In this document: in pieces, positions 1-64,000 of the stretch
How positions within the stretch are numbered: the first letter of the stretch is position 1
Layout of the letters: each line of letters begins with the position of its first letter
DNA from: an uncultured Ignavibacteria bacterium
GTDB taxonomy: Bacteria > Zixibacteria > MSB-5A5 > DSPP01
Length of the DNA stretch: 64,000 bases
NCBI GenBank assembly: GCA_964607165.1
Contig: CAZSIT010000002.1
Coordinates: forward strand, 46,063-110,062
Reading direction: 5' to 3'
Position numbers and translations under genes: made by a program
The notes under the pieces: model-generated
The model's database searches: none
What the model was told of the DNA's origin: nothing
Seen by the model: only the letters and a program-made list of their open reading frames with translations

Positions 1-164
1 CCTTCGACTCCGCTCAGGGTAAAAGGCCCCCGGCCAAACCCGTTAGGCATGATTTTACGTATAACCGACAACTGTGCGGGATACAAAGACCATCCCGCAC
101 TACGAAAATATTTTTTCACCGTAGTGCAGGTTGGTTTTAGTAACCTGCACGCATCTTCCCCGAA

Positions 165-1244
165 CTAATAATACCGAAGGATTTCGTACAACGTAGTGCG
201 CTGGGCGGGGCGGAAGCCGGCTTCTTTAATCAGCGTGACTACTTCATCGACGGTGATTTGATTGACGAAACCGGTCGCTTCGTGGACGTGCTCTTCAAAA
301 AGCGTTCCACCGAAGTCATCGGCGCCGAAATGCAGGGCCACCTGACCGGCTTTTTTCCCCTCCGAAAACCAGGAGGCCTGAATATGGTCGAAATTGTCAA
401 GATACAGGCGGGAAATAGCGAGCATTCTCAAATAGGCGTTGGCGCCGGCGTAAAAAGGAATATGCTTTTCCAGCTTGGTGTTCCCCGGCTTGAAACTCCA
501 GGGGATGAAAGCGGTAAAACCGCCGGTATCGTCTTGAAGCGAACGGATGGAATCGAGGTGGGTGATTACATCTTCCGGCGTTTCGATATGCCCGTACATC
601 ATCGTGGCGGTGGAACGGAACCCCAGCTCGTGCGCCTCGCGATGCACCTCCAGCCATTTATTGGAAACTCCTTTTTCACGCGAGAATTTCCGGCGCACCC
701 GGTCGGAAAGCATCTCCGCCCCGCCGCCGGGAAGCGTATACAGCCCGGCTTCTTTCAGCCGGGCCAAAACTTCGCGGGTGGAAAGGCCGGAAACCTCCGC
801 CATCCCCCAGATTTCGGGAGCGGAGAAAAAGTGGGGGGTCAGTTGAGGAAAAAGTTGGCGGGTCTTTTTCACCAGCCCGGTGTAGTATTCCAATGGCAGG
901 TCGGGATGAACGCCCCCCTGCAGCAAAACGGTGGTGGCCCCCTGCTCTACCGACCATCTGATTTTTTTCAAAACTTCGTCGTGATCGAGCGTGTAGGCAT
1001 CCGGCGCATCGGCGTGGCGGTAAAACGCGCAAAAGACGCAGTCATAGGTACAGACGTTGGTGTAGTTCGGGTTGCTATCTACTACGAAGGTGACGACATC
1101 ATCCGGCATCCGCTTGGTTTTCTGTTCCGCCGCCAGTTCTCCGAGTTCCAAGATTGGACCTTCTTTGTAAAGGAAAACTCCCTCGTCGAAGGTAAGCCGC
1201 TCGCCGGCACCGATTTTGTCTTTCAGATAATTAAACGACAGCAC
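165..1244 (-). CDS. radical SAM enzyme, MqnC/MqnE family (futalosine-route menaquinone biosynthesis)
   Basis: 359 aa; CxxxCxxC cluster 'CTYDCVFC'; 'LPGGGAEMLSD' motif typical of MqnC/MqnE/CofH-type radical SAM enzymes; GTG start preceded by GGAGGAGG; paralog of ORF 2004..3140; overlaps upstream mqnA-like gene by 14 nt. Confidence 0.75.
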   Translation of the reverse strand: MLSFNYLKDKIGAGERLTFDEGVFLYKEGPILELGELAAEQKTKRMPDDVVTFVVDSNPNYTNVCTYDCVFCAFYRHADAPDAYTLDHDEVLKKIRWSVEQGATTVLLQGGVHPDLPLEYYTGLVKKTRQLFPQLTPHFFSAPEIWGMAEVSGLSTREVLARLKEAGLYTLPGGGAEMLSDRVRRKFSREKGVSNKWLEVHREAHELGFRSTATMMYGHIETPEDVITHLDSIRSLQDDTGGFTAFIPWSFKPGNTKLEKHIPFYAGANAYLRMLAISRLYLDNFDHIQASWFSEGKKAGQVALHFGADDFGGTLFEEHVHEATGFVNQITVDEVVTLIKEAGFRPAQRTTLYEILRYY

Positions 1245-2007
1245 CAGCCTCCTCCAGCATTTTAGCTTTAATCAAAGCCGAGCGGAAATACTCCAACCCC
1301 CTTTTCTCCTCCGGCCCGAGACGGTAGGTAATCCCCTTCAGGTAGACGACCCGTTCTTCCAAATTTCCCAGCTCTTCCGAGGCGGAAGCGGCCACGCTTT
1401 CCAGATTAGCCAAGCTTTTTTCCAGCGAACGGTCCAACTGAATTTTGATTCGCTCCAAGATCGCGGGCGGAAGGGTTTTACGAAAAGCCCAGACCGCGAA
1501 AACAAACGGCAGGCCGGTCCAGAGGTGCCAGATTTCGGACAAATCGTACTGGTAACGAAAATCCTCTTGACACTTTTTCTTTTTCTCAAGGGCTTGATTT
1601 CCTATCAAAAGCAACCCCTCCGTTTTGGGCGTTGATTCCGGCACGTAGCGGATGCCGCTCTGTTTTTCTTTGGTCTCCAGAATCAACCGGAGCAAGCAGA
1701 AGGAAGTGGCGGTCTGGTCGGAAACGGCGATTACTTTTCCGTTCAAGTCCCAGAGCGGATGGTCGGAGAAAAGCAGGATGCTTTTGACCGGCCCGCGGGC
1801 AGTAATGCCCAAATCGAGGGCCACAAAGTCATCCTCTACGGTGAAATAATCGTAAAGTGAAAGCAGCCCACCATCAATTTTGCCCTGCCGGGCCAGTTCC
1901 CCCAGTTGTTTGGGATAGAGCTCCATCCAGTCGAAAGGGGCGTTTTCCCATCCATGGTGAAACGGAACGGCGTTCAGATATGGAATTTTACCGATTACGG
2001 TTTTCAT
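1231..2007 (-). CDS. MqnA-like chorismate dehydratase (futalosine pathway) / periplasmic-binding-fold Mqn protein
   Basis: 258 aa; N-terminal 'KIPYLNAVPF' motif characteristic of MqnA/MqnD family; ATGA start/stop overlap with next gene; sits between two MqnC/E paralogs. Confidence 0.6.
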   Translation of the reverse strand: MKTVIGKIPYLNAVPFHHGWENAPFDWMELYPKQLGELARQGKIDGGLLSLYDYFTVEDDFVALDLGITARGPVKSILLFSDHPLWDLNGKVIAVSDQTATSFCLLRLILETKEKQSGIRYVPESTPKTEGLLLIGNQALEKKKKCQEDFRYQYDLSEIWHLWTGLPFVFAVWAFRKTLPPAILERIKIQLDRSLEKSLANLESVAASASEELGNLEERVVYLKGITYRLGPEEKRGLEYFRSALIKAKMLEEAGAVV

Positions 2008-3140
2008 ACCGACTGTGGTGTTAGCTTTTCGGAAGGAACACGACCATTCTCATACACTTTCAGGATATTATAGCAGGCGTCCCGTTCCACCGGCACTCGA
2101 CCCGCTTCGCGTATCATCGCAATCAAACGGTCACGGGTTAAACCAACCGGGCTTTCCGCCAGCGCAAAATGCGCGATCTTTTCTTCGCCGATAGTGCCAT
2201 CGACATCATCCCCGCCAAAGTTCAGCCCAACCGAAGCGGTATGTTCTCCCAGCATCACCCAGTAGGATTTGATATGCGGGAAGTTGTCCAAGACCAGACG
2301 GCTGGTCGCCAGCGTGCGTAAATCGTCGATGGCGGAGGTAAAGCGGCTGGTGATGCCGGTATTCCCCGGTTGAAAAGCGAGCGGGATAAAAGTCAAAAAA
2401 CCACCGGAGCGCTCCTGCTGGGCACGCAGCTTGAGCAGGTGGTCCACCCGCTCTTCCAAAGTTTCGATATGGCCGTACAAAAGCGTGGCGTTTGACTTCA
2501 ACCCCAAACGATGCGCCGTATCGTGAATTTCCAGCCAGCGCTCTTCGCCGATTTTTTTGTCGAAAAGCTCTTTTTTTACCCGTTTCGAAAAAACCTCCGC
2601 CCCGCCGCCGGGGAGCGTGACCAGCCCGTGCTCCATCAGCTCTTTCAGAACGCCTTCGATGGAGAGCTTGGCGCGCTTGGCGAAAAAGTCGATTTCCACC
2701 GCCGTAAAAGCTTTTATTTGAGCGTTTGGAAAACGCTTTTGAATTTCAGTGAGCAGTTCCAAGCTGTGGTCCAAATCCCAATCCGGCCAGAGCCCGCCGA
2801 CGATGTGTACCTCGTGCAGTTCTTCATTGAGACTCCCCAGCGCCTCTTCGGTAGTCATATTGTAAGCATGGGCGTCGCCCGGTTTGGCGGCAAAATCGCA
2901 GAATTTGCAATCCAAAACGCAGAGGTTGGTGGGATTCAGCTGGGCGTTTAAAACGAAATAGACGAAGTTGCCGGATTTTTTTTCTTTAGCCCAGTTGGCC
3001 ATTTTCCCCAGCGAAAGGATATCCGGAGTCATTAGGCAGGCCAGCCCGTCTTCCATCTCCAGGTGTTTCCCTGAAATCACTTTTTCCCAGACCGGTTCCA
3101 GCTTATTGTCTTTGAATCTTATATCCGGTATTCGTTCCAT
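2004..3140 (-). CDS. radical SAM enzyme, MqnC/MqnE family (second paralog)
   Basis: 378 aa; 'CVLDCKFC' CxxxCxxC motif; 'LPGGGAEVFS' motif; clear paralog of 165..1244. Confidence 0.75.
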   Translation of the reverse strand: MERIPDIRFKDNKLEPVWEKVISGKHLEMEDGLACLMTPDILSLGKMANWAKEKKSGNFVYFVLNAQLNPTNLCVLDCKFCDFAAKPGDAHAYNMTTEEALGSLNEELHEVHIVGGLWPDWDLDHSLELLTEIQKRFPNAQIKAFTAVEIDFFAKRAKLSIEGVLKELMEHGLVTLPGGGAEVFSKRVKKELFDKKIGEERWLEIHDTAHRLGLKSNATLLYGHIETLEERVDHLLKLRAQQERSGGFLTFIPLAFQPGNTGITSRFTSAIDDLRTLATSRLVLDNFPHIKSYWVMLGEHTASVGLNFGGDDVDGTIGEEKIAHFALAESPVGLTRDRLIAMIREAGRVPVERDACYNILKVYENGRVPSEKLTPQSV

Positions 3141-4870
3141 CGGGCATCCACTTTTTTAATTATTTCTGCATCCATTTCGATTGGGGAAGGATAACCGCTT
3201 TTGAAAGTGGCGTCAATACCCAAAATACCCCGGTAAACAGGTGCCGCGCCGATCAATTTAACGGAAGTAAAAACGAGGTCGCGGGCGCAGTCGAATCGGG
3301 TGAAAATTCCCCAGAGCAGGTTCTCCTCGTCCTGTAAGTTCACATCCGGGCTGACGGCTGCGGCCATTTTCACTGGCGCACTAATTTTTTGCACCAGGTT
3401 TTCAACCAGTCTCCGTCCATCATTTTTGGTTTTGACCACAAGCAGACAATTTTCCAACAAAACAAAGTCATCCACCCCCGGTTCGTTTTTCAGCCAGTCG
3501 AGATTGGCTTTTTCTAAGGAAGGAACTGAACCGGTCTTGCGGGTGGCATCCAAAATCATTTTGCTGCCCAAGTTCATTTTGAAGCTGGTGAAATCGAGGG
3601 TATCCAAAGGCACGCCGGGCAAAAGCAAAAAATCCTCCGCTGGGTCGAAGTGGACGGTGATTTCCCGCAAGACGGCGCGGAAATTTTTTACGTCAATTCC
3701 ATCAGACACCAAAACAGCAACCTTCGTTAATCCAAGTTGCCCCTGCCCCAAAAGTGAAAGAGCCGTTTTTACAGCTTCCTTGGCAAAGCGGTTGACCACG
3801 CCGACAACCAAAAGATTGTGAAATCCGGCCTGATAGTAGCTCCACATATCCGAAATTTCCGGATGCATCACTTTTATCAACGGCCCCAAAATTTCCTGAA
3901 CCGCATCCCCCATCCAGCGGTCTTCCTGCGGCGGCTTGCCGACGACCGAGGCGGTGAAGATGGCATCTTTCCTTCGAGTGATTTTTTGGCAATGAAAAAC
4001 AGGAAAGGGTGCCGGATGGGAATAATGCCCAAAATGGTCGCCGAAGGGCCCTTCATCTTTTCGTTCCTGCGGCGGACAAATGCCTTCCAAAATCATTTCC
4101 GCTTCCGCCGGAATTTCTAAATTCAAAGTTTTCGCCCTCACCATCCGGGTTGGTTTTTGCCTCAAAAATCCTGCCAAGCGCACTTCATCGATTCCTTCCG
4201 GCAAGGGTGCTAGGGCGGCCAGAATCAAAGCCGGGTCGGCGCCGCAAACCACCGCCACTTCTTGCGGAACTCCGGCCTGCTCGCACTCGAAGAAGTGAAA
4301 CCCACCCCCTTTTTGAATCTGGTAATGCATTCCGGTCGTAGTGGAAGAATAAACCTGCATCCGGTAGATGCCAACGTTGCGCACCGCTGTTTTCGGGCTT
4401 TGCGTAAAAATCAGCCCCAAAGTGCCGAATCGCCCGCCATCCTTGGGCCAGCAGAAAAGAAAAGGGAGCTTGTCCAGATTTGGCTCTTCCACGATTTCCT
4501 GCACCGGCGCAAAAGAAGTTTTCTTCGTTCCGGTTTTCAGAAACCGTTTGATTGTAGGTCGGTTTTCAAAAAGTTTTTTGAAGGAAAAAGCGGGTAAATC
4601 CTGGGCCAATTTAACCAAGGAAGCTCCCAGCTCGGCGGGAGCGGTTCCCAGCGCCCATTCTATTCTTCTTTTGGCTCCGAGGATGTTCACCGCCAAAGGA
4701 AACGGGGAACCCTTGACATTCTCAAAGAGCAAGGCCGGCCCCTCCCCCTTCACCACCCGGGTGACGATTTCGGTGATTTCGAGATACGGGTCAACTTCCA
4801 CTTTGACGCGCCGCAAGTCCCCTTTTGTTTCCAAAAAGGAAAGAAACTGCCGCAGGGAGGTAAAGCTCAA
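3119..4870 (-). CDS. UbiD-family (prenylated-FMN dependent) decarboxylase, probably menaquinone late-step (MqnL-like)
   Basis: 583 aa; UbiD-like sequence throughout; operonic (overlapping stops/starts) with UbiX- and UbiA-like genes and Mqn genes. Confidence 0.75.
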   Translation of the reverse strand: MSFTSLRQFLSFLETKGDLRRVKVEVDPYLEITEIVTRVVKGEGPALLFENVKGSPFPLAVNILGAKRRIEWALGTAPAELGASLVKLAQDLPAFSFKKLFENRPTIKRFLKTGTKKTSFAPVQEIVEEPNLDKLPFLFCWPKDGGRFGTLGLIFTQSPKTAVRNVGIYRMQVYSSTTTGMHYQIQKGGGFHFFECEQAGVPQEVAVVCGADPALILAALAPLPEGIDEVRLAGFLRQKPTRMVRAKTLNLEIPAEAEMILEGICPPQERKDEGPFGDHFGHYSHPAPFPVFHCQKITRRKDAIFTASVVGKPPQEDRWMGDAVQEILGPLIKVMHPEISDMWSYYQAGFHNLLVVGVVNRFAKEAVKTALSLLGQGQLGLTKVAVLVSDGIDVKNFRAVLREITVHFDPAEDFLLLPGVPLDTLDFTSFKMNLGSKMILDATRKTGSVPSLEKANLDWLKNEPGVDDFVLLENCLLVVKTKNDGRRLVENLVQKISAPVKMAAAVSPDVNLQDEENLLWGIFTRFDCARDLVFTSVKLIGAAPVYRGILGIDATFKSGYPSPIEMDAEIIKKVDARWNEYRI

Positions 4871-5415
4871 AGCTCTTCTTCTCTCCAGCCGCCCGGAATT
4901 TCCACCCCCATCAACCGCAAAATCTTGTTGGAAAAATCGCGGTAATTATCCTCCAGCGTTTTGGGCTGGGTATAAAACGGAGGCGAAATCGGCATTATGA
5001 TTACCCCTTCGTGCGAAAGTTTGAGCGCATTTTCCAGGGCAATCGAAGAAAGCGGCGTTTCGCGCAAGGCCAGAATGATTCGGCGTCTTTCCTTTAACGC
5101 CACTTCGGCAATCCGGGTGATTAAGGTATCCGCAATTCCGGCGGCGATTTTCGCCATAGTGGAAACGGAACAAGGGTTGACCACAAACCAATCGAAAGGA
5201 TTGGAGCCGGAAGAAAAAGGAGCCGCCAGTTCTTTGTTGGAAAAAATCTTGGCGCAATGCCCGGCCAAATCTTCCAGAGTAAGCCCCGCTTCCATTTTCA
5301 AAACCGCCTTGCCCCAATCCGAAATTACCAGATATTTTTCTCCCGGGCAGCGTTTGAGGAACTCGACGCCGTAGATGATGCCGGAAGCACCGGTCATAGC
5401 GATAACGGTTCTCAA
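4867..5415 (-). CDS. UbiX-family flavin prenyltransferase (prFMN synthase; MqnM-like)
   Basis: 182 aa; 'VIAMTGASG' N-terminal flavoprotein motif; ATGA overlap with UbiD-like gene. Confidence 0.8.
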   Translation of the reverse strand: MRTVIAMTGASGIIYGVEFLKRCPGEKYLVISDWGKAVLKMEAGLTLEDLAGHCAKIFSNKELAAPFSSGSNPFDWFVVNPCSVSTMAKIAAGIADTLITRIAEVALKERRRIILALRETPLSSIALENALKLSHEGVIIMPISPPFYTQPKTLEDNYRDFSNKILRLMGVEIPGGWREEEL

Positions 5416-6257
5416 AATTCAACCTTTCCAAAGACCACCACTCCCAAAACCACAAACCCAACGGCGGCGTTAATTTTGAAGAATGCCAGCTCAATGTTTT
5501 CCACCGCCAGATGCTGCCAGATAAGCAGCGCGCCGACACCGGCCAAGAGAACCCCTGACCAGGTGTTGGGAAATTGCCACATTATCAAAGCTGCCAGTGA
5601 AGCAAAAGCCAGAACGTGAATCAAGCTCGAGGCCAAAAGCGCTTTTGCCTTTCCCAGCGCCACCACCAGCGAATGCAAATTCAGCTTTCGGTCAAATTCT
5701 TCGTCTCCAGCGGCGTAAATGATGTCAAAACCGGAGACCCAGAAAAAAGAGAACAGGCCGAGCAAAATGGCGGGAGCACAGCCGGAAAAACTGCCCGAAA
5801 CTGCCATCCAACCCCCCAGAGGAGCACAGGCGGAAGCGGCCCCCAGCCCAAAGTGGGCCAGCGGGGTGAACCGCTTCATATAGGGATAGGCCACAAAAAT
5901 GGCCAAAGGAAAAGGCGAGAGAATCAAGCACCAGGTATTGAGCATTGCCGCCGCCAGAACGTAAACCGCAGCGCTGACCAAAGTAAAAACCCAGGCCTCG
6001 GTGATTTTAACTTTGCCCGCCGGAATCTCGCGGCTTGCCGTGCGGGGGTTTAGAGCGTCAATCTTGGCATCGATGATTCGGTTCAGGGCAAAGGCGGTCG
6101 AGCGCGCTCCGGCGGCGGCCAACAGGATGAGCATACCTTCTTTAAGCGTTATAGAAAATCCTTTAGCCAAAAAAGCGCCGGCATAGACCATTGGCAAAGA
6201 GAAAAGCGTATGCTCCAACTTCACCAAACGGGCGTACTTCGAAAACATAGCCGCCAA
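5412..6257 (-). CDS. UbiA-family polyprenyltransferase (MqnP/MenA-like)
   Basis: 281 aa polytopic membrane protein with UbiA-type Asp-rich region 'DIIYAAGDEEFD'; start is either TTG 6257 or ATG 6248 (no strong RBS for either). Confidence 0.7.
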   Translation of the reverse strand: MAAMFSKYARLVKLEHTLFSLPMVYAGAFLAKGFSITLKEGMLILLAAAGARSTAFALNRIIDAKIDALNPRTASREIPAGKVKITEAWVFTLVSAAVYVLAAAMLNTWCLILSPFPLAIFVAYPYMKRFTPLAHFGLGAASACAPLGGWMAVSGSFSGCAPAILLGLFSFFWVSGFDIIYAAGDEEFDRKLNLHSLVVALGKAKALLASSLIHVLAFASLAALIMWQFPNTWSGVLLAGVGALLIWQHLAVENIELAFFKINAAVGFVVLGVVVFGKVEF

Positions 6258-6361
6258 AAAAGAGGCTTTGATGGGTTAGGTCAAGCCCCCTTATATAACT
6301 CTATGGTTTAAACCTATGAGTCAAAGGCAAAGAGTACAAAAAAAGTTCCTGCTGACGGAGA

Positions 6362-6394
6362 CAAAAAACCAAAGGGCGGGTTTGCACCCGCCCC
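6362..6394 (-). terminator. Rho-independent terminator after dockerin-like gene B1
   Basis: GGGCGGG-tttgca-CCCGCCC stem-loop; on minus strand followed by TTTGGTTTTTTGT. Confidence 0.7.
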
Positions 6395-6416
6395 TTGATT
6401 CGTCTTACTAATGGGG

Positions 6417-6893
6417 CTATGGTCCGCACCAGGGAGGAGCATTTAACCCCAAATAGGTCTTGTTCAGTTCCAAGACCACATCCGCGCTGGTCAAAATCCC
6501 ATCGCAGTTGACATCCGAAAAACAGGCGTCGCAGCTACCAAGTCCCAAATAAGTGCAGTTAAGCAGCAACACCACATCGGCGCTGGTGTAAATATCATCA
6601 AAGTTCATATCTCCTTTAAGCGCAGCACAGGTGGCCTGCCAAAAGCCGATGCCCAGGTTCAGGCCGCCGCCGCTTCCCGCTCCCGACACCGACTGGCCAA
6701 CCGTGTAGCCCAGTTTAAGCGGGCCGCCCGAGCCAAAGCTCGCGCCTCCGCCGTTGATGGAAATCCATTTGAGTTGTGGCAGGGCAAAAGCGGCTCCCGC
6801 CAGCCATACGGTCAGGAAAGCTACAAGAAGCGCAAAAAGGAACAGATGCTTCTTTCTACTTCCTATCAAAGTGGGAACACATTTAGTTGTCAT
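6417..6893 (-). CDS. small secreted protein B1: signal peptide, Gly-rich region, C-terminal Cys-containing dockerin-like double repeat
   Basis: 158 aa; hydrophobic N-terminus; 'DMNFDDIYTSADVVLLLNCTYLG' and 'DVNCDGILTSADVVLELNKTYLG' each fit the dockerin Ca-loop DxNxDGxxxxxD followed by hydrophobic helix; AGGAGG RBS; start overlaps upstream gene by 11 nt. Confidence 0.7.
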   Translation of the reverse strand: MTTKCVPTLIGSRKKHLFLFALLVAFLTVWLAGAAFALPQLKWISINGGGASFGSGGPLKLGYTVGQSVSGAGSGGGLNLGIGFWQATCAALKGDMNFDDIYTSADVVLLLNCTYLGLGSCDACFSDVNCDGILTSADVVLELNKTYLGLNAPPWCGP

Positions 6894-8298
6894 CTCCTCC
6901 TCCTGCGTTCTGGCCTTGTTTAGTCGCCTCTTCCAGCTTTTTCAGGCGGGCCTCTATTTCGGCCCGCTCGGCCCGTATCTGGGCCAGTTCTTCATCAAGG
7001 CGGGCCTGATTGGCGGCGATAGAGGCAGCGCGCTCCGCTTCCACATTGAACGCTCCCGATACCTGGGCATCTTCATTCGGATGTTGCGGGCTGGGGAAGG
7101 CAAAACCTCCATACGCCGTCGGGAAATAAAGAACGGTGATCTTAGCCAATCCAGCCGTTACTGCCCCGTTAAAAGGGACCTGGGACATAAGCAGAGTATA
7201 GGTAAAGGGACCCGCTGCCGGTATGGGCCGCGTGATTATTCTCACTTGGGTCTGGTCCGAAAACCCATCGGCGTCACCGGCATCCCAGCTCCAGGTTGCC
7301 ATTATGGGACCATTTTCAGTCAGTGCGCACGGTAAGGCATTGTTGGGGGCAGCGAGAGCAACGGAAAACTGCGCCTCACAGATTATTACGGCAAAGCCGG
7401 CCGCCGGGGCCACCAGCGTGATGCCAGCAAAAACTGGCCCAAATCCGCCTGGGACGGGAACACCTAACGGTCCAGCCGGACTGGCAACAAGCCCCGGTTC
7501 GTCAAACGATTCGATGGAAGAAATGGAACCTCCCGGAACCACCACGGCGCCGTTGCTGCTCGCATCGGCATCTATGCTGACGGTTACCGCATTGACGTCG
7601 TTTGTCATCGAAAGCAAAGAGCCGCCACCAGTCACCCCACCCTGCAAGCTGATTCCGGGGCTGCCGTTATCTTTTTTAAGCAGGAGGGTTCCTCCTGCAC
7701 CAATAACATCTCCGGCTAAGTCCACCGTTAAAACGTTACCGGCTGTATTATCCCTAAGCCAGATCTCTCCATAAAGCGTTCCACCCATCTCGACGTTCCG
7801 CTTTCCATCGGCACCAATGACATAAAGGTTGTTATTGGCTGCATCAGTCTTTATGGCTAGGGTTTCAGGAGCAAATGTGCTTCTGACCTCCAGACCGTTC
7901 GCCACGCGGCTATACGGTGCGCTGATTAACTGGGTGCGGGGACTTATGATGTTAAGATCCACTTCGACTTCCAAATAAACCGAGTCGTTGTTTATAAATA
8001 CATCTGTCGGTATGGGGTCAAGGATGGGGTCAACCGAACCCAATTGATGGGTAAACAAGCCGCCCGCATCGGGGGTAATGCTCTTGGTTTCATCCCAGAG
8101 AAGCCCTCCCGCCGCTGGCAGCGTGTAAAGACGGAAGATAAAAGTATGCGGCGAGCCACCCAGAGGATTGCCCAAAGCATCGGTCAGCTTCCCCTGAAAG
8201 TTGACCAGGTTGGGAACGGACGACACGTTCGCCGCCTGGGTGAATCCAACCAACAACGCAGCGGTCAAAACCACTGCCAAAAGAAAAATGCGTTTCAT
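6883..8298 (-). CDS. secreted Gly/Ala/Thr-rich protein A1 with conserved N-terminal 'NFQGKLTDxLGNPL' module and C-terminal coiled coil
   Basis: 471 aa; signal peptide; motif 'VNFQGKLTDALGNPL...FRLYTLPAAGG..LW' shared with A2 (9072..10478); C-terminal heptad-like 'LDEELAQIRAERAEIEARLKKLEE'; GGAGG RBS. Confidence 0.65.
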   Translation of the reverse strand: MKRIFLLAVVLTAALLVGFTQAANVSSVPNLVNFQGKLTDALGNPLGGSPHTFIFRLYTLPAAGGLLWDETKSITPDAGGLFTHQLGSVDPILDPIPTDVFINNDSVYLEVEVDLNIISPRTQLISAPYSRVANGLEVRSTFAPETLAIKTDAANNNLYVIGADGKRNVEMGGTLYGEIWLRDNTAGNVLTVDLAGDVIGAGGTLLLKKDNGSPGISLQGGVTGGGSLLSMTNDVNAVTVSIDADASSNGAVVVPGGSISSIESFDEPGLVASPAGPLGVPVPGGFGPVFAGITLVAPAAGFAVIICEAQFSVALAAPNNALPCALTENGPIMATWSWDAGDADGFSDQTQVRIITRPIPAAGPFTYTLLMSQVPFNGAVTAGLAKITVLYFPTAYGGFAFPSPQHPNEDAQVSGAFNVEAERAASIAANQARLDEELAQIRAERAEIEARLKKLEEATKQGQNAGGGDDN

Positions 8299-8530
8299 TG
8301 CTTATTCCTCCCGTTTTTTTGGGTTTTTTACTTGCTGTCCGCCTTTACGGCGGACAGCGTTTACGCTTGTGCCGTTAAATCAGAAGATTTGCTTTCCAGC
8401 GGTGCCTCCTTTCGTTGCCTGCCAATCCGAAAAAAGTCCTAAAAGCTATGTAACTACAAGTCACCCGGCAATCCCCCCACAGAACTGCCGTTTAAGAGCC
8501 ATATTCAAAATACCCCTTGGTCAGCCCTTA
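8299..8530 (-). promoter_or_regulatory. conserved ~230-nt leader/promoter region (copy 1) with perfect palindrome CTGTCCGCC-tttac-GGCGGACAG
   Basis: Near-identical to 10479..10715 over several blocks although downstream CDSs have diverged; palindrome at ~8337..8359. Confidence 0.55.
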
Positions 8531-8552
8531 GTCAAGCTTTTTCGGGGGCTGG

Positions 8553-8584
8553 AAAATAAAAAGGGGCGGGTTTTCACCCGCCCC
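8553..8584 (-). terminator. Rho-independent terminator after dockerin-like gene B2
   Basis: GGGGCGGG-ttttca-CCCGCCCC; minus strand followed by TTTTATTTTCC. Confidence 0.7.
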
Positions 8585-8606
8585 TTGGATGTTTTTGCGC
8601 TTGCCT

Positions 8607-9062
8607 TTACGGAGGTCCGCACCAGGGAGGAGCACTTAGCCCCAGAAAGGTCTTGTTCAGTTCCAAGACCACATCCGCACCGGTCAAAATATTGTCGCAG
8701 TTAACGTCGGCAAAGCAGACGTTGCAGTTGCCGAGTCCCAAAAAGGTGCAGTTAAGCAGCAACACCACGTCGGCGCCGGTGTAAATGGCGTCGTGGTTCA
8801 TATCCCCTTTACTGGAGCCGCAGGTTCCATACAAATATCCGGCATAGTTGTAGTAATTGGCGCTGTTTCCCACTCCAATCGGCGTGCTTTGAGCGGCGAT
8901 GGTCACCGGCTGCCGGCGGTTAGCCGAGCTCATCGCTCCCCCGGAGTTGGAAAAGGCCTGGCGCGGAATCTTATAGTTGGCGCTGGACATCTGGGCGGAG
9001 GTTTCTCCAGCTAACCAGCCGAACCCTAAAACTCCGCATAGAAAGATTAATACCTTTCGCAT
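8607..9062 (-). CDS. small secreted protein B2 (paralog of B1) with C-terminal Cys-containing dockerin-like double repeat
   Basis: 151 aa; 'DMNHDAIYTGADVVLLLNCTFLG...DVNCDNILTGADVVLELNKTFLG...PPWCGPP'; AGGAGG RBS 5 nt upstream of ATG. Confidence 0.7.
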   Translation of the reverse strand: MRKVLIFLCGVLGFGWLAGETSAQMSSANYKIPRQAFSNSGGAMSSANRRQPVTIAAQSTPIGVGNSANYYNYAGYLYGTCGSSKGDMNHDAIYTGADVVLLLNCTFLGLGNCNVCFADVNCDNILTGADVVLELNKTFLGLSAPPWCGPP

Positions 9063-9071
9063 TGTTTCCTC

Positions 9072-10478
9072 CTACTCTCTTGGCTGTCCAATTTGCGGCG
9101 TTTCCGGGCCAGGAGTGGCGACCGGCAGAGCAACAGGGACATAAAGGGCTGAAGCGATAGCACCGGGATACAAGTGGATTGCAAAGCCGCTCCCGGCATT
9201 ATCAGCGTTCAGATAAAAGGTAACCGCTCCAGGTCCTCCAACCGGAACCACCCGGACGAGCGAAAAACCGTGCGTGGAATTAAAGCCGCTGGTGGCATCG
9301 GCATCCTGATAATAGCGGTCGATATAAGTTCCGCCGCAGGTAGCACTGGAAGCGGGGGTAGTGCACAATCCCATATCAAAACTGACGGTTAAGGAAGCGA
9401 CACCAACGGCGTCCGCATCGTACCACCATTGGCCGGAGACGTTGAGCCATAGAACGCCAGCCGCCGGCACGGTCACGGTAAAAGAAGTGAGGGTGGCCGG
9501 TACGGGGCTTACGGTGAGGGGGGCAGGCAGCAGTACGGAACCGGCCGCCGCTTTTGCGTCGGGGCCGAGCTCAATGGCGCTGATGGCGTTCGCGGGCAGA
9601 ACGGCCGAAGCATTCCCAGCCACCCCGCCATCCAGAGTGATGGTGGTTGCACTGGCGCCGTTTGTCAGGTTGAGGGTGCCGCCACTACCGGTGGTGCCGC
9701 CATAGAGAGATGCCCCTGGGGTGCCACTCTCTTTGTTCAAATTTAAACTCCCTCCAACCGGGCAGGCAAGACAACCACCGTCGAGGGTGGCTGAAATGTT
9801 TCCCGCACCAGCTCCGTTCACGAAGTCCGCTCTCCCATTACCGAGCCCATTTGGGGTTAGAGCGATAACATTACCTGAGAATGAAAAATCCAAACCGAGC
9901 GTGCCATACATAACGTCCCCGGCCCTCTTAACGTAGTCGCCGCTGGTCAGCCCACCCAGCCGGTCGGCATTAATGGCATAGGCCACGCTGGTAATTTCCT
10001 GCCGGGGAGTCATTTCCAGCGCTTCCGTCGTGACCTTAACCCCCAGATAGCGGGGTATGCCATCAAACAGGTCGGCCGGGAAAGCCGGCCCCGTACCTAA
10101 CGGGACGTTGTAAAAGCCATCCGCATCCGGCGTTACAGGGGTGGATTGCGGCCCCCATAAAAGCAGCGCGCCTCCCCCCGGCCCGTCGTAGATTCTGAAT
10201 TCCAAGGTGGTCATCACGGTAATCGGCGCCCCCAATGTGTTGGTCAGTTTCCCCTGATAATTGATGGTGGCAGGCACCACCAAGCTGGCTCCCTGGCCTG
10301 TTCCGGCGGCAGGCGGCTGAATCACCACACCCGGCGGTAGGTCATTGACCCGCGAGGTGAGCGGCTGAACCACCCCACCCCGCGGTTGGTCCGCGGCCTG
10401 CAAACTGCCCCCTGCTGTCAGTAAAAAACTGAACGCTAAAACAGTTAGCGTTAAAGCTGGTAAAAAAGAACGTTTCAT
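9072..10478 (-). CDS. secreted Gly/Ala/Thr-rich protein A2 (paralog of A1) with N-terminal 'INYQGKLTNTLGAPI' module
   Basis: 468 aa; signal peptide; same N-terminal motif and compositional bias as A1; 9-nt gap to B2. Confidence 0.65.
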   Translation of the reverse strand: MKRSFLPALTLTVLAFSFLLTAGGSLQAADQPRGGVVQPLTSRVNDLPPGVVIQPPAAGTGQGASLVVPATINYQGKLTNTLGAPITVMTTLEFRIYDGPGGGALLLWGPQSTPVTPDADGFYNVPLGTGPAFPADLFDGIPRYLGVKVTTEALEMTPRQEITSVAYAINADRLGGLTSGDYVKRAGDVMYGTLGLDFSFSGNVIALTPNGLGNGRADFVNGAGAGNISATLDGGCLACPVGGSLNLNKESGTPGASLYGGTTGSGGTLNLTNGASATTITLDGGVAGNASAVLPANAISAIELGPDAKAAAGSVLLPAPLTVSPVPATLTSFTVTVPAAGVLWLNVSGQWWYDADAVGVASLTVSFDMGLCTTPASSATCGGTYIDRYYQDADATSGFNSTHGFSLVRVVPVGGPGAVTFYLNADNAGSGFAIHLYPGAIASALYVPVALPVATPGPETPQIGQPRE

Positions 10479-10715
10479 TGCTTACTCCTCCCGTTTTTTG
10501 GATTTTTTGATTTCCTGTCCGCCTTTACGGCGGACAGCGTTTACGTCTTTTGGTGATAAAATTAAAAGATTCGCTTCTCCAGCGCTTCCTCCTTTCGTTG
10601 CCTGCCAATCCGAAAAAAATCCTAAAAGCAAAGCTATGTAACTACAAGTCACCCGGCAATCCCCCCACAGAACTGCCGTTTAAAAGCCACTTAAAAAATA
10701 GGCAGGTTTCCTTTT
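10479..10715 (-). promoter_or_regulatory. conserved ~230-nt leader/promoter region (copy 2) with the same CTGTCCGCC-tttac-GGCGGACAG palindrome
   Basis: Blocks 'ttcctcctttcgttgcctgccaatccgaaaaaa' and 'ctatgtaactacaagtcacccggcaatccccccacagaactgccgtttaa' shared with copy 1. Confidence 0.55.
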
Positions 10716-10824
10716 ATTGTCAAGCAAAACTTTGACTTTTTTAACAAAAAAGGTTGCCAATTTCGGAGGAAACCCTATTTTATCCTGCCGGTTCTGATAA
10801 ACCCTGACGGAGGAGGGTAATAAG

Positions 10825-11280
10825 ATGAACAGAACGACTGATGTAATGGCAGCTTGGGGTCCAACGGTTTTGCGGCTGGGGGTAGGGGTGGTTTTTTTCG
10901 CCCATGGCGGCCAGCATATGTGGGGCTGGTACGATGGGCCGGGGCTTTCCAACTGGATGAACTTTTTGGCCGCCACCGGAACGCCCAAATTGCTGACCTT
11001 TCTGGCAGCTTTTTCCGAGTTTTTCGGCGGGGTGGGGCTCTTGCTCGGCCTTTTCACCCGCCTATCCGCCTTTGGAATCTTTTGCGTGATGCTGGTGGCG
11101 GTTTTCAAGGTTCATTTGGAAAGCGGGTTTTTTATGAACTGGGCGGTGGAAGCCGGAATCGGGCACGGGATTGAATTTTCGCTTACGCTTCTTTTCGCCG
11201 CTTTTTCGCTAATCTTGACCGGCTGCGGCCGTTTCGGGCTGGATAACCTGATTTGGAAGAAAAAGCCGATGGCCAATTAG
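10825..11280 (+). CDS. DoxX-family membrane protein
   Basis: 151 aa, four predicted TM helices, DoxX-like 'FFAHGGQHMWGWY' region; GGAGG RBS. Confidence 0.6.
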   Translation: MNRTTDVMAAWGPTVLRLGVGVVFFAHGGQHMWGWYDGPGLSNWMNFLAATGTPKLLTFLAAFSEFFGGVGLLLGLFTRLSAFGIFCVMLVAVFKVHLESGFFMNWAVEAGIGHGIEFSLTLLFAAFSLILTGCGRFGLDNLIWKKKPMAN

Positions 11281-11297
11281 CCGGTCGATAAATGTCA

Positions 11298-11328
11298 AAG
11301 GGGCGGGTTTTACCCGCCTTTTTCGCTT
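11298..11328 (+). terminator. Rho-independent terminator after DoxX gene
   Basis: GGGGCGGG-tttta-CCCGCC followed by TTTTTCGCTTT. Confidence 0.7.
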
Positions 11329-11420
11329 TGAGCTTTTCACGTTTGGATTTATATTCCCGCCTTAAAAAATGTTCAGAATCTGGAGTTTTTGTAGATAGCC
11401 GGTCACTAAAGGGAGGAATT

Positions 11421-14018
11421 ATGCGCGAATTTAAATTCGCCAGTCTTTTTCTTTTGACAACCTTTGCCGCCCTCTTTGCCCGCGGCCGCTGGGGAGACCA
11501 ATATTCCGACTTCCACTTCGCCCGCGACCGGGCCTTTGATTTAATCCACACCAGGCTGGAAATCTCCTTTAACGAAAAGGAGCGTTCGCTGGCCGGAAAG
11601 GTGACCCATACTTTCACTCCCCTTTTGCCGAATCAAAGATTTGTAGTTCTGGATGCCGTCGGTTTAAACATCGAAAAAATCTCGGATCCCACGGGCAATT
11701 CTTTGGCCTTTGACCAGTTTGACGGCAAGTTGAAAATAGATTTGGGGCTGCCCTTCCGGCCGCAGTTCGACACTTTCTTTGTGACCATCGACTACAACGG
11801 CAAGCCAAAGGAGGGAATTTATTTCGTTCAACCGGATTCAAGATACCCGCGCAAAAAGCATCAAATCTGGAGCCAGGGGGAAGACGAATACACCCGCTAC
11901 TGGATACCGATTTACGATTATCCGAATGACAAGGCTACTTCGGAGGTGCTGGTGACCGTGCCGGAAAAATACTTGGCGGTCTCCAACGGAGAGCTGGTTT
12001 CCGACACCCGCGCCAACGATATGCGCACTTTTCACTGGCGGGAAAACGTCCCCCACGTTACCTATCTGATTTCCCTTGTCGCCGGTGAACTGGAAATGTA
12101 TTCCGATACGGCCACCGTGTATGTGGATAACAAAATAAAAATCGTTCCAATGCTTTATTACCATCCTCCCGGCGAGAAGGAAAAATCGGTCCGCTCTTTC
12201 GGCAAAACCGGCAAGATGATTCGCTTCTTTTCGGAAAAAATTGGCGTGCCGTATCCCTACGAAAAGTATGCGCAGGCGGCGATTGACGAGTTTATGTGGG
12301 GCGGGATGGAAAACATCTCGGCCACCAGCCAGACCGAGCGCACGCTCCACGACCGGCTGGCGCATCAGGATTTTAAATCCGAGGGGCTGGTGGCGCATGA
12401 GCTGGCGCACCAATGGTGGGGGGATTTGCTCACCTGCCGGGACTGGTCGCACATCTGGCTGAACGAGGGGTTCGCCACCTACTTTGACGCTCTCTTTCAG
12501 GAATACGATTTAGGGTCGGATGAAATGCCGGTGGAAATGCGCGATAATCGGGACGGCTATTTGAATGAGGACAAAAGCTATCGCCGTCCCATCGTCACCA
12601 GCTATTACACCGACCCGTTCGATATGTTCGACCGGCACACCTATCCCAAGGGGGCCTGGGTTTTGCACATGCTGCGCACCTATCTCGGAGAAGAGTTCTG
12701 GTGGAAGGGAATCAACCATTACTGTCAAAAGCATTACGCCGACAACGTGGGAACATCCGACTTTGAGCGGGCGATGGAAGAAACGACCGGAAAAAACCTG
12801 GATTGGTTTTTCCAGCAGTGGGTCTATAAAGGCGGCTATCCGGAGTTTAAAATCCGAACCAGTTGGGACGATTCCGCCAAAGTGACCAAAATCAGTATTG
12901 AACAAATGCAGCCGACCGATTCGCTTACGCCGATTTTCCGGGTCAAACTGCCGGCGGTGGTCACCACTTCGAAAGAAGCCCTCCTTGATACGTTCTGGAT
13001 TGACCAGAAAGAAGAAGTTTTCTATATCGCCACTTCCGAGCGGCCCCAAATGGTGGAAATCGACCCGCGTTTGACGGTTCTGAAAACGGTTGACTTTGAG
13101 CGCTCAGAAGAAGCTCTGCGGTATCAATTGGTAAACAGCAAAGTTACCGAAAGCCGGCGGGAAGCGGCCGAGGCTTTGGCCAAGTTCAACTCGGATGAAA
13201 CCATCGAAGCTCTCTCAAACACCCTTAAATCCGAGCCTTTTTACGATGTTCGCCGACAGACCGCTTTGTCCCTGGGAGAAATTCGCGGAGAGAAAGCCAA
13301 AAAAGCCTTGTTTGTCGGTTTGGGGGATAAGGATTCACGCGTACGTCTGAACTGCGTGAAAGCTTTGGTTAAATTCAGAGACGATGCCGAGGTGGTGGCC
13401 AAACTCAAGCAGGTATTTTCCTCGGACACCAGCTACGCCACCGTGGCCGCCGTGATGACTACCATTGCCAAATTGGAACCGCCGGACGCCTTTGAATTTT
13501 TGCAAAAGGGGCTTTTGCGCTCTTCGCATAACGAAGTCATCTCCACTGCAACGCTGGCCGGATTGGCCGAGTTGAAAGACCCGCGTGCCGTTGATATTTT
13601 GATTGCCCACACGGCCTACGGCCGCCCCGAACCGATTCGCAACGCCGCCATCGCTGCTTTGGGAAAATTAGGCGGCATTTTGCGCGATGAAAAAGGAGTT
13701 TCCGCCTCCCGTATGCAAAAACAGATTCGCCAAACGTTAGTGGACTTACTTTCCGACTCAAAGTATACCAGCCGCCGCTCGGCTATTTCCGCCCTCGGCG
13801 CTTTCGGCGACCCGGAAACCATAAACGAACTAAAAAAAGTGGAAACCCGCGAAGTTTCCTACCAGTTGAAAAAAGGCGCCCGTCAGGCGATAGAATCCAT
13901 CCGCACGGCCAATAAGGAAGCGCTGACCCCGGACGAGCTCCGCGCCCGTTTGGAAGGGCTGGAAGATGATAACAAAGCCCTGCGTCAGCGGCTTGAGGCG
14001 TTGGAAAAGAAAAAGTAA
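11421..14018 (+). CDS. M1-family zinc aminopeptidase with C-terminal HEAT (PBS-lyase-like) repeats and terminal coiled coil
   Basis: 'GGMEN' exopeptidase motif and 'HELAHQWWGDLLTCRDW...WLNEGFATYF' HExxH-x18-E zinc site; repeated 'DxxVRxxAxxALGxxG' HEAT units at the C-terminus; annotated ORF start 11292 overlaps the terminator, so the GGAGG-preceded ATG at 11421 was chosen. Confidence 0.8.
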   Translation: MREFKFASLFLLTTFAALFARGRWGDQYSDFHFARDRAFDLIHTRLEISFNEKERSLAGKVTHTFTPLLPNQRFVVLDAVGLNIEKISDPTGNSLAFDQFDGKLKIDLGLPFRPQFDTFFVTIDYNGKPKEGIYFVQPDSRYPRKKHQIWSQGEDEYTRYWIPIYDYPNDKATSEVLVTVPEKYLAVSNGELVSDTRANDMRTFHWRENVPHVTYLISLVAGELEMYSDTATVYVDNKIKIVPMLYYHPPGEKEKSVRSFGKTGKMIRFFSEKIGVPYPYEKYAQAAIDEFMWGGMENISATSQTERTLHDRLAHQDFKSEGLVAHELAHQWWGDLLTCRDWSHIWLNEGFATYFDALFQEYDLGSDEMPVEMRDNRDGYLNEDKSYRRPIVTSYYTDPFDMFDRHTYPKGAWVLHMLRTYLGEEFWWKGINHYCQKHYADNVGTSDFERAMEETTGKNLDWFFQQWVYKGGYPEFKIRTSWDDSAKVTKISIEQMQPTDSLTPIFRVKLPAVVTTSKEALLDTFWIDQKEEVFYIATSERPQMVEIDPRLTVLKTVDFERSEEALRYQLVNSKVTESRREAAEALAKFNSDETIEALSNTLKSEPFYDVRRQTALSLGEIRGEKAKKALFVGLGDKDSRVRLNCVKALVKFRDDAEVVAKLKQVFSSDTSYATVAAVMTTIAKLEPPDAFEFLQKGLLRSSHNEVISTATLAGLAELKDPRAVDILIAHTAYGRPEPIRNAAIAALGKLGGILRDEKGVSASRMQKQIRQTLVDLLSDSKYTSRRSAISALGAFGDPETINELKKVETREVSYQLKKGARQAIESIRTANKEALTPDELRARLEGLEDDNKALRQRLEALEKKK

Positions 14019-14028
14019 GCCCCCTCAT

Positions 14029-14616
14029 ATGGTTGACAAGGATAATTCTTTATTGAAGTGGGACGAACTCATAAGTTTCCAGCTTCGAATTGCGGAAAGA
14101 TGGTTGAGACGGGGAAGAGAGACACAAGATTCGTTTGCTCAGTTCTTTTTTTTCTTTGCTGGGTTCAACGCCTTATACTTTTTGTGGCTAAAAATAGATG
14201 ACCTCAAAAACGAGGAAGGTAAATCAGCAAGAGAGGAAAAACAGATAGAAAATCTCTTGAAAAAGCTCGGCGAAGAAGCCGATGAAATTTTGACAGAACT
14301 TTCCACACATATCGATTTCTTCGCTAAACATACACCCATACAACGTATGGACAAAAGGACTGCTGAAAATCCTTACGAGGGAGATGAAGAAGAAGGGAAA
14401 AAAGCACTCCGAAAGCTTGCGAGAAATAGCACTCTCGTTGATCAGTTGGTAGGGCTTGGAAAAATAGTTTATCTTGTGAGGTCAAATTTATTTCATGGAA
14501 GTAAGGCTTTGGAGGGTGACGATAAAGATATTATTGAAAACAGTGTGCGACCATTAGAAATTTTCCTTGAAAGATCTATAAAAATGACGAAGCGTCAAAG
14601 TCCTTCGTATACGTGA
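14029..14616 (+). CDS. hypothetical protein with HEPN-like Rx4HG motif (AT-rich islet gene 1)
   Basis: 195 aa; 'VRSNLFHGSK' fits the HEPN R-x4-6-H motif; region visibly AT-richer than flanks; 3-nt gap to next gene. Confidence 0.35.
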   Translation: MVDKDNSLLKWDELISFQLRIAERWLRRGRETQDSFAQFFFFFAGFNALYFLWLKIDDLKNEEGKSAREEKQIENLLKKLGEEADEILTELSTHIDFFAKHTPIQRMDKRTAENPYEGDEEEGKKALRKLARNSTLVDQLVGLGKIVYLVRSNLFHGSKALEGDDKDIIENSVRPLEIFLERSIKMTKRQSPSYT

Positions 14617-14619
14617 AAA

Positions 14620-15075
14620 ATGCCCCTATATTTTGCCTACGGTTCAAACCTGGACACACAACGAATGATTTCAGCTAACGGCAGATGTCCAAACTCGGAA
14701 AAAATAGGTAGCGCTTGTCTTAAAGGTTACCGTTTGGTTTTTACTCGATATTCATCACTTTGGGGAGGGGGCGTCGCAGATGTGATTTCTGATCCCGAAA
14801 GCGAGGTTTGGGGAATAGTTTATGACGTGGCTGAAAAGGACTTTGAACGATTGGATTACTATGAAGGTTACCCCACTTTCTACGATCGATTTCAAGCTTC
14901 AATCAACACTGCCAACGGAGTGATTTCAAATGTTTGGGTTTATGCGGTGGTTGATAAAGGAGACTTTAGCCCACCTACTAAAAATTACTTGAAAATCATA
15001 CTGACCGCTGTTAAAGAAAATGAATTTCCAGAAGATTATCGATCTTTTCTCTCTACTATTAAAACTAAAGATTAG
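14620..15075 (+). CDS. gamma-glutamyl cyclotransferase (GGCT/AIG2-like) family protein (AT-rich islet gene 2)
   Basis: 151 aa; N-terminal 'YFAYGSNL' and 'YEGYP' motifs of the AIG2/GGCT fold. Confidence 0.6.
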   Translation: MPLYFAYGSNLDTQRMISANGRCPNSEKIGSACLKGYRLVFTRYSSLWGGGVADVISDPESEVWGIVYDVAEKDFERLDYYEGYPTFYDRFQASINTANGVISNVWVYAVVDKGDFSPPTKNYLKIILTAVKENEFPEDYRSFLSTIKTKD

Positions 15076-15081
15076 GCTAGC

Positions 15082-16038
15082 ATGATTAAAACGCTCGTTT
15101 TCGAGAACGGCTCTCTCCGCGAAGGGAAACTGGAGGAGCTCGAAAAACCTGGGGTCATCGGCTGGGTTGATTTGGAAAACCCGTCTGATGAAGAATTGGC
15201 ATCCGCTGCCAATCTGACTAAACTCGAGCCGAACGAGCTGAAGGACAACTTGGGCAAAGGGCAGGGGGCGATTACCAAAAACTATGAGCAATACTCTCTT
15301 TTGGTTTTCCGTTCCGCCTTAAAGGGTCAGCGGGAGACTTTCACCCAGCCTTTTGTAATCCTGGTCTCCAAGAAGAATAAGGATTTAATTACCATTCACC
15401 GTCACCCCTCCTCCAGCCTGGAACGGATTTACGCCTATCCCCAGCAAAGGCTAATTCCCCTTTTTTCCAAAGGGCCGACGATGCTGCTTTATGTCCTTTT
15501 GGGGGAGTTCATCGAAAGCTACCGCACTGCCTTGACCGCCGTTGAAGATGTGGTCGAAGAGGTGGAAGAAGCGGTAATAAGTGGCAGCTCCCGGGAAACG
15601 GTCTTAAAACAGGTTCTGGGACTGAAAAAAGCTTTGGTTTTCTACCGCAAAGATTTATCGGCCAATCGCGAAGTGGTTTCCTCAATTGAAAAAGAATACG
15701 CCGACCATCTGGATAAAAGTTTATTGCCCAAGTTTCGATTGCATTATGCCGATTTGTCCTCGCTGGTCGATAGCGTTTCGATTTACAACGATATTTTATC
15801 GACGGCAACCGAAGTGCATCTTTCTATCGTTTCCAATAATCTCAATTTAACAATGAAAAAAATGACTTCGTGGGGAGCGATTATTTTAGTCCCCTCATTG
15901 ATTGCGGGAATTTACGGAATGAATTTCGTTCACCTTCCTCTTTCCGGGATTAAAGGCGGCTTTTGGATTTTACTTGCCCTGATGGCCGCCTCGGTAGCCG
16001 GCTTGGTGCGTTATTTTAAAAAGCAGGATTGGCTGTAG
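15082..16038 (+). CDS. corA: CorA-family Mg2+/Co2+ transporter
   Basis: 318 aa; C-terminal two TM helices with 'YGMNF' signature. Confidence 0.8.
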   Translation: MIKTLVFENGSLREGKLEELEKPGVIGWVDLENPSDEELASAANLTKLEPNELKDNLGKGQGAITKNYEQYSLLVFRSALKGQRETFTQPFVILVSKKNKDLITIHRHPSSSLERIYAYPQQRLIPLFSKGPTMLLYVLLGEFIESYRTALTAVEDVVEEVEEAVISGSSRETVLKQVLGLKKALVFYRKDLSANREVVSSIEKEYADHLDKSLLPKFRLHYADLSSLVDSVSIYNDILSTATEVHLSIVSNNLNLTMKKMTSWGAIILVPSLIAGIYGMNFVHLPLSGIKGGFWILLALMAASVAGLVRYFKKQDWL

Positions 16039-16120
16039 GGGCACGTTGCCACGTGCCCTCATCGACGGCATTGACGCTGGCTCAAAATTTGCGGATATTT
16101 ACACTCGAGGAATTTAGCGT

Positions 16121-16486
16121 ATGTACGAAATTTCGGTAACTACGGGTTTTGCGGCGTCCCATCATATAAAGGGATACGACGGCGAATGTGCCCGCGACCA
16201 CGGCCACAACTGGAAAACCGAAGTGGTGGTGGGCGTACCGAATTTGGACGCCGCCGGAATGGCGATAGATTTTAAAAAAGTAAAAAACATTCTCGAAGAA
16301 ATCACCGCCCCGTTAGACCATCGCAACTTGAACGATTTGCACCCTTTCACCGAGCAAAATCCAACTTCGGAAAACATCGCTGCCTGGATTTTTTCCGAAC
16401 TGGAAAAAAGATTGCCGGCCGGCGCCAAGCCGGTGCGCGTGCGGGTCTGGGAAACCGATAGATATTCGGTCACTTATTCCAAATGA
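16121..16486 (+). CDS. queD: 6-carboxy-5,6,7,8-tetrahydropterin synthase
   Basis: 121 aa; 'CARDHGHNW' Cx3-HGH zinc motif. Confidence 0.85.
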   Translation: MYEISVTTGFAASHHIKGYDGECARDHGHNWKTEVVVGVPNLDAAGMAIDFKKVKNILEEITAPLDHRNLNDLHPFTEQNPTSENIAAWIFSELEKRLPAGAKPVRVRVWETDRYSVTYSK

Positions 16487-17124
16487 GCTTAAAAGTCAAC
16501 GAAATCTACCATTCCATTCAGGGCGAATCCTCCTATGCCGGGCTGCCCTGCGTATTCGTCCGCCTGACCGGCTGCAACCTGCGCTGTGTTTGGTGCGATA
16601 CGGAATATGCCTTTTACGAAGGGGAATGGAAAAGCTTGGACCAGATTGTGGCCGAAGTGGCGCAATTCGGCTGCAACCTGGTCGAGCTGACCGGCGGCGA
16701 GCCGCTTTTGCAAAAAGAAAGCTTCGCTTTGATCGATAAGCTCATCGAAGCTGGCTTCACGGTTCTGATTGAAACCAGCGGCTCAATTCCCCTGGAAAAA
16801 TTGAATCCCGAAGCGATTAAGATAATGGATATTAAATGCCCCGGCAGCAAAATGGAGCATAAAAATCACTGGCCGAACGTCGATTATCTTACACCGAAAG
16901 ACGAAGTCAAGTTCGTACTGGCCGACCGGGCTGATTACGACTGGGCCGTTGATATAATGCGCAAGTATCGACTCGACAAGAAAGCGACCGTGCTTTTTTC
17001 AACCGTTTTCGATAAACTTGAATCGATGAAAGTGGTGGAATGGATTTTGCAGGACAAGCTCCCCGTCCGCTTTCAATTGCAAATGCATAAGTATATCTGG
17101 CATCCGGAAACGAAGGGCGTATGA
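16483..17124 (+). CDS. queE: 7-carboxy-7-deazaguanine synthase (radical SAM)
   Basis: 213 aa; 'CNLRCVWCDT' cluster; ATGA overlap with queD. Confidence 0.85.
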   Translation: MSLKVNEIYHSIQGESSYAGLPCVFVRLTGCNLRCVWCDTEYAFYEGEWKSLDQIVAEVAQFGCNLVELTGGEPLLQKESFALIDKLIEAGFTVLIETSGSIPLEKLNPEAIKIMDIKCPGSKMEHKNHWPNVDYLTPKDEVKFVLADRADYDWAVDIMRKYRLDKKATVLFSTVFDKLESMKVVEWILQDKLPVRFQLQMHKYIWHPETKGV

Positions 17125-17813
17125 CCAAACCGCTGGCAGTTGTCTTAATAAGTGGCGGAATGGATTCAGCCGTCGCCCTCGGAATAACTTTGAAAGAAGG
17201 TTTTGAAGTCGCCGCACTCCATCTGAACTACGGTCAGAGAACCCAAGCGCAGGAAAAAAAGGCTTTTCACGACATCTGCAATTACTACGGTATATCAAAA
17301 AAGTTGGCAGTATCGTTACCCTATTTTAGCCAGATTGGCGGTTCAAGTTTGACCGATGAGAAAGTCCCGGTTTCGACTTCAGGAATTGACCCGAATGTTA
17401 TTCCAACCTCGTATGTCCCTTTCCGCAACGCTCACGGATTATCGATTGCCACTTCCTGGGCAGAAGTTTTGGGCGCGTCCCGAATCGTTATCGGCGCGGT
17501 GGAAGAAGACAGCTCCGGGTATCCCGACTGTCGGGAGATTTTTTATAAAGCTTTTGAAAAAGCTATCGATTTGGGCACCAAACCGGAAACGAAAATTGAG
17601 ATTTCGACGCCCGTTATTCGCCTCTCCAAAACCGCCATCGTCCGCAAAGGAACCGAGCTCGGTGCGCCTTTCCATTTGACCTGGTCTTGTTATCAAAGCG
17701 AGGACGTAGCCTGCGGCATTTGCGACAGCTGCCGCTTGCGGTCAAAAGGTTTTGCCGAAGCCGGCGTTCTCGACCCCATCCTCTATCGACAGAAGGCCGA
17801 AATCTATGCGTGA
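17121..17813 (+). CDS. queC: 7-cyano-7-deazaguanine (preQ0) synthase
   Basis: 230 aa; PP-loop 'LISGGMDS'; C-terminal Cys cluster 'CGICDSC'. Confidence 0.85.
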   Translation: MTKPLAVVLISGGMDSAVALGITLKEGFEVAALHLNYGQRTQAQEKKAFHDICNYYGISKKLAVSLPYFSQIGGSSLTDEKVPVSTSGIDPNVIPTSYVPFRNAHGLSIATSWAEVLGASRIVIGAVEEDSSGYPDCREIFYKAFEKAIDLGTKPETKIEISTPVIRLSKTAIVRKGTELGAPFHLTWSCYQSEDVACGICDSCRLRSKGFAEAGVLDPILYRQKAEIYA

Positions 17814-18642
17814 TTTGCAAAACGAAAAAGACCATCGAAACATTCCCTTAAACCGCGTAGGAATAAAAAATCTGCGTTACCCAGTGGAAGTTTTAGACCA
17901 AAAAGCGGGCCGGCAAAAAACGGTGGCCAACATCAGTATGTTCGTCGATTTGCCCGGCAACCTGCGCGGGACGCACCTTTCCCGCTTTGTGGAGCTGGTG
18001 CACAAATATAAAGACGAAATCGGCATCACCAACCTGGCAGGCATACTTGAAGAAGTGAAAAAAACTTTCGGCTCCAAAGACGCCTACCTGGAGCTATCTT
18101 TCCCTTACTTTATCGAAAAACAGGCGCCGGTCAGCGGGGAAAAGGGGCTTTTGGAATACCGCTGTTTTTTTGCCGCCTACCTGGCCGAAATCTACCGCGC
18201 CACGGTGGGCGTTTCCGTGCCGGTGACCATTCTTTGCCCCTGCTCCAAGGAAATCGCTTCCGCGGGGGCGCACAACCAGCGAAGTTTGGTCGGCGTTTGG
18301 GTGGAGGCCTCCCGCTTTATTTGGTTCGAGGATTTAATTACCATCGTAGAGGAAAAAGCTTCTTCTGAATTGTATTCCCTCTTGAAAAGGCCGGATGAGA
18401 AATTCGTAACTGAAAAAGCGTATGCCAATCCCCGCTTCGTGGAAGATTTGGTGCGGGAAATCAGTTTGGGGCTCGAAGCGGACGAAGAAATTACCGGCTA
18501 CCGCGTAGAAGTGGAATCTCTGGAGTCCATCCACAATCACAACGCTTATGCCTTGGTCGAACGCGGCTCCGTTTTAGGCCCCGCTACGGCGGTTCAATTC
18601 TGGTCCGCCTTAGGCGGAGAAAAAATCTCGGCCGCGTTTTAA
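17806..18642 (+). CDS. folE2: GTP cyclohydrolase FolE2/MptA family
   Basis: 'NIPLNRVGIKNLRYPV' signature of type-2 GTP cyclohydrolase I; start chosen at ATG 17806 overlapping queC by 8 nt. Confidence 0.75.
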   Translation: MRDLQNEKDHRNIPLNRVGIKNLRYPVEVLDQKAGRQKTVANISMFVDLPGNLRGTHLSRFVELVHKYKDEIGITNLAGILEEVKKTFGSKDAYLELSFPYFIEKQAPVSGEKGLLEYRCFFAAYLAEIYRATVGVSVPVTILCPCSKEIASAGAHNQRSLVGVWVEASRFIWFEDLITIVEEKASSELYSLLKRPDEKFVTEKAYANPRFVEDLVREISLGLEADEEITGYRVEVESLESIHNHNAYALVERGSVLGPATAVQFWSALGGEKISAAF

Positions 18643-18766
18643 AATTATGTAGTAGAAGTTAGAGCAACGGGTAGCCCCGGAGCCCCCGCTCCGGGGTTGT
18701 GGCAAAAAATGAAAGCAAAAAAGTTATTCTAATTGACGACCAACTCTTATTTTTTGTGAACATCTG

Positions 18767-19123
18767 ATGCCCAAACAGGCGCCACGAATCAAAAGCAAAA
18801 CTTCGGCCAACACCGGCTTATTTGCCCAAATCTATCAGTTGGTCAATTCCCTTCCCAAAGGAAAAGTTACTACATACGGAACGATTGCCCGAGCCTTGGG
18901 CAATCCTCGCCTCTCCCGCCGGGTCGGCTTTGCTCTGGCTTCTTTACCGGATGGCTCCCCCGTCCCCTGGCACCGGGTAGTGGGGAAAAATGGCATTTCG
19001 CTTCCCAATCCATACGGAGCTATCCAAAAATCGCTTTTGACCAAAGAAAAAGTCCGCTTTGCCGAAAACGGTAAACCGTTGGAGAAATATTTATGGCAAT
19101 TTCGAGCGGGAAAAAAACAATAA
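18767..19123 (+). CDS. alkyltransferase-like protein (ATL; MGMT DNA-binding domain lacking the active-site Cys)
   Basis: 118 aa; 'YGTIARALGNP' HTH and 'PWHRVV' where methyltransferases have PCHRV. Confidence 0.7.
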   Translation: MPKQAPRIKSKTSANTGLFAQIYQLVNSLPKGKVTTYGTIARALGNPRLSRRVGFALASLPDGSPVPWHRVVGKNGISLPNPYGAIQKSLLTKEKVRFAENGKPLEKYLWQFRAGKKQ

Positions 19124-19166
19124 AAGCCAACTAAACTACAAACTGTTTCGTATGTCTAATGAGTAA

Positions 19167-20336
19167 ATGAAAAGAAGAGTCGCTTATATACTTTTAGCCA
19201 GTCTATTAGGCTACACGCACGCACAGGCCAGCGACTGCACCCAAACCTCCAAGGGGTTTATCCCGCTGAACGACTTGGGCATCGGAACCTATCAAGGTTT
19301 TCAGGGTGGACTGTATCCCAATGGTCTAAACGTGCCGCCCCAGGGCCATCTGAACCCCGGTTTCGATATGGCCATCCAGATAAAGCCGCGGGATACCTCC
19401 GGGCAGGTCGACCCAAATGGTAAATATGTTCTTGTTTCGATTGGGATGTCCAATTGCACGCAGGAATTTTCAACATTTATTCCGCTGGCCAATGCCGATA
19501 CCTTCCGAAATCCCAAACTAACGATTGTTGACGGGGCCCAGGGAGGGCAAACTGCAGCGATAATTTCCAACCCCGCAGCCACTTTTTGGACGGTGGTTGA
19601 CCAACGCTTGGCCAATGCCGGGGTTACCCCAAAACAGGTGCAGATTGCCTGGTTGAAGGAAGCCAACGCCGGGCCGACCGGCCCCTTTTTACCGCATACG
19701 GAAACGCTGAAGGTTCAGCTGGGGAGAATCTGCCGGATTTTGAAGGATCGTTATCCCAACATCAAAATTTGCTATCTCGCTTCGCGGATTTACGCTGGCT
19801 ACGCTTCCACCGCCCTAAACCCGGAGCCCTATGCCTACGAGTCCGGTTTTGCAGTCAAATGGCTGATTGAACAACAGATTGACGGCGATTCGGCCTTGAA
19901 CTTCGACTCTGCCCAAAGCCCGGTGGAATCTCCTTATCTGGCCTGGGGGCCTTATTTGTGGGCGGATGGGTTGGCGCCAAGAAGCGATGGCTTAATCTGG
20001 GTATGCTCCGATTTTCAAACCGATGGAACCCATCCCGCCACTACGGGACGGGAAAAAGTGGCCAATATGCTTTTGAATTTTTTCAAAAGCGACCCGGCTG
20101 CTCAAGTTTGGTATCTCAAACAGCCCAAAGGACGGGGAGATTTAAACGGCGACGGCCTGCTTTCCGGCGCCGATGTGGTTTTGCTGTTGAATTTGACTTT
20201 CCTCGGCCTGCAGGCTCCCACCGGCGGACTGTTCGCTGTTGACTTGAACTGTTCCGGCTTCCCCGACTCACCGGACGTGGTAATACTTCTGAACGCCGCT
20301 TTTCTGGGAGACCCTCTGCCGGCACCTTGTAATTAA
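19167..20336 (+). CDS. secreted SGNH/GDSL-like hydrolase with C-terminal Cys-containing dockerin-like double repeat
   Basis: 389 aa; signal peptide; 'DGTHP' resembling SGNH block V; C-terminus 'GDLNGDGLLSGADVVLLLNLTFLG...VDLNCSGFPDSPDVVILLNAAFLG...PCN'. Confidence 0.55.
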   Translation: MKRRVAYILLASLLGYTHAQASDCTQTSKGFIPLNDLGIGTYQGFQGGLYPNGLNVPPQGHLNPGFDMAIQIKPRDTSGQVDPNGKYVLVSIGMSNCTQEFSTFIPLANADTFRNPKLTIVDGAQGGQTAAIISNPAATFWTVVDQRLANAGVTPKQVQIAWLKEANAGPTGPFLPHTETLKVQLGRICRILKDRYPNIKICYLASRIYAGYASTALNPEPYAYESGFAVKWLIEQQIDGDSALNFDSAQSPVESPYLAWGPYLWADGLAPRSDGLIWVCSDFQTDGTHPATTGREKVANMLLNFFKSDPAAQVWYLKQPKGRGDLNGDGLLSGADVVLLLNLTFLGLQAPTGGLFAVDLNCSGFPDSPDVVILLNAAFLGDPLPAPCN

Positions 20337-20399
20337 ACTACTTAGGGCGTCCTTCAAGCCTAAAACGCTCGCAAAGAACGATACAACTCTAACAAAAAA

Positions 20400-22763
20400 T
20401 TATGCCTGGAGCTGCGGCTTCGGAGTTGGTTTGGAGGGACCGAACTGGAAGGCGGCTAAAAATTCTTTCAAGTCGGCGGCCAGGTCACCTGCGCGCTGGT
20501 AGCGCTGGAGCGGGTCTTTGGAAATAGCCCGCATAGTTACCCGGTTCAAAACAACGGGTATATTTTCGTTTTTCTCTACAACTGGCGGTGGGTTATGGTT
20601 GATGATGTTGTAAATTAGCTGGCTCAAGTTTTCGCCTCGGAAAGGTTTCTCGCGGGTTAAAAATTCGTAGAGCACTACGCCCAGAGCGAAGATGTCGGAA
20701 CGGCGATCCACCGGCAGGCCTTGGAGCTGTTCGGGGGAAATATAATTAGGCGTGCCCATTGCGATTCCGGTTTGGGTCATCGAACTGGAAGTCTCCAAAC
20801 GGGCAATGCCAAAGTCCATCACCTTGACCTGGAAGTTGTTCAAGACCATGATGTTGGCCGGTTTGATGTCGCGATGGACGATGCCCCGGTCGTGGGCGTA
20901 GTCCAATGCGTCGCAGGCCTGAACGGTCAACTTGGCGACTATTTTGTAGTTCAAATCGACCTTGCGCTTGATTATCTCCTCCAAGGTGAAGCCTTCGAGA
21001 TACTCCATCGCAATATACTGTAAATCTCCCTCGTGCCCGACGTCATAGATGGTGACGATATTGGGGTGCGACAATTTTCCGGCTGCTTTCGCTTCGCGGA
21101 CCAAGCGTTCTTTTAATTCTTGAATTTCATCTTCATTAGCCACCGCGTCCAGGCGAATGGTTTTTAAGGCCACCAGGCGGTCAATGGCGGGGTCCAAACC
21201 TTTGTAAACGGTTCCCATCGCTCCTTTGCCCAGAACCTCCAGAATTTCGTAGCGGCCCAACATTTTGGGCTTATCGGCCGGCTGCGGAGGGGGCGTTTTG
21301 GGAGTAGGCGAAATATGTTCATATAAAGTTTGCCCGACGGCGATGATATCTGGTTCGGAAACCGCTTCGGTTCGCGTAAAAACTTCGGGAGTGGAAAGAC
21401 CTTCACGGCTGGCAATCGCCTCGGTTTGCTCTTCGGATTTTGCTTCTTCCGGTTTTTCTCCCAAGTGAGTGGTGGATTCCAGTTCCTGGTCTCTGTATAC
21501 CGGAGCGTAACCGGTTGCTTGCGCCTCTTGTTCTTGGCGTTTTGGTTTAAGTACGGGGCAGGCCCCGATAAAGCACAAAAGCTCCAAAACCGGATAGAAG
21601 GTCTTGGTTAAAACTCCGAAAGAACTAAAAAGGATAAAGCAGAGATTCAATAGCGCCACCAAAAAGACCCCCAAAATAATCAGCCGATAAGCCAGAGAAA
21701 CCTGCGGCAAAATTACCGCCGCCAGAACGCCAATCATTATCAAAATAAATAAATCCAGCATTCGGGAAAGACTCGAAGTTTTTATAAAGTGGTGATGAAT
21801 GATATTTTCCACCAAATTGGCGGTTAGCTCTGCCTGCGGCAGACTCCCATCCACGGGAGTGGCAAATGTGCGTGCCAGTCCAAAGGAAGGCTGGCTTAAA
21901 ATCACCACTTTACCGGCCAGGCCGTTTGGATCAATTTTTCCCTCCAGAACCTCCGAAAGGGCAAAGGTTTTAAAGCTGCCGGAGGGACCGGAGTAGTTGA
22001 CAAAAAGATGCCCCTTCGAGTCGGTTGGAATAAGGGTATTCCCCAACTTTACGCCTTTACCCGGAATCATTTTTAACTGGGTCAAATCCAATCCCCAGAA
22101 CAGCCGCGCCGCCGTGAGAGCTAAAGCGGGGTAGTAAGAACCCTCAAAATTTACGAGAAGTGGATGCCAACGAACTTTGGCATCTATGTCGACCGTCTGG
22201 CTATTATGTCCTGCTCCGGCAGCCTTTTCCAAAAACCAGCGGTCGGGATAAGTTAATGCCCGCGCGGGCACGGCCATCCTGGACTTAAAATTATCCTCAA
22301 AATCAATTGACGATAAAGCGTGCCGGGTCAAATAAACCGGAGCTGTGGAAGCGCTTGAAACCTCCCCGGCAGGAGAAAACGTAAAAGGCGCTACCACATT
22401 TTTGTTGCGCTCCAAAACTTCGGCTAAAAGATACATTCCCCGCGCGGTGGTATCGGTCTCGTCCACCAGGGGTTGGATCAAATCCAAGGTTATAACCCGC
22501 GGGTGATACAAAGACAAGGCATTCAAGATTCCCGCCCAGCGCTCCCGGCTCCAGGGGTAATGCCCCAAAAAGTCGGCGGCACGGCTGTCGATGGTAACCA
22601 GCACGACTTCCTGGCCCACCGATTGGCTACCACGAAGACGGAACATTTGGTCGGAAATCTTTAGGTCCCATTTTTCCAAAAGCGTGTGGTGATCCAAGTA
22701 TAAAGCGACCACAAAACCAGCTATTAGAATGTAAAGTATGAAACCCTGAAATTTTTTCAGCAT
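20400..22763 (-). CDS. CHASE2 sensor domain - transmembrane - Ser/Thr protein kinase
   Basis: 787 aa; N-terminal extracytoplasmic CHASE2-like domain, TM cluster, Hanks kinase motifs 'LGKGAMGTVYKG', 'HRDIKPANIM', 'DFGIA'. Confidence 0.8.
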   Translation of the reverse strand: MLKKFQGFILYILIAGFVVALYLDHHTLLEKWDLKISDQMFRLRGSQSVGQEVVLVTIDSRAADFLGHYPWSRERWAGILNALSLYHPRVITLDLIQPLVDETDTTARGMYLLAEVLERNKNVVAPFTFSPAGEVSSASTAPVYLTRHALSSIDFEDNFKSRMAVPARALTYPDRWFLEKAAGAGHNSQTVDIDAKVRWHPLLVNFEGSYYPALALTAARLFWGLDLTQLKMIPGKGVKLGNTLIPTDSKGHLFVNYSGPSGSFKTFALSEVLEGKIDPNGLAGKVVILSQPSFGLARTFATPVDGSLPQAELTANLVENIIHHHFIKTSSLSRMLDLFILIMIGVLAAVILPQVSLAYRLIILGVFLVALLNLCFILFSSFGVLTKTFYPVLELLCFIGACPVLKPKRQEQEAQATGYAPVYRDQELESTTHLGEKPEEAKSEEQTEAIASREGLSTPEVFTRTEAVSEPDIIAVGQTLYEHISPTPKTPPPQPADKPKMLGRYEILEVLGKGAMGTVYKGLDPAIDRLVALKTIRLDAVANEDEIQELKERLVREAKAAGKLSHPNIVTIYDVGHEGDLQYIAMEYLEGFTLEEIIKRKVDLNYKIVAKLTVQACDALDYAHDRGIVHRDIKPANIMVLNNFQVKVMDFGIARLETSSSMTQTGIAMGTPNYISPEQLQGLPVDRRSDIFALGVVLYEFLTREKPFRGENLSQLIYNIINHNPPPVVEKNENIPVVLNRVTMRAISKDPLQRYQRAGDLAADLKEFLAAFQFGPSKPTPKPQLQA

Positions 22764-23492
22764 TTAGCGTCCCGCCGAAATCCGTTCAATCAAATATTCC
22801 GGCAAGCTCAAAGCCTTCATTTTTCTTTGGGCCGTGCCCACATCGTAGGGCACCCGCCGCAAAACCGCCTCTTGCGAAACGGAATCATAAAGCAAATAAC
22901 AAGCCTTGGGGTTGCCGTCGCGCGGCTGCCCCACCGAGCCGATATTGATGATGTAGCGCCAATCCGGCTCCAAAACAATCAAGTTTTCGGGGTACAGGGA
23001 AGCCTGCTCCTCCTTGAATTTGCGAATTATCAAAGGTTTATGCGAATGGCCGATTAAACAGACTTGACTTTCAAAAAACTTGAAATTTTCTTCGGCATCG
23101 TCCAGATCCAAAAGGTATTCCCATTCCAGGGGGTCTTTGGGGGTGGCATGCACCAAATGTAAGTTGTCTATATTATCCTGAACTTTAAACCGAGAAAGTA
23201 AATCGATGGATTCGGCGCTTAGCACCTCTTTGGTCCATTCTATCGAAAGACGGGCGTATTGATTGAACTGCAGGGTATCCAGCTGTCCCAGAGCGGCATA
23301 GTCATGATTGCCCATAAGCCTGACAGGTGTTGCTTTACAAATTTCTTTTACGCACAAATTGGGGTCGGCGCCGTAGCCGACCGCATCGCCTAAAAAATAG
23401 GAGCGCTCAACTTTTTCCCTGGAAAAATCGGCCAAAACGGCCGACAGCGCTTCCCAGTTGGCGTGGACGTCCGAATAGAACGCCAGCTTCAT
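22764..23492 (-). CDS. metallophosphoesterase (calcineurin-like phosphoesterase) family protein
   Basis: 242 aa; 'YSDVH', 'GDAVGYG', 'GNHD' motifs; directly abuts kinase gene. Confidence 0.7.
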   Translation of the reverse strand: MKLAFYSDVHANWEALSAVLADFSREKVERSYFLGDAVGYGADPNLCVKEICKATPVRLMGNHDYAALGQLDTLQFNQYARLSIEWTKEVLSAESIDLLSRFKVQDNIDNLHLVHATPKDPLEWEYLLDLDDAEENFKFFESQVCLIGHSHKPLIIRKFKEEQASLYPENLIVLEPDWRYIINIGSVGQPRDGNPKACYLLYDSVSQEAVLRRVPYDVGTAQRKMKALSLPEYLIERISAGR

Positions 23493-24184
23493 CTATTTTG
23501 TCCTTCAATAAACCGAAAAATCGATTTGCCTACCTGAATGATATCGTCGTTGCGCAAAACGTAGCGGTCCACGGCCTCACCGTTCACTTTTACCCGGCCG
23601 GCCCGGCCGACGTTGACCAAAACCCAGCGCCCCTCTTCCGAAACTAATTTGGCCTGAATGCCGGAAAGGAAAAAGCCTTTGGCTTTCACGTTGACAAATT
23701 TTGACTTTCCAATGGTAACAACATCGCGCTCCAGCCTAAACTCTTTGGTTTCGGTATTCAGTTCCCCTTTCAGAATCGGGCCGCCAAATTTTTCCACCAG
23801 AGCCCGCTCGCGGGCATCCCGCTCAACCAGTTCCTTATGGCGCCTGGTTTTTAGAACCATCGTGCCATCCAAGTGTTCCGGTCTCATGGCTTTTTCGGCG
23901 GTGTTGTGGAACACCAGCGAGTACTTACCAATGGTAATCACGTCGTTGTCTTTCAACAACTCCTCGCTAACCTTGCGATTGTTGACAAAAGTGCCGTTTA
24001 AGCTGTCGTTGTCGATGATAATTGCGTTGGGGCCGTTGAATTCAATCTGGGCGTGGCGGCGGGAAACTCCGCGATTATCCAAAATTATATCGTTGTCGGA
24101 CGTCCGCCCGATGGTAATCCGCTTTTTTTCGGTCACCACCCGCTCAATAACCTTGTTTTCGTATTTTACGATAATCTCCGGCAT
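23489..24184 (-). CDS. tandem FHA-domain protein
   Basis: Two FHA cores ('ITIGRTSDNDIILDNRGVSRRHAQIEF' and 'VTIGKSKFVNV..'); ATG 24184 has AAGGAG RBS, annotated upstream ATG 24220 does not; ATGA overlap with phosphoesterase gene. Confidence 0.75.
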   Translation of the reverse strand: MPEIIVKYENKVIERVVTEKKRITIGRTSDNDIILDNRGVSRRHAQIEFNGPNAIIIDNDSLNGTFVNNRKVSEELLKDNDVITIGKYSLVFHNTAEKAMRPEHLDGTMVLKTRRHKELVERDARERALVEKFGGPILKGELNTETKEFRLERDVVTIGKSKFVNVKAKGFFLSGIQAKLVSEEGRWVLVNVGRAGRVKVNGEAVDRYVLRNDDIIQVGKSIFRFIEGQNR

Positions 24185-24288
24185 ATCCGGCTCTCCTTTC
24201 CCGCTTTCTGGAAATCCCACGCCCTTGTTAAAACAATTTCAGAAATCCGCAGCTTGTCGGGCAGGACAAGCTCACTTATATTTGTCGG

Positions 24289-25273
24289 TATGAAGGTGGG
24301 TAACTTGAGCATACAGGGGAAAGTCCTCCTTTCCCCTATGGCGGGGGTGACAGATATCACCTTCCGGATGCTGGCCAAGCGCTTGGGGGCCTCTATGGTC
24401 TATTCCGAAATGATATCCGCTGACGGGCTTTCACGCGGAAATGCCAAAACCGAGCGGTATATGGAGTTTCACGAAAGCGAGCGCCCCATCGGCTTCCAGC
24501 TTTTTGGCTGCGACCCGTATGTTATGGGGGAAGCGGCGCGCAAAGCTTCCGCCCTTAAACCGGATATTATGGATATCAATTTCGGTTGCCCGGTGCACAA
24601 GGTGACCAAAAAAAACGGCGGCTCTTCGCTTTTGCGTGATTTGAAGCTGTTTGCGCAAATCATCAAGGCAGTAATCAAAGGTTCCTCCGTGCCGGTGACG
24701 GTCAAAATCCGTTCCGGCTGGGACCATAGCTCCATCATCGCTCCGGAAGCGGCCCGAATCGCCGAAGATTTGGGAGCGGTAGCTTTGACCATCCATCCCC
24801 GCACCCGCCAGCAGATGTTTGAAGGCAAAGCGGACTGGTCGGTGATTGCCCGGGTGAAAGAAGCGGTAAATATTCCGGTGGTGGGGAACGGGGATATTAA
24901 TTCTGTGGAGGATGCCCAAAGGATGTTAGACCAAACCGGCTGCGATGCGGTGATGATTGCCCGCGCCGCTTTGGGAAACCCCTGGATTTTGGGGCAGATT
25001 CACCACTACCTTGAAACTAAAGAAAAAATCGCCGAAGCTTCCGTGGCGGAAAAAGCGGCAGTCTGTTTGGAGCACGCCGAACAGTTATGCGCCCGAGTGG
25101 GCGAAGGGTTGGGAATGAAAGAGATGCGCAAGCACATCGCCTGGTATATTAAAGGTTTCCCAAAGGCCTCCGAACTGCGCCAGAAAATTAATACCCTGGA
25201 GACTTTTGAACAATTAAAAGGATTACTTTTGCCCTACTGCGAACCGGCAGAGAAGGTTGATGAGGCGGCGTGA
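24289..25273 (+). CDS. dusB: tRNA-dihydrouridine synthase
   Basis: 'LSPMAGVTD' N-terminal motif, TIM-barrel Dus family; start chosen at ATG 24289. Confidence 0.8.
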
Positions 25274-26061
25274 AGAATTCCAATCACAAAACCGGGGGGT
25301 TACAATGGCCCGCGTTGGAAAAAGTTCTGGGAGAACTTTCGCGCGGACGGCTCTCCCTGCCGGATGCCTACCAGCGGCTTAAGACCCTCCCATTTGAAGA
25401 CTTAGGTTTCGCCAAGTTAGACCACCACCGCAAACTGCGCAAAGGCTTCCCGGAAGTGGTCTGGGCTGCCGGCAAAACTTTTCCTCAGCTGAAAAAGATT
25501 GTCGAAGCGCTTGCCCGCCAGGATTGCGGCGTTCTTATCACCCGGCTCGAGCCGGCGGTTGCAGCCAAACTGAAAAGAACCTTTGCGAAAGCCATTCATA
25601 ACTCCAGCGCCAAAGCTCTCTTTCTTCCGGCTACTCAAAGGCCGTTTCGCTTGGGCCAAATCGGCGTTCTTTCCGCCGGTACCTCCGACCAGCCGGTGGC
25701 GGAAGAAGCGGCTTTTACCGCCGAAAGTTTGGGGGCGGAAGTGGAGCGAATCTACGACGTCGGCATAGCGGGAATTCATCGCCTGTTGGCGCATCTGCCA
25801 AAGTTGGAAGACGCTTCCGTTTTAATCGTGGTGGCTGGAATGGAAGGGGCCCTGCCCTCGGTTGTAGCAGGCCTGGTAGACAAGCCGGTAATTGCCGTGC
25901 CAACTTCGGTCGGTTATGGCACACACTTGGGAGGTCTGACGCCGCTTTTAGCTATGCTCAACTCTTGCGCTACCGGCGTAGTGGTGGTCAACGTGGACAA
26001 CGGATTCGGAGCGGGATATGCGGCGGCCACCTTTGCCCGGCAGGTCAAAAAGCAAAGATGA
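25270..26061 (+). CDS. larB: LarB-like (PurE/AIR-carboxylase fold) nickel-pincer cofactor biosynthesis protein
   Basis: 263 aa; PurE-like 'VLSAGTSDQPVAEEA' and C-terminal LarB-type region; ATGA overlap with larC. Confidence 0.65.
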   Translation: MKNSNHKTGGLQWPALEKVLGELSRGRLSLPDAYQRLKTLPFEDLGFAKLDHHRKLRKGFPEVVWAAGKTFPQLKKIVEALARQDCGVLITRLEPAVAAKLKRTFAKAIHNSSAKALFLPATQRPFRLGQIGVLSAGTSDQPVAEEAAFTAESLGAEVERIYDVGIAGIHRLLAHLPKLEDASVLIVVAGMEGALPSVVAGLVDKPVIAVPTSVGYGTHLGGLTPLLAMLNSCATGVVVVNVDNGFGAGYAAATFARQVKKQR

Positions 26062-27221
26062 AAATTTTGTATTTCGACTTGGTCGGCGGCGCCTCTGGGG
26101 ATATGATTCTGGGAGGACTCGTCGATTTGGGCCTGTCGCTCGACCATTTGAAAAACGAATGGGGCAAACTGGGGCTTTCCGGCTGGAAAGTCGAAGTCGA
26201 AAAAACCGAACGGCAACATATCGGCGCTACGCGTTTGAAAATTGAAATCCCGGAAGAAAAAAGCCACCGGCATTTGAGCCACTTTAAGAAACTTTTAGAC
26301 GATTCGTCCCTTTCCGAAAAGGTAAAAGCGCAGGCCTATTCGATTTTTCTGCGTTTGGCGGAAGCGGAAGCCACGGTGCACCGCACTACCATCGAGAAAG
26401 TGCATTTTCACGAAGTGGGCGGGTTGGATACGCTTTTGGACGTGACCGGTGCAGTTATCGGATTCGATTATTTCGGAATCGAGAAGTTTTACACTTCTCC
26501 TTTCCCTATTGGCAAGGGGAGCATCACAGCTTCACACGGGACAATGCCGGTGCCGCCTCCCGCCGTTGCCGAACTGGTCTCCGGCTTTCCGGTGCGGCAG
26601 ACTGAAGTCGAAGGTGAGCAGGTAACCCCGACCGGTTCAGCCATTATCACAGCTCTGGCGACTTATGAGCCGAAGCTTTCGTTCGAAGCCGGAAAGGTCG
26701 GCTATGGTGCGGGAAAATCAGATTTCAAAGAAGCGCCAAATCTATTGCGGCTCTGGCTTGGCGAGCAAAAGGAAACTTTCGCCGGGGACGAAGTGACGGT
26801 CTTGGAAACGCAAATCGACAACACCGCGCCGGAGCTTTTGGGATTCCTTTCCGAAAACTTGATGAGTTTAGGTGCCTTGGATGCTTACTTCACCCCGATT
26901 TTGATGAAAAAAAACCGCCCGGCCCAGCTTTTGACCGTTTTGTGTCTGCCGAAAAATGAGGCCATTCTGACTCAAGCGATTTTTGCCGAGACCGGCTCGA
27001 TTGGCATTCGCTACAAAAGTGCTCACCGGCATAAACTGCAACGCGAAGCAGTAGAAATCGACACAGTTTTCGGCAAACTGAAAGCCAAACGGGCCTGGGC
27101 AGATGGAACCGAGAAAATTTCACCTGAATTTGAGGATTGCGCCCGCGTGGCGCGGGAAAGAAACATTCCTCTCCGCGAGATTTACGAAGCGGTTTTGGTC
27201 GCCTGGAAAAAGAAAAACTAA
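26058..27221 (+). CDS. larC: LarC-like nickel insertion protein (DUF111)
   Basis: 388 aa; N-terminal 'MKILYFDLVGGASGDM' hallmark of DUF111/LarC. Confidence 0.7.
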   Translation: MKILYFDLVGGASGDMILGGLVDLGLSLDHLKNEWGKLGLSGWKVEVEKTERQHIGATRLKIEIPEEKSHRHLSHFKKLLDDSSLSEKVKAQAYSIFLRLAEAEATVHRTTIEKVHFHEVGGLDTLLDVTGAVIGFDYFGIEKFYTSPFPIGKGSITASHGTMPVPPPAVAELVSGFPVRQTEVEGEQVTPTGSAIITALATYEPKLSFEAGKVGYGAGKSDFKEAPNLLRLWLGEQKETFAGDEVTVLETQIDNTAPELLGFLSENLMSLGALDAYFTPILMKKNRPAQLLTVLCLPKNEAILTQAIFAETGSIGIRYKSAHRHKLQREAVEIDTVFGKLKAKRAWADGTEKISPEFEDCARVARERNIPLREIYEAVLVAWKKKN

Positions 27222-27226
27222 AAAAA

Positions 27227-28195
27227 ATGAAAACATTGATTTTTACGGAAACCAAAGAAAATAAATTGGCTTCAACCGCCGCCGAGCTTTTCACGTTTGC
27301 TCAAAATCTGGGCGCCTCCGAAATCTACGCCGTAGTGCTGGGAGAAAGCGTCGAGGCCGCCGCCGGTGAGCTGGGACAGCTTGGGGCTAAAACCGTCTAT
27401 GCTTTCTCCGACCCGAAATTAAAATACTTCGTCGATGAAGCATATACCGGAATCGTTGCCGGAGTGCTTACCGAAGCAAAGCCGGAATTGATTTTGGGGG
27501 CGGCGACTTTTACCGGCAAGGCGCTTCTCCCCCGTTTAGCGGCAAATTTGAAAATGCCTTTAGTCACCGATATTGTGAAGGTTGATTCCAACTCTCCCCT
27601 CACCGTTACCCGCCCTTCGCACGGCGGAAACGTTTATCAGAAAATAAAATTAGGAAGCGGGCCGATTCTTTTGACCGCAAGGCCCAAATCGTTTGCCGCT
27701 GCCAAAGCGGATGCTTCGCGTAAAGCTGAAGTTAAAACCGGTGCGGTGGATTGGGCGGCTTTAAATGTGCGCACACAAGTTCTGGAGCGGGTCAAAGAAG
27801 AAGCACAGACGGTTAATTTAGGCGATGCCGACATTATTGTTTCCGGTGGGCGGGGCCTGCGCGAGCCGGTCAATTTCAAACTCGTCCGCGAACTTGCCCA
27901 AGTCGTTGGCGGCGCGGTCGGTGCGTCGCGCGCGGTGGTGGATGCCGGCTGGATTCCGTATGCCCATCAGGTCGGCCAGACCGGGCGGACGGTGAACCCC
28001 AAGCTCTATTTCGCCTGCGGCATTTCCGGCGCCATTCAGCATTTAGTCGGAATGCAGTCATCCAGCATCATCGTGGCAATCAACCGCGACAAAGACGCGC
28101 CGATTTTTGGCGTCGCCACCTACGGCATCGTCGGTGACCTGTTCGAAATCATCCCGGCCTTGACCAAGGTTTTCAAAGAAAAATTGGGGGGGTAA
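27227..28195 (+). CDS. electron transfer flavoprotein alpha-subunit-like protein (no adjacent beta subunit)
   Basis: 322 aa; C-terminal ETF-alpha FAD-binding signature 'PKLYFACGISGAIQHLVGM'. Confidence 0.7.
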   Translation: MKTLIFTETKENKLASTAAELFTFAQNLGASEIYAVVLGESVEAAAGELGQLGAKTVYAFSDPKLKYFVDEAYTGIVAGVLTEAKPELILGAATFTGKALLPRLAANLKMPLVTDIVKVDSNSPLTVTRPSHGGNVYQKIKLGSGPILLTARPKSFAAAKADASRKAEVKTGAVDWAALNVRTQVLERVKEEAQTVNLGDADIIVSGGRGLREPVNFKLVRELAQVVGGAVGASRAVVDAGWIPYAHQVGQTGRTVNPKLYFACGISGAIQHLVGMQSSSIIVAINRDKDAPIFGVATYGIVGDLFEIIPALTKVFKEKLGG

Positions 28196-28277
28196 ATACC
28201 CCCCAGCAGGAGCTGGGGTTTATCCCGACACTAAAGTGTCGTCTACCATTAAGAAAAAAACGTATGTGTATTTCCGT

Positions 28278-28318
28278 AGGGGCGTATGGCATACGCCCTG
28301 TTTTGATTTGTTTTTTTG
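28278..28318 (+). terminator. Rho-independent terminator downstream of etfA-like gene
   Basis: GGGGCGTAT-ggc-ATACGCCC followed by TGTTTTGATTTGTTTTTTTG. Confidence 0.7.
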
Positions 28319-28380
28319 TTTCTTGTAGGGGCACAACATGTTGTGCCCTTCCCCAATCGAATTCGTATATTCCCTCCGTT

Positions 28381-28453
28381 TGGGGCGTAGCCAAGCTGGT
28401 AAGGCACGGGACTTTGGATCCCGCACGCCCAGGTTCGAATCCTGGCGCCCCAG
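28381..28453 (+). tRNA. tRNA-Gln (anticodon TTG)
   Basis: TGGGGCGTAGCCAAGCTGGTAAGGCACGGGACTTTGGATCCCG...GGTTCGAATCCTGGCGCCCCAG; closely parallels bacterial tRNA-Gln (5' U1, D-loop AGCTGGTAAGG, anticodon loop CUUUGGA); CCA not encoded. Confidence 0.8.
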
Positions 28454-28461
28454 TTAAAACA

Positions 28462-28490
28462 GTGATTAGAGATTAGTGATTGGTGATTAG
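28462..28490. repeat. short heptamer tandem repeat (GATTAGT/GATTGGT x4) just 3' of tRNA-Gln
   Basis: gtgattagaGATTAGTGATTGGTGATTAGT. Confidence 0.6.
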
Positions 28491-28499
28491 TAAAAACGC

Positions 28500-28615
28500 A
28501 GGTTCGCCTGCCCGAGCCCCTGGCCGGTGAGAGGAGCGGGGAGAACGGGCAGGCGTGGCCTCTTGCTTCGGCCAGGGAATCCTGGCCCCCCTGTTATTAT
28601 TTTTCTTGGGCAATA
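28500..28615 (+). other. structured intergenic segment: 10-bp stem CGCCTGCCCG...CGGGCAGGCG enclosing a 40-nt motif also present inside msrBA, then a GGCCAGG-gaat-CCTGGCC hairpin with T-rich tail
   Basis: Read directly from sequence; the second hairpin resembles both an intrinsic terminator and a degraded tRNA T-arm/acceptor 3' end. Confidence 0.4.
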
Positions 28616-28700
28616 CGAAAATACGGCGCGGAACTTTTTTTGCTGCCGTTGAGGTTTAATAAACCGCAAACCAATAACCCAAAACCAGAGGAGGTTCAAA

Positions 28701-29267
28701 ATGAAACAAACATATCTCAAACCGAGCGGAACGATGGCGATGCTTCTGCTCGTCCTGGCAGCTGCCGTTCTGGCCGGCTGCTCGAACAACAACGCCGAGC
28801 TGCAGACCCAGTTGAAGCAGTTCACCGATGAGCGGGCAATGGTGGAAACGCATCTGGTCCGCTTCGACTCGTTGGACTTTGACATATTCAGCCACGAGAA
28901 ATGGGATTTGCTGAACGTCAGCCACAGCGACGATATCGTGGTCAACTGGCCCGACGGTCATCATACCAACGGCATTGCCACACACATCGAAGACCTGAAA
29001 GCGATGTTCGTCTATGCGCCGGATACCAAAATCGAGACGCACCCCATCCGCTTTGGCTCGGGCGACTGGACTTGCGTAACCGGCACGATGACCGGAACCT
29101 TTTCCAAGCCGATGCCCATCGGCGGCGGCAAGACCATCCCGCCGACCGGCAAAAAGTTCAGCGTCCCGATGTGCACGGTGGGGCACTGGAAAGACGGGAA
29201 AATGATAGAGGAATCGCTCTATTGGGACAACCAGACCTTTATGAAACAGATTGGGCTGGCAAAATAA
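28701..29267 (+). CDS. lipoprotein with SnoaL-like / NTF2-like (predicted ester cyclase) domain
   Basis: 188 aa; lipobox 'LAGCS'; NTF2-like fold signature; GGAGG RBS. Confidence 0.5.
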   Translation: MKQTYLKPSGTMAMLLLVLAAAVLAGCSNNNAELQTQLKQFTDERAMVETHLVRFDSLDFDIFSHEKWDLLNVSHSDDIVVNWPDGHHTNGIATHIEDLKAMFVYAPDTKIETHPIRFGSGDWTCVTGTMTGTFSKPMPIGGGKTIPPTGKKFSVPMCTVGHWKDGKMIEESLYWDNQTFMKQIGLAK

Positions 29268-29805
29268 GTTTGGCGTGAACAAATCTCTGGCTGCCCGCCC
29301 GATTGACCCCGGCACTGACATTGGCCACGTGCATTTGAAAGTCGCCGATTTGGAGCGGGCGCTCGATTTTTACTGCGGGGTGCTCGGTTTTGAACTGACC
29401 ACGCGCTACGGCGCGGAGGCGGCCTTCGTTTCCGCCGGGGGATATCATCACCACATCGGGTTGAACACCTGGGAATCGCGCGGCGGCTCTCCGCCGCCCC
29501 CCGGTTCCACCGGGCTGTATCATTTTGCCATCCGCTATCCCGACCGCGCCGCCCTTGCAGATGCCCTGCACCGTTTGCGTCAGGCCAAAATCCCCCTCGA
29601 AGGGGCGGCCGACCACGGCGTCAGCGAAGCTTTATATCTGCGCGACCCGGACGGCAACGGCATTGAACTTTACTGGGACCGCCCGCGCGAAAAATGGCCG
29701 AAAACGCCGGACGGAAAAATCGAAATGTACACCCGGCCGTTGAAAACCCTGAGCGTCAAAGACCACGTCATAGACCCTGAGCGAAGCCGAAGGGAACGCA
29801 GTTGA
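29251..29805 (+). CDS. VOC (glyoxalase/bleomycin-resistance/dioxygenase) family protein
   Basis: 'IGHVHLKVADLERALDFYCGVLGFEL' glyoxalase-type beta-alpha-beta-beta-beta module; exact start uncertain. Confidence 0.65.
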   Translation: MGWQNKFGVNKSLAARPIDPGTDIGHVHLKVADLERALDFYCGVLGFELTTRYGAEAAFVSAGGYHHHIGLNTWESRGGSPPPPGSTGLYHFAIRYPDRAALADALHRLRQAKIPLEGAADHGVSEALYLRDPDGNGIELYWDRPREKWPKTPDGKIEMYTRPLKTLSVKDHVIDPERSRRERS

Positions 29806-29888
29806 AGGGTAGCCGAAGGGTTGGATTTGGAAAACTTGCTGGCGGAAGCTCCCAAAGAGCGCTAAATTGCTCCTTCGAGGAATTCAAG

Positions 29889-30680
29889 ATGAAAATGTTG
29901 AACGTGGTGCGGGCGGCGGCAAAACTTTTTTTAGCTTTTAGCCTTCTGGCGTCATCGAGCGCTCTTAAAGCGCAGGGTTTGACGGGGAAAAGCTTTACCG
30001 GACAAAGTTTCAAAACGAGTGCTTTTGTACTTCGCCTCGATTACGGGCGCGACGACTCGGATAGCGAAAATTCCCCGCAAGCACCGGCGCCGGCCGTCAA
30101 AAAGATTAAAACACTTTCTTTTAAAGGCGGGCCAAGAACTTCCTGCAAGTGGTTCTTAATAACTGAGAACGGTTTCGCAGCTATAACGGGCCAGCGCCCC
30201 GAATTATCGCTGCAGCGGAGTACCCGTGTTCACTGGGAGTGGGGGTTGATGAAAAACGCTGGCGAGCGGTATGCTGTGGGGGGCGCTTTTTACGTCAGTT
30301 TTGAGGCGGAAGATGACCGGGGATTTTTATTTGGCTTCAAGCCGAGATTTCGATACTGGCTCACCCGCCGCTTCACCGCCGACTTTGCCCCGGGGCTGCT
30401 TTTTGCCCAGTCCGGAAACGTCCAAACTTCCTACAAGGCGAGCTTTCCCGGTTTTGAAGGGCACGTTGGGCTTGGCTTCGCGGATTGGGTAAGTTTGAGC
30501 CTTCATTTGGAATTACTCCATCTGGAGCCGAAGTTCAGCTATCAAAGTTACGCCCCTCCAATACCAACTCAAAAAAATTGGTATATAGGAATAACTTTCG
30601 GCTCATATCCCGGCGCAATTTTAAGCCCGATTAGCGGCGCTTTGGCTGTGTTGGCACACGCAATTGCCTTAGCCGATTGA
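29889..30680 (+). CDS. hypothetical secreted protein
   Basis: Signal peptide 'MKMLNVVRAAAKLFLAFSLLASSSALKAQ'; beta-rich; no recognisable domain. Confidence 0.4.
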   Translation: MKMLNVVRAAAKLFLAFSLLASSSALKAQGLTGKSFTGQSFKTSAFVLRLDYGRDDSDSENSPQAPAPAVKKIKTLSFKGGPRTSCKWFLITENGFAAITGQRPELSLQRSTRVHWEWGLMKNAGERYAVGGAFYVSFEAEDDRGFLFGFKPRFRYWLTRRFTADFAPGLLFAQSGNVQTSYKASFPGFEGHVGLGFADWVSLSLHLELLHLEPKFSYQSYAPPIPTQKNWYIGITFGSYPGAILSPISGALAVLAHAIALAD

Positions 30681-30740
30681 TATTCAGCAAGTCCCTTCTC
30701 GCTACTACCCCAACAACTGGGAAAAGGGGATGTTAACCAT

Positions 30741-30795
30741 TGGAAATCTTTCTAAAATACTTGGAACAACCTTTGCCCCTTTCCGGTTATTGGCG
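30741..30795. repeat. ~50-nt repeat copy 1 (shared with 34335..34390)
   Basis: 'ggaaatctttctaaaatacttggaacaacctttgcccctttccggttattgg' vs 'gataaatttcttcaaaaaacttggaacaacctttacctatttccggttattgccgg'. Confidence 0.6.
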
Positions 30796-30803
30796 CGGAG
30801 AAA

Positions 30804-32663
30804 TCAGGATTTGCTATCTTTTGTCTTTTTGACCCAATCTCTGACCATTTGTTCAAGGATATTCAAAGGCACCGCCCCGCTGCCCAAAACCAAATCGTGA
30901 AAAGCGCGAAGGTCAAACTTCTCCCCCAAATCCTTTTGCGCCGCCTCGCGTAATTCCTTGATTTTCAACTGGCCGATTTTATAGGCCAAGGCCTGCCCGG
31001 GCCAAACAATGTAACGGTCCACCTCCACCGTAATGTCGTGTTCGGCCTTGCCGACGTTTTGCGTAAAGTAATCGATCGCCTGCTGGCGGCTCCAGCCCTT
31101 CCAGTGCATCCCCACGTCCACCACCAGGCGGATGGCCCGCCACATTTCGTAGCTCAACTGCCCAAATTTGGAATAAGGGTCTTGATAAAAGCCCATTTCG
31201 TATCCCAAACCTTCGGCATACAACCCCCACCCTTCTCCGTAGGCGGTGTACCAGCCCCAGCGCCGGAATTCCGGCAGGTTTTCCAACTCCTGCGCTATGG
31301 AGCCCTGCAGATGGTGACCGGGAACGGCTTCGTGCAGGGTTAAAGGTTCCATTTCCCATTTGGGGCGGGATTTCAAATCATAGGTGTTGGCATAAAAGTA
31401 TCCGGGACGGCCGGCTGCCAGCGAGCCGGGCTGGTAATAGGCGGTGGTCTGCGATTTTTCCATATACTCCGGCACCGGCTTCACCCCGTACGGCAGGCGG
31501 GGCAGATGCCCGAACAGCTTGATTAACTCCGGGTCGGCCCGCTTGCAAATATCGCGATAGGATTCCAAAAGGTCCTCCGCTTTCGAAAAGAAAAACTGCG
31601 GGTCAGTGCGCAAAAAGTCGCAAAATTCGGAAAAACTCCCTTTGAAAGCGGTTTCGGCAATTACCTTGTCCATTTCCCCGCGTATGCGCTTAACTTCGCT
31701 TTCCCCCAGGTCGAAAATTTGTTCCGGGGTCATCGCCGTGGTGGTGTAGGATTTGGCCTGATAGGCGTACCATTTTTTCCCGTTGGGAATATCCGACAGG
31801 CCGATGCTGGTCCGGCAGCCGGGGAGATAGGTCTTTTCGAGATAGGCGGCCAGCGCTTCAAAAGCTGGGACGATTTGGCCGGTGTATAGCGAATGCGCTT
31901 CCTTGCGCAACTCCTCCTGCTTCGCCGTTGGAATGGTGTTTGGAAAGGTTTTGAAAGGGGTCAGCATCGGCGCTTCGGCCGGGTCCTTTACGATTTGATC
32001 TCTGACCTGCTGGGGAACGTCCCGCAGGGTAATCTGCGGCGGCGTAATCCCCTCTTTCAAACCGCGCTCCAAAAGCACCCGCACCTGGCCGGTCAAAGCG
32101 GGAACCGCTTTCAGCCGGGCCAGAATATCCTGATAATCCTTCACGGTGCCAGACGGCATAACGGCGACCAACTGGGGGATATCCTGCTGCACGCCGTTCA
32201 ATTGCGTAAGGGGGGTCAGTTCGGCGGGAAATTCCGCCCCTTCGATGTCAAGCGAGGTTTTGTCCTTGAAAAGGTCGTAATTGAGTTGGTCTTGGCTGGA
32301 AAGTTTCTCTTTGGAAATAGAGTTTAAAACCTCGATAATCAGGGGGGATTCTTTTTTGCGTCTTTCTATGGCGGCAAACGACATATCGGTCAATTTGTCG
32401 TTTAAGCCGGGATAGCCGATGAAGGTGGCGAACTCCGGACTTTCCTCCATCCCATGCTTCCAGCACAAATCAAAAAGCTGGTAGAGCCGCGCGGAGTCGG
32501 CGACTTTTCCTTTGGATTGGGCGAGGTTGGCACAGCTTTTTTGGAAACTGGTCATCTGGTTTTGGGCGGAAGCCGATAGAGGGAGTACCAACATTGAGCT
32601 AAGCAATGCTACTGCGATTCGTTTTTTCGATGGCCATTTCATTCCAGCCCGCAAAGTATACAA
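30804..32663 (-). CDS. DUF885-family secreted putative metallopeptidase
   Basis: 619 aa; signal peptide; 'LHEAVPGHHLQ' HExxxGH motif typical of DUF885. Confidence 0.6.
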   Translation of the reverse strand: MYTLRAGMKWPSKKRIAVALLSSMLVLPLSASAQNQMTSFQKSCANLAQSKGKVADSARLYQLFDLCWKHGMEESPEFATFIGYPGLNDKLTDMSFAAIERRKKESPLIIEVLNSISKEKLSSQDQLNYDLFKDKTSLDIEGAEFPAELTPLTQLNGVQQDIPQLVAVMPSGTVKDYQDILARLKAVPALTGQVRVLLERGLKEGITPPQITLRDVPQQVRDQIVKDPAEAPMLTPFKTFPNTIPTAKQEELRKEAHSLYTGQIVPAFEALAAYLEKTYLPGCRTSIGLSDIPNGKKWYAYQAKSYTTTAMTPEQIFDLGESEVKRIRGEMDKVIAETAFKGSFSEFCDFLRTDPQFFFSKAEDLLESYRDICKRADPELIKLFGHLPRLPYGVKPVPEYMEKSQTTAYYQPGSLAAGRPGYFYANTYDLKSRPKWEMEPLTLHEAVPGHHLQGSIAQELENLPEFRRWGWYTAYGEGWGLYAEGLGYEMGFYQDPYSKFGQLSYEMWRAIRLVVDVGMHWKGWSRQQAIDYFTQNVGKAEHDITVEVDRYIVWPGQALAYKIGQLKIKELREAAQKDLGEKFDLRAFHDLVLGSGAVPLNILEQMVRDWVKKTKDSKS

Positions 32664-32766
32664 CTATTTGCGCCGCTTGCGCAAGGCCAAAATCGCCTTG
32701 GAAGAAGCCAGTGACCCTGACCGGTCAGGGAGTCCTGGCACCCCGGAAATTTTTTGAAAACTGGGC

Positions 32767-32795
32767 TTGACAAAACCGAAAGCCCCGGCTATACT
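32767..32795 (+). promoter_or_regulatory. near-consensus sigma-70 promoter (TTGACA-17 nt-TATACT) for AT-rich gene 32999..34171
   Basis: cTTGACAaaaccgaaagccccggcTATACTgac; downstream 5'UTR contains hairpin gggatgtgaggattcgcatccc and an AGGAGG RBS. Confidence 0.55.
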
Positions 32796-32998
32796 GACCC
32801 CGAAAGATAAGCCCGTGGATTCGGGCTGAATGAAACCGCAGGTGCGGGAAGAAAGGAGAGATGAAATGGATTTTACATGATTTTAGTTTTAGCGGCTGCA
32901 ATGAAATTTATGCAGCTTTTTTTATTTGACGAAAACGGGATGTGAGGATTCGCATCCCATAAACTGAAAACCGAAACTCCATTAGGAGGAAGGAAAAA

Positions 32999-34171
32999 AT
33001 GAAATCTATATTCTTAAGAACCGAATTTAACCGTCGTTTCCCTGATCCTCTAAACAAGTCCGACCAAGATGAGCCCACAAGCATCGAGCACTATATTTTA
33101 CTTTGCAGAGCTGTAGATATACCGCCAGGTATTCCGACGGCTCCAAATCCAAGGGAACAAGACACAGATAAAACAATCTACCAGGAAGTCAAAAAAAGCC
33201 TTCTGAGCGAAGCCGATCCTACTTTTCATCTTAAGAACAAGGGGATTACAATTATCGCTCACAAGGTGGACTATAGCAACCATAAAGATGGTTTAGAAGT
33301 TTTCTTCAATGAAGACGATGGTATAGTCGATGGTGCCCACACCTATACAATCATAGTCGACAACAAGGATGAGTGCCCGCACAATCAATTTGTTAAACTG
33401 GAAATATTGACAGCCATTCCGAGGTCCTTTGTCGAACCCATTGCGCAGGGTCTAAATACTGCTGTGCAGGTACAAACTATGAGTCTGGCCAATCTTGGCA
33501 AAAGGTTCGAATGGATCAAAGAAATCTTGAATAAAACACCATACGCTTCAGAAATTGCCTACAAAGAAAACGAGGACGGTGAATTTACCATTAGAGATAT
33601 CATCAGCTTAATGACTCTTTTTAATATTGAGTCATATCCTGATGGTTCTACCCATCCTAAGGTTGCTTATGTTAGCAAAGCGAAAGCATTGGAAGATTAT
33701 TTAAAAAGCCAAAATTCATTTGAAAAATTGTCGCTGATACTAAAGGACATCTTAGAACTTCATGATTATGTCCATTTAAAAGGACGGGGGCTCTATAACG
33801 AAAAATATAAAGGGAAAGGTGGAAGGTTGGCATTCTACCAAACTCGGAAGAAAGGATATAGGCTCGTATTCACAAGAAAGGAAACACCAAGCATGCTGTA
33901 TGACGGTGCACTTTATCCCATTTTGGGTGCATTCAGATACCTCGTGGGACAAAAACCCGGCAACGGCCATTTTTCTTGGAAGGTCGGCTCTTTTGAGGAG
34001 GTCAAAAAAATATTTGACAAGGTTGGAGCTGACATGATTAACTCAACTAAAGGCAAAAGCGATAGCACTGGCAGAAATCCAAATGCTATCGGCAAAGATG
34101 ATGGCCATTGGGAAAATCTGTACAAAACTGTTGCCCTTGCTTACTTTGAAAATAACAGAGCTAAAAACTAA
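32999..34171 (+). CDS. hypothetical 390-aa protein in AT-rich islet (possible abortive-infection/defence-type gene; no confident family)
   Basis: Low-GC gene flanked by high-GC core genes, own strong promoter and terminator; weak resemblance of 'GIVDGAHTYTI' to AIPR-type motifs is not sufficient for assignment. Confidence 0.3.
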   Translation: MKSIFLRTEFNRRFPDPLNKSDQDEPTSIEHYILLCRAVDIPPGIPTAPNPREQDTDKTIYQEVKKSLLSEADPTFHLKNKGITIIAHKVDYSNHKDGLEVFFNEDDGIVDGAHTYTIIVDNKDECPHNQFVKLEILTAIPRSFVEPIAQGLNTAVQVQTMSLANLGKRFEWIKEILNKTPYASEIAYKENEDGEFTIRDIISLMTLFNIESYPDGSTHPKVAYVSKAKALEDYLKSQNSFEKLSLILKDILELHDYVHLKGRGLYNEKYKGKGGRLAFYQTRKKGYRLVFTRKETPSMLYDGALYPILGAFRYLVGQKPGNGHFSWKVGSFEEVKKIFDKVGADMINSTKGKSDSTGRNPNAIGKDDGHWENLYKTVALAYFENNRAKN

Positions 34172-34186
34172 TAAAAACGCAATTAA

Positions 34187-34225
34187 TAAGAAGCCCCGCC
34201 TGGAATGGGCGGGGCTTCTTATTCT
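34187..34225 (+). terminator. terminator-like hairpin after islet gene
   Basis: AAGAAGCCCCGCC-tggaat-GGGCGGGGCTTCTT followed by ATTCTGG (weak U-tract). Confidence 0.5.
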
Positions 34226-34332
34226 GGAACAAAAGCGACTCGCGTTCAGTTAAAAATAGAAACGGCGCGAATGTCGGTAAGCAAGGAATAACATTAGCGG
34301 GGTAATTTTTGCCCTATGTAAAGGAGAAAAAA

Positions 34333-34395
34333 ATGATAAATTTCTTCAAAAAACTTGGAACAACCTTTACCTATTTCCGGTTATTGCCGGTATGA
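34333..34395 (+). other. 20-codon upstream ORF (MINFFKKLGTTFTYFRLLPV) with AAGGAG RBS, stop overlapping msrBA start (ATGA); lies within repeat copy 2
   Basis: aaggagaaaaaaATGataaat...ccggtATGAaaaca; the uORF TGA overlaps the ATG of the 34392 gene. Confidence 0.35.
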
Positions 34396-35408
34396 AAACA
34401 ACAATTATACTATTGGCGTTGGTGGTAGGTATTATAGGGGTTTTTGGGTTGGTTTTGTCGCAAGGAACAAAGAAGAAGGAGGATAGTAACAAAGTGACTT
34501 ACAATAAGTTGACCCCCGAGGAGGAGCGGGTAATCGTGCGCAAGGGCACGGAGATGCCCTATACCGGCAAGTATTACGATTCCCACGACAAGGGAACCTA
34601 CACCTGCAAACGCTGCGGGGCGGTGCTCTACCGTTCGGACGACAAGTTCGATTCCCACTGCGGCTGGCCCAGCTTTGACGACGCCGTTCCGGGGGCGGTC
34701 AAGCAGGTGCCGGACGCCGATGGCCAGCGCACGGAGATTTTGTGCAACCACTGCGGCGCGCACCTGGGGCACGTTTTTACCGGGGAAGGTCTCACTTCCA
34801 AAGACACGCGCTATTGCGTAAATTCAATTTCTATGAGCTTTATCCCGGCCGGAGCCGGCGTATCCCCTGGCCGAGGAGTGGAGCGGGGAGAACGGGCAGG
34901 CGAAACGAACGGTAAGAGTCAAACCAAGACGCAAAAGGCCTATTTTGCCGGCGGATGCTTTTGGGGAACGGAGTATTATTTAAAGCAGGTCAAAGGGGTA
35001 ACGGACGTGAAGGTCGGCTATATGGGTGGGAAGAAGAAAAACCCGACCTACCGGGAGGTCTGCAACGGGAACACCGGGCACATTGAGGCCAACGAGGTGA
35101 CTTTTGATCCGACCAAGACCAGCTACGAGGAAGTGGCCAAGTTATTTTTCGAAATCCACGACCCGGCGCAGGTGAACCGCCAGGGGCCTGACGTCGGGGA
35201 ACAGTATAAGTCGGTGGTTTTCTACGCTAACGATGAGCAGAAACATACGGCGGAAAAGCTGATTGGAATTCTGAAGAGCAAGAGAATACCGGTGGCGACG
35301 GAGCTGCGCCCGGCAACCGAGTTCTGGGTGGCGGAGGATTATCATCAGGATTACTACGCCAAAACCGGCAAGGAGCCGTACTGCCATCATCGGGTGAAGC
35401 GGTTTTAA
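34392..35408 (+). CDS. msrBA: bifunctional peptide-methionine sulfoxide reductase MsrB-MsrA fusion with N-terminal TM helix
   Basis: MsrB zinc CxxC pairs ('CKRCGAVLY','CNHCGAHLGHVF') and 'RYCVNS'; MsrA 'FAGGCFWGTEYY'; linker contains the 40-nt motif shared with 28511..28560. Confidence 0.85.
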   Translation: MKTTIILLALVVGIIGVFGLVLSQGTKKKEDSNKVTYNKLTPEEERVIVRKGTEMPYTGKYYDSHDKGTYTCKRCGAVLYRSDDKFDSHCGWPSFDDAVPGAVKQVPDADGQRTEILCNHCGAHLGHVFTGEGLTSKDTRYCVNSISMSFIPAGAGVSPGRGVERGERAGETNGKSQTKTQKAYFAGGCFWGTEYYLKQVKGVTDVKVGYMGGKKKNPTYREVCNGNTGHIEANEVTFDPTKTSYEEVAKLFFEIHDPAQVNRQGPDVGEQYKSVVFYANDEQKHTAEKLIGILKSKRIPVATELRPATEFWVAEDYHQDYYAKTGKEPYCHHRVKRF

Positions 35409-35419
35409 GCTACTCTAAC

Positions 35420-35516
35420 TGTCATTCTGAGCGTTAGCGAAGAATCTGGGATGAGATGAGGGGCGGTTTTTCCCTCACCTTCCCCGCCCAGATCCTTCAC
35501 TTCGTTCAGGATGACA
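35420..35516. repeat. MITE/REP-like palindromic element (30-bp inverted arms TGTCATTCTGAGCGTTAGCGAAGAATCTGGG / CCCAGATCCTTCACTTCGTTCAGGATGACA)
   Basis: Perfect-ish inverted repeat with nested hairpin; second family member at 58035..58177. Confidence 0.7.
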
Positions 35517-35622
35517 ACATTTGAACCAGCTGAGCGTCAAGAAGGGCGGCTCTTTTTTTTCAATTTAAAGCCTAATACTAAAATTTGACTTTTCTCCTCT
35601 TATCTGCCAATATGTCACTCCT

Positions 35623-37851
35623 ATGAGCACTCATTTAACTGTAGAGGAAATGGTAAAAAAGATTAAAGAAGCCCTTGCGCAGGCCGGGTCGCATCCGCCC
35701 CGCGTGCGGGAGTTAGCTCGGAAGTTGTCAATTCCGGAAACCCAGTATCACCAATTCCGGCGTTTACTGAAAGAGATGATGCGCAATGGCGATTTGGCCA
35801 AGGGCCGGGGCGGTAAATTAGCTCTGTCAGAAAGGCAGGGCCGGATTACTGGCATTTTTACCCCCGCTCGCGCCGGGTTCGGTTTCGTCAAACCGGAAGA
35901 TGGCTCTGAGGATATTTACATTTCGCGCGAGCGGATTGCTGGAATTCTGCTTCCCGGCGATAAAGTCGAAGTTACTTTGCTTCGGAAAGGGTGGAAGGAC
36001 TTAAAGCGCGAAGGGGAAGTGATTAGGGTTTTAGAGCGGCAGACCAACCAGCTGGTTGGCACCTTCCATTCCATTCACTCAGACGCTTCGTTTACGCTGC
36101 GCTCAACGCAAGCGGAACGAGCCAACCGTGCCAACTACGTGATACCGGACGGCTTGGGGGAACGCTGGGAAGTTTTCATCCCGCAGGAAAAGACACACAA
36201 AGCGCAGGCGGGTCAGAAAGTGCTGGTACAGCTTCTCCCGCAAAAACCGGGCGTTTGGGGCCTGGAAGGAGAAATCGCCGAGGTTCTGGGAGATGCCGGT
36301 AACTCCCAAGCTATAATTCAAGGATTGGTTTACACCTATCGAATTTCGGTCGATTTTCCACACGAGGTTGAAAAAGAGCTGACCAGCCTGCCTGCAAAAG
36401 TGGCCGCTTCCGAAATCAAAAAACGCTGGGACTTTCGCAAGAAAATATGCTTTACCATTGACCCGATTGACGCCAAAGACCACGACGACGCCGTCACTTT
36501 GGAAAAACTGCCGGACAAAAATTGGCTTTTGGGAGTGCACATCGCCGACGTTTCCCACTACGTGCGCGAGGGTTCGGCCATCGACAAAGAAGCGGTCAAA
36601 CGCGGCAACTCGGTTTATCTCCCCGGACGAGTGATTCCAATGCTGCCGCACGCGCTCTCGTCCAATCTTTGCTCGCTTCTGCCGGAAAAAGTGCGCCTGA
36701 CTTACTCCTGTATGATGGAGCTTTCGCCCGATGGGCAGGTGAAAAAGTACGAAGTCGGCCGCTCGGTCATCCATTCCGCCGCCAAGTTGAACTACGAAGA
36801 GGTGCAGGAGGCGTTCGACGGCGGCGCGGCGCGCAAGAAATTGTCGAAATTTCTGGAGCCGCTGGAGGATATGCATCAGTTATCCAAAATTCTTTTGCAA
36901 AATAGGATGAAAAAAGGGAGTTTGGATTTCGATTTACCGGAGGATGAAATAATTTTGGACGCTGCAGGAAAAGTCGTCGACCTCAAACGCTCCGTGCGGC
37001 TTGATTCGCACCGGCTGATTGAAGAGTTTATGCTCCTGGCCAATCAAACAGTCGCCCGCTTTACGACGGCCTACAACTTGCCGGTTTTATACCGCGTCCA
37101 CGCCCCGCCGGATGAGGAAAAAATCGAGGCCTTCTTTTCGATTTTGAACGAACTGGGGTACAAATTTTCGCACAAGGGAGAAATCACCCCCCTGCGGCTT
37201 TCCAAAGTTCTTTCGCACATCGCCGGCAAACCGGAAGAGGAGCTGATTAACGAAATTCTTTTGCGCTCCTTGAAAAAAGCGATCTATCAGGATGAAAATA
37301 TCGGCCATTTCGGTTTGGCCTTTGACCGTTATTTGCATTTCACCTCTCCCATTCGGCGCTATCCTGATTTGCTCGTGCACCGGATTTTGCACGAATACCA
37401 ATCCGGCGGCCTCACCGCTAACCGTTATCAAACCATGCGCAAGCAGGCCGTGCATTTGGGGCAGCATTGCTCGGCCACAGAGCGCACCGCCAACGAGCTG
37501 GAACGAGAGGCGGTGAAAGTCAAACAGCTGGAGTTTATGGAAGACAAAGTCGGTGAGCATTACAAAGGCGCGGTCTCAGGCGTCACTAACTTCGGCGTTT
37601 TCGTCCGCTTGGGTCAGATGGGGGTGGAAGGAATGATTCGCCTGCGGGATTTGACCGACGACTACTACATTCTGGACGAGCGGGGGCATCGCTTAATCGG
37701 CCGAAAAACCAAAAGGAAAATTCATCTGGGCGACCCGATTACGGTCTTCGTGGTGCGGGTAGATAGGGAAGCCGGAAGAATCGAATTGGTTCCCGACTGG
37801 GGGAAGCCAAAAGATGAAAACCGGTATGCCAAAAAAAGGCAATTGAAATGA
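35623..37851 (+). CDS. rnr: ribonuclease R
   Basis: 742 aa; N-terminal HTH, cold-shock/OB, RNB catalytic domain, C-terminal S1 domain. Confidence 0.85.
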   Translation: MSTHLTVEEMVKKIKEALAQAGSHPPRVRELARKLSIPETQYHQFRRLLKEMMRNGDLAKGRGGKLALSERQGRITGIFTPARAGFGFVKPEDGSEDIYISRERIAGILLPGDKVEVTLLRKGWKDLKREGEVIRVLERQTNQLVGTFHSIHSDASFTLRSTQAERANRANYVIPDGLGERWEVFIPQEKTHKAQAGQKVLVQLLPQKPGVWGLEGEIAEVLGDAGNSQAIIQGLVYTYRISVDFPHEVEKELTSLPAKVAASEIKKRWDFRKKICFTIDPIDAKDHDDAVTLEKLPDKNWLLGVHIADVSHYVREGSAIDKEAVKRGNSVYLPGRVIPMLPHALSSNLCSLLPEKVRLTYSCMMELSPDGQVKKYEVGRSVIHSAAKLNYEEVQEAFDGGAARKKLSKFLEPLEDMHQLSKILLQNRMKKGSLDFDLPEDEIILDAAGKVVDLKRSVRLDSHRLIEEFMLLANQTVARFTTAYNLPVLYRVHAPPDEEKIEAFFSILNELGYKFSHKGEITPLRLSKVLSHIAGKPEEELINEILLRSLKKAIYQDENIGHFGLAFDRYLHFTSPIRRYPDLLVHRILHEYQSGGLTANRYQTMRKQAVHLGQHCSATERTANELEREAVKVKQLEFMEDKVGEHYKGAVSGVTNFGVFVRLGQMGVEGMIRLRDLTDDYYILDERGHRLIGRKTKRKIHLGDPITVFVVRVDREAGRIELVPDWGKPKDENRYAKKRQLK

Positions 37852-39329
37852 AATTCCTGATTGTATCGCCGACATCCGAACTCTGCGATAAACTAACCGC
37901 CGCCGCTCACCCATCCGAATGGGAATTTGTCTTTGCTTTTAGAGCGGCCGAAGCGCTGGGGGCTTTAAGGTCGGAAAAATTTGCGGCGGTGATATTCGAC
38001 GCCGCCGTTCCCGATTTGGATCCGCCGCGGCTGATGAAGAAAATTCTGCAAAAAGAGCCGGGCATAATACTTGTCGCAGTCGCCCCGGCCCAGCAGCTTT
38101 CCCTTTTTCAGCAGGGGCTCTTCTTTCAGTCCGTCGAAGCATTTCCCAAAGAAGGGAGCGGCGAAGAATTAGTAGCCCTCTTGGAAGAGTCGCTCAAAAT
38201 CCAATCGGTTTTAGAAAAGGCCGGCATCGTCGGCAAATCCCGCGCGCTGAAAAAAGTTGCCCTCGAAATTTTGGCCGTCGGCCCGACCGATTTGACCGTT
38301 TTAATCAGCGGCGAGAGCGGCACCGGCAAGGAATTGGTGGCAAAGGCAATCGCTGAAAATTCCCCGCGCGCAAGTAAGCCGTTTTTAGCCTTCAACTGCG
38401 GCGCTTTTGCCGAGGGGGTTTTGGAATCGGAACTCTTCGGCCACGAGCGCGGCGCTTTCACCGGCGCGGTAGCGCAGAAAAAGGGAGTGTTCGAGCTTGC
38501 TTCCGGCGGTACGATATTTCTGGACGAAATCGGCGAAATCTCCGCCGCCACGCAGGTCAAGTTGTTGCGCGTACTTGAAGAAAAGGCCTTCTTCCGCGTC
38601 GGCGGCAAGGAGCAGATTACCGTGGATGTACGGGTCCTTGCCGCCACCAACCGGGATTTGTCCGCCGCCGTCGCCGAAGGAAAATTTCGTTCCGATTTGT
38701 ATTACCGGCTCGGCGTGGTGAAAATCGAGCTGCCTCCGCTGCGGGAACGTCCCGAAGACATTTCGCTTCTAATTTTCCACTTCTTGAATCAACTGAAAGC
38801 GCAAAATCCAAATTTGAAAACCGAAGTTTCCGAAGGAGCGTTGGAAGAGCTTTCGCGCGCGCTGTGGCAGGGAAACGTGCGTGAGTTAAAAAACTTCATC
38901 GAAAGCCGGGCTTTGCTTTCCCCTTCGCGTACTATCACCGCCGAAGAGGTGCGGGAGCATCTGGCCCGCGCCAGTGCCGCCGACCGCAAGTTGCCGGTGA
39001 CGACCGGTAAGACGGTGGAGACCGCCGAGCGGGAGCTTATCTTTCAGGCCTTAGTCCGGCTTTCGCAGGAAGTCCGGGAATTGAAAGAGTTGTTTTTGGC
39101 GCGCGGCTCCGCCCCGGCGGAATGGCGCTTCGACCGGGGAGGCGAAGTTTTGCCGGGGAAGGAAGTTACCCCGGGAACGCAATCACTGGAAAGGATGGAA
39201 AAAGAAGTTATCGAGCGCGCTTTGCGCGAGGTCGGCGGCAACCGCAAAAAAGCCGCCGAAGTTTTAGGCATCGGCGAACGCACCCTCTACCGTAAAATCG
39301 ACCAGTATGGGTTGAGGAAAAATCGATAG
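37848..39329 (+). CDS. sigma-54-dependent Fis-family transcriptional activator (receiver-like N-domain, AAA+ core, C-terminal HTH)
   Basis: Walker A 'GESGTGKE', 'ESELFGHERGAFTGA' GAFTGA motif, C-terminal 'AAEVLGIGERTLYRKIDQYGL'. Confidence 0.85.
   Translation: MKFLIVSPTSELCDKLTAAAHPSEWEFVFAFRAAEALGALRSEKFAAVIFDAAVPDLDPPRLMKKILQKEPGIILVAVAPAQQLSLFQQGLFFQSVEAFPKEGSGEELVALLEESLKIQSVLEKAGIVGKSRALKKVALEILAVGPTDLTVLISGESGTGKELVAKAIAENSPRASKPFLAFNCGAFAEGVLESELFGHERGAFTGAVAQKKGVFELASGGTIFLDEIGEISAATQVKLLRVLEEKAFFRVGGKEQITVDVRVLAATNRDLSAAVAEGKFRSDLYYRLGVVKIELPPLRERPEDISLLIFHFLNQLKAQNPNLKTEVSEGALEELSRALWQGNVRELKNFIESRALLSPSRTITAEEVREHLARASAADRKLPVTTGKTVETAERELIFQALVRLSQEVRELKELFLARGSAPAEWRFDRGGEVLPGKEVTPGTQSLERMEKEVIERALREVGGNRKKAAEVLGIGERTLYRKIDQYGLRKNR
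39264..39320 (+). repeat. direct repeat copy 1 (3' end of sigma-54 activator gene)
   Basis: ttaggcatcggcgaacgcaccctctaccgtaaaatcgaccagtatgggttgaggaaa; copy 2 at 39559..39624 differs by 2 substitutions plus a 9-nt insertion. Confidence 0.75.
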
Positions 39330-39330
39330 T

Positions 39331-39633
39331 ATGAAATCGAATACTATTCGGAAGAATAAAAGCGGAACGGCCCGAGCCAAGGAACATTCCGGCTTGCTTC
39401 CTTTTACCTGCCTTTTCAAAAAAGAGAAAGGCGGCTATGTTGTCCGCTGCGTGGAATTGGACATCACCTCGCAGGGCGATACCTTGAAACAGGCCAAGGA
39501 AAACATCAGAGAAGCCATAAATCTGTATTTGGAATGTTACAAACCTCCGGCCAAAAGTTTGGGCATCGGCCCGCCGCAGGCGGGCACCCTCTACCGCAAA
39601 ATCGACCAGTATGGGTTGAGGAAGGGAAGATAA
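39331..39633 (+). CDS. HicB-like (UPF0150) antitoxin-fold protein whose last 18 codons duplicate the C-terminal HTH tail of the upstream sigma-54 activator
   Basis: 'YVVRCVELDITSQGDTLKQAKENIREAINLYLE' matches the HicB/UPF0150 core; C-terminus 'LGIGPPQAGTLYRKIDQYGLRKGR' encoded by repeat copy 2; no hicA-like ORF adjacent. Confidence 0.55.
   Translation: MKSNTIRKNKSGTARAKEHSGLLPFTCLFKKEKGGYVVRCVELDITSQGDTLKQAKENIREAINLYLECYKPPAKSLGIGPPQAGTLYRKIDQYGLRKGR
39559..39624 (+). repeat. direct repeat copy 2
   Basis: ttgggcatcggcccgccgcaggcgggcaccctctaccgcaaaatcgaccagtatgggttgaggaag. Confidence 0.75.
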
Positions 39634-39640
39634 AAAAGCT

Positions 39641-40495
39641 ATGGATAAAATTACAAAAATTGAGGCAATTGAAAGAATCGAGGAGTTAATTCAGGAGGTC
39701 GATGGGTTCGAGGATAAACTCAAAGGCTTAGACGTGTCGGTATTAAACTTGGGGCCTTGGCAGAAAGATGTAGAAAAGGCTCTAAAGCTTATATTTCCTG
39801 ACAAAGCTGACCACATTGAGAAATTCAAAAAGATCAAGTTTGAACCGGTACCCACGGCAGGAGGATACATTCCAATTTTGGAGATAACCCGAAGGAGGGA
39901 GGCCTACCAAACCGACTTAAAACGAGCGCGTCTATTTCTTAAGTCAAGGATTGAAGAGATAAAGGAATATTGGAAGAATGAAAACGTTTCTGATTCTGTT
40001 GGTTCAAAAGCCTTGGCAAAACCAAGCGAAACGAGAATAGTGGGAAACAAAATCTTTATTGTTCATGGCCATGATGAAAGATTAAAGAATCAACTCGAGA
40101 TATTTCTTACCGAAATTAAATTGGAGTCCGTTGTGTTACATCGAAAAGCCGATGAGGGTCTCACTATAATCGAGAAAATTGAAAAACATAGCGACGTTGG
40201 ATATGCCTTCATTCTCCTGACACCTGATGATATTGGCTATCCGATTTCGGAAGATAGCAAACCTGACCAGCAGAGAGCAAAAGAAAAAAGAGCGCGCCAG
40301 AATGTAATTTTTGAATTTGGTTATTTTGTAGGCAAGCTTGGACGGAACAGAGTTTGCTGTTTGTACAAAAAAGGTGTTGCGCTTCCAGCTGATATTGTAG
40401 GCATGATTTATAAGCAAGTCAGCGAAAATGTAGAAGAAGTGGCTTTTTCAATACAAAAAGACCTAAAAACTGCTGGCTATTCAGTAAATATATAA
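39641..40495 (+). CDS. TIR-like domain protein (PF10137 / COG4271 'predicted nucleotide-binding protein containing TIR-like domain', as in CBASS Cap12 / Pycsar PycTIR effectors) with N-terminal helical domain
   Basis: AT-rich gene; C-terminal half 'IFIVHGHDERLKNQLEIFL...TIIEKIEKHSDVGYAFILLTPDDIG...RARQNVIFEFGYFVGKLGRNRVCCLYKKGVALPADIVG' matches the remembered PF10137 consensus blocks (hGhD, TiIEKfE, LLTPDD, RARQNVifE.GyF, LGR.RV, PSD..G). Confidence 0.6.
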   Translation: MDKITKIEAIERIEELIQEVDGFEDKLKGLDVSVLNLGPWQKDVEKALKLIFPDKADHIEKFKKIKFEPVPTAGGYIPILEITRRREAYQTDLKRARLFLKSRIEEIKEYWKNENVSDSVGSKALAKPSETRIVGNKIFIVHGHDERLKNQLEIFLTEIKLESVVLHRKADEGLTIIEKIEKHSDVGYAFILLTPDDIGYPISEDSKPDQQRAKEKRARQNVIFEFGYFVGKLGRNRVCCLYKKGVALPADIVGMIYKQVSENVEEVAFSIQKDLKTAGYSVNI

Positions 40496-40499
40496 ATCT

Positions 40500-42035
40500 G
40501 TGAAGCTACAAATCCTTTTCTTTTTAGGCATAGTTTTCATTTCAAACAATGCTTTTCCTCAATCGGGCTCCCTTCTCTCCGTTGACGAACTTTCAGAAAA
40601 GCTCCGCAGCGGGGAGATTTCGATAGAGACTTTTGAGGAGGCGCTTTTGGCGGCGGAGAGAAGCGGGGCAAAGCTTTCTTTTGTGGCGCAGGAGGAGCTA
40701 AAAATTGACTCGGTTTCGGAATTTCAGCTGCCGCTTTATTTCAATTTGGGCAGCCAGTATTCGCTAATGCCGGAAAGGGCAAGCCGCAACTATTTTACCT
40801 TTAAAAGCCCGGCCAAAAACTCTTTCGGCTTTTTTGCCGAGGGAGTGAAAACGCCTACGAGCAATGAGCTTACCTTCCGCCGCCGGGGTTTATGGTTTGC
40901 GCAAGCGGGCTGGGAGGCCAGAGCTGGAAATTTTGATTACGAATGGGGCGACGGGCTGATTTTGGGAAGGGGGTTTTACCCGCTTTCGTCAGCTTCCAAG
41001 CCGGATGAATTTGGAAACTCGATTGCCTTTCCCGATTTCAGCCGCTACAACGGAATTTTGGGACGGAGAAACGCCAAAAACTTTTCGGCGGAGGCGTTCG
41101 GCTCTTTTGACCGGAGTGAATCGCATCAAGATTTCTTGGGAGCGGGAGGCTTTAGTTATTTTCGGCCGAATTTTCAGTTTGGGTTACTAGCCGGAGGCGA
41201 AGAACTGAAGAATCGGGAAAACCGAACCCAAAAATCGTTCCAGTTTGCCTCTCTGCAGGGGCGTTACAAACGCAAAGAAGCCGAACTTTCAGGTGAAGTG
41301 GGGTATCTGGACGAAAAACCTGCCGGGTATATTCTTTCCGCAATGGCTAAGCACGGCTTTTGGGCTTCGCAAATTTCCTTTTGGAACTACAACTCCAATC
41401 TGTTTATCCACTCCGGCGGGCCGTCGTTTGGGGATTACCGGACGCAGGAAATCGAAGATGTTGATTTTTCCTACCGCACACCGCGCAGCCAAACCAAAGG
41501 ATTTATCGCAAGCGAAAGCTGGCGGCCGAGTGCACGCTGGAGTCTTGATTCCAAAGTCGGCTTTTGGGGGCCTTTGGGAGAAAAGTTGAATCGGAACCGG
41601 TTTAACTTTTCCGGCCGCTATCGGCCTCTCCAAAAATTCAGTGTCTCCGGAAGCTGGACTAAAAGCGATTTTTCCGACACACTGGAAGCTCGCCAAAGAT
41701 GGCAGGGAAGAATTACGACCGATTACGAGTGTAGCAAACAGTTGGATTTGCGGCTTTCGGGCGAAATATTGAAAGGCTTTTTAGGTTTTCGAGGTAAGAC
41801 GCTTGCCGCAAGGTTGCACTGGAGCCAGAAACGGACGGCTTTTAGCTTCTGGGGAAAAATCGGGGAACGAACCGATAGAGCAACCGAGCGATTTTATTAT
41901 ATCTTCTATATCGAAGAAAGAATGAAAATTTTCCCGGAGCTTGAGTTTATGTCGCGACTATCGAAGGATTTTAACCGCTCGCTGTCAAACAAGGCATCTA
42001 CATTTCTAAGAGTTGAGCTGGGGCATCCTTTCTAA
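40500..42035 (+). CDS. hypothetical outer-membrane beta-barrel-like secreted protein
   Basis: 511 aa; signal peptide; beta-rich, ends in ...GHPF (C-terminal Phe typical of OMPs); GTG start; stop/start overlap with next gene. Confidence 0.4.
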   Translation: MKLQILFFLGIVFISNNAFPQSGSLLSVDELSEKLRSGEISIETFEEALLAAERSGAKLSFVAQEELKIDSVSEFQLPLYFNLGSQYSLMPERASRNYFTFKSPAKNSFGFFAEGVKTPTSNELTFRRRGLWFAQAGWEARAGNFDYEWGDGLILGRGFYPLSSASKPDEFGNSIAFPDFSRYNGILGRRNAKNFSAEAFGSFDRSESHQDFLGAGGFSYFRPNFQFGLLAGGEELKNRENRTQKSFQFASLQGRYKRKEAELSGEVGYLDEKPAGYILSAMAKHGFWASQISFWNYNSNLFIHSGGPSFGDYRTQEIEDVDFSYRTPRSQTKGFIASESWRPSARWSLDSKVGFWGPLGEKLNRNRFNFSGRYRPLQKFSVSGSWTKSDFSDTLEARQRWQGRITTDYECSKQLDLRLSGEILKGFLGFRGKTLAARLHWSQKRTAFSFWGKIGERTDRATERFYYIFYIEERMKIFPELEFMSRLSKDFNRSLSNKASTFLRVELGHPF

Positions 42036-43720
42036 TGCGAAAAGCCTCAATTACACTCTTAGTCATTTTCTTATCTGTTCCTGCTTTTGCACAGGCACCA
42101 AAGGTTGTGGTGAACGAAGTTTTGGCAAACGAGCCGGGGGCCTTCACCAGTTTGGAGTGGATTGAGCTTTACAATGCCGATTTAAACGCGGTTCCGTTGA
42201 CGGATTTTTCCATCATTGAAGGCGCCGACACTTCGCGTCTTGATTCCGGTTCGGTGGTACTGCCGGCAGGCGGTTTTGCAATAGTTTCCCGCAAGCCGGT
42301 TGCGGAAACTGAAACGGAAAATTCTTTTGAAAAGCACTGGGGCAATAACTCCGGTTTCTGGGGAGATGATCCCACAGAGAATTATCCCTTATTGAAAGGG
42401 AAGTTTTCTCTAAGTAATGGCTCCGGTCGAATTCTTCTACTCTATAAAAACTCGCCTGTGGATTCTTTAATCTGGTCTTTCGATGCAGGCGATGGCAAAT
42501 CGTGGGAGCGGATTTCCGTTGCGATGCCAGCCACGGGTGGGAATTTAAGTATTTCGACTGCTACATCCGGCTCAACGCCGGGGAAAATCAACTCGGTCGC
42601 GCCAGTATCAAACGATTTAGCTGTTGAGCAATTTGCCGTGCAAAATCCCTCCGGCAACTTCATGATAATTTCTGGCTCCGTTAAAAATGTGGGACTGGAC
42701 ACAACCACAGCTCGATATCTGTTTTTCTCCTCTGGAATTTTAGGTGATACAACTTACACAATCGTTCAAAAGCTCGATTCAATTTTGGTCTCATCTTTAG
42801 CACCGCAAGCATTTGACAACTTTACCATTGCCCTGACTCTACCAAATGGCTACCGGCGTTTGATTCTTTCTTTGCCGCCTGACGGAAGAAATGAAAATAA
42901 CTTTGCGGCGTTGACCGTTCGAGTTGGAACTTCTTCGCCAACTTTACTCATCAATGAATTTCTCCCCGACCCGGAAAACCCTCTGGAATCAGAATGGATT
43001 GAATTGTATAACGCCGCCGACACGGCCGTGCAGCTTTTTGGCTGGAAAATTGGAGATGCAAAAAGTCAGGTTCAGATAAGCATCGATTCGATTTCCGTAC
43101 CACCGGGGAATTTTGTTGTTGTGGTACAGAATAAAGTGAGCTTTCAGAGTTTTTACCCAAATATTTCCGTCCAAGTATTTGAGCCTTCAAGCTGGCCCTC
43201 CCTAAATAACGATGGCGATACCATAAAGCTGGTAAGTCCGTTTGGGTTGGTAGAGGATTCTATTGGGTTCAATAAAGGATATGGCAACAACGTATCGTGG
43301 GAGAAAAAAGACCCGGCGCTTCCATCCGATAATCCGGCCAACTGGTGGCGCTCGGTGGATGCCAAAGGAGCAACACCTGGAGGGCCGAATTCCATCGCCG
43401 CAGCTTATTCGGAAAACTTACAAGTCGATATTTCTCCCAACCCATTTTCGCCCGATGGCGATGGTTTTGATGATGAGGTCTCAATAAACTTTACCCTGCC
43501 TTTTCAAGCCAACTTAACGGCACGCATTTACGACGTGAACGGCCGGGAAGTGAAAACGCTTTTGGACAATTCACCGACTGTCACGGGAAAGATTACTTGG
43601 GATGGTAAGGGAAATAACGGAAAAACCTTGCGCTCCGGTATTTACGTTCTATTCATGGAAACATCTGGCTCTGCCCGCTTGACTAAAAAGGGGACTCTTG
43701 TTCTGGTTAAGAAAAAGTAG
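42035..43720 (+). CDS. secreted protein with two lamin-tail domains (LTD) and a C-terminal FlgD-Ig-like / T9SS-type sorting domain
   Basis: 'VVNEVLANEPG...EWIELYN' and 'LINEFLPDPENPLESEWIELYN' LTD signatures; C-terminus 'ISPNPFSPDGDGFDDEVSINFTL...RIYDVNGREVKTL...WDGKGNNGK...SGIYVLFMET' matches FlgD Ig-like/T9SS C-terminal domains. Confidence 0.65.
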   Translation: MRKASITLLVIFLSVPAFAQAPKVVVNEVLANEPGAFTSLEWIELYNADLNAVPLTDFSIIEGADTSRLDSGSVVLPAGGFAIVSRKPVAETETENSFEKHWGNNSGFWGDDPTENYPLLKGKFSLSNGSGRILLLYKNSPVDSLIWSFDAGDGKSWERISVAMPATGGNLSISTATSGSTPGKINSVAPVSNDLAVEQFAVQNPSGNFMIISGSVKNVGLDTTTARYLFFSSGILGDTTYTIVQKLDSILVSSLAPQAFDNFTIALTLPNGYRRLILSLPPDGRNENNFAALTVRVGTSSPTLLINEFLPDPENPLESEWIELYNAADTAVQLFGWKIGDAKSQVQISIDSISVPPGNFVVVVQNKVSFQSFYPNISVQVFEPSSWPSLNNDGDTIKLVSPFGLVEDSIGFNKGYGNNVSWEKKDPALPSDNPANWWRSVDAKGATPGGPNSIAAAYSENLQVDISPNPFSPDGDGFDDEVSINFTLPFQANLTARIYDVNGREVKTLLDNSPTVTGKITWDGKGNNGKTLRSGIYVLFMETSGSARLTKKGTLVLVKKK

Positions 43721-44504
43721 CTGGATTGTTCTTTTTCTTTTTTCAACCGCCGAAGCCAGCTTTGAGCGGGCCGGTTTTAGCCCAGCCGCAGCTGCCTTGG
43801 GTGGAATATATTTTCACCCTGAACCGGAAGCAGTTTTCTACAATCCATCCCTTTTGAATCTGCTTTCAAAAAGAGAAGTTGGCTTTTGCCATCAGCGGTT
43901 ATTCGGATTGGACGAGCTTTCCTCCAATCAAGGCGCCGCCGCTTTTCGGGTGCGGAATATTGTCCTCGGAGTTGGTTTTTATTCTTTCGGCAAAAACGAT
44001 TACTACCTTGAAAACGGCATCTGGCTCTCTGCGGCTTATCCGCTTTCAACGTTTATCCTCGGCGGTTCATTGAAAGGGCTTCTGGTTTCTTACGGCGGAA
44101 ATTATTCTTCCGACAAAGCCGTTGCCGCTGATTTGTCTTTGCTTGCCGAGGTTAAACGAGTTCGTTTGGGAGCCGTGGTTCAAAACATTCCATTTACGCC
44201 CGGCCAAAATAACTCTCCATTAGCTCCAGTTTTGCTCACTATCGGCGCTTCAGCTCAAGCGACTGAAAAAGTGGATTTGTTTGCAGGAGGAACAACACAG
44301 AAGGATGGAAAAGAGGGTATAAATCTTGGCCAGGAGTATCGCCCGGCACAATATCTGTCTTTGCGGGCCGGTTTTCGTACCGCTCCGGCGCGTTACAGCT
44401 TCGGCTTTGGAGCGCTTTACAAAGTTTTCGAATTTGACTACAGTTACACCAGCCACCCGGTGCTGGGGGGTGAAAATAGTTTTGGAGTGAGAATCAAATG
44501 GTAA
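43698..44504 (+). CDS. hypothetical outer-membrane beta-barrel protein (PorP/PorQ-like?)
   Basis: 268 aa; signal peptide; alternating beta pattern; ends ...VRIKW; operonic with LTD/T9SS-CTD gene. Confidence 0.35.
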   Translation: MFWLRKSSWIVLFLFSTAEASFERAGFSPAAAALGGIYFHPEPEAVFYNPSLLNLLSKREVGFCHQRLFGLDELSSNQGAAAFRVRNIVLGVGFYSFGKNDYYLENGIWLSAAYPLSTFILGGSLKGLLVSYGGNYSSDKAVAADLSLLAEVKRVRLGAVVQNIPFTPGQNNSPLAPVLLTIGASAQATEKVDLFAGGTTQKDGKEGINLGQEYRPAQYLSLRAGFRTAPARYSFGFGALYKVFEFDYSYTSHPVLGGENSFGVRIKW

Positions 44505-45643
44505 AACCTTTAATATTCCCCGAAGAAAAAATCCTGGCTTCTTATGCCGCGCGGTCATCGGAAAGCCGCGGGAGAGTTCATCCTGAAACGGAGCACGCCT
44601 ACCGCTCTGCCTTCCAGCGCGACCGGGAACGCATCGTCCATTCCACCGCTTTCCGGCGGTTGGAATATAAAACGCAAGTGTTCGTGAATCAGGAAGGGGA
44701 CTTATACCGCACCCGGTTGACGCATACCATCGAAGTTTCCCAAATCGCCCGCTCGGCGGCGCGGGCGATGGGGTTAAACGAGGATTTGGCGGAAGCGATT
44801 GCCTTGGTGCACGATTTGGGGCATACGCCTTTCGGTCACACCGGCGAGGAGATTCTGGACGAATTGACTAAGGATGTGGGCGGTTTTTCCCACAACCGTC
44901 AGTCGTTGAGGGTAGTGGATTTTTTGGAACAAAAATACCCAAATTTCTCCGGGCTGAACTTAACCTACGAAGTACGCGAAGGAATCGTCAAGCACCAAAC
45001 CGCTACAAAGCTGCCAATACCCAAAGAGTTTCATCCTAATGAGCGGCCGACCTTGGAATCGGATTTGGTCGATTTGGCGGATGAAATTGCCTATAACTGT
45101 CATGACATTGACGATGGCTTGACCTCTGGAATCCTAACGCCAGAGCAGGTGCGAATACTTTCAATCTGGAAAAAGCTGGGGGCCTCCGCCGTCCGGAAAT
45201 TCAGGGATTTGCCCTTTGCCCGTCTGCAGAGCCAAATCGTGCGGGAGATGATAAATCGGGAAGTGAACGATTTGGTCACCACTACGCTTTCTCGCATTGA
45301 AAAACTGAAAATCAAAAGTCTAACGGACGTGCGCAAAGTTAAAGAAAGTCCGTTGGGTTTTTCCGCTGCACTAAAAAAAGAAAACGCCGAGTTGAAGAAA
45401 TTTTTAAACGAAAATTTTTACCGCCATCACCGGCTGGTGCGGATGGCGGACAAAGCCAAGCGGATTATCGCCGAGCTTTTTGGCGCCTATACGCGCAATC
45501 CCGATTTACTTCCCCCCACAAGCCGCGCACGCCTGAAAAGAGAACCACCCAAACGAGTGGTGGCCGATTACATCGCCGGAATGACCGACCGGTATGCGAT
45601 TTTAGAGTATCAAAGATTGTTCGACCCGGCGGAAAGGGTGTGA
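44498..45643 (+). CDS. dgt: dGTP triphosphohydrolase-like HD-domain protein
   Basis: 'RLTHTIEVSQIAR...HDLGHTPFGH' HD motif; C-terminal 'DYIAGMTDRYA'. Confidence 0.8.
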   Translation: MVKPLIFPEEKILASYAARSSESRGRVHPETEHAYRSAFQRDRERIVHSTAFRRLEYKTQVFVNQEGDLYRTRLTHTIEVSQIARSAARAMGLNEDLAEAIALVHDLGHTPFGHTGEEILDELTKDVGGFSHNRQSLRVVDFLEQKYPNFSGLNLTYEVREGIVKHQTATKLPIPKEFHPNERPTLESDLVDLADEIAYNCHDIDDGLTSGILTPEQVRILSIWKKLGASAVRKFRDLPFARLQSQIVREMINREVNDLVTTTLSRIEKLKIKSLTDVRKVKESPLGFSAALKKENAELKKFLNENFYRHHRLVRMADKAKRIIAELFGAYTRNPDLLPPTSRARLKREPPKRVVADYIAGMTDRYAILEYQRLFDPAERV

Positions 45644-45645
45644 AA

Positions 45646-47073
45646 TTACTGGAGAGCAATGCGGGAGAGGTTAATTCCGTAATCCTGCGAATTCAAAAGC
45701 CGCTTGATGTTCCGGCTGAACTGCCCGCTGGCCTGGTCCCGCTCGCTTAAATCCACCAGCGTGAACTCGGTTTTTTGACCTGCGGCATCGACGATGACCC
45801 GCACTTTGGGCCGGTAGATATTATCCGGATTGGTTTTGTACACGATTCCGATTTCGTTGGTATCCAAAAGCACCAGCGAGCCGACCGGAAAAACGCCGAT
45901 GGTGGAAACAAAAATTTTCAAGAGCAAAGGGTCATACATCGTCCCCATCCCGCCTATAAGTTTCTGCAGCACCTCATCGGGAGTAAAGGGAGTTTTGAAG
46001 TAAACCCGCCCGCTGGTCAAAGCCTCGTACGTGTCGCAGATTTTTACAATCATCGGAAAAATTCCTGGCACGCGTTTCATAGAGAGAACGGGATACCCCT
46101 TGGTGTCGTAATTGATATGGTGCATAAAGGCGACTTCGGCCGCCCGGGCGGTGAACTCATCCGTCCCGCGGGTTAACATCAAGGTTTTAGCCCCCAAAAC
46201 CGGATGGCGCCGCATCTGCTTCCAATCCTCTTCGTCGAAATCATCCGGTTTGTTGAGCAACTCGAGAGGCAACTTGACTTTACCAATGTCGTGAAAAAGC
46301 GCCGCGAAGCCCAAAAGCGCCAGAGTCTTTTTGTCCAACCCCAGGCGGGTGCCCAAGGTAACCGAAAGAACCGCTACGTTGACCGAATGGGCATAGGTAT
46401 AATCGTCGAAGTGTAAAAGAGCCGCCAGTTCCATCAAAGCCGCTTCATCCTCCACGACCTGGTCAACCAGTTCCTGCACCACCCGCTTGGCCGACGGCAA
46501 GTTAAATCTCTTGCCCGCCCGGACAGCACTCATGGCTGTCTCTACCAAAGCTACCGCCGTGGTAAAAGTCTTGCGCGCTGCCTCGCGCGAGGTTTGATGC
46601 TCGACAAGGTTTTCTTCCTTTTTCGTCTTCGGAACAATATGCTCAACTTTTTCCTGTTCGAACAGCTCCAGCAAAGCGGCGGGGTCTTCCGGGGCTTTTT
46701 TGAAAATAAAAACAAAGCGGTTCAACTCCTCCTGGGTTAACCTCGGTTCAAAGGAGAGCCCGCCCAAATGGTGGCTGGCTAAGACTCCGATTAAAAACTT
46801 GCCGGCGGTGTAACCTTCTAAATCGAATTTTAAGCGAAGGTCGTTGACAAAAAGGTGCCCATCGAGGGTCTCTAAATCGACTTTTCCCTCTCCGTCCTGC
46901 AGGCGGGAAATTACTGAAAACAGCTGTTGAGCCGGGTTTTGGAAGGAGGGATGGCTGGAATCGTACAATTCCGCCGTGCGAAACAGAACAAAAAGCCCGT
47001 TCACCAACTCTTTTTTCAAGTCCGGAGCGGAAGTTTGAATGCTGCGCTGTTCTTTAACCGCTGCGGTGCTCAT
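45646..47073 (-). CDS. HD-GYP domain c-di-GMP phosphodiesterase-like protein
   Basis: 'HDIGK', 'HH..YDTKGYP' HD-GYP signature. Confidence 0.75.
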   Translation of the reverse strand: MSTAAVKEQRSIQTSAPDLKKELVNGLFVLFRTAELYDSSHPSFQNPAQQLFSVISRLQDGEGKVDLETLDGHLFVNDLRLKFDLEGYTAGKFLIGVLASHHLGGLSFEPRLTQEELNRFVFIFKKAPEDPAALLELFEQEKVEHIVPKTKKEENLVEHQTSREAARKTFTTAVALVETAMSAVRAGKRFNLPSAKRVVQELVDQVVEDEAALMELAALLHFDDYTYAHSVNVAVLSVTLGTRLGLDKKTLALLGFAALFHDIGKVKLPLELLNKPDDFDEEDWKQMRRHPVLGAKTLMLTRGTDEFTARAAEVAFMHHINYDTKGYPVLSMKRVPGIFPMIVKICDTYEALTSGRVYFKTPFTPDEVLQKLIGGMGTMYDPLLLKIFVSTIGVFPVGSLVLLDTNEIGIVYKTNPDNIYRPKVRVIVDAAGQKTEFTLVDLSERDQASGQFSRNIKRLLNSQDYGINLSRIALQ

Positions 47074-48911
47074 TTTTCTTGCTCCCTTTTTGATTCATAA
47101 GGCGGAGCGGCAAATCCTATCCGCCCCAGCGCTTCTTGCGCCTTGTGCGCCATTTCCCGATCCTTTTTCCCTGCCAAGCTGGACAAAAAAGAGGCCGCAG
47201 CGTTGCCACAGAAGCCCAAAGCTTCCACCGCCAAAAGCTTTTCATTGTGCAGCTCTCTACGCTCAAAAAATGAAAATTGTTTTATCTTGTTTACGAGCGG
47301 CAACACCGCCTCTTCCTGACCGGTTTTTGCCGCGGCCAGAAACCAGGCCCTCTTCTCTTCGTCCGATTTCTTGGAAAAATTTTTCTCCTCCATGCCTTCC
47401 GCCAGAGGAGTCAAAAGTTCCTTTTTGCGGCATTGCGCCAAATATTTCAAAACCATAATGCGCACTTTTTCATCATCATCTCTTAACGCCTCCGCCATCA
47501 AAAGGTAGGCTTTCGGAGTGCCGACGTGAGCCAGAGCGGTCAGGGCTTCTTTTTTAACTCGAGGATCGGGGTGAATTAACGGTTTTTTCAGATAGTCAAT
47601 CGCCCGCTCACCGCCGATTTTCCCCAGAACGGCGGTGACGTTGCGCACCACAAACCAGCGCTTGTCGTACACGGCGTTGCCGACAAGGTCCAAAACTTCA
47701 ATTCCCCGGGCCTCCAGTACCCGGCAGACGGCTCTTCGGAAAGCGAAGCTTTCCAAGTCTCCCAGCATTCCGACCATATGCGTAAAAGCGGTGCGCCCCA
47801 GGCCGGAAAGGTAGACTTCAAACTGCTCGGCAGAGGCATCGGGAATGGTGTTGGCGGCTTTGACCGCTGAAGCAATCCGGTTGCGGTCACCGGCCCTTTG
47901 ATGAAGTTCCAAAAGTTTTTCTCTTTTCCGGGGCGATTCTTCACCTACCATATCCCCAACCTCACGCGCCGTCGTCAAAATTTTGTGGCAGCCGGAAAAG
48001 TCTCCCTTTTCCAGCCGCTCGTCGAAAAGCCTTCTTAAAATGGAAACCGTTTCATCAAACTCCGCTTTCTGGTTTTCCTGCAGAAGAATCTCTTTCAAAA
48101 TGAACAGCTCTTGAGAAAATGGGTCAAAGCCGGCTTCCGCCGCCAGGCAGCCTTTAATTCCTTCTATTTCTTCTTTTTCTAACTCTTCCGGATTTCCTAA
48201 AAGCTCGACTAAGTCCCGAACGTGCGGATGGTGGGATTGTTTCGGGTCTTTTTTCTCTTCCTCGGTGAGGGAAACGACGACCGGCTTAGTTTCATCGAAG
48301 GCGATTTGGCCATATTCGATGCGGGCCGTATCTTCAAACTCGGGCACAAAGGGGGTCAAATCCAAACTTTGCGTTACCGGAGATTCCACCACTTGAAAAC
48401 GGATGTGCACCAACTCTTTTTCCCAGAGTTTGGTCACCAAATCATCCGGCGCTTCCTCGGTTTTGACGGAGTCGGCCGGTTTTTCCCCTCTAAACTGCGC
48501 CACTTCCCGAAAGGCTTCAAGAAAAGAGAGAATTTCATCCGCCGTCGTTTCGGCGTCAAAAGTTACCTCCCGGATTCCATCCATATGCATGCGCGTGGCG
48601 ATCGATTCTTCCCGACTGCTTTCCACAAAGACTTTTTCCCCCTCGAACCAGAATTCTCCCGGCTTAACAGCCAAAAAGACCCTCCCTTGGCAGGACAAAA
48701 ACTGGCAAAATTTTTCGGAGAAATTCTTCTTGAATTCCTTGGGGAGGGGATTATCCGGTGGATACAGTACTACAATCTTGACCGTTTTGGAAAACAAGCC
48801 GAATAGAAATTTCAGCTCTTCGATTTTGGCTTTATCGCCAACGATTTTTTCTTCAGTCAAACAGGCTCCCCTTAAAAGAATAAAACCGAGCCGCCCCCCT
48901 CTGCGGCTCAC
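47070..48911 (-). CDS. HEAT-repeat protein (PBS-lyase-like repeats), co-transcribed with HD-GYP gene
   Basis: 613 aa; repeated 'D..VR..A..ALG.IG' units; 4-nt overlap with downstream gene. Confidence 0.55.
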   Translation of the reverse strand: MSRRGGRLGFILLRGACLTEEKIVGDKAKIEELKFLFGLFSKTVKIVVLYPPDNPLPKEFKKNFSEKFCQFLSCQGRVFLAVKPGEFWFEGEKVFVESSREESIATRMHMDGIREVTFDAETTADEILSFLEAFREVAQFRGEKPADSVKTEEAPDDLVTKLWEKELVHIRFQVVESPVTQSLDLTPFVPEFEDTARIEYGQIAFDETKPVVVSLTEEEKKDPKQSHHPHVRDLVELLGNPEELEKEEIEGIKGCLAAEAGFDPFSQELFILKEILLQENQKAEFDETVSILRRLFDERLEKGDFSGCHKILTTAREVGDMVGEESPRKREKLLELHQRAGDRNRIASAVKAANTIPDASAEQFEVYLSGLGRTAFTHMVGMLGDLESFAFRRAVCRVLEARGIEVLDLVGNAVYDKRWFVVRNVTAVLGKIGGERAIDYLKKPLIHPDPRVKKEALTALAHVGTPKAYLLMAEALRDDDEKVRIMVLKYLAQCRKKELLTPLAEGMEEKNFSKKSDEEKRAWFLAAAKTGQEEAVLPLVNKIKQFSFFERRELHNEKLLAVEALGFCGNAAASFLSSLAGKKDREMAHKAQEALGRIGFAAPPYESKREQEK

Positions 48912-48959
48912 ATCTATATTTGTCGGTATAACCGGCGGTTTCTAAAGCGAACGGCAAGA

Positions 48960-49478
48960 TTAAGAGTTGCTTCTCTTTATCCTGTTTTGGACTACTAAAT
49001 AAAATCCCAAAAGCGCCATTGCCGCCAAAAGCAGATTCAAATACAGCCGCGAAAAGGCTTCCTTGCCGGTGGAAATGCCCCAAAGACTGCCCCCAATCCG
49101 GTCAAAAATCAGGTTGCCGAACAGAAAGTTGACCGCCGCCAACAAAAAAATCACCCCGCCCGCGATGATAGCCCGCTGCTCCGGTTTGCGGGATAAAAGA
49201 AAAAGCGCAAAAAAGCCCCCCGCCAAGCCACACAAAGCCGGCACGAAAGCAAAGAAAGGAGAGTTAATGGCTAAGCCGGTGATAAACAGCCAGATAACCG
49301 AACCGAGCGCACCGCCCATAATGCCGATAGCCGCTCCGATATTGAACGTCTTTTCCACTTGTGGTAAACCTTGTTGAACCATAACATTATTATCGGCAAC
49401 CGTAAAAGCGGATTTTAGGGGAATTTGCACTTCCCTGAAATGTGAAAGGTCATACCTTGACGGATAAGAGAGAAACAA
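48960..49478 (-). CDS. hypothetical membrane protein
   Basis: 4 predicted TM helices; true start may be the internal ATG (~49370). Confidence 0.35.
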   Translation of the reverse strand: MFLSYPSRYDLSHFREVQIPLKSAFTVADNNVMVQQGLPQVEKTFNIGAAIGIMGGALGSVIWLFITGLAINSPFFAFVPALCGLAGGFFALFLLSRKPEQRAIIAGGVIFLLAAVNFLFGNLIFDRIGGSLWGISTGKEAFSRLYLNLLLAAMALLGFYLVVQNRIKRSNS

Positions 49479-49517
49479 TTTTATTGTGCATGTTGGGAGG
49501 AGAATTTAAAACTTAAG

Positions 49518-49994
49518 ATGCCACTTCTTCAAGCCGAGGCGGATGCTCTTCTTCAAATGACAAAAGAATTTGTGGATGATGACCCAATTGAATTCCATCG
49601 GAATCAGCCGATGAACGCCGACCGCTTACTTCGGTCCGTCGATAGGCGAGAAGAATTTATATTGGACATTGAACGTGGAAATCGTAAACGTATTAGATTA
49701 AAGTTTCAAACAAGAGCGCGAAAAGTAATTGTATTAGCTCGATTTGAATTAAGCGGTCCGCCCCACAAAAACCCGCCCAATTCACCATATAGGCCAGGAG
49801 AATGGCTTAGCGAAAGCCATTTACATTTATACAAAGAAGGTTTTGAAGATAGGATTGCCTATGAACTTGCTGACGTGCCAAGCTTAGGAATCTCAGAAGT
49901 CCTTGCCGATAATCCGGGAGTAGAATACTTAGAGCATTTCATGAAGTTCTGTGGAATAAAATCTTGGCCTCCTATTCAAATGGTTCTTTTATGA
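49518..49994 (+). CDS. hypothetical protein (AT-rich islet, gene 1 of 2)
   Basis: 158 aa; low-GC; no recognisable domain; ATGA overlap with next gene. Confidence 0.35.
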   Translation: MPLLQAEADALLQMTKEFVDDDPIEFHRNQPMNADRLLRSVDRREEFILDIERGNRKRIRLKFQTRARKVIVLARFELSGPPHKNPPNSPYRPGEWLSESHLHLYKEGFEDRIAYELADVPSLGISEVLADNPGVEYLEHFMKFCGIKSWPPIQMVLL

Positions 49995-50767
49995 AAAAGA
50001 ATGAATGCGAAAAATTAATTAAAAGTTATATGGATTGGCTAAAAGAAGGGATAAGCATCAAGGAAATGGAAAAATCTTGCCAGATTACTACTCCTTTCTT
50101 AGATCGGCACAATGATGCGCTTCAAATCTACGTTGAAAAACATGATGGCAGTTTGCGCCTAACTGATGATGGGTATACCATTATGGATCTCCGGGCAAGC
50201 GGATTAGAACTATCTGGGGAGAAAAGAATTGGACATCTGCAAGCTATCCTAAATGGGTTTGGTGTTCATTTGGATAAGGATGAAATTTTTGTAGTTACTA
50301 CACCCCGTGATTTTCCTCAAAAGAAACATAATCTTGTTCAGGCTATTCTGGAAATAAACGACATGTTTGTAATGGCACGAGAATACGTTTCCTCATTATT
50401 TAAGGAAGATGTGACGAAATTTTTACAACAGAATCAAGTCCCTATATTTGCGGACCTAAAACTGAGCGGTAAAACTGGGCTTGATCACAAATTCGATTTT
50501 GGATTGCCCAAAACCGCTACAAGGCCTGAACGGGTTCTTCAAGCCATTAATAACTTGACAAAAGAGCAGACTTTTTCATTTGCTTTTTCTATTGCCGATG
50601 TAAACGCGATAAGGCACGAACCTTTAGGAGCGTACACTTTTCTTAACGATATTGAGCATTCTCCGCCAGAGGAATTTATGGCTGCGTTAAGAGCCTACTC
50701 TGTAGTGCCACTTCTTTGGAGTAAGCGTGAAGGCACGCTATCACAACTAAACGGAGGAAAAGAATAG
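49991..50767 (+). CDS. hypothetical protein (AT-rich islet, gene 2 of 2)
   Basis: 258 aa; low-GC; no recognisable domain. Confidence 0.35.
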   Translation: MKKNECEKLIKSYMDWLKEGISIKEMEKSCQITTPFLDRHNDALQIYVEKHDGSLRLTDDGYTIMDLRASGLELSGEKRIGHLQAILNGFGVHLDKDEIFVVTTPRDFPQKKHNLVQAILEINDMFVMAREYVSSLFKEDVTKFLQQNQVPIFADLKLSGKTGLDHKFDFGLPKTATRPERVLQAINNLTKEQTFSFAFSIADVNAIRHEPLGAYTFLNDIEHSPPEEFMAALRAYSVVPLLWSKREGTLSQLNGGKE

Positions 50768-50809
50768 ATTTTCACTATTCTTAACAGTAGGTGGAGTTAC
50801 TCTAAAGTT

Positions 50810-52636
50810 TTATTCCACCGTAACGCTTTTGGCCAAGTTGCGGGGCTGGTCCACGTTGCAGCCGCGCAGAACGGCGATGTGGTAGGCCAAAAGCTGAAGC
50901 GGAATGACCGAAAGCATCGGCGTTAAAGCCGGAAGGGTGGCGGGAATATGAATGACGTGGTCGGCCAAATTACCAATTTCCGTGTCCCCATCGGTCGCCA
51001 CGGCAATCACCTGCCCCCGGCGGGCTTTGATTTCCTGAATGCTGGAGACCACCTTGTCGTAAATCGGGTCTTTCAGGGCAATCACCACCACCGGCATATT
51101 TTCGTCGATTAAGGCAATCGGGCCATGCTTCATTTCCGCCGCCGGATACCCTTCGGCATGGATGTAGGAGATTTCTTTCAGTTTCAAAGCCCCTTCCAAA
51201 GCCACCGGAAAGTTGATGCCGCGACCGAGATAGAGGAAATTGTTTTTGGTATGATATTTTTCAGCCAATTCCTTAATCTGGTCTTCATTTTCCAATATCT
51301 TTTTGACCAATGCGGGGATTTTTTCCAGCTCGGTGATGAACTCCTTGCCCCGTTCCAAGGACAAGGTGCGCATCCGGCCTAAAAGCAAAGTAATCAAAGC
51401 CAAAGTCATCACCTGCCCGGTGAAAGCCTTGGTGGAGGCGACCCCGATTTCCGGCCCGGCGTGAATATACAGACCGCCGGAGGCCTCGCGGGCGATGGTG
51501 GAGCCGACCACATTGCAGATGGCGAGTACTTTTGCTCCTCTGCGTTTGGCTTCGCGTTGGGCGGCCAACGTGTCTGCCGTTTCGCCCGATTGCGAAATGG
51601 CAAAAACAATCGTTCCCGGATTGATAACCGGCGAGCGGTAGCGAAACTCGGAGGCATATTCCACTTCCACCGGAATCTGGGCCGTCTCTTCAATCATATA
51701 CTCCCCCACCAGCCCGGCATGCCAGGAAGTTCCGCAGGCGGTGATGATGATTCTATCCACGGTGGACAAATCTTGTGGAGTTAGACGTAAACCGGACAGT
51801 CGCGCCGTCCCTTCGGTAAAATTCAGGCGTCCGCGCAGGCAATTTTCGAGCGTGTTGGGCTGCTCGGAAATCTCTTTTTGCATAAAGTGAGAAAAACCCT
51901 CTTTTTCCGCCTCTTCCAAATTCCAGGAAATTTCTTCCAGTTTGGGAGTCACTTCCACTTTGTCTATGGTGGAAACCGCAAAACCATCTTTGCGAATGCG
52001 GGCGATTTCCTTGTCTTCCATATATACCACCTGATTGGTGTAGCGCAAAATGGCGGCTACGTCGGAAGCAACGAAGTTCTCATTTTCTCCGCGCCCGATA
52101 AGGATGGGAGAGCCGCGGCGGGCAGCGACGATTTCGTCCGGATTATCTTCGTGCAAGCAGGCTATGCCGTAAGTCCCTTCCACCTGTGACAGCGCCTCGC
52201 GCGTGGCATCCAACAGATCGCCATCGTAATGTTCTTCTATCAGATGCACCAGCACTTCCGTGTCCGTCTCGGTGCGGAAGATATGCCCCTTTTCGGCCAA
52301 AACTTCGCGCAAGGTTTTATAGTTTTCGATGATACCATTATGAATGAGCGCCAGCTTGCCTTTGCAATCGGTGTGGGGGTGGGCGTTTTTATCGGACGGC
52401 TCGCCGTGAGTAGCCCAGCGGGTGTGGGCGATGCCAATGCCGGCGGAGAACTTATTTCCTTCCAAAATCTGGTCCAAAACGGAGATTTTTCCGGCCGCCT
52501 TTTTGACCACCATCGCGCCCTTTTCGAGAATGGCGATTCCGGCCGAATCGTACCCGCGATATTCGAGGCGGTGAATCCCCTCCATCAAAATGGGAACCGC
52601 TTTTTTCTCCCCCACGTAACCGACTATGCCGCACAT
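50810..52636 (-). CDS. glmS: glutamine--fructose-6-phosphate aminotransferase
   Basis: 'MCGIVGYVG' N-terminal nucleophile Cys; two SIS domains; C-terminal '...KSVTVE'. Confidence 0.9.
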   Translation of the reverse strand: MCGIVGYVGEKKAVPILMEGIHRLEYRGYDSAGIAILEKGAMVVKKAAGKISVLDQILEGNKFSAGIGIAHTRWATHGEPSDKNAHPHTDCKGKLALIHNGIIENYKTLREVLAEKGHIFRTETDTEVLVHLIEEHYDGDLLDATREALSQVEGTYGIACLHEDNPDEIVAARRGSPILIGRGENENFVASDVAAILRYTNQVVYMEDKEIARIRKDGFAVSTIDKVEVTPKLEEISWNLEEAEKEGFSHFMQKEISEQPNTLENCLRGRLNFTEGTARLSGLRLTPQDLSTVDRIIITACGTSWHAGLVGEYMIEETAQIPVEVEYASEFRYRSPVINPGTIVFAISQSGETADTLAAQREAKRRGAKVLAICNVVGSTIAREASGGLYIHAGPEIGVASTKAFTGQVMTLALITLLLGRMRTLSLERGKEFITELEKIPALVKKILENEDQIKELAEKYHTKNNFLYLGRGINFPVALEGALKLKEISYIHAEGYPAAEMKHGPIALIDENMPVVVIALKDPIYDKVVSSIQEIKARRGQVIAVATDGDTEIGNLADHVIHIPATLPALTPMLSVIPLQLLAYHIAVLRGCNVDQPRNLAKSVTVE

Positions 52637-52645
52637 AATTTTTCC

Positions 52646-53998
52646 TTAACGAGTTAGAAGTTCTTTAAGTTCAACCGCTTTAGCTTCCGCCCAGCCGGGC
52701 TTTCCCTCCACGCTCAGACGCCAGATCGGTTCGGTGTTGGAAAGGCGAACCTGAAACCAGCCTTCCGGCAGGCCGACCCACAATCCGTCCCGTTTATCTT
52801 TTCCGCTTTTGGGATGCATTTTTTCAATTTTCCTCAATATCCCCTTTATATCCGCTCGGGCAGATAAAGTTCCCTTGCTTTTAATAAAGCTAAATTTTGG
52901 GAGGGAGTCAACCAATTCCCCCAGCGTTTTCCCCGAAGTGGCCAGATGGGAAAGCACCAAAGCCGCGCCAATTAAGGCATCCCGGCCTGCATGCAGCTGC
53001 GGTAGTATGACACCGCCGTTTCCTTCCCCGCCAATAACTCCTTTATACTTTTTCAGACCGAGCGATACGTGCGCTTCTCCCACCGGGGTGCGATGGCAGG
53101 GCTGACCCTGTTTTTTGGCCACATCGGCATTCATTTGCGAAGTGGAGAGGTTGATGACCACCGGCCCGGGCATTCGCGATAAAACATAATCAACGACTAA
53201 GGCCAGGGTATATTCTTCACCCACCGCCTTGCCCTTTTCGGAAACTAACGCCAGCCGATCGGCATCGGGGTCAACCGCCATTCCCAAATCAGCCCTGGTC
53301 TCGGAAACTTTGGCTTCAAGCTGGCCCAAATTCTCCGGTATCGGCTCGGGATTGTGGGGAAAAAGCCCGTTGGGAGTTGTGTTTAAGCCAATAACATTGC
53401 AACCCAACTTCTTTAAGAGTAAAGGCAAAGCAGAGTAGCCGGCGCCATTCACGCAATCGACGACAACTTTGAAGCACCGGGATGCTACCACTTCTTTGTT
53501 GACCAATGATAAGGCCAAAATTTTCTCGATATGGGAATCTACGGCGGTGTCCCACTTATCTTTCTTCCCCAACTGATCGAATTTTTTCCAATCGCCGGTC
53601 GATTTTGCCAGTTTCTTTAATTTCTCGACTTCTCGAGGAGTTAAAAACGTACTGTCGCTACGGAAAAACTTTAGTGCATTCCAGGGAGCCGGATTATGAC
53701 TGGCGGTGACCATTACGCCGCCGGCCAGTTTTTTCTCCAAGATGGCCATCGCAAGAGTTGGTGTTGGAACAATTCCAAGGGTCAACACATCAATGCCGGC
53801 AGCCAGCAAATTTCCGACAACTAAATTTTCAATCGCTTCGCCGGAGGGGCGGGTATCGCGCCCGACAGCTACCGTGCCTTTTTTAATCAGCCGGGCAAAG
53901 GCGGAAACATAGATGGTTACAATTTCCGGGGTGAGCGATTCCCCCACAATTCCCCGAATGCCGGAAACGGAAACGAGCGGCTCTTTTCTCCCTTTCAC
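52646..53998 (-). CDS. alpha-D-phosphohexomutase family (phosphomannomutase/phosphoglucosamine mutase-like)
   Basis: 'SGIRG' and active-site 'TASHNP'; adjacent to glmS suggests GlmM-like role but motif is PMM/PGM-type. Confidence 0.7.
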   Translation of the reverse strand: MKGRKEPLVSVSGIRGIVGESLTPEIVTIYVSAFARLIKKGTVAVGRDTRPSGEAIENLVVGNLLAAGIDVLTLGIVPTPTLAMAILEKKLAGGVMVTASHNPAPWNALKFFRSDSTFLTPREVEKLKKLAKSTGDWKKFDQLGKKDKWDTAVDSHIEKILALSLVNKEVVASRCFKVVVDCVNGAGYSALPLLLKKLGCNVIGLNTTPNGLFPHNPEPIPENLGQLEAKVSETRADLGMAVDPDADRLALVSEKGKAVGEEYTLALVVDYVLSRMPGPVVINLSTSQMNADVAKKQGQPCHRTPVGEAHVSLGLKKYKGVIGGEGNGGVILPQLHAGRDALIGAALVLSHLATSGKTLGELVDSLPKFSFIKSKGTLSARADIKGILRKIEKMHPKSGKDKRDGLWVGLPEGWFQVRLSNTEPIWRLSVEGKPGWAEAKAVELKELLTR

Positions 53999-54076
53999 GC
54001 CGAGAAATTAGAGCCGTTAGCTGGTTTTGTCAAAGAATGTAACGTACGAGAGTAAAAGACTAAATGGTAAAAGATA

Positions 54077-54880
54077 TTAGTCTTTTAGTGCCTGCTCCAA
54101 AAGCTCGGCCAGGCGCACGCCGGCCCTGGAAAGTTGTTCGCGGGCGACGGGACGCATTTTATTCTGATAGCTTTTTCCCAATTTTTCTCCCTCATGGTCC
54201 CGGTAGTGAGGATAAATTACATCTTTTGCGATACCCCAACTCTCGATCGTCCAATTTGCGACGTTACCCTTTTTCCAATCCGCAACTTCCTGGCCGCTAA
54301 TTTTGTCTTCCAGTTTGCGGGCCAAAGCAATCGGGTCTTCTGTGTCGGAGCGCTCGATTACGCCATCCCAGAGGGCGTGAAGTTTTACTTTACGTTTGAA
54401 AAAGCGGACTTTTTTGTCGTTGCCTCCCTTATCATTGTCATCGGAACAGTGCAAAGGCTGGTGCAAGTCGCCTACCAAATGGACGATGAATTTTAAAGCT
54501 TCTTCGCGCTGCGGCTGGGAGTTATGCGGGTTTTTCAAAATTTTTATCCATTCCCCAATCTGATTGGTAACGCAATTGCCGCTCGGGCAGTAGAGGGAGA
54601 GATCGGTGGGATTCGGGTTTTCGTGGATATTGATGTCGATGAAGTGCCAAGGGCGGGTTTTTGGGCGTCCCCTTTTGATTTCATCCGCCCACATCGCCAC
54701 ATCGGCCAGATGCACATCTTCCCCCAGAATTTCGGCAATTTTGTCCAGCGCCTTGTCGCTTAGCCGGTCTTCAGCAATCTGGGCCACGGTTTGATGCCCC
54801 AACCGCCCCCAAGGCCAAGCTGTGGTGGTAAATGTTAAAACGGCAAGTAATGATATTAAGTATCTATTTTTCTGATTCAT
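54077..54880 (-). CDS. S1/P1-family secreted nuclease
   Basis: Signal peptide then 'WPWGRLGHQTVAQIAEDRL' N-terminal Trp/His zinc ligands; 'HFIDINI', 'HLVGDLHQPLH'. Confidence 0.7.
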   Translation of the reverse strand: MNQKNRYLISLLAVLTFTTTAWPWGRLGHQTVAQIAEDRLSDKALDKIAEILGEDVHLADVAMWADEIKRGRPKTRPWHFIDINIHENPNPTDLSLYCPSGNCVTNQIGEWIKILKNPHNSQPQREEALKFIVHLVGDLHQPLHCSDDNDKGGNDKKVRFFKRKVKLHALWDGVIERSDTEDPIALARKLEDKISGQEVADWKKGNVANWTIESWGIAKDVIYPHYRDHEGEKLGKSYQNKMRPVAREQLSRAGVRLAELLEQALKD

Positions 54881-54915
54881 AGTTTACCCTTCATTTTTGC
54901 AAGGTTAGATATAAT

Positions 54916-56280
54916 CTACTTCCCAATACAAAACTTCGAAAAAATCCGGCCTAAAATATCTTCGGTGACGATTTGGCCGGTGATTTCGCCGAGCGAATCC
55001 ACCGCGCGGCGGAGTTCGAAGGCGACCAGCTCCAAGCCCTTCCCCCGCTCCAGGCCCCTTCTGGCGCGCAAGAGATAGACGAAGCCTTTGGCCAGCGCTT
55101 CTTTATGGCGGGCGGAGGTGACCAAAACCGATTCGGTGCCGGAAGAAGGAAGCGCCAGCTTGGCGATTTTTTCTTTCAGCCCGTCCAGGCCGATACCTAA
55201 AGTGGCGGAGATATAGAGGGCACCATTGGATTCAGCTAATGATGGATTTTCGGGCACCAAGTCGACCTTGTTATAGAGTAAAAGTTTCTTGCGGTTTTGA
55301 TACTGGGACAAAAGGCGCTGGTCTTCATCAGTCGGTTTTTGGGAAGCATCCAGCATCAATAAAACCAAATCACTTTTTTCTATCGCTTCTTCGGTACGGC
55401 GCATTCCCTCTTTTTCGATTTTTCCTCCCTTTTCGCGCAGGCCGGCGGTATCGACCAGGCGGACGGGAACGCCGGAAAAGATGGCCCATTCTTCAATTGT
55501 GTCGCGCGTCGTCCCTGGCACCGGCGTGACTATGGCGCGCTCTTTTTGCAGAAGCGCATTCAGCAAGCTCGATTTGCCGACATTTGGGCGACCGGCGATG
55601 ACGACCGAATATCCTTCACGCAGGACTTTCCCTTCTTTGAAACTTTTGGCTAAAGTGCGGACTTGGGCAATTACATCGGAGAGCGTTTTCGTAATCTGAC
55701 CTGCGCGCTGGGGTTCGATACCTTCTTCCGGGAAGTCCAGATTAGCTTCCACTTCGGCTAAGACATCCAAAAGCGATTCGCGCAGTTGATTAACTTTTTT
55801 GGACAAAGTCCCTTCGAGTTGCTCCAGGCTGGCGCGGCGGGAAGCGTCCGATTGAGCGGAAATTAAATCCGCCACTGCCTCGGCCTGGGCCAAGTCGATG
55901 CGGCCGTTCAAAAAGGCACGCTGGGTGAACTCGCCGGGATGGGCAGGTCTTGCCCCTGCTCGAACCAGCAACTCCACAATGGCAGAAACGACCGGCCGGC
56001 CGCCGTGGCAGGAGATTTCGACCGAATCTTCGGCAGTGTAGGATTTGGGGGCGCGGAAAACGGAGGCAAGAACCTCGTCCACTTTCTCTTTGGTAGCCGG
56101 GTCAATTATAAAGCCGTGGTGGATGGTATGGGAGGGAGCGTCGGAGATCTTGGTGCCACAGAAAACCGAGTCGGCAATGACAAAAGCTCTTTTGCCGGAA
56201 AGGCGGATGATGGCCAAAGCCGCTTCGCCCGGAGCGGTTGCTGGAGCGACTATCGTATCTTCGGACAGAAAATCGGTCAT
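54916..56280 (-). CDS. mnmE: tRNA modification GTPase MnmE
   Basis: 'GRPNVGKSSLLNAL' G1, C-terminal 'CIGK'. Confidence 0.9.
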   Translation of the reverse strand: MTDFLSEDTIVAPATAPGEAALAIIRLSGKRAFVIADSVFCGTKISDAPSHTIHHGFIIDPATKEKVDEVLASVFRAPKSYTAEDSVEISCHGGRPVVSAIVELLVRAGARPAHPGEFTQRAFLNGRIDLAQAEAVADLISAQSDASRRASLEQLEGTLSKKVNQLRESLLDVLAEVEANLDFPEEGIEPQRAGQITKTLSDVIAQVRTLAKSFKEGKVLREGYSVVIAGRPNVGKSSLLNALLQKERAIVTPVPGTTRDTIEEWAIFSGVPVRLVDTAGLREKGGKIEKEGMRRTEEAIEKSDLVLLMLDASQKPTDEDQRLLSQYQNRKKLLLYNKVDLVPENPSLAESNGALYISATLGIGLDGLKEKIAKLALPSSGTESVLVTSARHKEALAKGFVYLLRARRGLERGKGLELVAFELRRAVDSLGEITGQIVTEDILGRIFSKFCIGK

Positions 56281-57158
56281 ACCAAACTGCGGACTACTAA
56301 ATCAATTTCTTCTTCGCGGGTCAAAGGAATCGCCTCGGCCGGGAAATTGGCGTCATCACCTGAATTGAAAACAAAAATCGGCCTACCTTGCTGCACGGCC
56401 AGCTCAACGGCGGCTTCAGTCAGCCCATCTCCGCCTGTGGTGCCGATGACCAAAACGGCTTGCGCCAAAGCCACAACCAGGCGGCGGCCGGCGGCTTCCC
56501 GTTCGGGCGATTTTTTTGTAAGCGGAGAATATTCCGAAATCAGGGCGCCTTTCTTCTCGACCTGAACGCCCAAGGTAATTTCCTCTTCGGTCAAATCAGC
56601 TTCATAACCGCAGGAAAGTATCAAGCAGCTTGGATTTCCGGTAACCACCGCTCCGACCTGCGCAGAAGCCTCTACTCCTTTGCCCAAACCGGTGATAACA
56701 GAAATACCCCGCTCGGCCAACCCCCTACCCAACCGGACGGCTTGGCCGACTGATTCTTGGTTGGCTGCAACCGGGCCGACAACGGCTACCGATTTTCCGT
56801 TGTTGGAGGAGAAATCCCCGCGGTAGAAAAGTAAAGGCGGCGGGTCGCCCAACGCGCGCAGCAAAGAAGGGTAATTTTCGTCTAAAAACGAGCGGGTGAA
56901 AATTTTCTTAGCCGCCAGGCTGTTCGTGTCAGTTTGCATTGAAGCGTAATTTCTTCTCGCCTTGCCGATTGCTTTGGCCAGTTTGCTGCCGATATGCGGA
57001 TTTTCGGCCAATTCGGCCTCGGAAACGTCAAAAATCTCCGAAGGAGAGCCAAACAAAAGCAAAAGTTTTTGAAACTGTCGGGCGGAAACGCCGGCGGTTT
57101 CGCAAAGCAGACGGGTGTAGACAATTTCCTCGGCCATCGTCATAGTAAAATCCCGCAT
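56277..57158 (-). CDS. dprA: DNA-processing protein DprA/Smf family
   Basis: Rossmann-like 'VAVVG...GISVITGLGKG' DprA core; overlaps mnmE by 4 nt. Confidence 0.65.
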   Translation of the reverse strand: MRDFTMTMAEEIVYTRLLCETAGVSARQFQKLLLLFGSPSEIFDVSEAELAENPHIGSKLAKAIGKARRNYASMQTDTNSLAAKKIFTRSFLDENYPSLLRALGDPPPLLFYRGDFSSNNGKSVAVVGPVAANQESVGQAVRLGRGLAERGISVITGLGKGVEASAQVGAVVTGNPSCLILSCGYEADLTEEEITLGVQVEKKGALISEYSPLTKKSPEREAAGRRLVVALAQAVLVIGTTGGDGLTEAAVELAVQQGRPIFVFNSGDDANFPAEAIPLTREEEIDLVVRSLV

Positions 57159-57228
57159 TTAATCTAACCAAATTCCGCTATTCGGTAAAGCCGCCTTTGG
57201 TCTTGCCTCGCGACAAGCCGGCGCTATC

Positions 57229-57996
57229 TTGCTTCCAGTGGTTAAAAGAATCTTAGTTCTTAATTGCCTTGCTGTCCTTGCTTTAAGTTTTTCCCCGCTT
57301 TTTGCCCAATCCGATTCAACTAAAGCAGAGCCCAAAGCCAAACGCTACGCAAAATATTTCCTGCAAGATGCTTTGCGTATAGGCGCGGCGCCAGTCTGGT
57401 GGCAAGGAAAAGACTGGCTCCAATTCGGGGCGCTGGCAGCGGGGACGGGACTTCTGGTTTGGCAGGATTTGAACATCCGGCAGGTTTTTCAACGAAACAG
57501 GACGCGAACTACGAATCGGGTAGCCAGCGCGGTCACCCCCTTCGGCTCGCCCGCTTTAGCCCAGCCGGTCTTAATTGGTGCATTCGGGATTAGCACGGTT
57601 TTAAAGCAGAAGAAACTGCAGGCGGTGGCGCTGGACGGTTGGGAGGCCTCCAATTTTGCGTTGAGCTGGGCAGGATTTATTAAAATGGCCACCAGCCGCG
57701 CCCGGCCGTTTGAAAACAAAGGCCGCTGGAAACGAGAGGGCTTTTTGGCCAATTCCTCTTTCCCCTCCGGCCACACCACCCAGGCCTTTGTTTTGGCAAC
57801 CGTGGTGAGCAGCCATTTTCCAAAAACGTGGGTGAAAATTTTAAGTTACGGTTTTGCCACCGGTGTCGGCTTGGCAAGGATGAACGATGATCGCCACTTC
57901 GCCTCGGACATTTTTGTAGGCGCCGCTATGGGCACCGCCATCGCCAGAACCATTTTCAAGCGCAACGAGACCCGACGGATGCGGTCGGTAAAATAG
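57229..57996 (+). CDS. PAP2-family phosphatase (membrane)
   Basis: 'KMATSRARP', 'SFPSGHTT', 'ARMNDDRHFASD' tripartite PAP2 motifs. Confidence 0.8.
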   Translation: MLPVVKRILVLNCLAVLALSFSPLFAQSDSTKAEPKAKRYAKYFLQDALRIGAAPVWWQGKDWLQFGALAAGTGLLVWQDLNIRQVFQRNRTRTTNRVASAVTPFGSPALAQPVLIGAFGISTVLKQKKLQAVALDGWEASNFALSWAGFIKMATSRARPFENKGRWKREGFLANSSFPSGHTTQAFVLATVVSSHFPKTWVKILSYGFATGVGLARMNDDRHFASDIFVGAAMGTAIARTIFKRNETRRMRSVK

Positions 57997-58034
57997 CGGA
58001 GGGCTAAATGTGAGGAAACCCACCGCCCCTCCAC

Positions 58035-58177
58035 CCAGATTCTTCACTTCGTTCAGAATGACAGTTGAGCAGTTTTTAGTTACTGAATCGGATAAAGAAC
58101 CCCCTTTTTGTCATGCTGAGCGTAGCGAAGCATCTGGGTGGGGTAAAGGCGGGATTTTCGCTTTGTTCGGAACGACA
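58035..58177. repeat. MITE/REP-like palindromic element cluster (arms CCCAGATTCTTCACTTCGTTCAGAATGACA / TGTCATGCTGAGCGTAGCGAAGCATCTGGG + partial third arm)
   Basis: Same arm family as 35420..35516, arranged in alternating orientation. Confidence 0.7.
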
Positions 58178-58231
58178 ATCTTGAGAATTATTTCTTGACG
58201 TTAAAGAAAATAAACCTAAACTGAAGGGTTA

Positions 58232-59035
58232 ATGGAAACCTATCAAATTTTCTTTTTGGCGGTTTTGCAGGGAGCGACGGAGTTTTTGCCGGTTTCCAGC
58301 TCGGCGCATCTGGCGCTGTTTCAGCACGTTTTTGAATCCAAGTTAGATAATGTTGCTTTTGATGTCGTTTTGCATCTCGGGACACTTGTCTCGGTTTTGG
58401 TATTTTATCGAAAAGAATTGATTCGATTTGTTCAAGCCTTTTTTCTGAAAATTTCAAGCAAGCTGCCCGAAGAAAAACAGGAAGACTGGCGGATGGTTTT
58501 ATTTGTCATCTGGGGTTCGATACCGGCGGCGGTGATTGGCGGGGGATTTCATAAGTTTTTTGAGGAGGCGTTCGACCAACCGCTCTGGATTTCCAGTTTT
58601 CTTCTGGTAACCGGAACTTTTCTTTATCTGTCTAAATTTTCAAAGCCAAAAGGAGCCGCGCTGAACTTCAAAAACACGCTGACAATTGGTTTGGCGCAGG
58701 CGGTGGCGATTTTGCCGGGAATTTCCCGTTCCGGCTCGACGATTACAACCGGACTCTTTTGGGGATTGGAAAGGAAAAAGGCGGCGGACTTTTCTTTTTT
58801 GCTTTCCATTCCGGCGGTGGCGGGGGCGGCGATTTTGGAGATTCCAAAATTGGTGAAAAGTCAAAATCCGGCCAATAACTGGGAGCTTTTTATTGCCGCC
58901 GCAATCGTATCTTTTCTGACCGGACTTCTGGCGATTTATTTTTTGTTAAAGATTTTGCGAAAACACTCGCTGGAAGGATTTTCTTATTACTGCTGGGCGG
59001 CAGGATTATTCTTTTTGTGGTATAACTGGCATTAG
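58232..59035 (+). CDS. uppP: undecaprenyl-diphosphatase
   Basis: 'LQGATEFLPVSSSAHL' BacA/UppP signature. Confidence 0.9.
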   Translation: METYQIFFLAVLQGATEFLPVSSSAHLALFQHVFESKLDNVAFDVVLHLGTLVSVLVFYRKELIRFVQAFFLKISSKLPEEKQEDWRMVLFVIWGSIPAAVIGGGFHKFFEEAFDQPLWISSFLLVTGTFLYLSKFSKPKGAALNFKNTLTIGLAQAVAILPGISRSGSTITTGLFWGLERKKAADFSFLLSIPAVAGAAILEIPKLVKSQNPANNWELFIAAAIVSFLTGLLAIYFLLKILRKHSLEGFSYYCWAAGLFFLWYNWH

Positions 59036-59057
59036 AACAAATACCAATTATGGTATT

Positions 59058-60374
59058 TTACTCGTAGCGCAAGGCTTCAATAGGTTCCAAACTCGCCGCT
59101 TTACGGGCCGGATACAGCCCAAAAAAGATTCCGACCGTGGCGGAAAACAAAAAGGCCAGTATTATTGAACCGGAAGAGATTAAAGTCGTCCAGCCGGCCA
59201 ATTTTGACAGCAAAAGCGTTGCGCCCACTCCCAGGCCGATACCGATTAAACCGCCAACCAACGAAAGGGTAACCGCCTCGGTCAAAAATTGAGAAAGCAC
59301 GTCCCGCTTGCGCGCCCCCAGAGCCCGGCGCACGCCGATTTCGCGCGTCCGCTCGGTGACCGAAACCAACATTATGTTCATAATTCCGATGCCGCCCACC
59401 AAAAGCGATACCAAAGCGACCGACGCCAAAAGCCAGGTCAAAGTCTTGGCCGTCTCCGTGCGCGTGGCCATAATGTCGGCCTGGTTGCGGATGGCAAAAT
59501 CGTTTTCATCCGCCCCGGTCAGCTTGTGCGAGCGGCGCAAAACCTGCTCAATATCCATCGAAACCTGGTTCATCTGGGCTTCATCGACCACCCGCACGTT
59601 GATGTTGGTGAAAAAATCCAACCCCAAAAGCCGCTTTTGGGCGGTCTCTAAGGGAACGATGACGATGTCGTCCTGATTGAACCAGCCCTGCTGGCCTTTG
59701 ACTTTGAGCACACCGGTAATCTCGAAGGGGATATTGTTGATTTTAATCTGCCTGCCGAGCGGATCCTCCTCCGGGCCGAACAGGTTATCGACCACGGTCT
59801 GGCCGATGACCGCCACGCGCTTGCGCGAAGCGCCATCCTGCCGGGTAAAGTAAGCTCCTTTGTCAACCGGAGCGTTACGCACAAAATCATATTCCGGCGT
59901 GGTGCCGATAACCTGCGAATTCCAGTTCTTGTTGCCGTATTTTAACTGGCCGAAACGGGACTGCTCGGGGGCAATCGCCTCAATGCCGGAAACTTTCTTT
60001 TTGACAGCATCCAAGTCCTGCTCGTTTAAGCGCACGGAAGAACCGGCCCCCAAACGAACCATCCCTTGCCGGGCCGAGCCGGGACGAATCATCAATAAAT
60101 TGGTGCCCAAAGCTTGAATTGAATCCTCCACCGCCTTTTTGGCCCCTTGGCCCAGGGCAATCATAGCGATAACGGCCGCCACACCGATGATGATGCCGAG
60201 CATGGTCAAAAAAGAGCGGATTTTGTTGGCGCGCAAAGCCGCCAGCGAAACCGAAAAACTTTCCAGAAAGTTGATGTTGGAGCGGGCAAAAACCGGCGCT
60301 TTGGGAGTGAATGGATGGGTTTGAACTTGAGCGGGAGCTTCCAGCCCGCCTGTAGTGCTGGCGGGCGGGTTCAT
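59058..60374 (-). CDS. ABC transporter permease, FtsX/MacB-type (no fused ATPase)
   Basis: 438 aa; N-terminal TM, large periplasmic domain, C-terminal FtsX 4-TM bundle. Confidence 0.75.
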   Translation of the reverse strand: MNPPASTTGGLEAPAQVQTHPFTPKAPVFARSNINFLESFSVSLAALRANKIRSFLTMLGIIIGVAAVIAMIALGQGAKKAVEDSIQALGTNLLMIRPGSARQGMVRLGAGSSVRLNEQDLDAVKKKVSGIEAIAPEQSRFGQLKYGNKNWNSQVIGTTPEYDFVRNAPVDKGAYFTRQDGASRKRVAVIGQTVVDNLFGPEEDPLGRQIKINNIPFEITGVLKVKGQQGWFNQDDIVIVPLETAQKRLLGLDFFTNINVRVVDEAQMNQVSMDIEQVLRRSHKLTGADENDFAIRNQADIMATRTETAKTLTWLLASVALVSLLVGGIGIMNIMLVSVTERTREIGVRRALGARKRDVLSQFLTEAVTLSLVGGLIGIGLGVGATLLLSKLAGWTTLISSGSIILAFLFSATVGIFFGLYPARKAASLEPIEALRYE

Positions 60375-61864
60375 CGCCGGCCGCCTCCACCACTGCCGCC
60401 CATCCCGGGGATGCCGCCGAAAGAGCGCATCCGCTTTTGCATCTCCTCCCGGTCTTTGGCCAACATTGAAGTCGGTTGAGCAATCACTTCATCCCCTTCG
60501 GCCAGGCCGGAGATAATCTCGGTATTATCGAGATTGGAAATCCCCGCCATCACCTGTTTCGGTTTAATTTCATTCCCTTTTTTGACTAATACCCAGCGGG
60601 GATGTCCCAAGTTTTCGCTCGAATCCCCCTTTTTCTCTCTCTGCCGTCCGCCTGTGGCGGACCAGCGTTTTATACGCTCCCTTGCTTCCGGATCCAGCTT
60701 GGACAAATCGATTTTAGAGGGATCAAAATTTCTCCGCATCCCGCCGCCAGACCGACCGCCACGCGAAGCACCCCCAGCCGCTCCGCCCGGCCCGCCCTGC
60801 ATAACTACAACCTGCTGTCCGCCACTTCCCATCCCGGAGGAAGAGCCGCTCGTATGCGCCATCGCGCCGCCGCCATTGCCTCCCATTGTAAAGCCGGCAA
60901 ATTTCTTTTTCTCTTCGTCGGAAAAATAGGACATAACTTCGGAAAGCTCTTTCACCGCTTCGTTGGGCACCAGCAAAACGTCGTGCTTTTCGGCCGTGAG
61001 AATTTCGACGTTGGCGTTCATCCCCGATTTCAAAAGACGCTCGGGGTTATCCACTTCGGCGGTGACCTCAAAGGTGGTGACGTTCTGCGCCACTTTGGCC
61101 AGAGGGGCGATTTTCAAAACCCGGCCGGCAAATTCCTGGTCGGGGAAGGCATCCGCCACGGTTTTGACGGTCTGCCCCAGGTTCACCTTTCCGATGTCGG
61201 TTTCATCCACATCCGCCACCACATCCACCTTGTTCAAATCGGCCAAAAGGGCAATGGTGGTTCCGCCGGAAACCGACGAAATGCCGGAAGAAATCACCTG
61301 CCCCTGATCGACGTTGCGCTTAAGAATGATTCCGTCGATTGGAGCCTGCAGTTCGGTGTCGGCCAGTTGGTCGGCGGCGGTGGACAAAGCCGCCTCGGCC
61401 CGCACCTTCTGCGAATGGGCTTTTTGAAAGTTCAATTCGGCATTGTCCCGGTCTGATTCCGAAACCAGCTTCCTGTCGAACAGTTCCTTGACGCGATTAA
61501 ATTCCTTTTGCTGCTGCTTTTCGGTCGCCACCGCCACCTCGTAATCCGCCTTGGACTGCTCGTAATAATTCTTGGCGGTCGTTTGGTCCAGTTTGCAGAT
61601 TAAATCACCTTTTTTGACGTAGCTCCCCTCTTCGATGGGCAACTGAATGATTTCGCCGGAAGCCTTGCACTTTAGCTCAACGGTTTGAATCGGGCGGACG
61701 ACGCCGGTGGCGTTAATCGATGCCAAGAGATTCCCGCGCGCGACCTTGCTGGTTTTCAGCTCGGTTCCGTTGGCTTCCTCCTTTCTGTCCGCGCGGGTAA
61801 AAGCGAAAAGAACCCCCGCCCCGATTACCGCCAATAATCCCCAAAACCAAAGTTTACGAAACAT
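60371..61864 (-). CDS. efflux periplasmic adaptor (HlyD/MacA family) with Gly-rich C-terminal extension
   Basis: 497 aa; N-terminal TM, coiled-coil hairpin, beta-barrel/MP domains; tail 'GGIPGMGGSGGGGRR'; 4-nt overlap with permease. Confidence 0.75.
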   Translation of the reverse strand: MFRKLWFWGLLAVIGAGVLFAFTRADRKEEANGTELKTSKVARGNLLASINATGVVRPIQTVELKCKASGEIIQLPIEEGSYVKKGDLICKLDQTTAKNYYEQSKADYEVAVATEKQQQKEFNRVKELFDRKLVSESDRDNAELNFQKAHSQKVRAEAALSTAADQLADTELQAPIDGIILKRNVDQGQVISSGISSVSGGTTIALLADLNKVDVVADVDETDIGKVNLGQTVKTVADAFPDQEFAGRVLKIAPLAKVAQNVTTFEVTAEVDNPERLLKSGMNANVEILTAEKHDVLLVPNEAVKELSEVMSYFSDEEKKKFAGFTMGGNGGGAMAHTSGSSSGMGSGGQQVVVMQGGPGGAAGGASRGGRSGGGMRRNFDPSKIDLSKLDPEARERIKRWSATGGRQREKKGDSSENLGHPRWVLVKKGNEIKPKQVMAGISNLDNTEIISGLAEGDEVIAQPTSMLAKDREEMQKRMRSFGGIPGMGGSGGGGRR

Positions 61865-61967
61865 CAGCCAAGTCCTTTATTTTCTCCACTGGTAATATAA
61901 CATCAAATCCCACAATCATTCTACAAATAATGACTGAAAAGGTTTAATCCCAGCCCGGTTGATATCA

Positions 61968-62002
61968 AATAAAAAACCCGGCCCTGTGGCGAAAGGGCCG
62001 GG
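61968..62002 (-). terminator. Rho-independent terminator after large dockerin-tailed surface protein
   Basis: CCCGGCCCT-ttcgccac-AGGGCCGGG followed (minus strand) by TTTTTTAT. Confidence 0.7.
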
Positions 62003-62019
62003 TAAAAAGATCTGGGACG

Positions 62020-63987
62020 TCAACAAGCAGGGAGCGGTATGCCCAAGAACGTTGCATTCAAAAGCAAAACCACGTCCGAAGCGCTGGCTCCATTACCGTC
62101 AAAGTCACAGTTGTCGCAATTGGAGGAAACCGGCGGGGGAATTCCCAGAAAGGCGCAGTTCAACTCCAAAACCACATCCGCTGAGGTCAGTATTCCATTC
62201 CCGCTCAAATCCCCTTTCGGGAGCACATTAATTGTAAGCGCAACTGAAGTGGTGTCCTCTCCGTCCGTGGCTTTTATGTAGTTTACAAGCGTAATAATGT
62301 CCGCACTTGTAATGTTGTTGAGGCAGAGGGAGGCTTTTCCCCCACCCGAATCGGTTAGGGTTGCAAAACTGGGGAGCGACTCGGCAAAAATGACCAAGGG
62401 GAAAGGCCCGCTATCGGCATCGCTAGCAGTAATTGAAACGCAGGTACTGCAGCATTCATAGACCGTGACCGTATCCGGAGGGGTTATGCTCAAAGCCGGC
62501 GCGGCGTTTTTCTCATTCACTACAATCTCCACAAACTCCGTGTCGGCAGCTAACGGCACGGCGTTGTCGGTGGCGCGCAGCTTGACCGTGTCCGTTCCGG
62601 AATCGGTAAAACTTGGAGACAGGGTCAAAACCCCCCGCCCCCCCCCGATGTTGACAAAAGTGGCGTAAGCCGGTTTTAAGAGGGCAGTAAAAGAAGCGAT
62701 TGCCTCTCCATCCGACTCGGTGACCGGGATGGTATCGACCCGCGTTTCCCCCTCATTCATAATTATGGGGGTGGGATTGGCAATATCCGGTTTGTGATTT
62801 AAGAGGGTGGTAAACCCGCACCAGGTGGACCAGGCGTTGACGGCGGAAGCGAAATTGCTGAAAAACCAGACCCGCCGAGGAAAAACCGGGTCCTGGGCGC
62901 TGCCGGAGTAATCTCCCCAGCGGTTGCGGCCGGCGCCGTCTATCTGAACATAGGTGGCCACGCCGGCTTTGAGCACTCCCTGGGTCAAATCGGCCGGGAA
63001 GTTACCGGCGTAGCGGCCGGAAACAAAGGAAGCCGGGCTGGAATGGGAGTATCCCATCGCCACGTTGCCGCTGTTGACCGGTATGGGCGCCGGATAGAAA
63101 AAGTTTTCCAAATCGGCCCCATAGGTAATGTTTTGATGAATGACGGTTCCGGTGGTATCCATTTCCACGTAGCGGATGGCCGCCACCGTGCCGCTGCCAA
63201 AGTTAAACCCCGTGCAAAGCGCGAAGTAAATGCGGCCGTTGCGGTAATAGACGTCCCCGGATATGCGCGCGTCCAGCGTGTTAATCGGCGTAGCGCCGCC
63301 CGGCTGGGTGGCGTTGGGGGGCACGGAATAAGCACCAATGTTCACGTTCATTCGCAGAGGAACCGAAGGGGAAGTCACCGGATTGTTTATACGATACAGT
63401 TGTATAATGCTGCCCCCTCCGGATGACGAGCTGACAGCAAAGTTGCCGCCACCATCAATGGAACCGAAAGTATGGGCCACGCGCAAAGTAAAGCCGCCGA
63501 TTCCCGTAACATTGGTGAAGGTTAAAGCCGGAGCCAAAGAATCGGTGCGATACATTTCCGATTTTTTCAAAATCTGTAGGTTGGTACCCAAAAAGCCGCC
63601 CCCAGTCAAGGAAAACTGATTGGAAGTCATATAAACCGCATCGCTGGAATCGTAACCGAGCGCCGGATAATCCGGAAAATCGGAGCCAAAAACAGTTCCG
63701 TTGGTTTTCCACTTATACCAAAAACCATTGGGGTCGGAATCATCCGAGACGGCCACAAAGTAAGCCCCCACCGGATTGCCGGCACTTCCATACCCTATAA
63801 CCATTACAATCCAGCGCCCGGCATATTGGTCGTAGGTCACCCGCGGGTCGGAAAGATTCAAAGCCGACGGGTTGATCGAGCTAAAAAAGGAGCCGAAGCT
63901 CGTGGTGAATTGATTGGTGCCGGTTTTGGAAAAAATGGTGAAACGCAAATTCACCGCCACGATTACCTGGTTTGGACCAGCCGCCAT
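62020..63987 (-). CDS. large secreted Ig-like/cadherin-like repeat protein with C-terminal Cys-containing dockerin-like double repeat (N-terminus may extend beyond window)
   Basis: C-terminus 'GDLSGNGILTSADVVLELNCAFLG...CDFDGNGASASDVVLLLNATFLGIPLPAC'; upstream beta-sandwich-like repeats; ORF reaches window edge. Confidence 0.55.
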   Translation of the reverse strand: MAAGPNQVIVAVNLRFTIFSKTGTNQFTTSFGSFFSSINPSALNLSDPRVTYDQYAGRWIVMVIGYGSAGNPVGAYFVAVSDDSDPNGFWYKWKTNGTVFGSDFPDYPALGYDSSDAVYMTSNQFSLTGGGFLGTNLQILKKSEMYRTDSLAPALTFTNVTGIGGFTLRVAHTFGSIDGGGNFAVSSSSGGGSIIQLYRINNPVTSPSVPLRMNVNIGAYSVPPNATQPGGATPINTLDARISGDVYYRNGRIYFALCTGFNFGSGTVAAIRYVEMDTTGTVIHQNITYGADLENFFYPAPIPVNSGNVAMGYSHSSPASFVSGRYAGNFPADLTQGVLKAGVATYVQIDGAGRNRWGDYSGSAQDPVFPRRVWFFSNFASAVNAWSTWCGFTTLLNHKPDIANPTPIIMNEGETRVDTIPVTESDGEAIASFTALLKPAYATFVNIGGGRGVLTLSPSFTDSGTDTVKLRATDNAVPLAADTEFVEIVVNEKNAAPALSITPPDTVTVYECCSTCVSITASDADSGPFPLVIFAESLPSFATLTDSGGGKASLCLNNITSADIITLVNYIKATDGEDTTSVALTINVLPKGDLSGNGILTSADVVLELNCAFLGIPPPVSSNCDNCDFDGNGASASDVVLLLNATFLGIPLPAC

Positions 63988-64000
63988 AATCGGGTCAGCC

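Follow-up and report, generated by a model that had tools for sequence, protein, structure and literature searches.

The two near-identical blocks of non-coding sequence described here lie in adjacent secreted-protein operons, each between a promoter and a start codon. They are found in a 64-kb window (the whole stretch of DNA that was analysed) from an uncultured Zixibacteria-like bacterium. We tentatively read the block as the ~200-nt 5' untranslated leader of each A-B mRNA, a sense-strand expression module that acts at the RNA level and is STAB-SD-like, and would put the chances of this reading at somewhat below even. The leader looks more like an expression-boosting mRNA element than a novel type of switch.

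In this reading a structured 5' domain (P0, P1 and P2, with a G-run hairpin) would begin ~3 nt past the predicted transcription start site (TSS). Next would come P3, a hairpin formed by a U-tract with a perfect Shine-Dalgarno (SD)-like sequence, the orphan GAAAGGAGG, as its 3' strand, ~110 nt 5' of the real start. A variable segment would separate the orphan-SD hairpin from a stable GC hairpin (the palindrome), after which an A-rich spacer leads to the ATG and its exceptionally strong SD. The 5' structure and a 30S subunit on the orphan SD may shield the transcript from 5'-end-dependent decay; alternatively, or in addition, the bound 30S may raise the ribosome concentration locally. The GC hairpin and A-rich spacer would hold the true ribosome binding site (RBS) open, and the net outcome would be a high and stable output of an abundant secreted protein. 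This offers a testable case of post-transcriptional expression design in the Zixibacteria, a phylum for which we know of no cultured representatives.

Two cassettes with a common leader

Both operons are on the minus strand, and because the A genes lie on that strand, the strings quoted in the preliminary description are the reverse complement of the mRNA. Each cassette displays the order promoter (TTGAC(T/A)-17-TATTTT), leader, A gene, B gene and intrinsic terminator (Table 1), and is predicted from these features to be a separate transcription unit. A Pfam search of the A and B proteins gave no match for A and only a sub-threshold dockerin for B1. The AlphaFold2 model of A1, from a 10-sequence alignment, is poor (pLDDT 55). 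The cassettes neighbor DoxX and a UbiA/futalosine operon, and no regulator gene was found adjoining them. Syntenic relatives (L191-L193), reached through the neighboring aminopeptidase, are without the DoxX and cassette insertion and gave no further leaders.

Table 1. Positions in the window of the features of the two cassettes.
Feature	Position	Strand	Remarks
Cassette-1 promoter, sigma70-type	8507..8535	-	-35 TTGACT 8535..8530; 17-nt spacer; -10 TATTTT 8512..8507; 9/12 match (promoter scan); predicted TSS ~8500
Cassette-1 leader (W1)	8299..8500	-	5' UTR of the A1-B1 operon, ~202 nt; from alignment with cassette 2 and predicted TSS
Predicted three-way 5' domain	8437..8497	-	P0 encloses P1 and P2; thermodynamic prediction only
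P1 hairpin	8466..8490	-	CGGCAGUUCU-GUGGG-GGGAUUGCCG; invariant G-run GUGGGGGG in loop and 3' strand
P3 hairpin	8406..8436	-	U-tract CUUUUUUCG with CGAAAGGAG; inner UUG/CAA stem, GCAGG loop
Orphan SD-like 9-mer	8405..8413	-	GAAAGGAGG; -115..-107 from ATG
Palindrome, RNA hairpin P5	8335..8357	-	CUGUCCGCC-GUAAA-GGCGGACAG; ends 36 nt 5' of ATG
A-rich spacer	8296..8334	-	AACCC; strong SD GGGAGGA 8312..8306; start ATGAAACG; ATG 8298..8296
A1 gene	6883..8298	-	471 aa; signal peptide, all-beta, C-terminal coiled coil; orthologues P0002-P0005
B1 gene	6417..6893	-	158 aa; dockerin-like C-terminus
Intrinsic terminator 3' of B1	6401..6366	-	similar to the terminator after B2
Cassette-2 promoter	10695..10723	-	TTGACA-17-TATTTT; 10/12 match (promoter scan); predicted TSS ~10688
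Cassette-2 leader (W2)	10479..10688	-	~210 nt; predicted TSS
Cassette-2 P1	10678..10654	-	
Cassette-2 orphan SD	10596..10588	-	GAAAGGAGG; -118..-110
Cassette-2 palindrome	10537..10515	-	
Cassette-2 SD	10492..10486	-	
A2 gene	9072..10478	-	468 aa; 27% identical to A1 (protein); orthologues P0013, P0014
B2 gene	8607..9062	-	151 aa
Intrinsic terminator 3' of B2	8561..8586	-	terminator scan; lies between the two transcription units

The existence of two near-identical blocks, far beyond chance, is borne out. Probes of 25, 34 and 23 nt each match these two places alone in 64 kb, with 0 matches expected in shuffles, and a repeat search gives three blocks at 88-94% identity; probes, repeat search and nhmmer found no further leader copies in the 64-kb window. 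The conserved tracts are 8287..8512 and 10467..10700, the similarity beginning at the -10 box and ending 8 nt inside the A gene. Identity between the cassettes is at chance level in the promoter spacer (37%) and in early A coding sequence (53% over the first 150 nt). Of the interval 8299..8530 given in the preliminary description, most is conserved, but the outer part (8513..8530) is this promoter spacer, with only the -35 box shared beyond it. The promoter hexamers themselves are common to cassettes 1 and 2 and to the homologous loci L108, L001, L006 and L003.

Conservation of the leader had been described as stronger than that of the coding sequence. It is uneven along the leader: between W1 and W2, the 5' half (TSS to internal GGAGG) has 94 matching positions and differs by 2 substitutions plus a single indel of 5 nt, whereas the 3' half is 82.6% identical with 16 substitutions; indels between the copies measure 5, 1 and 2 nt. 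The comparison with coding sequence holds for the A genes; the final 228 nt of the B genes are 80% identical as well. Given these B-gene ends and the similar terminators, the leader is not the sole module shared by the cassettes.

Conservation and folding of the leader

The sister species, L108, is ~87% identical to the window genome-wide and carries one cassette only. Window and L108 share 90% identity in the leader 5' half and 82% in the 3' half, against 89% in the DoxX coding sequence, 69% in untranscribed intergenic DNA, 68% in the promoter spacer and 55% in A2 codons 1-70; the W1 5' half, at 96.9%, is above the genome level. The contrast with adjacent untranscribed DNA supports a structured 5' UTR, and these comparisons show that the transcribed leader is conserved by selection.

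In distant A1 orthologues (45-58% protein identity) leader length and motif order are kept, the order being G-run hairpin, U-tracts, an invariant CGAAAGGAGG without a start codon, a hairpin of variable sequence, AACCC, strong SD and ATGAAACG. Thus conservation of the leader in cassettes of other genomes, on which the preliminary description had said the matter would turn, is present both in L108 and, as motif order, in the orthologous leaders of group II. Beyond the three near-identical group I copies (W1, W2 and L108) it is restricted to short motifs. The overall design, in which an orphan SD sits within a long, structured leader, is conserved from close paralogues to homologues of ~30% protein identity.

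The homologue set consists of 7 distinct sequences (5 for P1), too narrow a spread for a robust RNA family definition at present, and covariation statistics are weak at this number. Leaders were aligned by anchors in Python, as MAFFT on whole leaders misaligned the 5' parts; RNAalifold on the anchor-based alignment recovers two elements only, namely the U-tract:SD helix, which had been anchored, and a mini-helix of CCC:GGG. A metagenome search with the pattern CGAAAGGAGG-N78-108-GGAGG-N4-8-ATGAAACG gave at least 98 loci, and L100 alone is a true homologue among the matches listed. When genomes were scanned with the N-terminal peptide of the A family, no leader homologues were found among the 80 loci listed; these 80 loci come from many phyla and have only a ~130-aa N-terminal domain in common.

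Only the sense strand of the leader folds well. The W1 leader shows an MFE of -68.2 kcal/mol (z = -3.75). For the 5' half the values are -30.3 kcal/mol (z = -2.3) on the sense strand and -10.1 (z = +0.5) on the antisense strand, and the 3' half, with the palindrome, gives z = -4.5. Group II homologues yield z values of +0.4 to -1.4, not significantly better than shuffles, and their folds disagree in detail. P1 and P3 both use G.U pairs in their stems, which in P1 makes the hairpin specific to the sense strand. The covariation check across metagenomic homologues, proposed earlier, bears on P1: in the 5 distinct homologues, pairing is kept in 78% of cells, compared with 60.5% in shuffles, and 7 of 10 pairs show double-sided changes (0/500 shuffles; slid controls 42-60%). 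Base pairs thus appear to be kept by compensatory change in P1 only, and with n = 5 the support is modest.

For both W1 and L108, the three-way domain is what MFE and centroid folding of the 5' half predict. P0 would pair UCUUAAA (8497..8491) with UUUAGGA (8443..8437), and P2 is predicted as GUGACU-UGU-AGUUAC (8464..8450); a C>U change in W2 retains a G.U pair in P0, and a U>A change in L108 breaks one pair of P2. P3 has a pair probability of 0.94-1.0 in W1 and L108 and a lower one in W2. U-tracts (UUUUCG or UUUUUG) are found in all homologues.

At the true RBS, the AACCC, GGGAGGA and ATGAAACG motifs are invariant or nearly so in 7/7 homologues, and the SDs of A1 and A2 are the strongest in the 64-kb window. 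An A-rich unstructured spacer flanks the real SD in all copies. No two homologues have the same predicted partner for this SD; the one pairing that recurs is CCC:GGG, of 3 bp.

These observations bear on whether the leader is a true regulatory RNA (an orphan riboswitch, a thermosensor or a platform for a protein or sRNA, e.g. CsrA-like or Hfq-like) that switches A-B translation, with the orphan SD and the U- or pyrimidine-tracts as competing anti-SD and anti-anti-SD elements. Such control is frequent in surface-protein operons. The purine-rich segments (G-run, two GGAGG) and pyrimidine-rich segments would allow alternative pairings, and in L005 a 5' CUCCCGU is a perfect complement of the real SD. 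The 5' half, in which the paralogues differ at 2 of 96 nt by substitution and identity reaches 97-98%, is conserved beyond the need of simple stabilising hairpins, which hints at a specific binding partner. However, the real SD has no consistent partner across homologues and lies beside the unstructured A-rich spacer in every copy, and outside group I short motifs alone are kept, with no core resembling a ligand pocket. An Rfam 15 scan of 8299..8530 and 10479..10715 gave no match, whether the gathering threshold was applied or the cut-off was relaxed to E <= 10. The leader shows 8-10 GGA motifs where ~5 are expected, an excess too weak to make it a CsrA target. We therefore regard a switch as fairly unlikely. 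Of the earlier suggestion, the structured 5' UTR is supported by promoters, conservation, sense folding and P1 covariation; the riboregulator and thermosensor labels find no support in the Rfam result or in the shifting SD partners. The U-run of P3 does pair with a GGAGG-type sequence through G.U and A-U pairs, as in fourU and ROSE thermometers, but it pairs the orphan SD and not the SD of the start codon, and no Rfam thermometer matches.

The orphan Shine-Dalgarno motif and known 5' stabilisers

The preferred reading of the leader as an expression module centers on the orphan SD. The 9-mer GAAAGGAGG is exact in W1, W2, L108, L001, L006, L005, L007 and L120, and its only two non-genic copies in the 64-kb window are those in the leaders. 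The 10-mer CGAAAGGAGG is exact in 8 leaders, including L007 and L120 (31-35% protein identity); its chance occurrence is ~2e-4 per 250-nt leader. No AUG, GUG or UUG is found 4-12 nt 3' of the motif in W1, W2, L108, L006 or L005. GAAAGGAGG is complementary to the B. subtilis-type 16S 3' tail, CCUCCUUUC (PMC5427494); the host 16S lies outside the window.

The motif lies ~88 nt from the TSS in W1 and ~30 nt from it in L007, both by predicted TSS. The predicted chance that it is unpaired is low in W1 and L108 (0.08-0.11), higher in W2 (0.34) and highest in L001 and L003 (0.7). Since it is paired in the predicted P3 of W1 and L108, 30S binding there would be hindered unless P3 opens.

The closest likeness is to the STAB-SD 5' stabiliser of Bacillus thuringiensis cry3A (reviewed in PMC4113751). 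In both, a non-initiating SD-like sequence is situated in the 5' UTR >100 nt 5' of the start codon, and in both the downstream product is, or for the A proteins would be, a very highly expressed protein that is exported or accumulated. The leader has the SD-like sequence with extended 16S complementarity (to the B. subtilis-type tail) far upstream, and nothing indicates initiation at it, as there is no start codon and the CUG frame that follows is not conserved. The cry3A motif described by Agaisse and Lereclus in 1996 is reportedly the same 9-mer, GAAAGGAGG, at about -125..-117. Unlike the window motif, with its distance from the predicted TSS and its predicted pairing to a U-tract, the cry3A motif lies a few nt from a processed 5' end, and stabilisation through a block to RNase J1 has been shown for it; the window host is moreover an uncultured Zixibacteria-like Gram-negative.

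The E. coli ompA 5' UTR and the B. subtilis aprE leader are 5'-terminal stem-loop stabilisers. They resemble the window leader in having a long leader, a stem-loop domain few nt from the 5' end, a strong RBS and an abundant envelope or secreted product, but show no sequence or Rfam relationship to it, and the start of the window domain relies on a predicted TSS. Long untranslated leaders of S-layer genes, such as the Lactobacillus acidophilus slpA UTLS (Narita et al. 2006, cited in PMC3666127), serve to raise expression; they too are on the order of 100-200 nt and precede a secreted surface protein. The leaders share no sequence similarity, and neither Pfam, which gives no match, nor the poor AlphaFold model marks the A protein as an S-layer protein.

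Among the metagenome leaders fetched by pattern (77 non-redundant listed), 56% have a T directly 3' of the motif and 38% have TG there, which extends the 16S complementarity past the searched motif, and only 16/77 have a start codon near it. Should the orphan SD prove to stabilise the mRNA or to load ribosomes on it, STAB-SD-like control would reach well past the Firmicutes, and these 77 environmental leaders point in that direction.

Leader transfer, the palindrome and small reading frames

A1-type genes elsewhere carry group II leaders, whereas cassette 1 of the window carries the group I (A2/L108-type) leader. This combination indicates two causes of the near-identity, purifying selection and, added to it, a transfer or conversion within the genome, in agreement with the earlier proposal that gene conversion limited to the leader explains the exceptional identity. 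An A2-type leader moved by gene conversion or recombination onto an A1-type cassette, its 5' half then staying nearly unaltered under purifying selection. Such a swap between non-orthologous cassettes shows that 5' UTR modules can travel as units.

The similarity might then be a mere by-product of recent duplication or conversion, the leader doing no more than carry promoter and RBS. The mismatched leader of cassette 1, the B 3' ends and terminators that suggest homogenised cassette ends, and the single cassette of the sister species fit such a history. It does not explain why the leader is conserved between species above the flanking untranscribed DNA, or why group II orthologues retain length, motif order, a compensated P1 and an exact CGAAAGGAGG. 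Nor is the contrast of 2 substitutions with 16 between the halves expected of a single neutral conversion tract, and we consider this history rather improbable as the whole explanation.

About equally doubtful is a joint reading in which the leader is a new lineage-specific cis-RNA of surface-protein mRNAs. The nearly invariant 96-nt 5' domain, a three-way junction with a G-run loop plus a decoy SD masked by the U-tract, would bind a dedicated factor or ligand and gate ribosome loading, the modules at the cassette ends serving as recombination handles. If so, the handles (the leader at one end, the B C-terminus and terminator at the other) would let the middle parts of A and B be exchanged and so generate surface variation.

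The palindrome, CTGTCCGCC-N5-GGCGGACAG, is perfect over 9 bp in both cassettes, as first described, and extends to 10 bp in copy 1. A DNA operator at this site, where a dedicated dimeric transcription factor would form a roadblock ~145-165 bp downstream of the promoter, is suggested by the perfect inverted repeat, identical in the two cassettes, and by L108, whose counterpart is CUGCCCCGCC-AAA-GGCGGGACAG, with a C:G pair added and the spacer reduced from 5 to 3; its one imperfect position is a C.A on the sense RNA, not favored by an RNA hairpin. The operator is nonetheless very unlikely. Half-site sequence, stem length and loop length vary in L108, L001, L006, L005 and L003, the group II leaders L001, L006 and L005 having GC hairpins of unrelated sequence and differing length at this position and L003 a 17-nt loop closed by a stem of 6 bp. 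Orthologues thus keep a hairpin at the position but not the half-site sequence, which argues for an RNA hairpin instead. In addition, there is no regulator among the neighboring genes, and the best-conserved part of the leader is the 5' half, not the palindrome. An intrinsic terminator or attenuator at the palindrome is also rejected, in line with the preliminary description, because on the transcript the hairpin is followed by CAAGUAAAAAACCCAAAAAAAC, an A-rich tract with the RBS and no U-run; the terminator scan reports nothing there.

Least probable is a leader-encoded small peptide controlling the operon, from a uORF after the orphan SD (group I has a CUG 5 nt 3' of it) or from an ATG/GTG-started 13-codon frame that spans P1 in W1 and W2: all W1 to L108 differences in the CUG frame are non-synonymous, the frame is shifted and 6 codons long in W2, L006 and L005 are without a start codon near the motif, the 13-codon frame starts at or before the predicted TSS and is broken by a 1-nt insertion in L108, and the indels between the leader copies are of frame-changing size. 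The Zixibacteria leaders L120, L156 and L189, which precede genes of the same N-terminus family, do have SD+AUG mini-ORFs in the corresponding position, of 10, 10 and 5 codons respectively. They share with the window clade a strong far-upstream SD (CGAAAGGAGG in L120) and a compound hairpin with an A-rich tract right before the real RBS, but differ in that an AUG and this short frame follow the upstream SD, where the window clade has no start codon. Ribosome binding would, judging from the motifs, be the common denominator of all upstream-SD cases.

Layout of the two operons and extent of the shared leader

The two intervals singled out in the preliminary description are ~200-nt 5′ untranslated leaders of A-B operons, with the transcription start sites (TSS) predicted at ~8500 (cassette 1) and ~10688 (cassette 2). 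Each A gene has its own promoter and each B gene is followed by a terminator, thus the cassettes are two separate transcription units. The A1 and A2 proteins share 27% identity. The true Shine-Dalgarno (SD) sequences of A1 and A2 are the strongest within the 64-kb window, which would be consistent with very high expression.

Features of the two cassettes (window positions; orphan SD relative to the A start codon)
Feature	Cassette 1	Cassette 2	Strand	Detail
A gene	8298..6883	10478..9072	-	471 aa (A1); 468 aa (A2)
B gene	6893..6417	9062..8607	-	
Sigma70-type promoter	8535..8507	10723..10695	-	TTGACT-17-TATTTT (1); TTGACA-17-TATTTT (2); promoter scan
GC hairpin and U-run 3′ of B	6401..6366	8586..8561	-	terminator scan
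Orphan SD	-115..-107	-118..-110		GAAAGGAGG

The sequence blocks reported as shared by the leaders of cassettes 1 and 2 (W1 and W2) are real, since three probes of 23–34 nt match only these two places in 64 kb and give zero matches in shuffles. A repeat search of the window shows them as three collinear blocks with 88–94% identity. In a global comparison, the 5′ half (TSS to an internal GGAGG) displays 94 matches, 2 substitutions and one 5-nt indel, and the 3′ half an identity of 82.6%. The promoter spacer (37%), the 60 nt further upstream (46%) and the first 150 nt of the A genes (53%) are at chance level, thus the similarity runs from the -10 box to 8 nt into the coding sequence (ATGAAACG). 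The perfect palindrome, CUGUCCGCC-GUAAA-GGCGGACAG, is identical in both leaders as described, and ends 36 nt before the ATG. Neither leader matches Rfam 15 at the gathering threshold or at E<=10, and a leader nhmmer profile found no extra copy within the window or ~190 fetched loci.

That the leader is better conserved than the coding sequence holds for the A genes, with one reservation: the last 228 nt of the B genes are also 80% identical and encode a dockerin-like C-terminus (~80% aa identity). The two terminators are also near-identical (GGGGCGGGTG-AAA-CCCGCCCC). Thus the cassettes have in common a 5′ module and a 3′ module (window 6366..6648 vs 8561..8841) and diverge in between, and cassette exchange could be possible.

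Selection on the leader and its probable transfer between cassettes

Only a handful of A1 homologues are found among 5.8 billion proteins, and likewise for A2. A sister species (L100, the same as L108–L110), with ~87% identity to the window genome-wide, carries a single A2-type cassette (L108, 7207..10029) vs two in the window, in the same position, with DoxX on one side and the UbiA/futalosine operon on the other. Between W2 and L108 the identity is 89% in the DoxX coding sequence, 69% in untranscribed intergenic DNA, 68% in the promoter spacer, 90% and 82% in the 5′ and 3′ halves of the leader, and 55% in A2 codons 1–70. Conservation of the leader thus resembles that of a housekeeping coding sequence, whereas the DNA immediately 5′ of the TSS drifts, which argues for selection on the transcript.

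Cassette 1 has A1-type gene content, the orthologues of which (L001, L006, L005, L003) have group II leaders. Its own leader is group I (W1, W2, L100), the type that precedes A2 in both the window and the sister species, and W1 is closer to the L108 leader (90%) than the orthologous W2 is (86%). The simplest account would be that an A2-type promoter-proximal leader moved onto an A1 cassette by intragenomic transfer or gene conversion. The putatively transferred tract is bounded by short motifs conserved in all leaders. Gene conversion limited to the leader, as suggested earlier, would thus account for the type swap but is not the whole cause: substitutions number 2 in the 5′ half and 16 in the 3′ half, so purifying selection acts above all on the 96 nt at the 5′ end, and conversion is by itself insufficient.

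Three more distant Zixibacteria loci (L191–L193) have the futalosine/menaquinone operon and the M1 aminopeptidase with no DoxX and cassette between them, thus the DoxX-cassette block is a lineage-specific insertion. The aminopeptidase that neighbours the cassettes shares 75% identity with one in a MAG labelled candidate division Zixibacteria, the assembly that also gave L189, and on this basis the window is placed in a Zixibacteria-type lineage. Window 14019..15082 (~1.06 kb; open reading frames 13966..14616 and 14620..15075) is missing from the L100 contig, which is collinear elsewhere, and represents an indel between close relatives.

Ordered motifs and RNA structure

Leader conservation extends to homologous cassettes, where the preliminary description had looked for its refutation. 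The four A1 orthologues (protein identity 45–58%) have leaders of 215–250 nt behind TTGAC(A/T)-17/18-TAnnTT promoters, with motifs in the same order as in the window: a 5′ start resembling GUUCUUAAA, a hairpin with an invariant G(U/A)GGGGGG, UUUUCG and U-rich tracts, CGAAAGGAGG (CAAAGGAGG in L003), a variable segment, a GC hairpin, AACCC, (C)GGGAGGAG(UAAG) and AUGAAACG.

The suggestion of a structured 5′ UTR is supported by sense-only folding, by double changes in the G-run hairpin P1 and by the selective conservation of the transcribed tract. Whole-leader folds are more stable than shuffles (z = -3.75 for W1, -3.11 for W2). For the 5′ half, the sense strand gives -30.3 kcal/mol (z = -2.3) and the antisense strand -10.1 (z = +0.5). 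The stems contain G.U pairs, thus the structure belongs to the mRNA strand as RNA and is not a DNA palindrome. The proposed covariation analysis gave a partial signal: with five distinct sequences counted in a single ungapped register, pairing is seen in 78% of P1 cells vs 60.5% in shuffles, and both sides are changed in 7 of 10 pairs (0/500 shuffles); registers slid along give 42–60% pairing. Of six differences in the group I 5′ half, two C>U changes keep G.U pairs in the predicted stems P0 and P3, three lie in loops or junctions, and one breaks a P2 pair. Group II leaders fold no better than shuffles, and in this small sample the predicted long-range pairings differ from homologue to homologue.

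At the palindrome position the hairpin is kept across homologues but the sequence is not: CUGCCCCGCC-AAA-GGCGGGACAG in L108, GGCCC-GUAC-GGGCC in L001, GGCC-CGUAC-GGCC in L006, GGCGUU-GGG-AACGCC in L005 and CCCCUU-N17-AAGGGG in L003. These sequence changes argue against the palindrome as an operator.

The A proteins have an N-terminal domain of ~130 aa, (L/T)(I/V)(N/D)(F/Y)QGKLT...F.(I/L)Y, without a Pfam family. It is found behind signal peptides (loci L111–L190) in MAGs labelled WOR-3, Zixibacteria, Elusimicrobia, Omnitrophota, Nitrospirota, CPR (Saccharibacteria, Doudnabacteria) and DPANN archaea.

The orphan Shine-Dalgarno and the role of the leader

Besides the real RBS, the best-conserved leader element is the orphan SD, which is complementary to a 16S 3′ tail of the B. 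subtilis type, as given by the published sequence (PMC5427494). No AUG, GUG or UUG follows it at initiation distance in W1, W2, L108, L006 or L005. The sole candidate frame after it starts with CUG; W1 and L108 differ in this frame by non-synonymous changes, and a frameshift cuts it short in W2. The exact 10-mer CGAAAGGAGG, expected by chance about 2e-4 times per 250-nt leader, is also found in the leaders of two remoter homologues: L007 (35% identity), where it lies ~30 nt past the predicted TSS, and L120, from Zixibacteria (31% identity). In L120, L156 and L189, all Zixibacteria, a strong upstream SD at the equivalent place is followed by an AUG and a frame of 5–10 codons. Ribosome binding appears to be the feature common to leaders with and without a mini-ORF. 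These mini-ORFs (L120 3855..3900, L156 400..445, L189 3749..3790; MRPKILVWWI*, MRPKIFGRFN*, MGCKV*) lie 140–250 nt 5′ of the main start, and a compound hairpin immediately precedes the real RBS.

[quoted passage not shown] However, the predicted TSS is ~88 nt away, and a U-tract is predicted to pair with the motif in W1 and L108 (P3, probability 0.94–1.0), which counts against a simple STAB-SD reading. The cry3A motif is presumably the same 9-mer as GAAAGGAGG.

The best-supported reading is that the leader acts as a sense-strand mRNA expression module. The structured 5′ domain and orphan SD would promote mRNA stability and/or ribosome loading, and the hairpin with its A-rich spacer would keep the strong RBS open. 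The analysis shows the position, selection, strandedness, partial covariation and motif conservation of the leader, and from there these roles are inferred. The invariance of the 5′ half at the sequence level favours the main rival, in which the leader is a genuine regulatory RNA or a platform that a protein or sRNA binds, but no positive evidence for it was found. Each of the other readings (DNA operator, attenuator, uORF, conversion alone) runs counter to specific observations. The leader is a real, selected and previously uncatalogued 5′ UTR element of narrow distribution (7 distinct sequences in one Zixibacteria clade) and most resembles known leader-based stabiliser/enhancer designs. It offers a useful lead on post-transcriptional control in an uncultured phylum, although on sequence alone it would not surprise a specialist.

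Orphan upstream SDs may be widespread, judging from 77 non-redundant metagenome leaders biased by the search pattern (including L011, L013, L032, L033 and L077). There the base after CGAAAGGAGG is T in 56%, and the next two are TG in 38%, so that the 16S complementarity becomes longer; a start codon lies 4–11 nt past it in only 16/77, and 19/77 precede lipobox-type proteins. In a Chloroflexi-like solute-binding lipoprotein group the entire leader is conserved, with ACCAAT-like repeats. Within the window, 24311..24331 (minus strand; GGGGAAAGGAGGACUUUCCCC) has a further GAAAGGAGG inside a hairpin and again lacks a start codon at initiation distance.

Two other repeats are found on the plus strand. 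A 63-nt repeat (78% identity) is situated at 30744..30806 and 34338..34400; the second copy is a 20-codon open reading frame (MINFFKKLGTTFTYFRLLPV*) overlapping the start ATG of the following gene (34392..35408). A similar stretch, K(I/K)LGTTFxxFRLL, is encoded by the first copy, and the repeat may represent either a small leader peptide that is conserved or an N-terminus common to both. A 40-nt direct repeat (98% identity) has one copy (39280..39319) at the 3′ end of open reading frame 37848..39329 and the other (39584..39623) intergenic before open reading frame 39641..40495.

Follow-up and report, generated by a model that had tools for sequence, protein, structure and literature searches.

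A divergent dockerin-like C-terminal module with paired cysteines in secreted proteins of uncultured Zixibacteria-like bacteria

Few protein-protein plugs have been studied as thoroughly as the dockerins, which have also found wide use in synthetic biology; to our knowledge, cohesin binding is their only established function. A different C-terminal element, the sorting domain of the type IX secretion system (T9SS), is a beta-sandwich of about 70-100 residues that is removed by the PorU sortase. For 'Ca. Stygibacter' of the Cloacimonadota, it has been inferred that dockerin-bearing enzymes occur together with a cohesin scaffoldin whose C-terminal end is a conserved domain for attachment to the surface (PMC8542988). 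Literature searches combining dockerin with Zixibacteria, Latescibacteria, Ignavibacteria or disulfide returned nothing relevant, and no description of a disulfide-braced bacterial dockerin was found.

The present work deals with a 64-kb window (the whole stretch of 64,000 nucleotides that was analyzed), in which a first-pass annotation had described a cysteine-containing, dockerin-like C-terminal module shared by four otherwise unrelated secreted proteins. The four carriers, their modules and two neighboring genes are the following:

6417..6893, minus strand: carrier B1, 158 aa, in which only a Gly-rich stretch of about 50 aa lies between the signal peptide and the module
6420..6617, minus strand: B1 module, 6-Cys class including the upstream 'QATC' Cys; repeat 1 at 6543-6611, repeat 2 at 6447-6515
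6883..8298, minus strand: A1, secreted fibre-like protein of 471 aa directly upstream of B1, given as context and not a carrier
8607..9062, minus strand: carrier B2, 151 aa, paralogue of B1
8610..8810, minus strand: B2 module, 6-Cys class; repeat 1 at 8736-8804, repeat 2 at 8640-8708
9072..10478, minus strand: A2, paralogue of A1, 468 aa, directly upstream of B2
19167..20336, plus strand: carrier 1, esterase-like secreted protein of 389 aa, open reading frame (ORF) confirmed, with a predicted signal peptide (about aa 1-21), a conserved catalytic domain (about aa 22-318), the dockerin-like module (aa 321-389) and a stop
20127..20333, plus strand: carrier 1 module, 2-Cys class; repeat 1 at 20139-20207, repeat 2 at 20241-20309
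62020..63987, minus strand: carrier 4, protein with Ig-like repeats, N-terminus cut by the window edge
62023..62217, minus strand: carrier 4 module, 4-Cys class; repeat 1 at 62143-62211, repeat 2 at 62041-62106

The module comprises about 66 aa arranged as two repeats of about 23 residues and forms the C-terminal end of exactly four ORFs of the window, in all of which the repeat takes the form D-x-N-x-D-G-x5-D-VVL-x-LN-x-x-FLG. The four carrier ORFs were all recovered at the coordinates and on the strands listed. When the whole window was scanned in six frames with a regular expression, eight repeats were recovered, all inside the four carrier ORFs, and 21 invariant columns are common to the four modules. 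The occurrence of the module in these carriers is far beyond chance, because the four tails reach 81-107 bits (B1, 106.8; B2, 105.5; carrier 1, 86.5; carrier 4, 80.8) with a family HMM that has no other match within the window. The sharing of the module among four proteins was thereby upheld, but the carriers are not all otherwise unrelated: B1 and B2 are tandem paralogues, their modules being 82% identical (79.5% at the DNA level), and each is preceded by a paralogous gene of about 470 aa (A1 and A2). A sequence identical to B1 is present in public collections (NCBI contig). The ORF of carrier 4 is open to the window edge (62023..63999); no signal peptide is seen in this truncated ORF, which has a weak match to Pfam Big_9.

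The identity of the module was addressed by profile and fold searches. Three of the four window proteins align with Pfam Dockerin_1 over nearly the whole profile at 13.2-13.7 bits, below the gathering cutoff of 22.9 and with E-values of about 0.1 (carrier 1: 13.3 bits, aa 324-376 on profile positions 2-54 of 57), and B2 has no match. Dockerin_1 is matched at E<=1e-3 by 16 of 55 full-length relatives, with a best value of 2.5e-9, and some relatives already carry a precomputed PF00404 assignment. When a profile built from the four window modules was compared with PDB, the best eight matches were all dockerins (best E=2.3e-4). The AlphaFold model of the 76-aa B1 tail (pLDDT 87.5, pTM 0.76) contains helices at residues 22-34, 41-44 and 54-66, and its best 34 Foldseek matches in PDB are likewise all dockerins (rmsd about 2 A), for which the probability reaches 1.0 and the target TM-score 0.81. 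Calcium-ligand and cysteine statistics were drawn from a set of 101 module tails. Ligand positions 1, 3, 5 and 12 are D/N/D/D in 81-101 of these tails in both repeats, and the ligand pattern fits seven of the eight window repeats, the exception being repeat 2 of carrier 4, in which the loop is one residue short ('DFDGNG-ASASD'). Judged by its sequence and predicted structure, the module is, as had been proposed, dockerin-like: a genuine but divergent type-I-like dockerin, with a predicted three-helix fold and two putative Ca-binding loop-helix ('F-hand') repeats that would be expected to bind calcium. The Pfam E-values of about 0.1 for the window proteins speak for a resemblance produced by chance or low complexity, with no real domain behind it; the probability of this explanation is negligible, as it is refuted by the HMM scores, by a family of thousands of relatives and by a confident model whose Foldseek matches are only dockerins.

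Carriers were gathered from genomes and metagenomes with a degenerate DNA pattern, and the expectation of a family extending beyond the four proteins proved right. The module is found in 13,626 clusters (50% identity) at E<=1e-3 and in 1,193 at E<=1e-10, with only four matches among GTDB species-representative genomes; the hosts are uncultured Zixibacteria-like Gram-negative lineages. The module almost always ends 0-3 residues before the protein C-terminus, and in 92 of 95 metagenome carriers it ends within 5 aa of the stop. The cargo consists mostly of proteins other than carbohydrate-active enzymes, including esterase, FG-GAP and HYR adhesin-like repeats, beta-helix proteins, peptidases and small module-only proteins. 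Across this very diverse cargo the surface-facing helix positions L17, N18, F21 and L22 are highly conserved in both repeats.

Some of these features would suit a dockerin-fold Ca-binding domain with a use other than docking; it could, for instance, stabilise exported proteins or help them to fold in a Ca-dependent manner, or mediate dockerin-dockerin self-association. The 9-12 tandem modules present in some relatives are hard to fit to simple docking, small module-only proteins of the B1/B2 type are conserved, and dockerin-like modules without detectable cohesins occur in many organisms according to the review by Peer et al. (2009), as cited in PMC8542988. This use of the module is regarded as improbable, given that the conservation of surface helix positions over such diverse cargo suggests a shared ligand and that cohesin-like domains, described below, co-occur with the variant.

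The cysteines of the module occur in nested sets of two, four or six across the 101 tails. The loop-2 Cys is present in 99 and the terminal Cys in all 101. The helix-1 Cys and the linker Cys are gained or missed together (both in 85 tails, neither in 14, discordant in 2; p=4e-15), as are the upstream Cys and the second linker Cys (both in 45, neither in 41, discordant in 15; p=2.5e-13), and the total is even in 87 tails and odd in 14. These nested sets with very strong co-occurrence indicate that the module is probably braced by one to three disulfides, in agreement with the disulfide-stabilised variant envisaged in the first-pass annotation. In the proposed map, the core pair would consist of the Cys that is the fourth residue of the second Ca loop and the Cys 0-3 residues before the C-terminus; as a second pair, the helix-1 Cys ('LNC') would be joined to the linker Cys, and as a third, the Cys just upstream of the module to the second linker Cys. 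In the 76-aa B1 tail these pairs would be C48-C74, C31-C39 and C7-C42, in this order. In the dockerin topology the C-terminus is expected to lie nearer loop 1 than loop 2, and therefore the core pair would need a tail folded back along helix 3. All four window modules do contain cysteines, B1 ending in 'PPWCGP', B2 in 'PPWCGPP' and carrier 4 in 'PLPAC'; however, the full set of motifs ascribed to them is not general, since the hydrolase module has two cysteines only, in 'DLNCSG' (loop 2) and terminal 'PAPCN', with no helix-1 'LNC' and no CxxC.

An alternative role for the terminal Cys would be an intermolecular disulfide that joins carriers covalently, either to a partner or among themselves. 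This residue is invariant and sits on a tail of low confidence in the B1 model (about 61) that is probably exposed, and the cohesin-like domains are also Cys-rich. On the other hand, most tails have an even Cys count, and in the minimal class the terminal Cys is accompanied by exactly one other invariant Cys (loop-2 position 4), as expected for an intramolecular pair, which makes covalent cross-linking very unlikely.

The catalytic domain of carrier 1 has more than 7,900 homologues, the closest named one among the matches listed belonging to candidate division Zixibacteria (75% identity). It contains the invariant motifs GMSN, GAQGG and DGTHP, which are compatible with SGNH blocks I, II and V, and two homologues bear the JGI label 'lysophospholipase L1-like esterase'. 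Neither the single sequence nor a 25-sequence profile compared with PDB gave a match, and there was none in Pfam or NCBIfam; the 'SGNH-like' label is confirmed by none of these profile searches, and its basis is the motifs and the JGI label of the homologues. In 28 of 120 hydrolase orthologues, among the matches listed, PF18962 stands at the same junction instead of the module; the orthologues bearing the T9SS type A domain belong to KSB1 and Ignavibacteria. Others bear dockerin-type modules of the form 'GD(A/V)NGDG...(Y)LINY(I/L)F.GGPAP...C'. The module and the T9SS sorting domain occupy an equivalent position on orthologous catalytic domains.

The carriers were also inspected for known sorting signals. 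None of the four matches the T9SS sorting domain (TIGR04183 / PF18962) in NCBIfam or Pfam, and the model is helical; the same scans do detect true T9SS domains, namely at 42035-43720 of the window, in protein P0182 and in the HYR protein of metagenome contig L057. Signals of the LPXTG, PEP-CTERM or GlyGly-CTERM type were not found in the carriers, which end 0-3 residues after the last Cys and have no hydrophobic C-terminal segment. The suggestion of a sorting tag cut by a dedicated peptidase found no positive support, the module being a predicted folded, helical, Ca-binding domain with neither a motif plus transmembrane tail nor a beta-sandwich.

A more general form of this idea is that the module acts as a cohesin-independent anchoring or export tag, read by a secretion or attachment machinery or binding a non-protein component of the surface (LPS or a glycan, for instance), and functionally substitutes for the T9SS C-terminal domain. 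Its strictly C-terminal place, with an end 0-3 aa after the last Cys, and the T9SS type A domain at the same junction in the KSB1 and Ignavibacteria orthologues would agree with such a tag, and so would the window itself, which holds no cohesin, and the lack of a partner gene recurring beside carriers. Against it stand the dockerin-like fold and Ca-ligand pattern, as well as the difference from known sorting signals, with no transmembrane helix plus basic tail and no beta-sandwich. There is no obvious need for a substitute tag in the window genome, which itself encodes a T9SS-tagged protein and possesses a PorV/PorQ-like gene. Cohesin-like proteins, moreover, exist alongside the variant. A tag of this kind is accordingly held to be unlikely.

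As for the cohesin partner, the statement that the window contains none was corroborated: a Pfam scan of about 53 ORFs, with a lenient threshold for the unannotated ones, was empty, and neither a clostridial cohesin profile nor a lineage-specific one gave a match when searched locally. Clustering of 1,010 neighboring ORFs from 72 loci revealed no recurrent non-carrier gene family beside carriers, only antisense shadow ORFs being recurrent. The partner expected outside the window has candidates on metagenome contigs that carry the same variant. The ORF L057:1-1623(-) matches Pfam Cohesin (PF00963) at 38.9 bits for a gathering cutoff of 24.1, over profile positions 3-59 of 139 only. An HYR-repeat protein of about 1,970 aa, at whose end stands a TIGR04183 T9SS sorting domain (40.3 bits; cutoff 23), contains the same cohesin-like domain, which is also found on a second metagenome contig, L051. 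It is a Cys-rich domain of about 215 aa in which the Pfam match is confined to the N-terminal third, and the best six matches of its profile in PDB are all cohesins (best E=9.4e-4). The cohesin proteins themselves bear a second type of dockerin ('GDLNLNG...FLYG'). Each of the two contigs carries the exact module variant within 6-10 kb. Their tetranucleotide composition resembles that of the window (r=0.946-0.962), and they co-occur in a metagenome in which a close relative of the window organism is present; it is through composition and this co-occurrence only that they are linked to the window genome, which may encode a cohesin of its own.

A1 and A2, which adjoin B1 and B2, are 27% identical (E=2e-19), they belong to a rare family (11 matches), and A-like genes adjoin B-like genes in loci L008/L009 and L010. 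NCBIfam Bdello_MAT_N, matched weakly by A1 and below cutoff by A2 (E=4e-8), points weakly to Bdellovibrio adhesive-trimer fibres. The A1 model is poor (pLDDT 52), its fold matching jelly-roll, TNF/C1q, CBM35, Pgp3 and lambda tail fibre structures. A1 and A2 were considered as hidden cohesins and rejected as support for a cohesin, no cohesin being among the best 50 fold matches of this poor model. A fusion of an A-type domain to the module was considered for protein P0080 and rejected, since the resemblance is confined to the signal peptide and a short motif.

The reading of these data that we favor, with a probability of roughly 0.6, is a disulfide-stapled cohesin-dockerin surface-display system. 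Sec-exported proteins of many kinds would bear the module at their extreme C-terminus and, judging from its dockerin-like sequence, the module would bind cohesins; most likely, the carriers would dock non-covalently and in a Ca-dependent manner onto cell-surface proteins that contain cohesin-like domains, and some, at least, of these surface proteins would be anchored by a C-terminal T9SS sorting domain. Such a display would resemble a cellulosome but have no specialisation for cellulose. A far more ambitious version, which we regard as rather doubtful, is that Zixibacteria-like and related uncultured bacteria of the FCB group possess a general-purpose display of this kind coupled to type IX secretion, in which giant T9SS-anchored HYR proteins and secreted two-cohesin adaptors would carry the Cys-rich cohesin, hundreds of rapidly exchanged cargoes (adhesin-like repeats, esterases and peptidases) would plug in, and B1 and B2 might tether the adjacent A1 and A2 as trimeric fibres. 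If true, such a system would organise the cell surface with no relation to cellulose breakdown, and standard annotation would overlook most of it.

The family defined by this variant counts at least 1,193 sequence clusters, and as many as 13,626; current profiles largely miss it, and it provides an annotation handle on thousands of 'hypothetical' secreted proteins. Should the favored display system work in this way, cohesin-dockerin assembly would reach beyond plant-cell-wall degradation in Firmicutes and serve the general organisation of the surface in uncultured Gram-negative bacteria from sediments, with a link to type IX secretion. The system would also offer a redox-stabilised docking pair for engineering.

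With the type I dockerins of clostridial and ruminococcal cellulosomes (PF00404; PDB 1OHZ_B, 6KGF_D, 4FL4 and 2MTE) the module shares two tandem putative Ca-binding repeats of about 22 residues with D/N/D...D ligands, the three-helix fold with near-symmetrical halves, supported by the target TM-score of up to 0.81 and rmsd of about 2 A given above, and the usual C-terminal place on signal-peptide proteins. It differs from them by two invariant cysteines, one in loop 2 (position 4) and one at the extreme C-terminal end, with up to two more covarying pairs, and by its very hydrophobic, conserved helices ('DVVLxLNxxFLG'), whereas classical dockerins have species-variable recognition residues at those helix positions. 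It also differs in ending 0-3 residues from the C-terminus, in its mostly non-carbohydrate-active cargo, in the sub-threshold Pfam scores of the window copies and in its uncultured Zixibacteria-like Gram-negative hosts.

Close to the module are also the 'GD(A/V)NGDG...' modules of Ignavibacteria-like and other metagenome-assembled genomes, annotated as PF00404 and also present in GTDB loci L004-L006, which have the same architecture and the same two core cysteines (loop-2 'NC' and terminal 'PAPC'). Their helix consensus is YLINYLF in contrast to VVLLLNCVFLG in the module described here, they reach the Pfam threshold more readily, and no helix-1/linker or upstream/linker Cys pairs were seen in them. 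The T9SS type A sorting domain (TIGR04183 / PF18962) has the same extreme C-terminal place on orthologues, and both elements are presumed to end in cell-surface attachment, but the module is helical, with predicted calcium binding, and the two have no similarity in sequence or fold. The system of 'Ca. Stygibacter' resembles the present one in its FCB superphylum host, in its signal-peptide proteins with C-terminal dockerins, peptidases included, and in a large cohesin-bearing protein with a C-terminal surface domain (PMC8542988). It departs from it in that standard InterPro dockerin and cohesin matches were obtained there and no cysteine pattern was described (PMC8542988), whereas here the cohesin-like domain is about 215 aa long, Cys-rich and matched only in its N-terminal third, and dockerin and cohesin are linked by their co-occurrence on contigs and not within one assembled genome.

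Four open reading frames ending in a two-repeat dockerin-like module (carriers) had been described in the first-pass annotation; all of them are present, and the module measures about 66 residues. When the motif was sought across the 64 kb in six frames, eight loop-helix repeats turned up, every one within these open reading frames, which are listed here together with the gene cluster that holds two of them.

6417-6893, (-) strand: B1, open reading frame ending in the module
8607-9062, (-) strand: B2, open reading frame ending in the module
6417-10478, all (-) strand: A2-B2-A1-B1, tandem duplication of a two-gene unit
19167-20336, (+) strand: hydrolase-like protein, open reading frame ending in the module
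62020-63987, (-) strand: Ig-like protein, open reading frame ending in the module, cut by the window edge

The carrier tails scored 81-107 bits with the family HMM, which had no other match in the window, and the alignment of the four modules contains 21 invariant columns; loop 2 of the Ig-like protein is shorter by one residue. The window (51% G+C) derives from a sediment-type metagenome (JGI 3300010391 / SRR6155509), and its proteins have their nearest named relatives in candidate division Zixibacteria. The remaining genes are housekeeping (menaquinone and queuosine synthesis, M1 peptidase, CHASE2 Ser/Thr kinase, GlmS, MnmE and others), and dispersed among them are defence-like genes encoding an AIPR abortive-infection protein (32999-34171) and a CAP12/Pycsar-type TIR effector domain protein (39641-40495), as well as a pair in which DUF1828/DUF1829 comes after DUF6978 (49518-50767).

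In three carriers out of four, Pfam Dockerin_1 aligned nearly end to end, yet its score was 13 bits (cutoff 22.9), and an NCBIfam scan of the four carriers gave no match to the module. A PDB search with the four-module profile returned dockerins as its top eight matches (best 2Y3N_B, E=2.3e-4), and Dockerin_1 was found at E<=1e-3 in 16 of 55 full-length relatives (best 2.5e-9). The AlphaFold model of the 76-residue B1 tail, built from 86 sequences (pLDDT 87.5, pTM 0.76, with low confidence at the end that holds the terminal cysteine), has helices at 22-34, 41-44 and 54-66; in Foldseek against the PDB its top 34 matches were all dockerins (probability up to 1.0, target TM-score up to 0.81, rmsd about 2 A). 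Calcium-ligand positions 1, 3, 5 and 12 are D/N/D/D in 81-101 of 101 distinct tails in both repeats, and the helix consensus over these tails is DVVL-x-LN-x-x-FLG. Because profile matches, fold matches, ligand pattern and helices agree, the module is very probably a dockerin by fold and architecture, window copies below the Pfam threshold notwithstanding, and the dockerin likeness proposed at first pass was borne out by profile search and by Foldseek on the predicted structure. A structural role that involves no docking is less well supported than docking.

The module extends far beyond the four window proteins. Run exhaustively against 1.84 billion cluster representatives, HMMER retrieved thousands of relatives: 13,626 proteins with E<=1e-3, of which 1,193 reached E<=1e-10. 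Among the best 150 matches, 99 have a single module, which in 98 ends within 5 residues of the C-terminus (nearly all 0-2); likewise, in 72 metagenome loci picked out by a degenerate DNA pattern, the module lies no more than 5 residues from the stop codon in 92 of 95 carriers, and up to four carriers share one stretch of some 14 kb. The same pattern matched only four GTDB species-representative genomes, which places most of the family in unbinned metagenomic sequence. Cargo domains in the full-length relatives include FG-GAP (14/55) and HYR (7/55), and further cargo comprises NosD/beta-helix, BACON_2, BNR, S8 and M23 peptidases and GSDH; judged by these domain assignments, the cargo set is not one of carbohydrate-active enzymes. 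The dockerin variant defines a family of uncultured FCB-group bacteria that is very large and poorly annotated.

The cysteines of the 101 distinct tails form nested sets. A cysteine at position 4 of loop 2 occurs in 99 tails and one 0-3 residues from the C-terminus in all 101, an invariance partly due to how the tails were found, the search profile itself having contained those cysteines; the presence/absence co-occurrence of the non-core pairs is untouched by this bias. The helix-1 cysteine ('LNC') and the linker cysteine are both present in 85 tails and both absent from 14, with two discordant (p=4e-15), and the corresponding counts for the cysteine just upstream of the module and the second linker cysteine are 45, 41 and 15 (p=2.5e-13); 87 of the 101 tails have an even number of cysteines. 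Nested, co-occurring and mostly even cysteines are read as pointing to between one and three intramolecular disulfides, and in B1-tail numbering the predicted pairs would be C48-C74, C31-C39 and C7-C42. Intermolecular cross-linking through the same cysteines is, next to this co-occurrence within single tails, less well supported. Of the conserved cysteines pointed out earlier, the nested sets stand across the family, while the minimal class, to which the hydrolase belongs, has only the loop-2 and terminal residues. The proposed disulfide-stabilised variant agrees with the nested sets and the pair co-occurrence, and the first-pass interpretation of a disulfide-braced dockerin is supported overall by profile, predicted fold and cysteine data. 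A variant ending 'YLINYIF...GGPAPC', already annotated as PF00404, has the same core cysteine pair as the window module, whereas in a tandem-array subfamily the cysteine just before loop 1 pairs with the module-terminal one. Three proteins (P0017, P0018, P0022) have 8-12 tandem dockerin-like modules each, with 'CGD' right before loop 1 and 'KC[PT]' at the end, a clasp that differs from the window family; one of the three, found in a Parcubacteria genome, bears the annotation 'peptidoglycan-binding protein'.

Apart from a signal peptide and a Gly-rich stretch, B1 and B2 contain only the module. They are tandem paralogues, each following a secreted paralogue of about 470 residues, A1 or A2, so that the description of the carriers as otherwise unrelated does not hold for this pair; the regions upstream of the A/B units (8291-8512 and 10471-10700) share 87% identity. 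A-like and B-like genes also lie side by side in a syntenic relative (L008/L009), where four carriers surround an A-like gene, and in a further locus, L010. A1 and A2 match weakly to Bdello_MAT_N (the N-domain of the Bdellovibrio 'mosaic adhesive trimer'), A1 has a coiled-coil tail, and a poor A-protein model gave jelly-roll, TNF/C1q-like and lambda tail-fibre fold matches. On these matches, A1 and A2 resemble trimeric fibres or adhesins and do not look like cohesins. That B proteins might tether A fibres is speculation. The Gly/Ser-rich N-terminal halves of B1 (6620-6790) and B2 (8811-8990) contain short recurring motifs, 'S.NY' occurring three times in B2, and 'GFW' directly precedes the module in B1 and several relatives (P0062, P0073, L010).

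In a locus with 87% DNA identity to the window (L082), which is syntenic with 10461-19090 and retains the MGMT-like gene, the hydrolase slot (window 18767-20336; 7686-9136 in L082) holds on the opposite strand an FG-GAP repeat carrier with a 6-Cys module. Because this carrier lies exactly at the hydrolase position, the slot is variable between close relatives, and carriers turn over fast. The hydrolase catalytic domain (19230-20120) has more than 7,900 homologues in several to many phyla (about 60% identity); sequence searches of Pfam, NCBIfam and the PDB gave no match to it, which makes it a candidate new family definition. Among 120 homologues listed, 28 have the type IX secretion (T9SS) type A sorting domain PF18962 and 15 a dockerin-like module, with FG-GAP or Ig in others; a KSB1 orthologue (P0182) has its T9SS domain from residue 340 onward, which is the junction where the module begins in the window hydrolase. 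The window also encodes a T9SS-tagged protein (42035-43720; TIGR04183 23.9 bits, cutoff 23) with a lamin-tail domain, whose gene is adjoined and overlapped by one for a PorV/PorQ-like outer-membrane protein (43698-44504; 44.7 bits, under the cutoff of 90). Directly upstream lies an unannotated open reading frame of 511 residues (40500-42035). The two C-terminal appendages thus coexist in one genome and can replace each other on the same cargo, which argues for a role of the module in surface localisation.

No cohesin was found in the window by Pfam (lenient thresholds included for unannotated frames), by a clostridial profile built on the 1OHZ_A sequence or by a lineage-specific cohesin profile, as the first-pass annotation had stated. 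The cohesin-like partner it expected was thus not detected in the window, but cohesin-like domains occur on other contigs with the same module variant. A local search with the clostridial profile detected L057:1-1623(-) on contig Ga0184627_10000039 (72 kb, with three exact-pattern carriers); its signal peptide is followed by two repeats, each about 215 residues long, and then by a different dockerin-like segment ('GDLNLNG..FLYG..SDVNGDG'), and it scores 38.9 bits against Pfam Cohesin (gathering 24.1), over the N-terminal third of the profile only. Its neighbour L057:1749-7688(-), an HYR-repeat protein about 1,970 residues long, has the same cohesin-like domain at residues 1478-1696 and closes with a type A sorting domain for T9SS (TIGR04183, 40.3 bits). 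On a second contig, L051:8412-9547(+), a seemingly interrupted reading frame, has such a domain about 6 kb from a carrier. The domain is divergent, cysteine-rich and about 215 residues long, and the PDB search with a profile of four copies gave cohesins as its top six matches (best E=9.4e-4). Tetranucleotide correlations with the window are 0.946 and 0.962 for these two contigs, against 0.954-0.980 for window pieces versus the remainder, 0.950 for the syntenic relative and 0.50-0.58 for Ignavibacteria loci, and the metagenome of these contigs also holds a close relative of the window organism.

Given the cohesin-like domains on contigs with the same module variant, a cohesin-independent anchoring tag is less well supported than docking. 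The favoured reading, with a probability of roughly 0.6 for the whole chain, is that varied secreted cargo would dock in a Ca-dependent manner, through the disulfide-braced dockerin, onto cohesin-like domains of surface proteins that would themselves be anchored through T9SS. In the model described for Cloacimonadota, dockerin-bearing enzymes are combined with a cohesin scaffoldin that has a conserved C-terminal surface-attachment domain (PMC8542988), an arrangement matched here by the module carriers and the cohesin-like HYR protein ending in a T9SS domain.

Follow-up and report, generated by a model that had tools for sequence, protein, structure and literature searches.

Nested miniature palindromic elements in a tRNA-Gln 3' flank and in msrBA of an uncultured Zixibacteria-like lineage

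We analysed the structured region that follows the tRNA-Gln gene in the window (the whole 64,000-nt stretch of DNA under study) and conclude, with a probability of roughly 70%, that it combines the remnant of a tRNA att site with members of a low-copy, MITE/REP-like family of miniature palindromic elements, stacked by successive insertions and not built as one designed structure. One member of this family, the core, lies inside another, H, which itself lies in a displaced duplicate of the tRNA 3' end, and a second copy of the core is found in the inter-domain linker of msrBA. The preliminary description of this DNA had offered a small ncRNA, an att-site footprint or a mobile repeat as possible explanations; it missed the nesting, the host element H and the fact that the tRNA-flank copy is an unlikely donor for the copy in msrBA.

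Layers of the tRNA-Gln 3' flank

The tRNA-Gln gene is the sole tRNA gene within the 64-kb window, and its sequence is unchanged in the sister genome (L008:11169-11243). The features of its flank, together with a related composite further downstream, are as follows.

28380..28454, + strand: tRNA-Gln, anticodon UUG, intact gene (ARAGORN; Rfam RF00005, 64.5 bits)
28455..28496, + strand: spacer from tRNA-Gln to the duplicated tRNA 3' end, containing the heptamer array
28461-28491, + strand: heptamer array (AGTGATT) x4.4 (TRF score 48)
28497..28506, + strand: 5' part of the tRNA-Gln 3'-end duplicate, namely the 5' strand of the T-stem and TTCG of the T-loop, CGCAGGTTCG; 9/10 to the tRNA's own CCCAGGTTCG, 10/10 in the sister
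28507..28518, + strand: left arm of the host palindromic element H, CCTGCCCGAGCC; H occurs without the core in the L024 tRNA flank and at L002:10949-10980, and with the core in L008, L014 and L015
28519..28554, + strand: core element, tRNA-flank copy, 35 nt CCTGGCCG-N19-CGGGCAGG and one C duplicated; inverted relative to H, whose loop edge it occupies; a 36-nt gap in L024
28555..28577, + strand: H right arm, GTGGCCTCTTGCTTCGGCCAGG, and a G that flanks it; alignment matches it to H of the sister, L024, L014, L015 and L002
28578..28593, + strand: 3' piece of the duplicated tRNA-Gln 3' end, AATCCTGGCCCCCCTG; 14/16 to the tRNA's AATCCTGGCGCCCCAG, 16/16 in the sister
28594..28626, + strand: T-rich tail of the lineage-specific block (alignments A3 and A4)
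32707..32746, + strand: minimal second composite of split T-arm plus palindrome, GCCAG-TGA-C-CCTGACCGGTCAGG-G-AGTCCTGGCACCCCGG, then a T-run; 22/26 to 28568-28593

A heptamer repeat, a 10-bp stem and a GGCCAGG-GAAT-CCTGGCC hairpin had been described here previously, and all three were located in the window sequence. The stem pairs CGCCTGCCCG (28505-28514) with CGGGCAGGCG (28546-28555), while the hairpin occupies 28570-28587 and is followed by a T-rich tract. The heptamer array is one 7-nt unit shorter in the relative L024 and degenerate in the sister (alignment A4); a function was sought for it and none was found. The motif at 28517-28555 recurs at 34864-34902 with 36 of 39 positions identical, a value measured in place of the roughly 38/41 claimed earlier, and the final 23 nt agree without exception; at the three remaining positions the changes are G>A, T>G and A>T. 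When up to three mismatches were allowed, the motif was found twice in the window and never in 100 shuffles. Within it, the discrete unit is 35 nt plus one duplicated base (28519-28554; 34866-34901). Independent assemblies of the same organism carry both copies, that of the tRNA flank in L010 and that of msrBA in L005 and P0241 (the latter copy being seen in three independent assemblies), and therefore neither copy is an assembly artefact.

The outermost layer derives from the tRNA itself. Its 3' piece comprises the rest of the T-loop, the T-stem 3' strand and the acceptor 3' strand. Removal of CCTGCCCG...CGGCCAGG and one of the two flanking G's from the sister sequence joins CCCAGGTTCG directly to AATCCTGGCGCCCCAG, and the product matches the tRNA-Gln 3' end at 26 of 26 positions; the same removal of H plus core in the window gives 23/26. 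We took CCCAGGTTCGAATCCTGGCGCCCCAG as the uninterrupted form of this duplicate. The perfect match after removal therefore reveals a genuine displaced duplicate of the tRNA 3' end, split in the T-loop, and what had been called a degraded T-arm/acceptor end proved to be exactly this, 26/26 in the sister once the inserted element is taken out. Sequence comparison supports the reading of the flank as the att-site remnant of an integrative element, from whose integration the duplicate would have arisen. The att-site footprint suggested in the preliminary description survives only in this sense, as a separate layer consisting of a 3'-end duplicate and a block that is missing in relatives; no integrase or island lies between the repeats. 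Neither integrase nor cargo was found in that interval, whose spacer is just 43 nt, and a search for an integrase returned none, either among the ORFs of the window that were scanned (those outside 60371-63987) or in the 4.4-kb insertion of the sister. The minimal composite at 32707-32746 lies at the left edge of an AIPR gene insertion that is missing in the sister and in L027, which suggests that the tRNA-like flanks themselves may travel with something.

The two inner layers are demonstrably related to one another. H is a GC-rich palindromic element of 32-34 nt with the termini CCTGCCCG...CGGCCAGG, and the core is a 35-nt element, CCTGGCCG-N19-CGGGCAGG, with a purine-rich centre. They have common 8-nt termini, each complementary at 7 of 8 positions, while their centres differ and their orientations in the composites are opposite. 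Both fold as hairpins, the core DNA fold consisting of a 4+3-bp terminal stem and a 19-nt loop. The core ends are complementary to the H ends because the core is an inverted relative of H, and this inverted nesting accounts for the 10-bp stem as well as the pseudoknot-like A-B-A'-B' complementarity, with no recourse to RNA.

Other repeats lie near the same tRNA. Between the ETF-alpha gene and tRNA-Gln, two GTAG-headed hairpins at 28276-28299 and 28325-28349 (GTAGGGGCGTATGGCATACGCCCT, GTAGGGGCACAACATGTTGTGCCCT) have the classic REP-like form; the two recur as a pair in L031 and a similar hairpin (GTAGGGGCTCAATATATTGAACCC) in L014, and they constitute a repeat family separate from H and the core. 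Upstream of tRNA-Gln in L025 (3565-3640; also in L026) there is a member of the GCGCAGGTTAAGCTTTATCTAACCTGCG hairpin family and then a second copy whose loop is split by a small GCTCC...GGAGC hairpin. Given this second nested hairpin, palindrome nesting looks general in the lineage.

The in-frame copy in msrBA

34392..35408, + strand: msrBA, fused MsrB-MsrA methionine sulfoxide reductase (Pfam SelR at residues 40-152, PMSR at residues 182-332)
34866..34901, + strand: msrBA copy of the core, inserted codon-aligned in the linker between MsrB and MsrA; its 36 nt encode PGRGVERGERAG, residues 159-170

The second copy of the motif had been assigned to the MsrBA linker, and Pfam indeed places it between the SelR and PMSR domains. 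It contributes 12 residues, encoded by CCT GGC CGA GGA GTG GAG CGG GGA GAA CGG GCA GGC. We retrieved 7999 homologues of msrBA and aligned the window protein with the 20 best (alignment A1). The preliminary description had asked whether homologues without the insert exist; the linker block is missing in 20 of these 20, including the closest, P0002 from the sister genome, which is 87-90% identical. The gap at this point measures 36-42 nt in the sister and the 19 further homologues (A1; DNA alignment A2). In the sister gene CCCGGCCAGTGCATCC is joined directly to GAAACGAA where the window has extra sequence (A2), the empty site reading GCATCC/GAAACG. The insert has a length that is a multiple of three and no stop codon, both catalytic domains are intact, and the linker varies in length among homologues. 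Tolerance of the insertion follows from these properties, since it is 36 nt long, codon-aligned and stop-free and lies in a length-variable linker. Judged from these alignments, the msrBA core is a recent in-frame insertion, apparently of the window lineage only. The proposal of a mobile repeat inserted in frame is borne out, in that the 12 codons are missing from the sister and 19 homologues and two further sites show presence/absence of this 36-nt unit.

The copy in the tRNA flank, 6.3 kb upstream, was considered as the direct donor and judged unlikely. It differs from the msrBA copy at three positions, at one of which the msrBA copy resembles the L020 variant (TGGAG), and when read in the msrBA frame it begins CCT GGC CGG TGA and so carries an in-frame stop, while the msrBA, L015 and L020 variants are open. 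It is also 100% conserved between the window and the sister, whose lineages had separated by the time msrBA received its insertion. With 3 of 39 positions different between the two window copies, there must be at least one more donor, and the msrBA copy probably derives from another family member.

Several other repeats and variable sites were observed in the window. A 63-nt direct repeat, 78% identical, at 30744-30806 and 34338-34400 contains CTTGGAACAACCTTT(G/A)CC and CCGGTTATTG; its second copy is the msrBA upstream region including the start codon and is conserved in L027, and the repeat may be a duplicated sigma-54-like promoter module. Just 3' of msrBA, at 35420-35520, lies an inverted pair of the GTCATTCTGAGCG...GAAGAATCTGGG / CCCAGATCCTTCACTTCGTTCAGGATGAC repeat, with another copy at 58016-58063; this spot holds a core-less H in the sister versus the GTCATTCTGAGCG-type repeat in the window. 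In the interval 32690-34330, between DUF885 and msrBA, the window has an AIPR (abortive-infection) gene at 32999-34171 where the sister has a Ser/Thr kinase gene and L027 has nothing. This site is a strain-variable defence-gene slot, and at its left edge the minimal split-T-arm palindrome of 32707-32746 is followed by a T-run and then by a promoter-like site, TTGACA-17-TATACT. A 40-nt direct repeat, 98% identical, at 39280-39319 and 39584-39623 duplicates the 3' end of a sigma-54 activator gene. Beyond this repeat comes a CAP12/Pycsar-type TIR effector gene (39641-40495), in the place of which the sister has an Mrr_cat restriction gene, and the repeat looks like an att-type duplication left by a small defence island integrated at the 3' end of the activator gene. 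Finally, 6363-11323 comprises an imperfect tandem duplication of about 2.19 kb, 80-94% identical, with paralogous genes lacking a Pfam match, whose C-terminal domain recurs in L014 and near 62.1 kb.

Relatives, further family members and the origin of the structure

The tRNA-Gln flanks of relatives were reached via orthologues of the upstream ETF-alpha gene. About 165 nt 3' of tRNA-Gln are missing from the more distant relatives: L023 (ETF-alpha 81% identical) and L025 (84%) have tRNA-Gln, about 95 nt and then the same SnoaL gene, without the block, homology with the empty flank of L023 restarting at about 28627. L022 and L029-L031 also lack the block and have other downstream genes. The empty flank that the preliminary description proposed to look for is therefore present in L022, L023, L025 and L029-L031. 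An intermediate form was found in L024 (ETF-alpha 86%), where the spacer and the split tRNA 3' end are present together with a 34-nt palindrome in which TCTGCCCGAGCC is joined to GTTGCCTCGGGCTACGGCCAGG, and the 36-nt core is missing; the window and the sister have the core at the exact position of this gap (A4). The sister additionally has a 4.4-kb gene insertion beyond the tRNA-Gln block. As read from these sequences, the flank is an insertion hot spot whose structure was built stepwise.

An identical 36-nt gap was obtained in three empty/filled pairs, namely msrBA (sister and 19 homologues versus the window), H of the tRNA flank (L024 versus the window and sister) and a paralogous H, without the core at L002:10949-10980 and with it in L014, where the outer flanks are identical (A5). 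These comparisons establish the insertions and their order, define the boundaries to the nucleotide and demonstrate the polarity of two insertions; two of the three pairs are paralogous, and for them we infer the polarity. Over the 55 nt formed by the left arm of H and the core (GGTTCGCCTGCCCGAG...GGGCAGGCG), the window and the sister agree at 100% of positions in a background of about 88% for flanking coding DNA, which hints at selection or gene conversion and not at neutral junk. The heptamer region and the right-hand part have diverged between the two genomes.

Further members of the family were sought in several ways. Screening of JGI metagenome contigs with the invariant 20-mer yielded eight contigs, of which four were high-GC chance matches and four came from the sister's sample, representing the tRNA flank, L014, L015 and L020. 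The search for additional copies of the shared motif that had been recommended earlier thus gave none beyond the two in the window and further copies in the sister metagenome (L014, L015, L020). The full 69-71-nt composite of H and core is present in L014 and L015, and L020 has the core alone, as in msrBA; the composite at three loci could reflect a single core insertion followed by spread of the composite. A core-less H at L002:10949-10980 lies just 3' of the sister's msrBA stop, and when the window and every locus were searched with nhmmer and regular expressions, the reported copies and this H were all that emerged. With two cores in the 64-kb window and four loci in the sister's metagenome sample, copy number is low; at least seven dispersed loci in 2-3 genomes, with presence/absence, were counted. 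The exact 21-mer gave only a chance Streptomyces match among 185,579 species-representative genomes, a 20-mer gave no match in viral contigs, and blastn gave none against plasmids and phages. Six-frame translation of the element gave none at E<=10 among 5.8 billion proteins, a search that is uninformative as a census. Among the ORFs of the window that were scanned directly (again those outside 60371-63987) or annotated by way of the syntenic locus in the sister, we found no gene for a transposase, an integrase, a Y1/HUH enzyme or a reverse transcriptase, and no cas gene.

The termini CCTGSCCG...CGGSCAGG and the flanks G..G are common to all elements. Written in one orientation, the copies all read G[element]G (C..C when inverted) and the empty sites have a single G, as would be seen with a duplication of 1 bp or with none; on the left, the flank is often NTCG (TTCG in the T-loop and in msrBA) and is not constant. 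H, with or without the core, occupies the T-loop of the tRNA duplicate, the core is found in H at its loop edge, and in L015 the composite of H and core interrupts the loop of the GCGCAGGTTAAGCTTTATCTAACCTGCG hairpin (GCGCAGGTTAAGCTTTAT and CTAACCTGCG), which is uninterrupted in L025 and L026.

From these observations we propose the following history. The clade ancestor would first have gained, 43 nt downstream of tRNA-Gln, a second copy of the gene's final 26 nt (T-arm and acceptor 3' strand). Site-specific integration at tRNA genes usually leaves such a duplicate as its scar, and here the interior would since have been lost. H (32-34 nt) would then have entered the T-loop of the duplicate, and the core (35 nt), as a second family member, would have entered the loop edge of H in the opposite orientation. 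Later, and in the window lineage only, another core-type copy would have entered the msrBA linker and added 12 residues. By analogy with REP/RAYT, IS200/IS605-derived or MITE-type systems, we infer non-autonomous elements that would be moved in trans by a putative hairpin or single-stranded-DNA enzyme.

Two alternatives to this history deserve weight. The first holds that the copies are templated patches, in which a hairpin-prone, GC-rich segment was copied ectopically through microhomology-mediated template switching or short-tract gene conversion during replication or repair, with no dedicated mobile element. The junctions do show 1-3 nt of microhomology (CC on the left, G on the right), and the lack of a clear target-site duplication, the lack of a transposase among the window ORFs scanned and the low copy number all accord with such an origin. 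However, we regard it as unlikely: the boundaries repeat to the nucleotide at no fewer than three independent sites (at least 3), the unit has its own 8-nt inverted termini in common with a second type, H, the sites are repeatedly hairpin loops, and the 3/39 difference of the msrBA copy calls for a donor beyond the other window copy.

According to the second, the composite in the tRNA flank is a functional RNA or DNA signal under selection, such as a small RNA from the tRNA-Gln 3' trailer, a processing or termination element or a protein-binding site, and the msrBA copy is a by-product. It would account for the 55 nt that are perfectly conserved against the background of about 88%, and the composite is co-oriented with tRNA-Gln and directly downstream of it, has a stable fold (-63.9 kcal/mol, z = -2.1) and is followed by a T-rich tract. 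Moreover, a G-U-compatible change in L014 preserves the pairing of CCCTGGCCG with CGGTCAGGG, and the left arm of H could conceivably pair with the core in msrBA mRNA. However, Rfam 15, which includes self-cleaving ribozymes and riboswitches, matched 28150-28750 with tRNA alone, both at the gathering threshold and at E<=10, and an intrinsic terminator consensus scan made no call at 28570-28610, where the T-rich tract starts 7-8 nt past the stem; the terminator alternative offered in the preliminary description for the hairpin finds no confirmation here. The z-score is unremarkable, being about -2 on both strands, the distinct copies are too few for a covariation test, copies occur in both orientations relative to neighbouring genes, and the whole block is missing in relatives with the same tRNA and downstream gene. 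Since nested inverted repeats account fully for the structure, a functional signal of this kind seems improbable to us, and the small ncRNA suggested earlier gained no positive support, having no Rfam match and a stem and complementarity that follow from nested palindromes. Two specific RNA candidates were considered and set aside. An HDV-like double-pseudoknot ribozyme, suggested by the interleaved A-B-A'-B' arrangement, was rejected for its purine-only P3 segment and lack of an Rfam match, the interleaving being explained by inverted nesting; a tmRNA or permuted tRNA-like gene was not called by ARAGORN.

Chance resemblance of a Gly/Arg/Glu-rich linker to an intergenic hairpin, for which only the GC- and purine-rich, low-complexity sequence speaks, is refuted by the 0 matches in 100 shuffles, the missing linker segment in 20 aligned homologues and the identical unit inserted at other loci. 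A diversity-generating retroelement with template and variable repeats, or a CRISPR-related spacer or repeat, is brought to mind by an intergenic and a coding copy on the same strand within 6.3 kb, but its probability is negligible, as the two have 39 nt in common only, the differences G>A, T>G and A>T are not adenine-specific, and the window ORFs scanned include no cas gene and no reverse transcriptase, nor was a repeat array found.

Beyond the preferred history of stacked insertions, we entertain as a speculative and rather doubtful extension that the elements belong to an undescribed class of hairpin elements of about 35 nt, at present active in this Zixibacteria-like lineage, which would insert specifically in the single-stranded loops of further hairpins (including a tRNA T-loop sequence and their own copies) with a 1-bp duplication, would be mobilised by some enzyme and could be exonised as a protein linker; or else that the nested composite was exapted as a conserved, pseudoknotted 3'-trailer RNA.

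Two genes were observed within the variable flanks of the relatives. L029 has an rve-family (IS3/IS481-like) transposase gene at 2938-3864, about 300 nt downstream of the same tRNA-Gln, which again marks this flank as an insertion hot spot. Inside the sister's 4.4-kb insertion, L008 11498-12070 is a thioredoxin-like ORF with a single in-frame TGA at its redox motif (DFSAAPM, the TGA, then GGCARLE) that was called as two genes and is probably a selenoprotein with a UxxC motif.

The locus offers a natural example, complete with empty sites, of how miniature palindromic repeats nest in each other's hairpin loops to give mosaic intergenic structures, and of one palindromic unit that turned into protein sequence, as 12 residues in the inter-domain linker of an enzyme. 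Its source is an uncultured phylum, the repeats of which are essentially undescribed. The locus also serves as a warning that long stems and pseudoknot-like complementarity beside tRNA genes can stem from nested inverted repeats and not from RNA genes. Should a mobilising activity come to light, elements this small that target loops would be of interest for studies of single-strand (HUH/Y1) transposition.

Comparison with known systems

REP and REPIN sequences, which are moved by RAYT (Y1 HUH) transposases, are GC-rich imperfect palindromes of 20-40 nt (PMC3116915, PMC3337134). The elements described here resemble them as short, GC-rich imperfect palindromes that fold as hairpins (DNA folds), are non-coding and non-autonomous, lie in intergenic 3' regions, build larger hairpins from inverted units and are inherited vertically within a lineage. 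However, they lack a constant GTAG-type 5' head, their flanks being variable (TTCG, TTAG, AGGG, CTCG, ATCG), they number a handful of copies and not hundreds, one copy is inside a gene, one unit is nested in another instead of side by side, and no RAYT gene was found in the window ORFs scanned or in the sister locus annotation. Prokaryotic MITEs, for their part, usually exceed 50 nt (PMC10969869). Like MITEs, the family has terminal inverted repeats (8 nt, 7/8), presence/absence between close genomes, no coding capacity and two sub-families with common termini and different centres; unlike them, it is 35 nt in size, with a target duplication of at most 1 bp and no known parent IS with matching ends.

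The genic copy has a precedent of another kind. Rickettsia palindromic elements (RPEs), which PMC1779305 mentions, are reportedly inserted in frame in protein-coding genes; they are 100-150 bp long and have many genic copies. In both cases a selfish palindromic repeat lies in frame in an ORF and adds a peptide at a permissive place while the protein is preserved, although the present case involves one genic insertion of 36 nt, placed in a linker between domains, and both lineage and sequence are unrelated. Insertion into palindromes is likewise familiar, since IS1397 and ISKpn1 insert in the loops of BIME palindromic units and IS110/IS1111-family elements insert in REPs. As in those cases, the target here is the loop or loop edge of an existing palindrome and the outcome is a mosaic of nested intergenic repeats; however, those are full insertion sequences with their own transposase, whereas here both inserts and targets are miniature non-coding hairpins. 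As for the outermost layer, att sites in tRNA genes are said to leave a direct repeat of the 3' end, with a crossover in the T-loop or anticodon loop. The tRNA-Gln locus agrees with them in its intact tRNA, its displaced direct repeat of the 3' 26 nt and a flank that is hypervariable among relatives (other genes, an IS in L029, the 4.4-kb insert of the sister), and it departs from them in having 43 nt between the repeats, no integrase or cargo and a repeat interrupted exactly in the T-loop by H. The kind of element is already known, as a REP/MITE with an RPE-like genic insertion; what is new is the 35-nt size, the self-nesting and the T-loop target.
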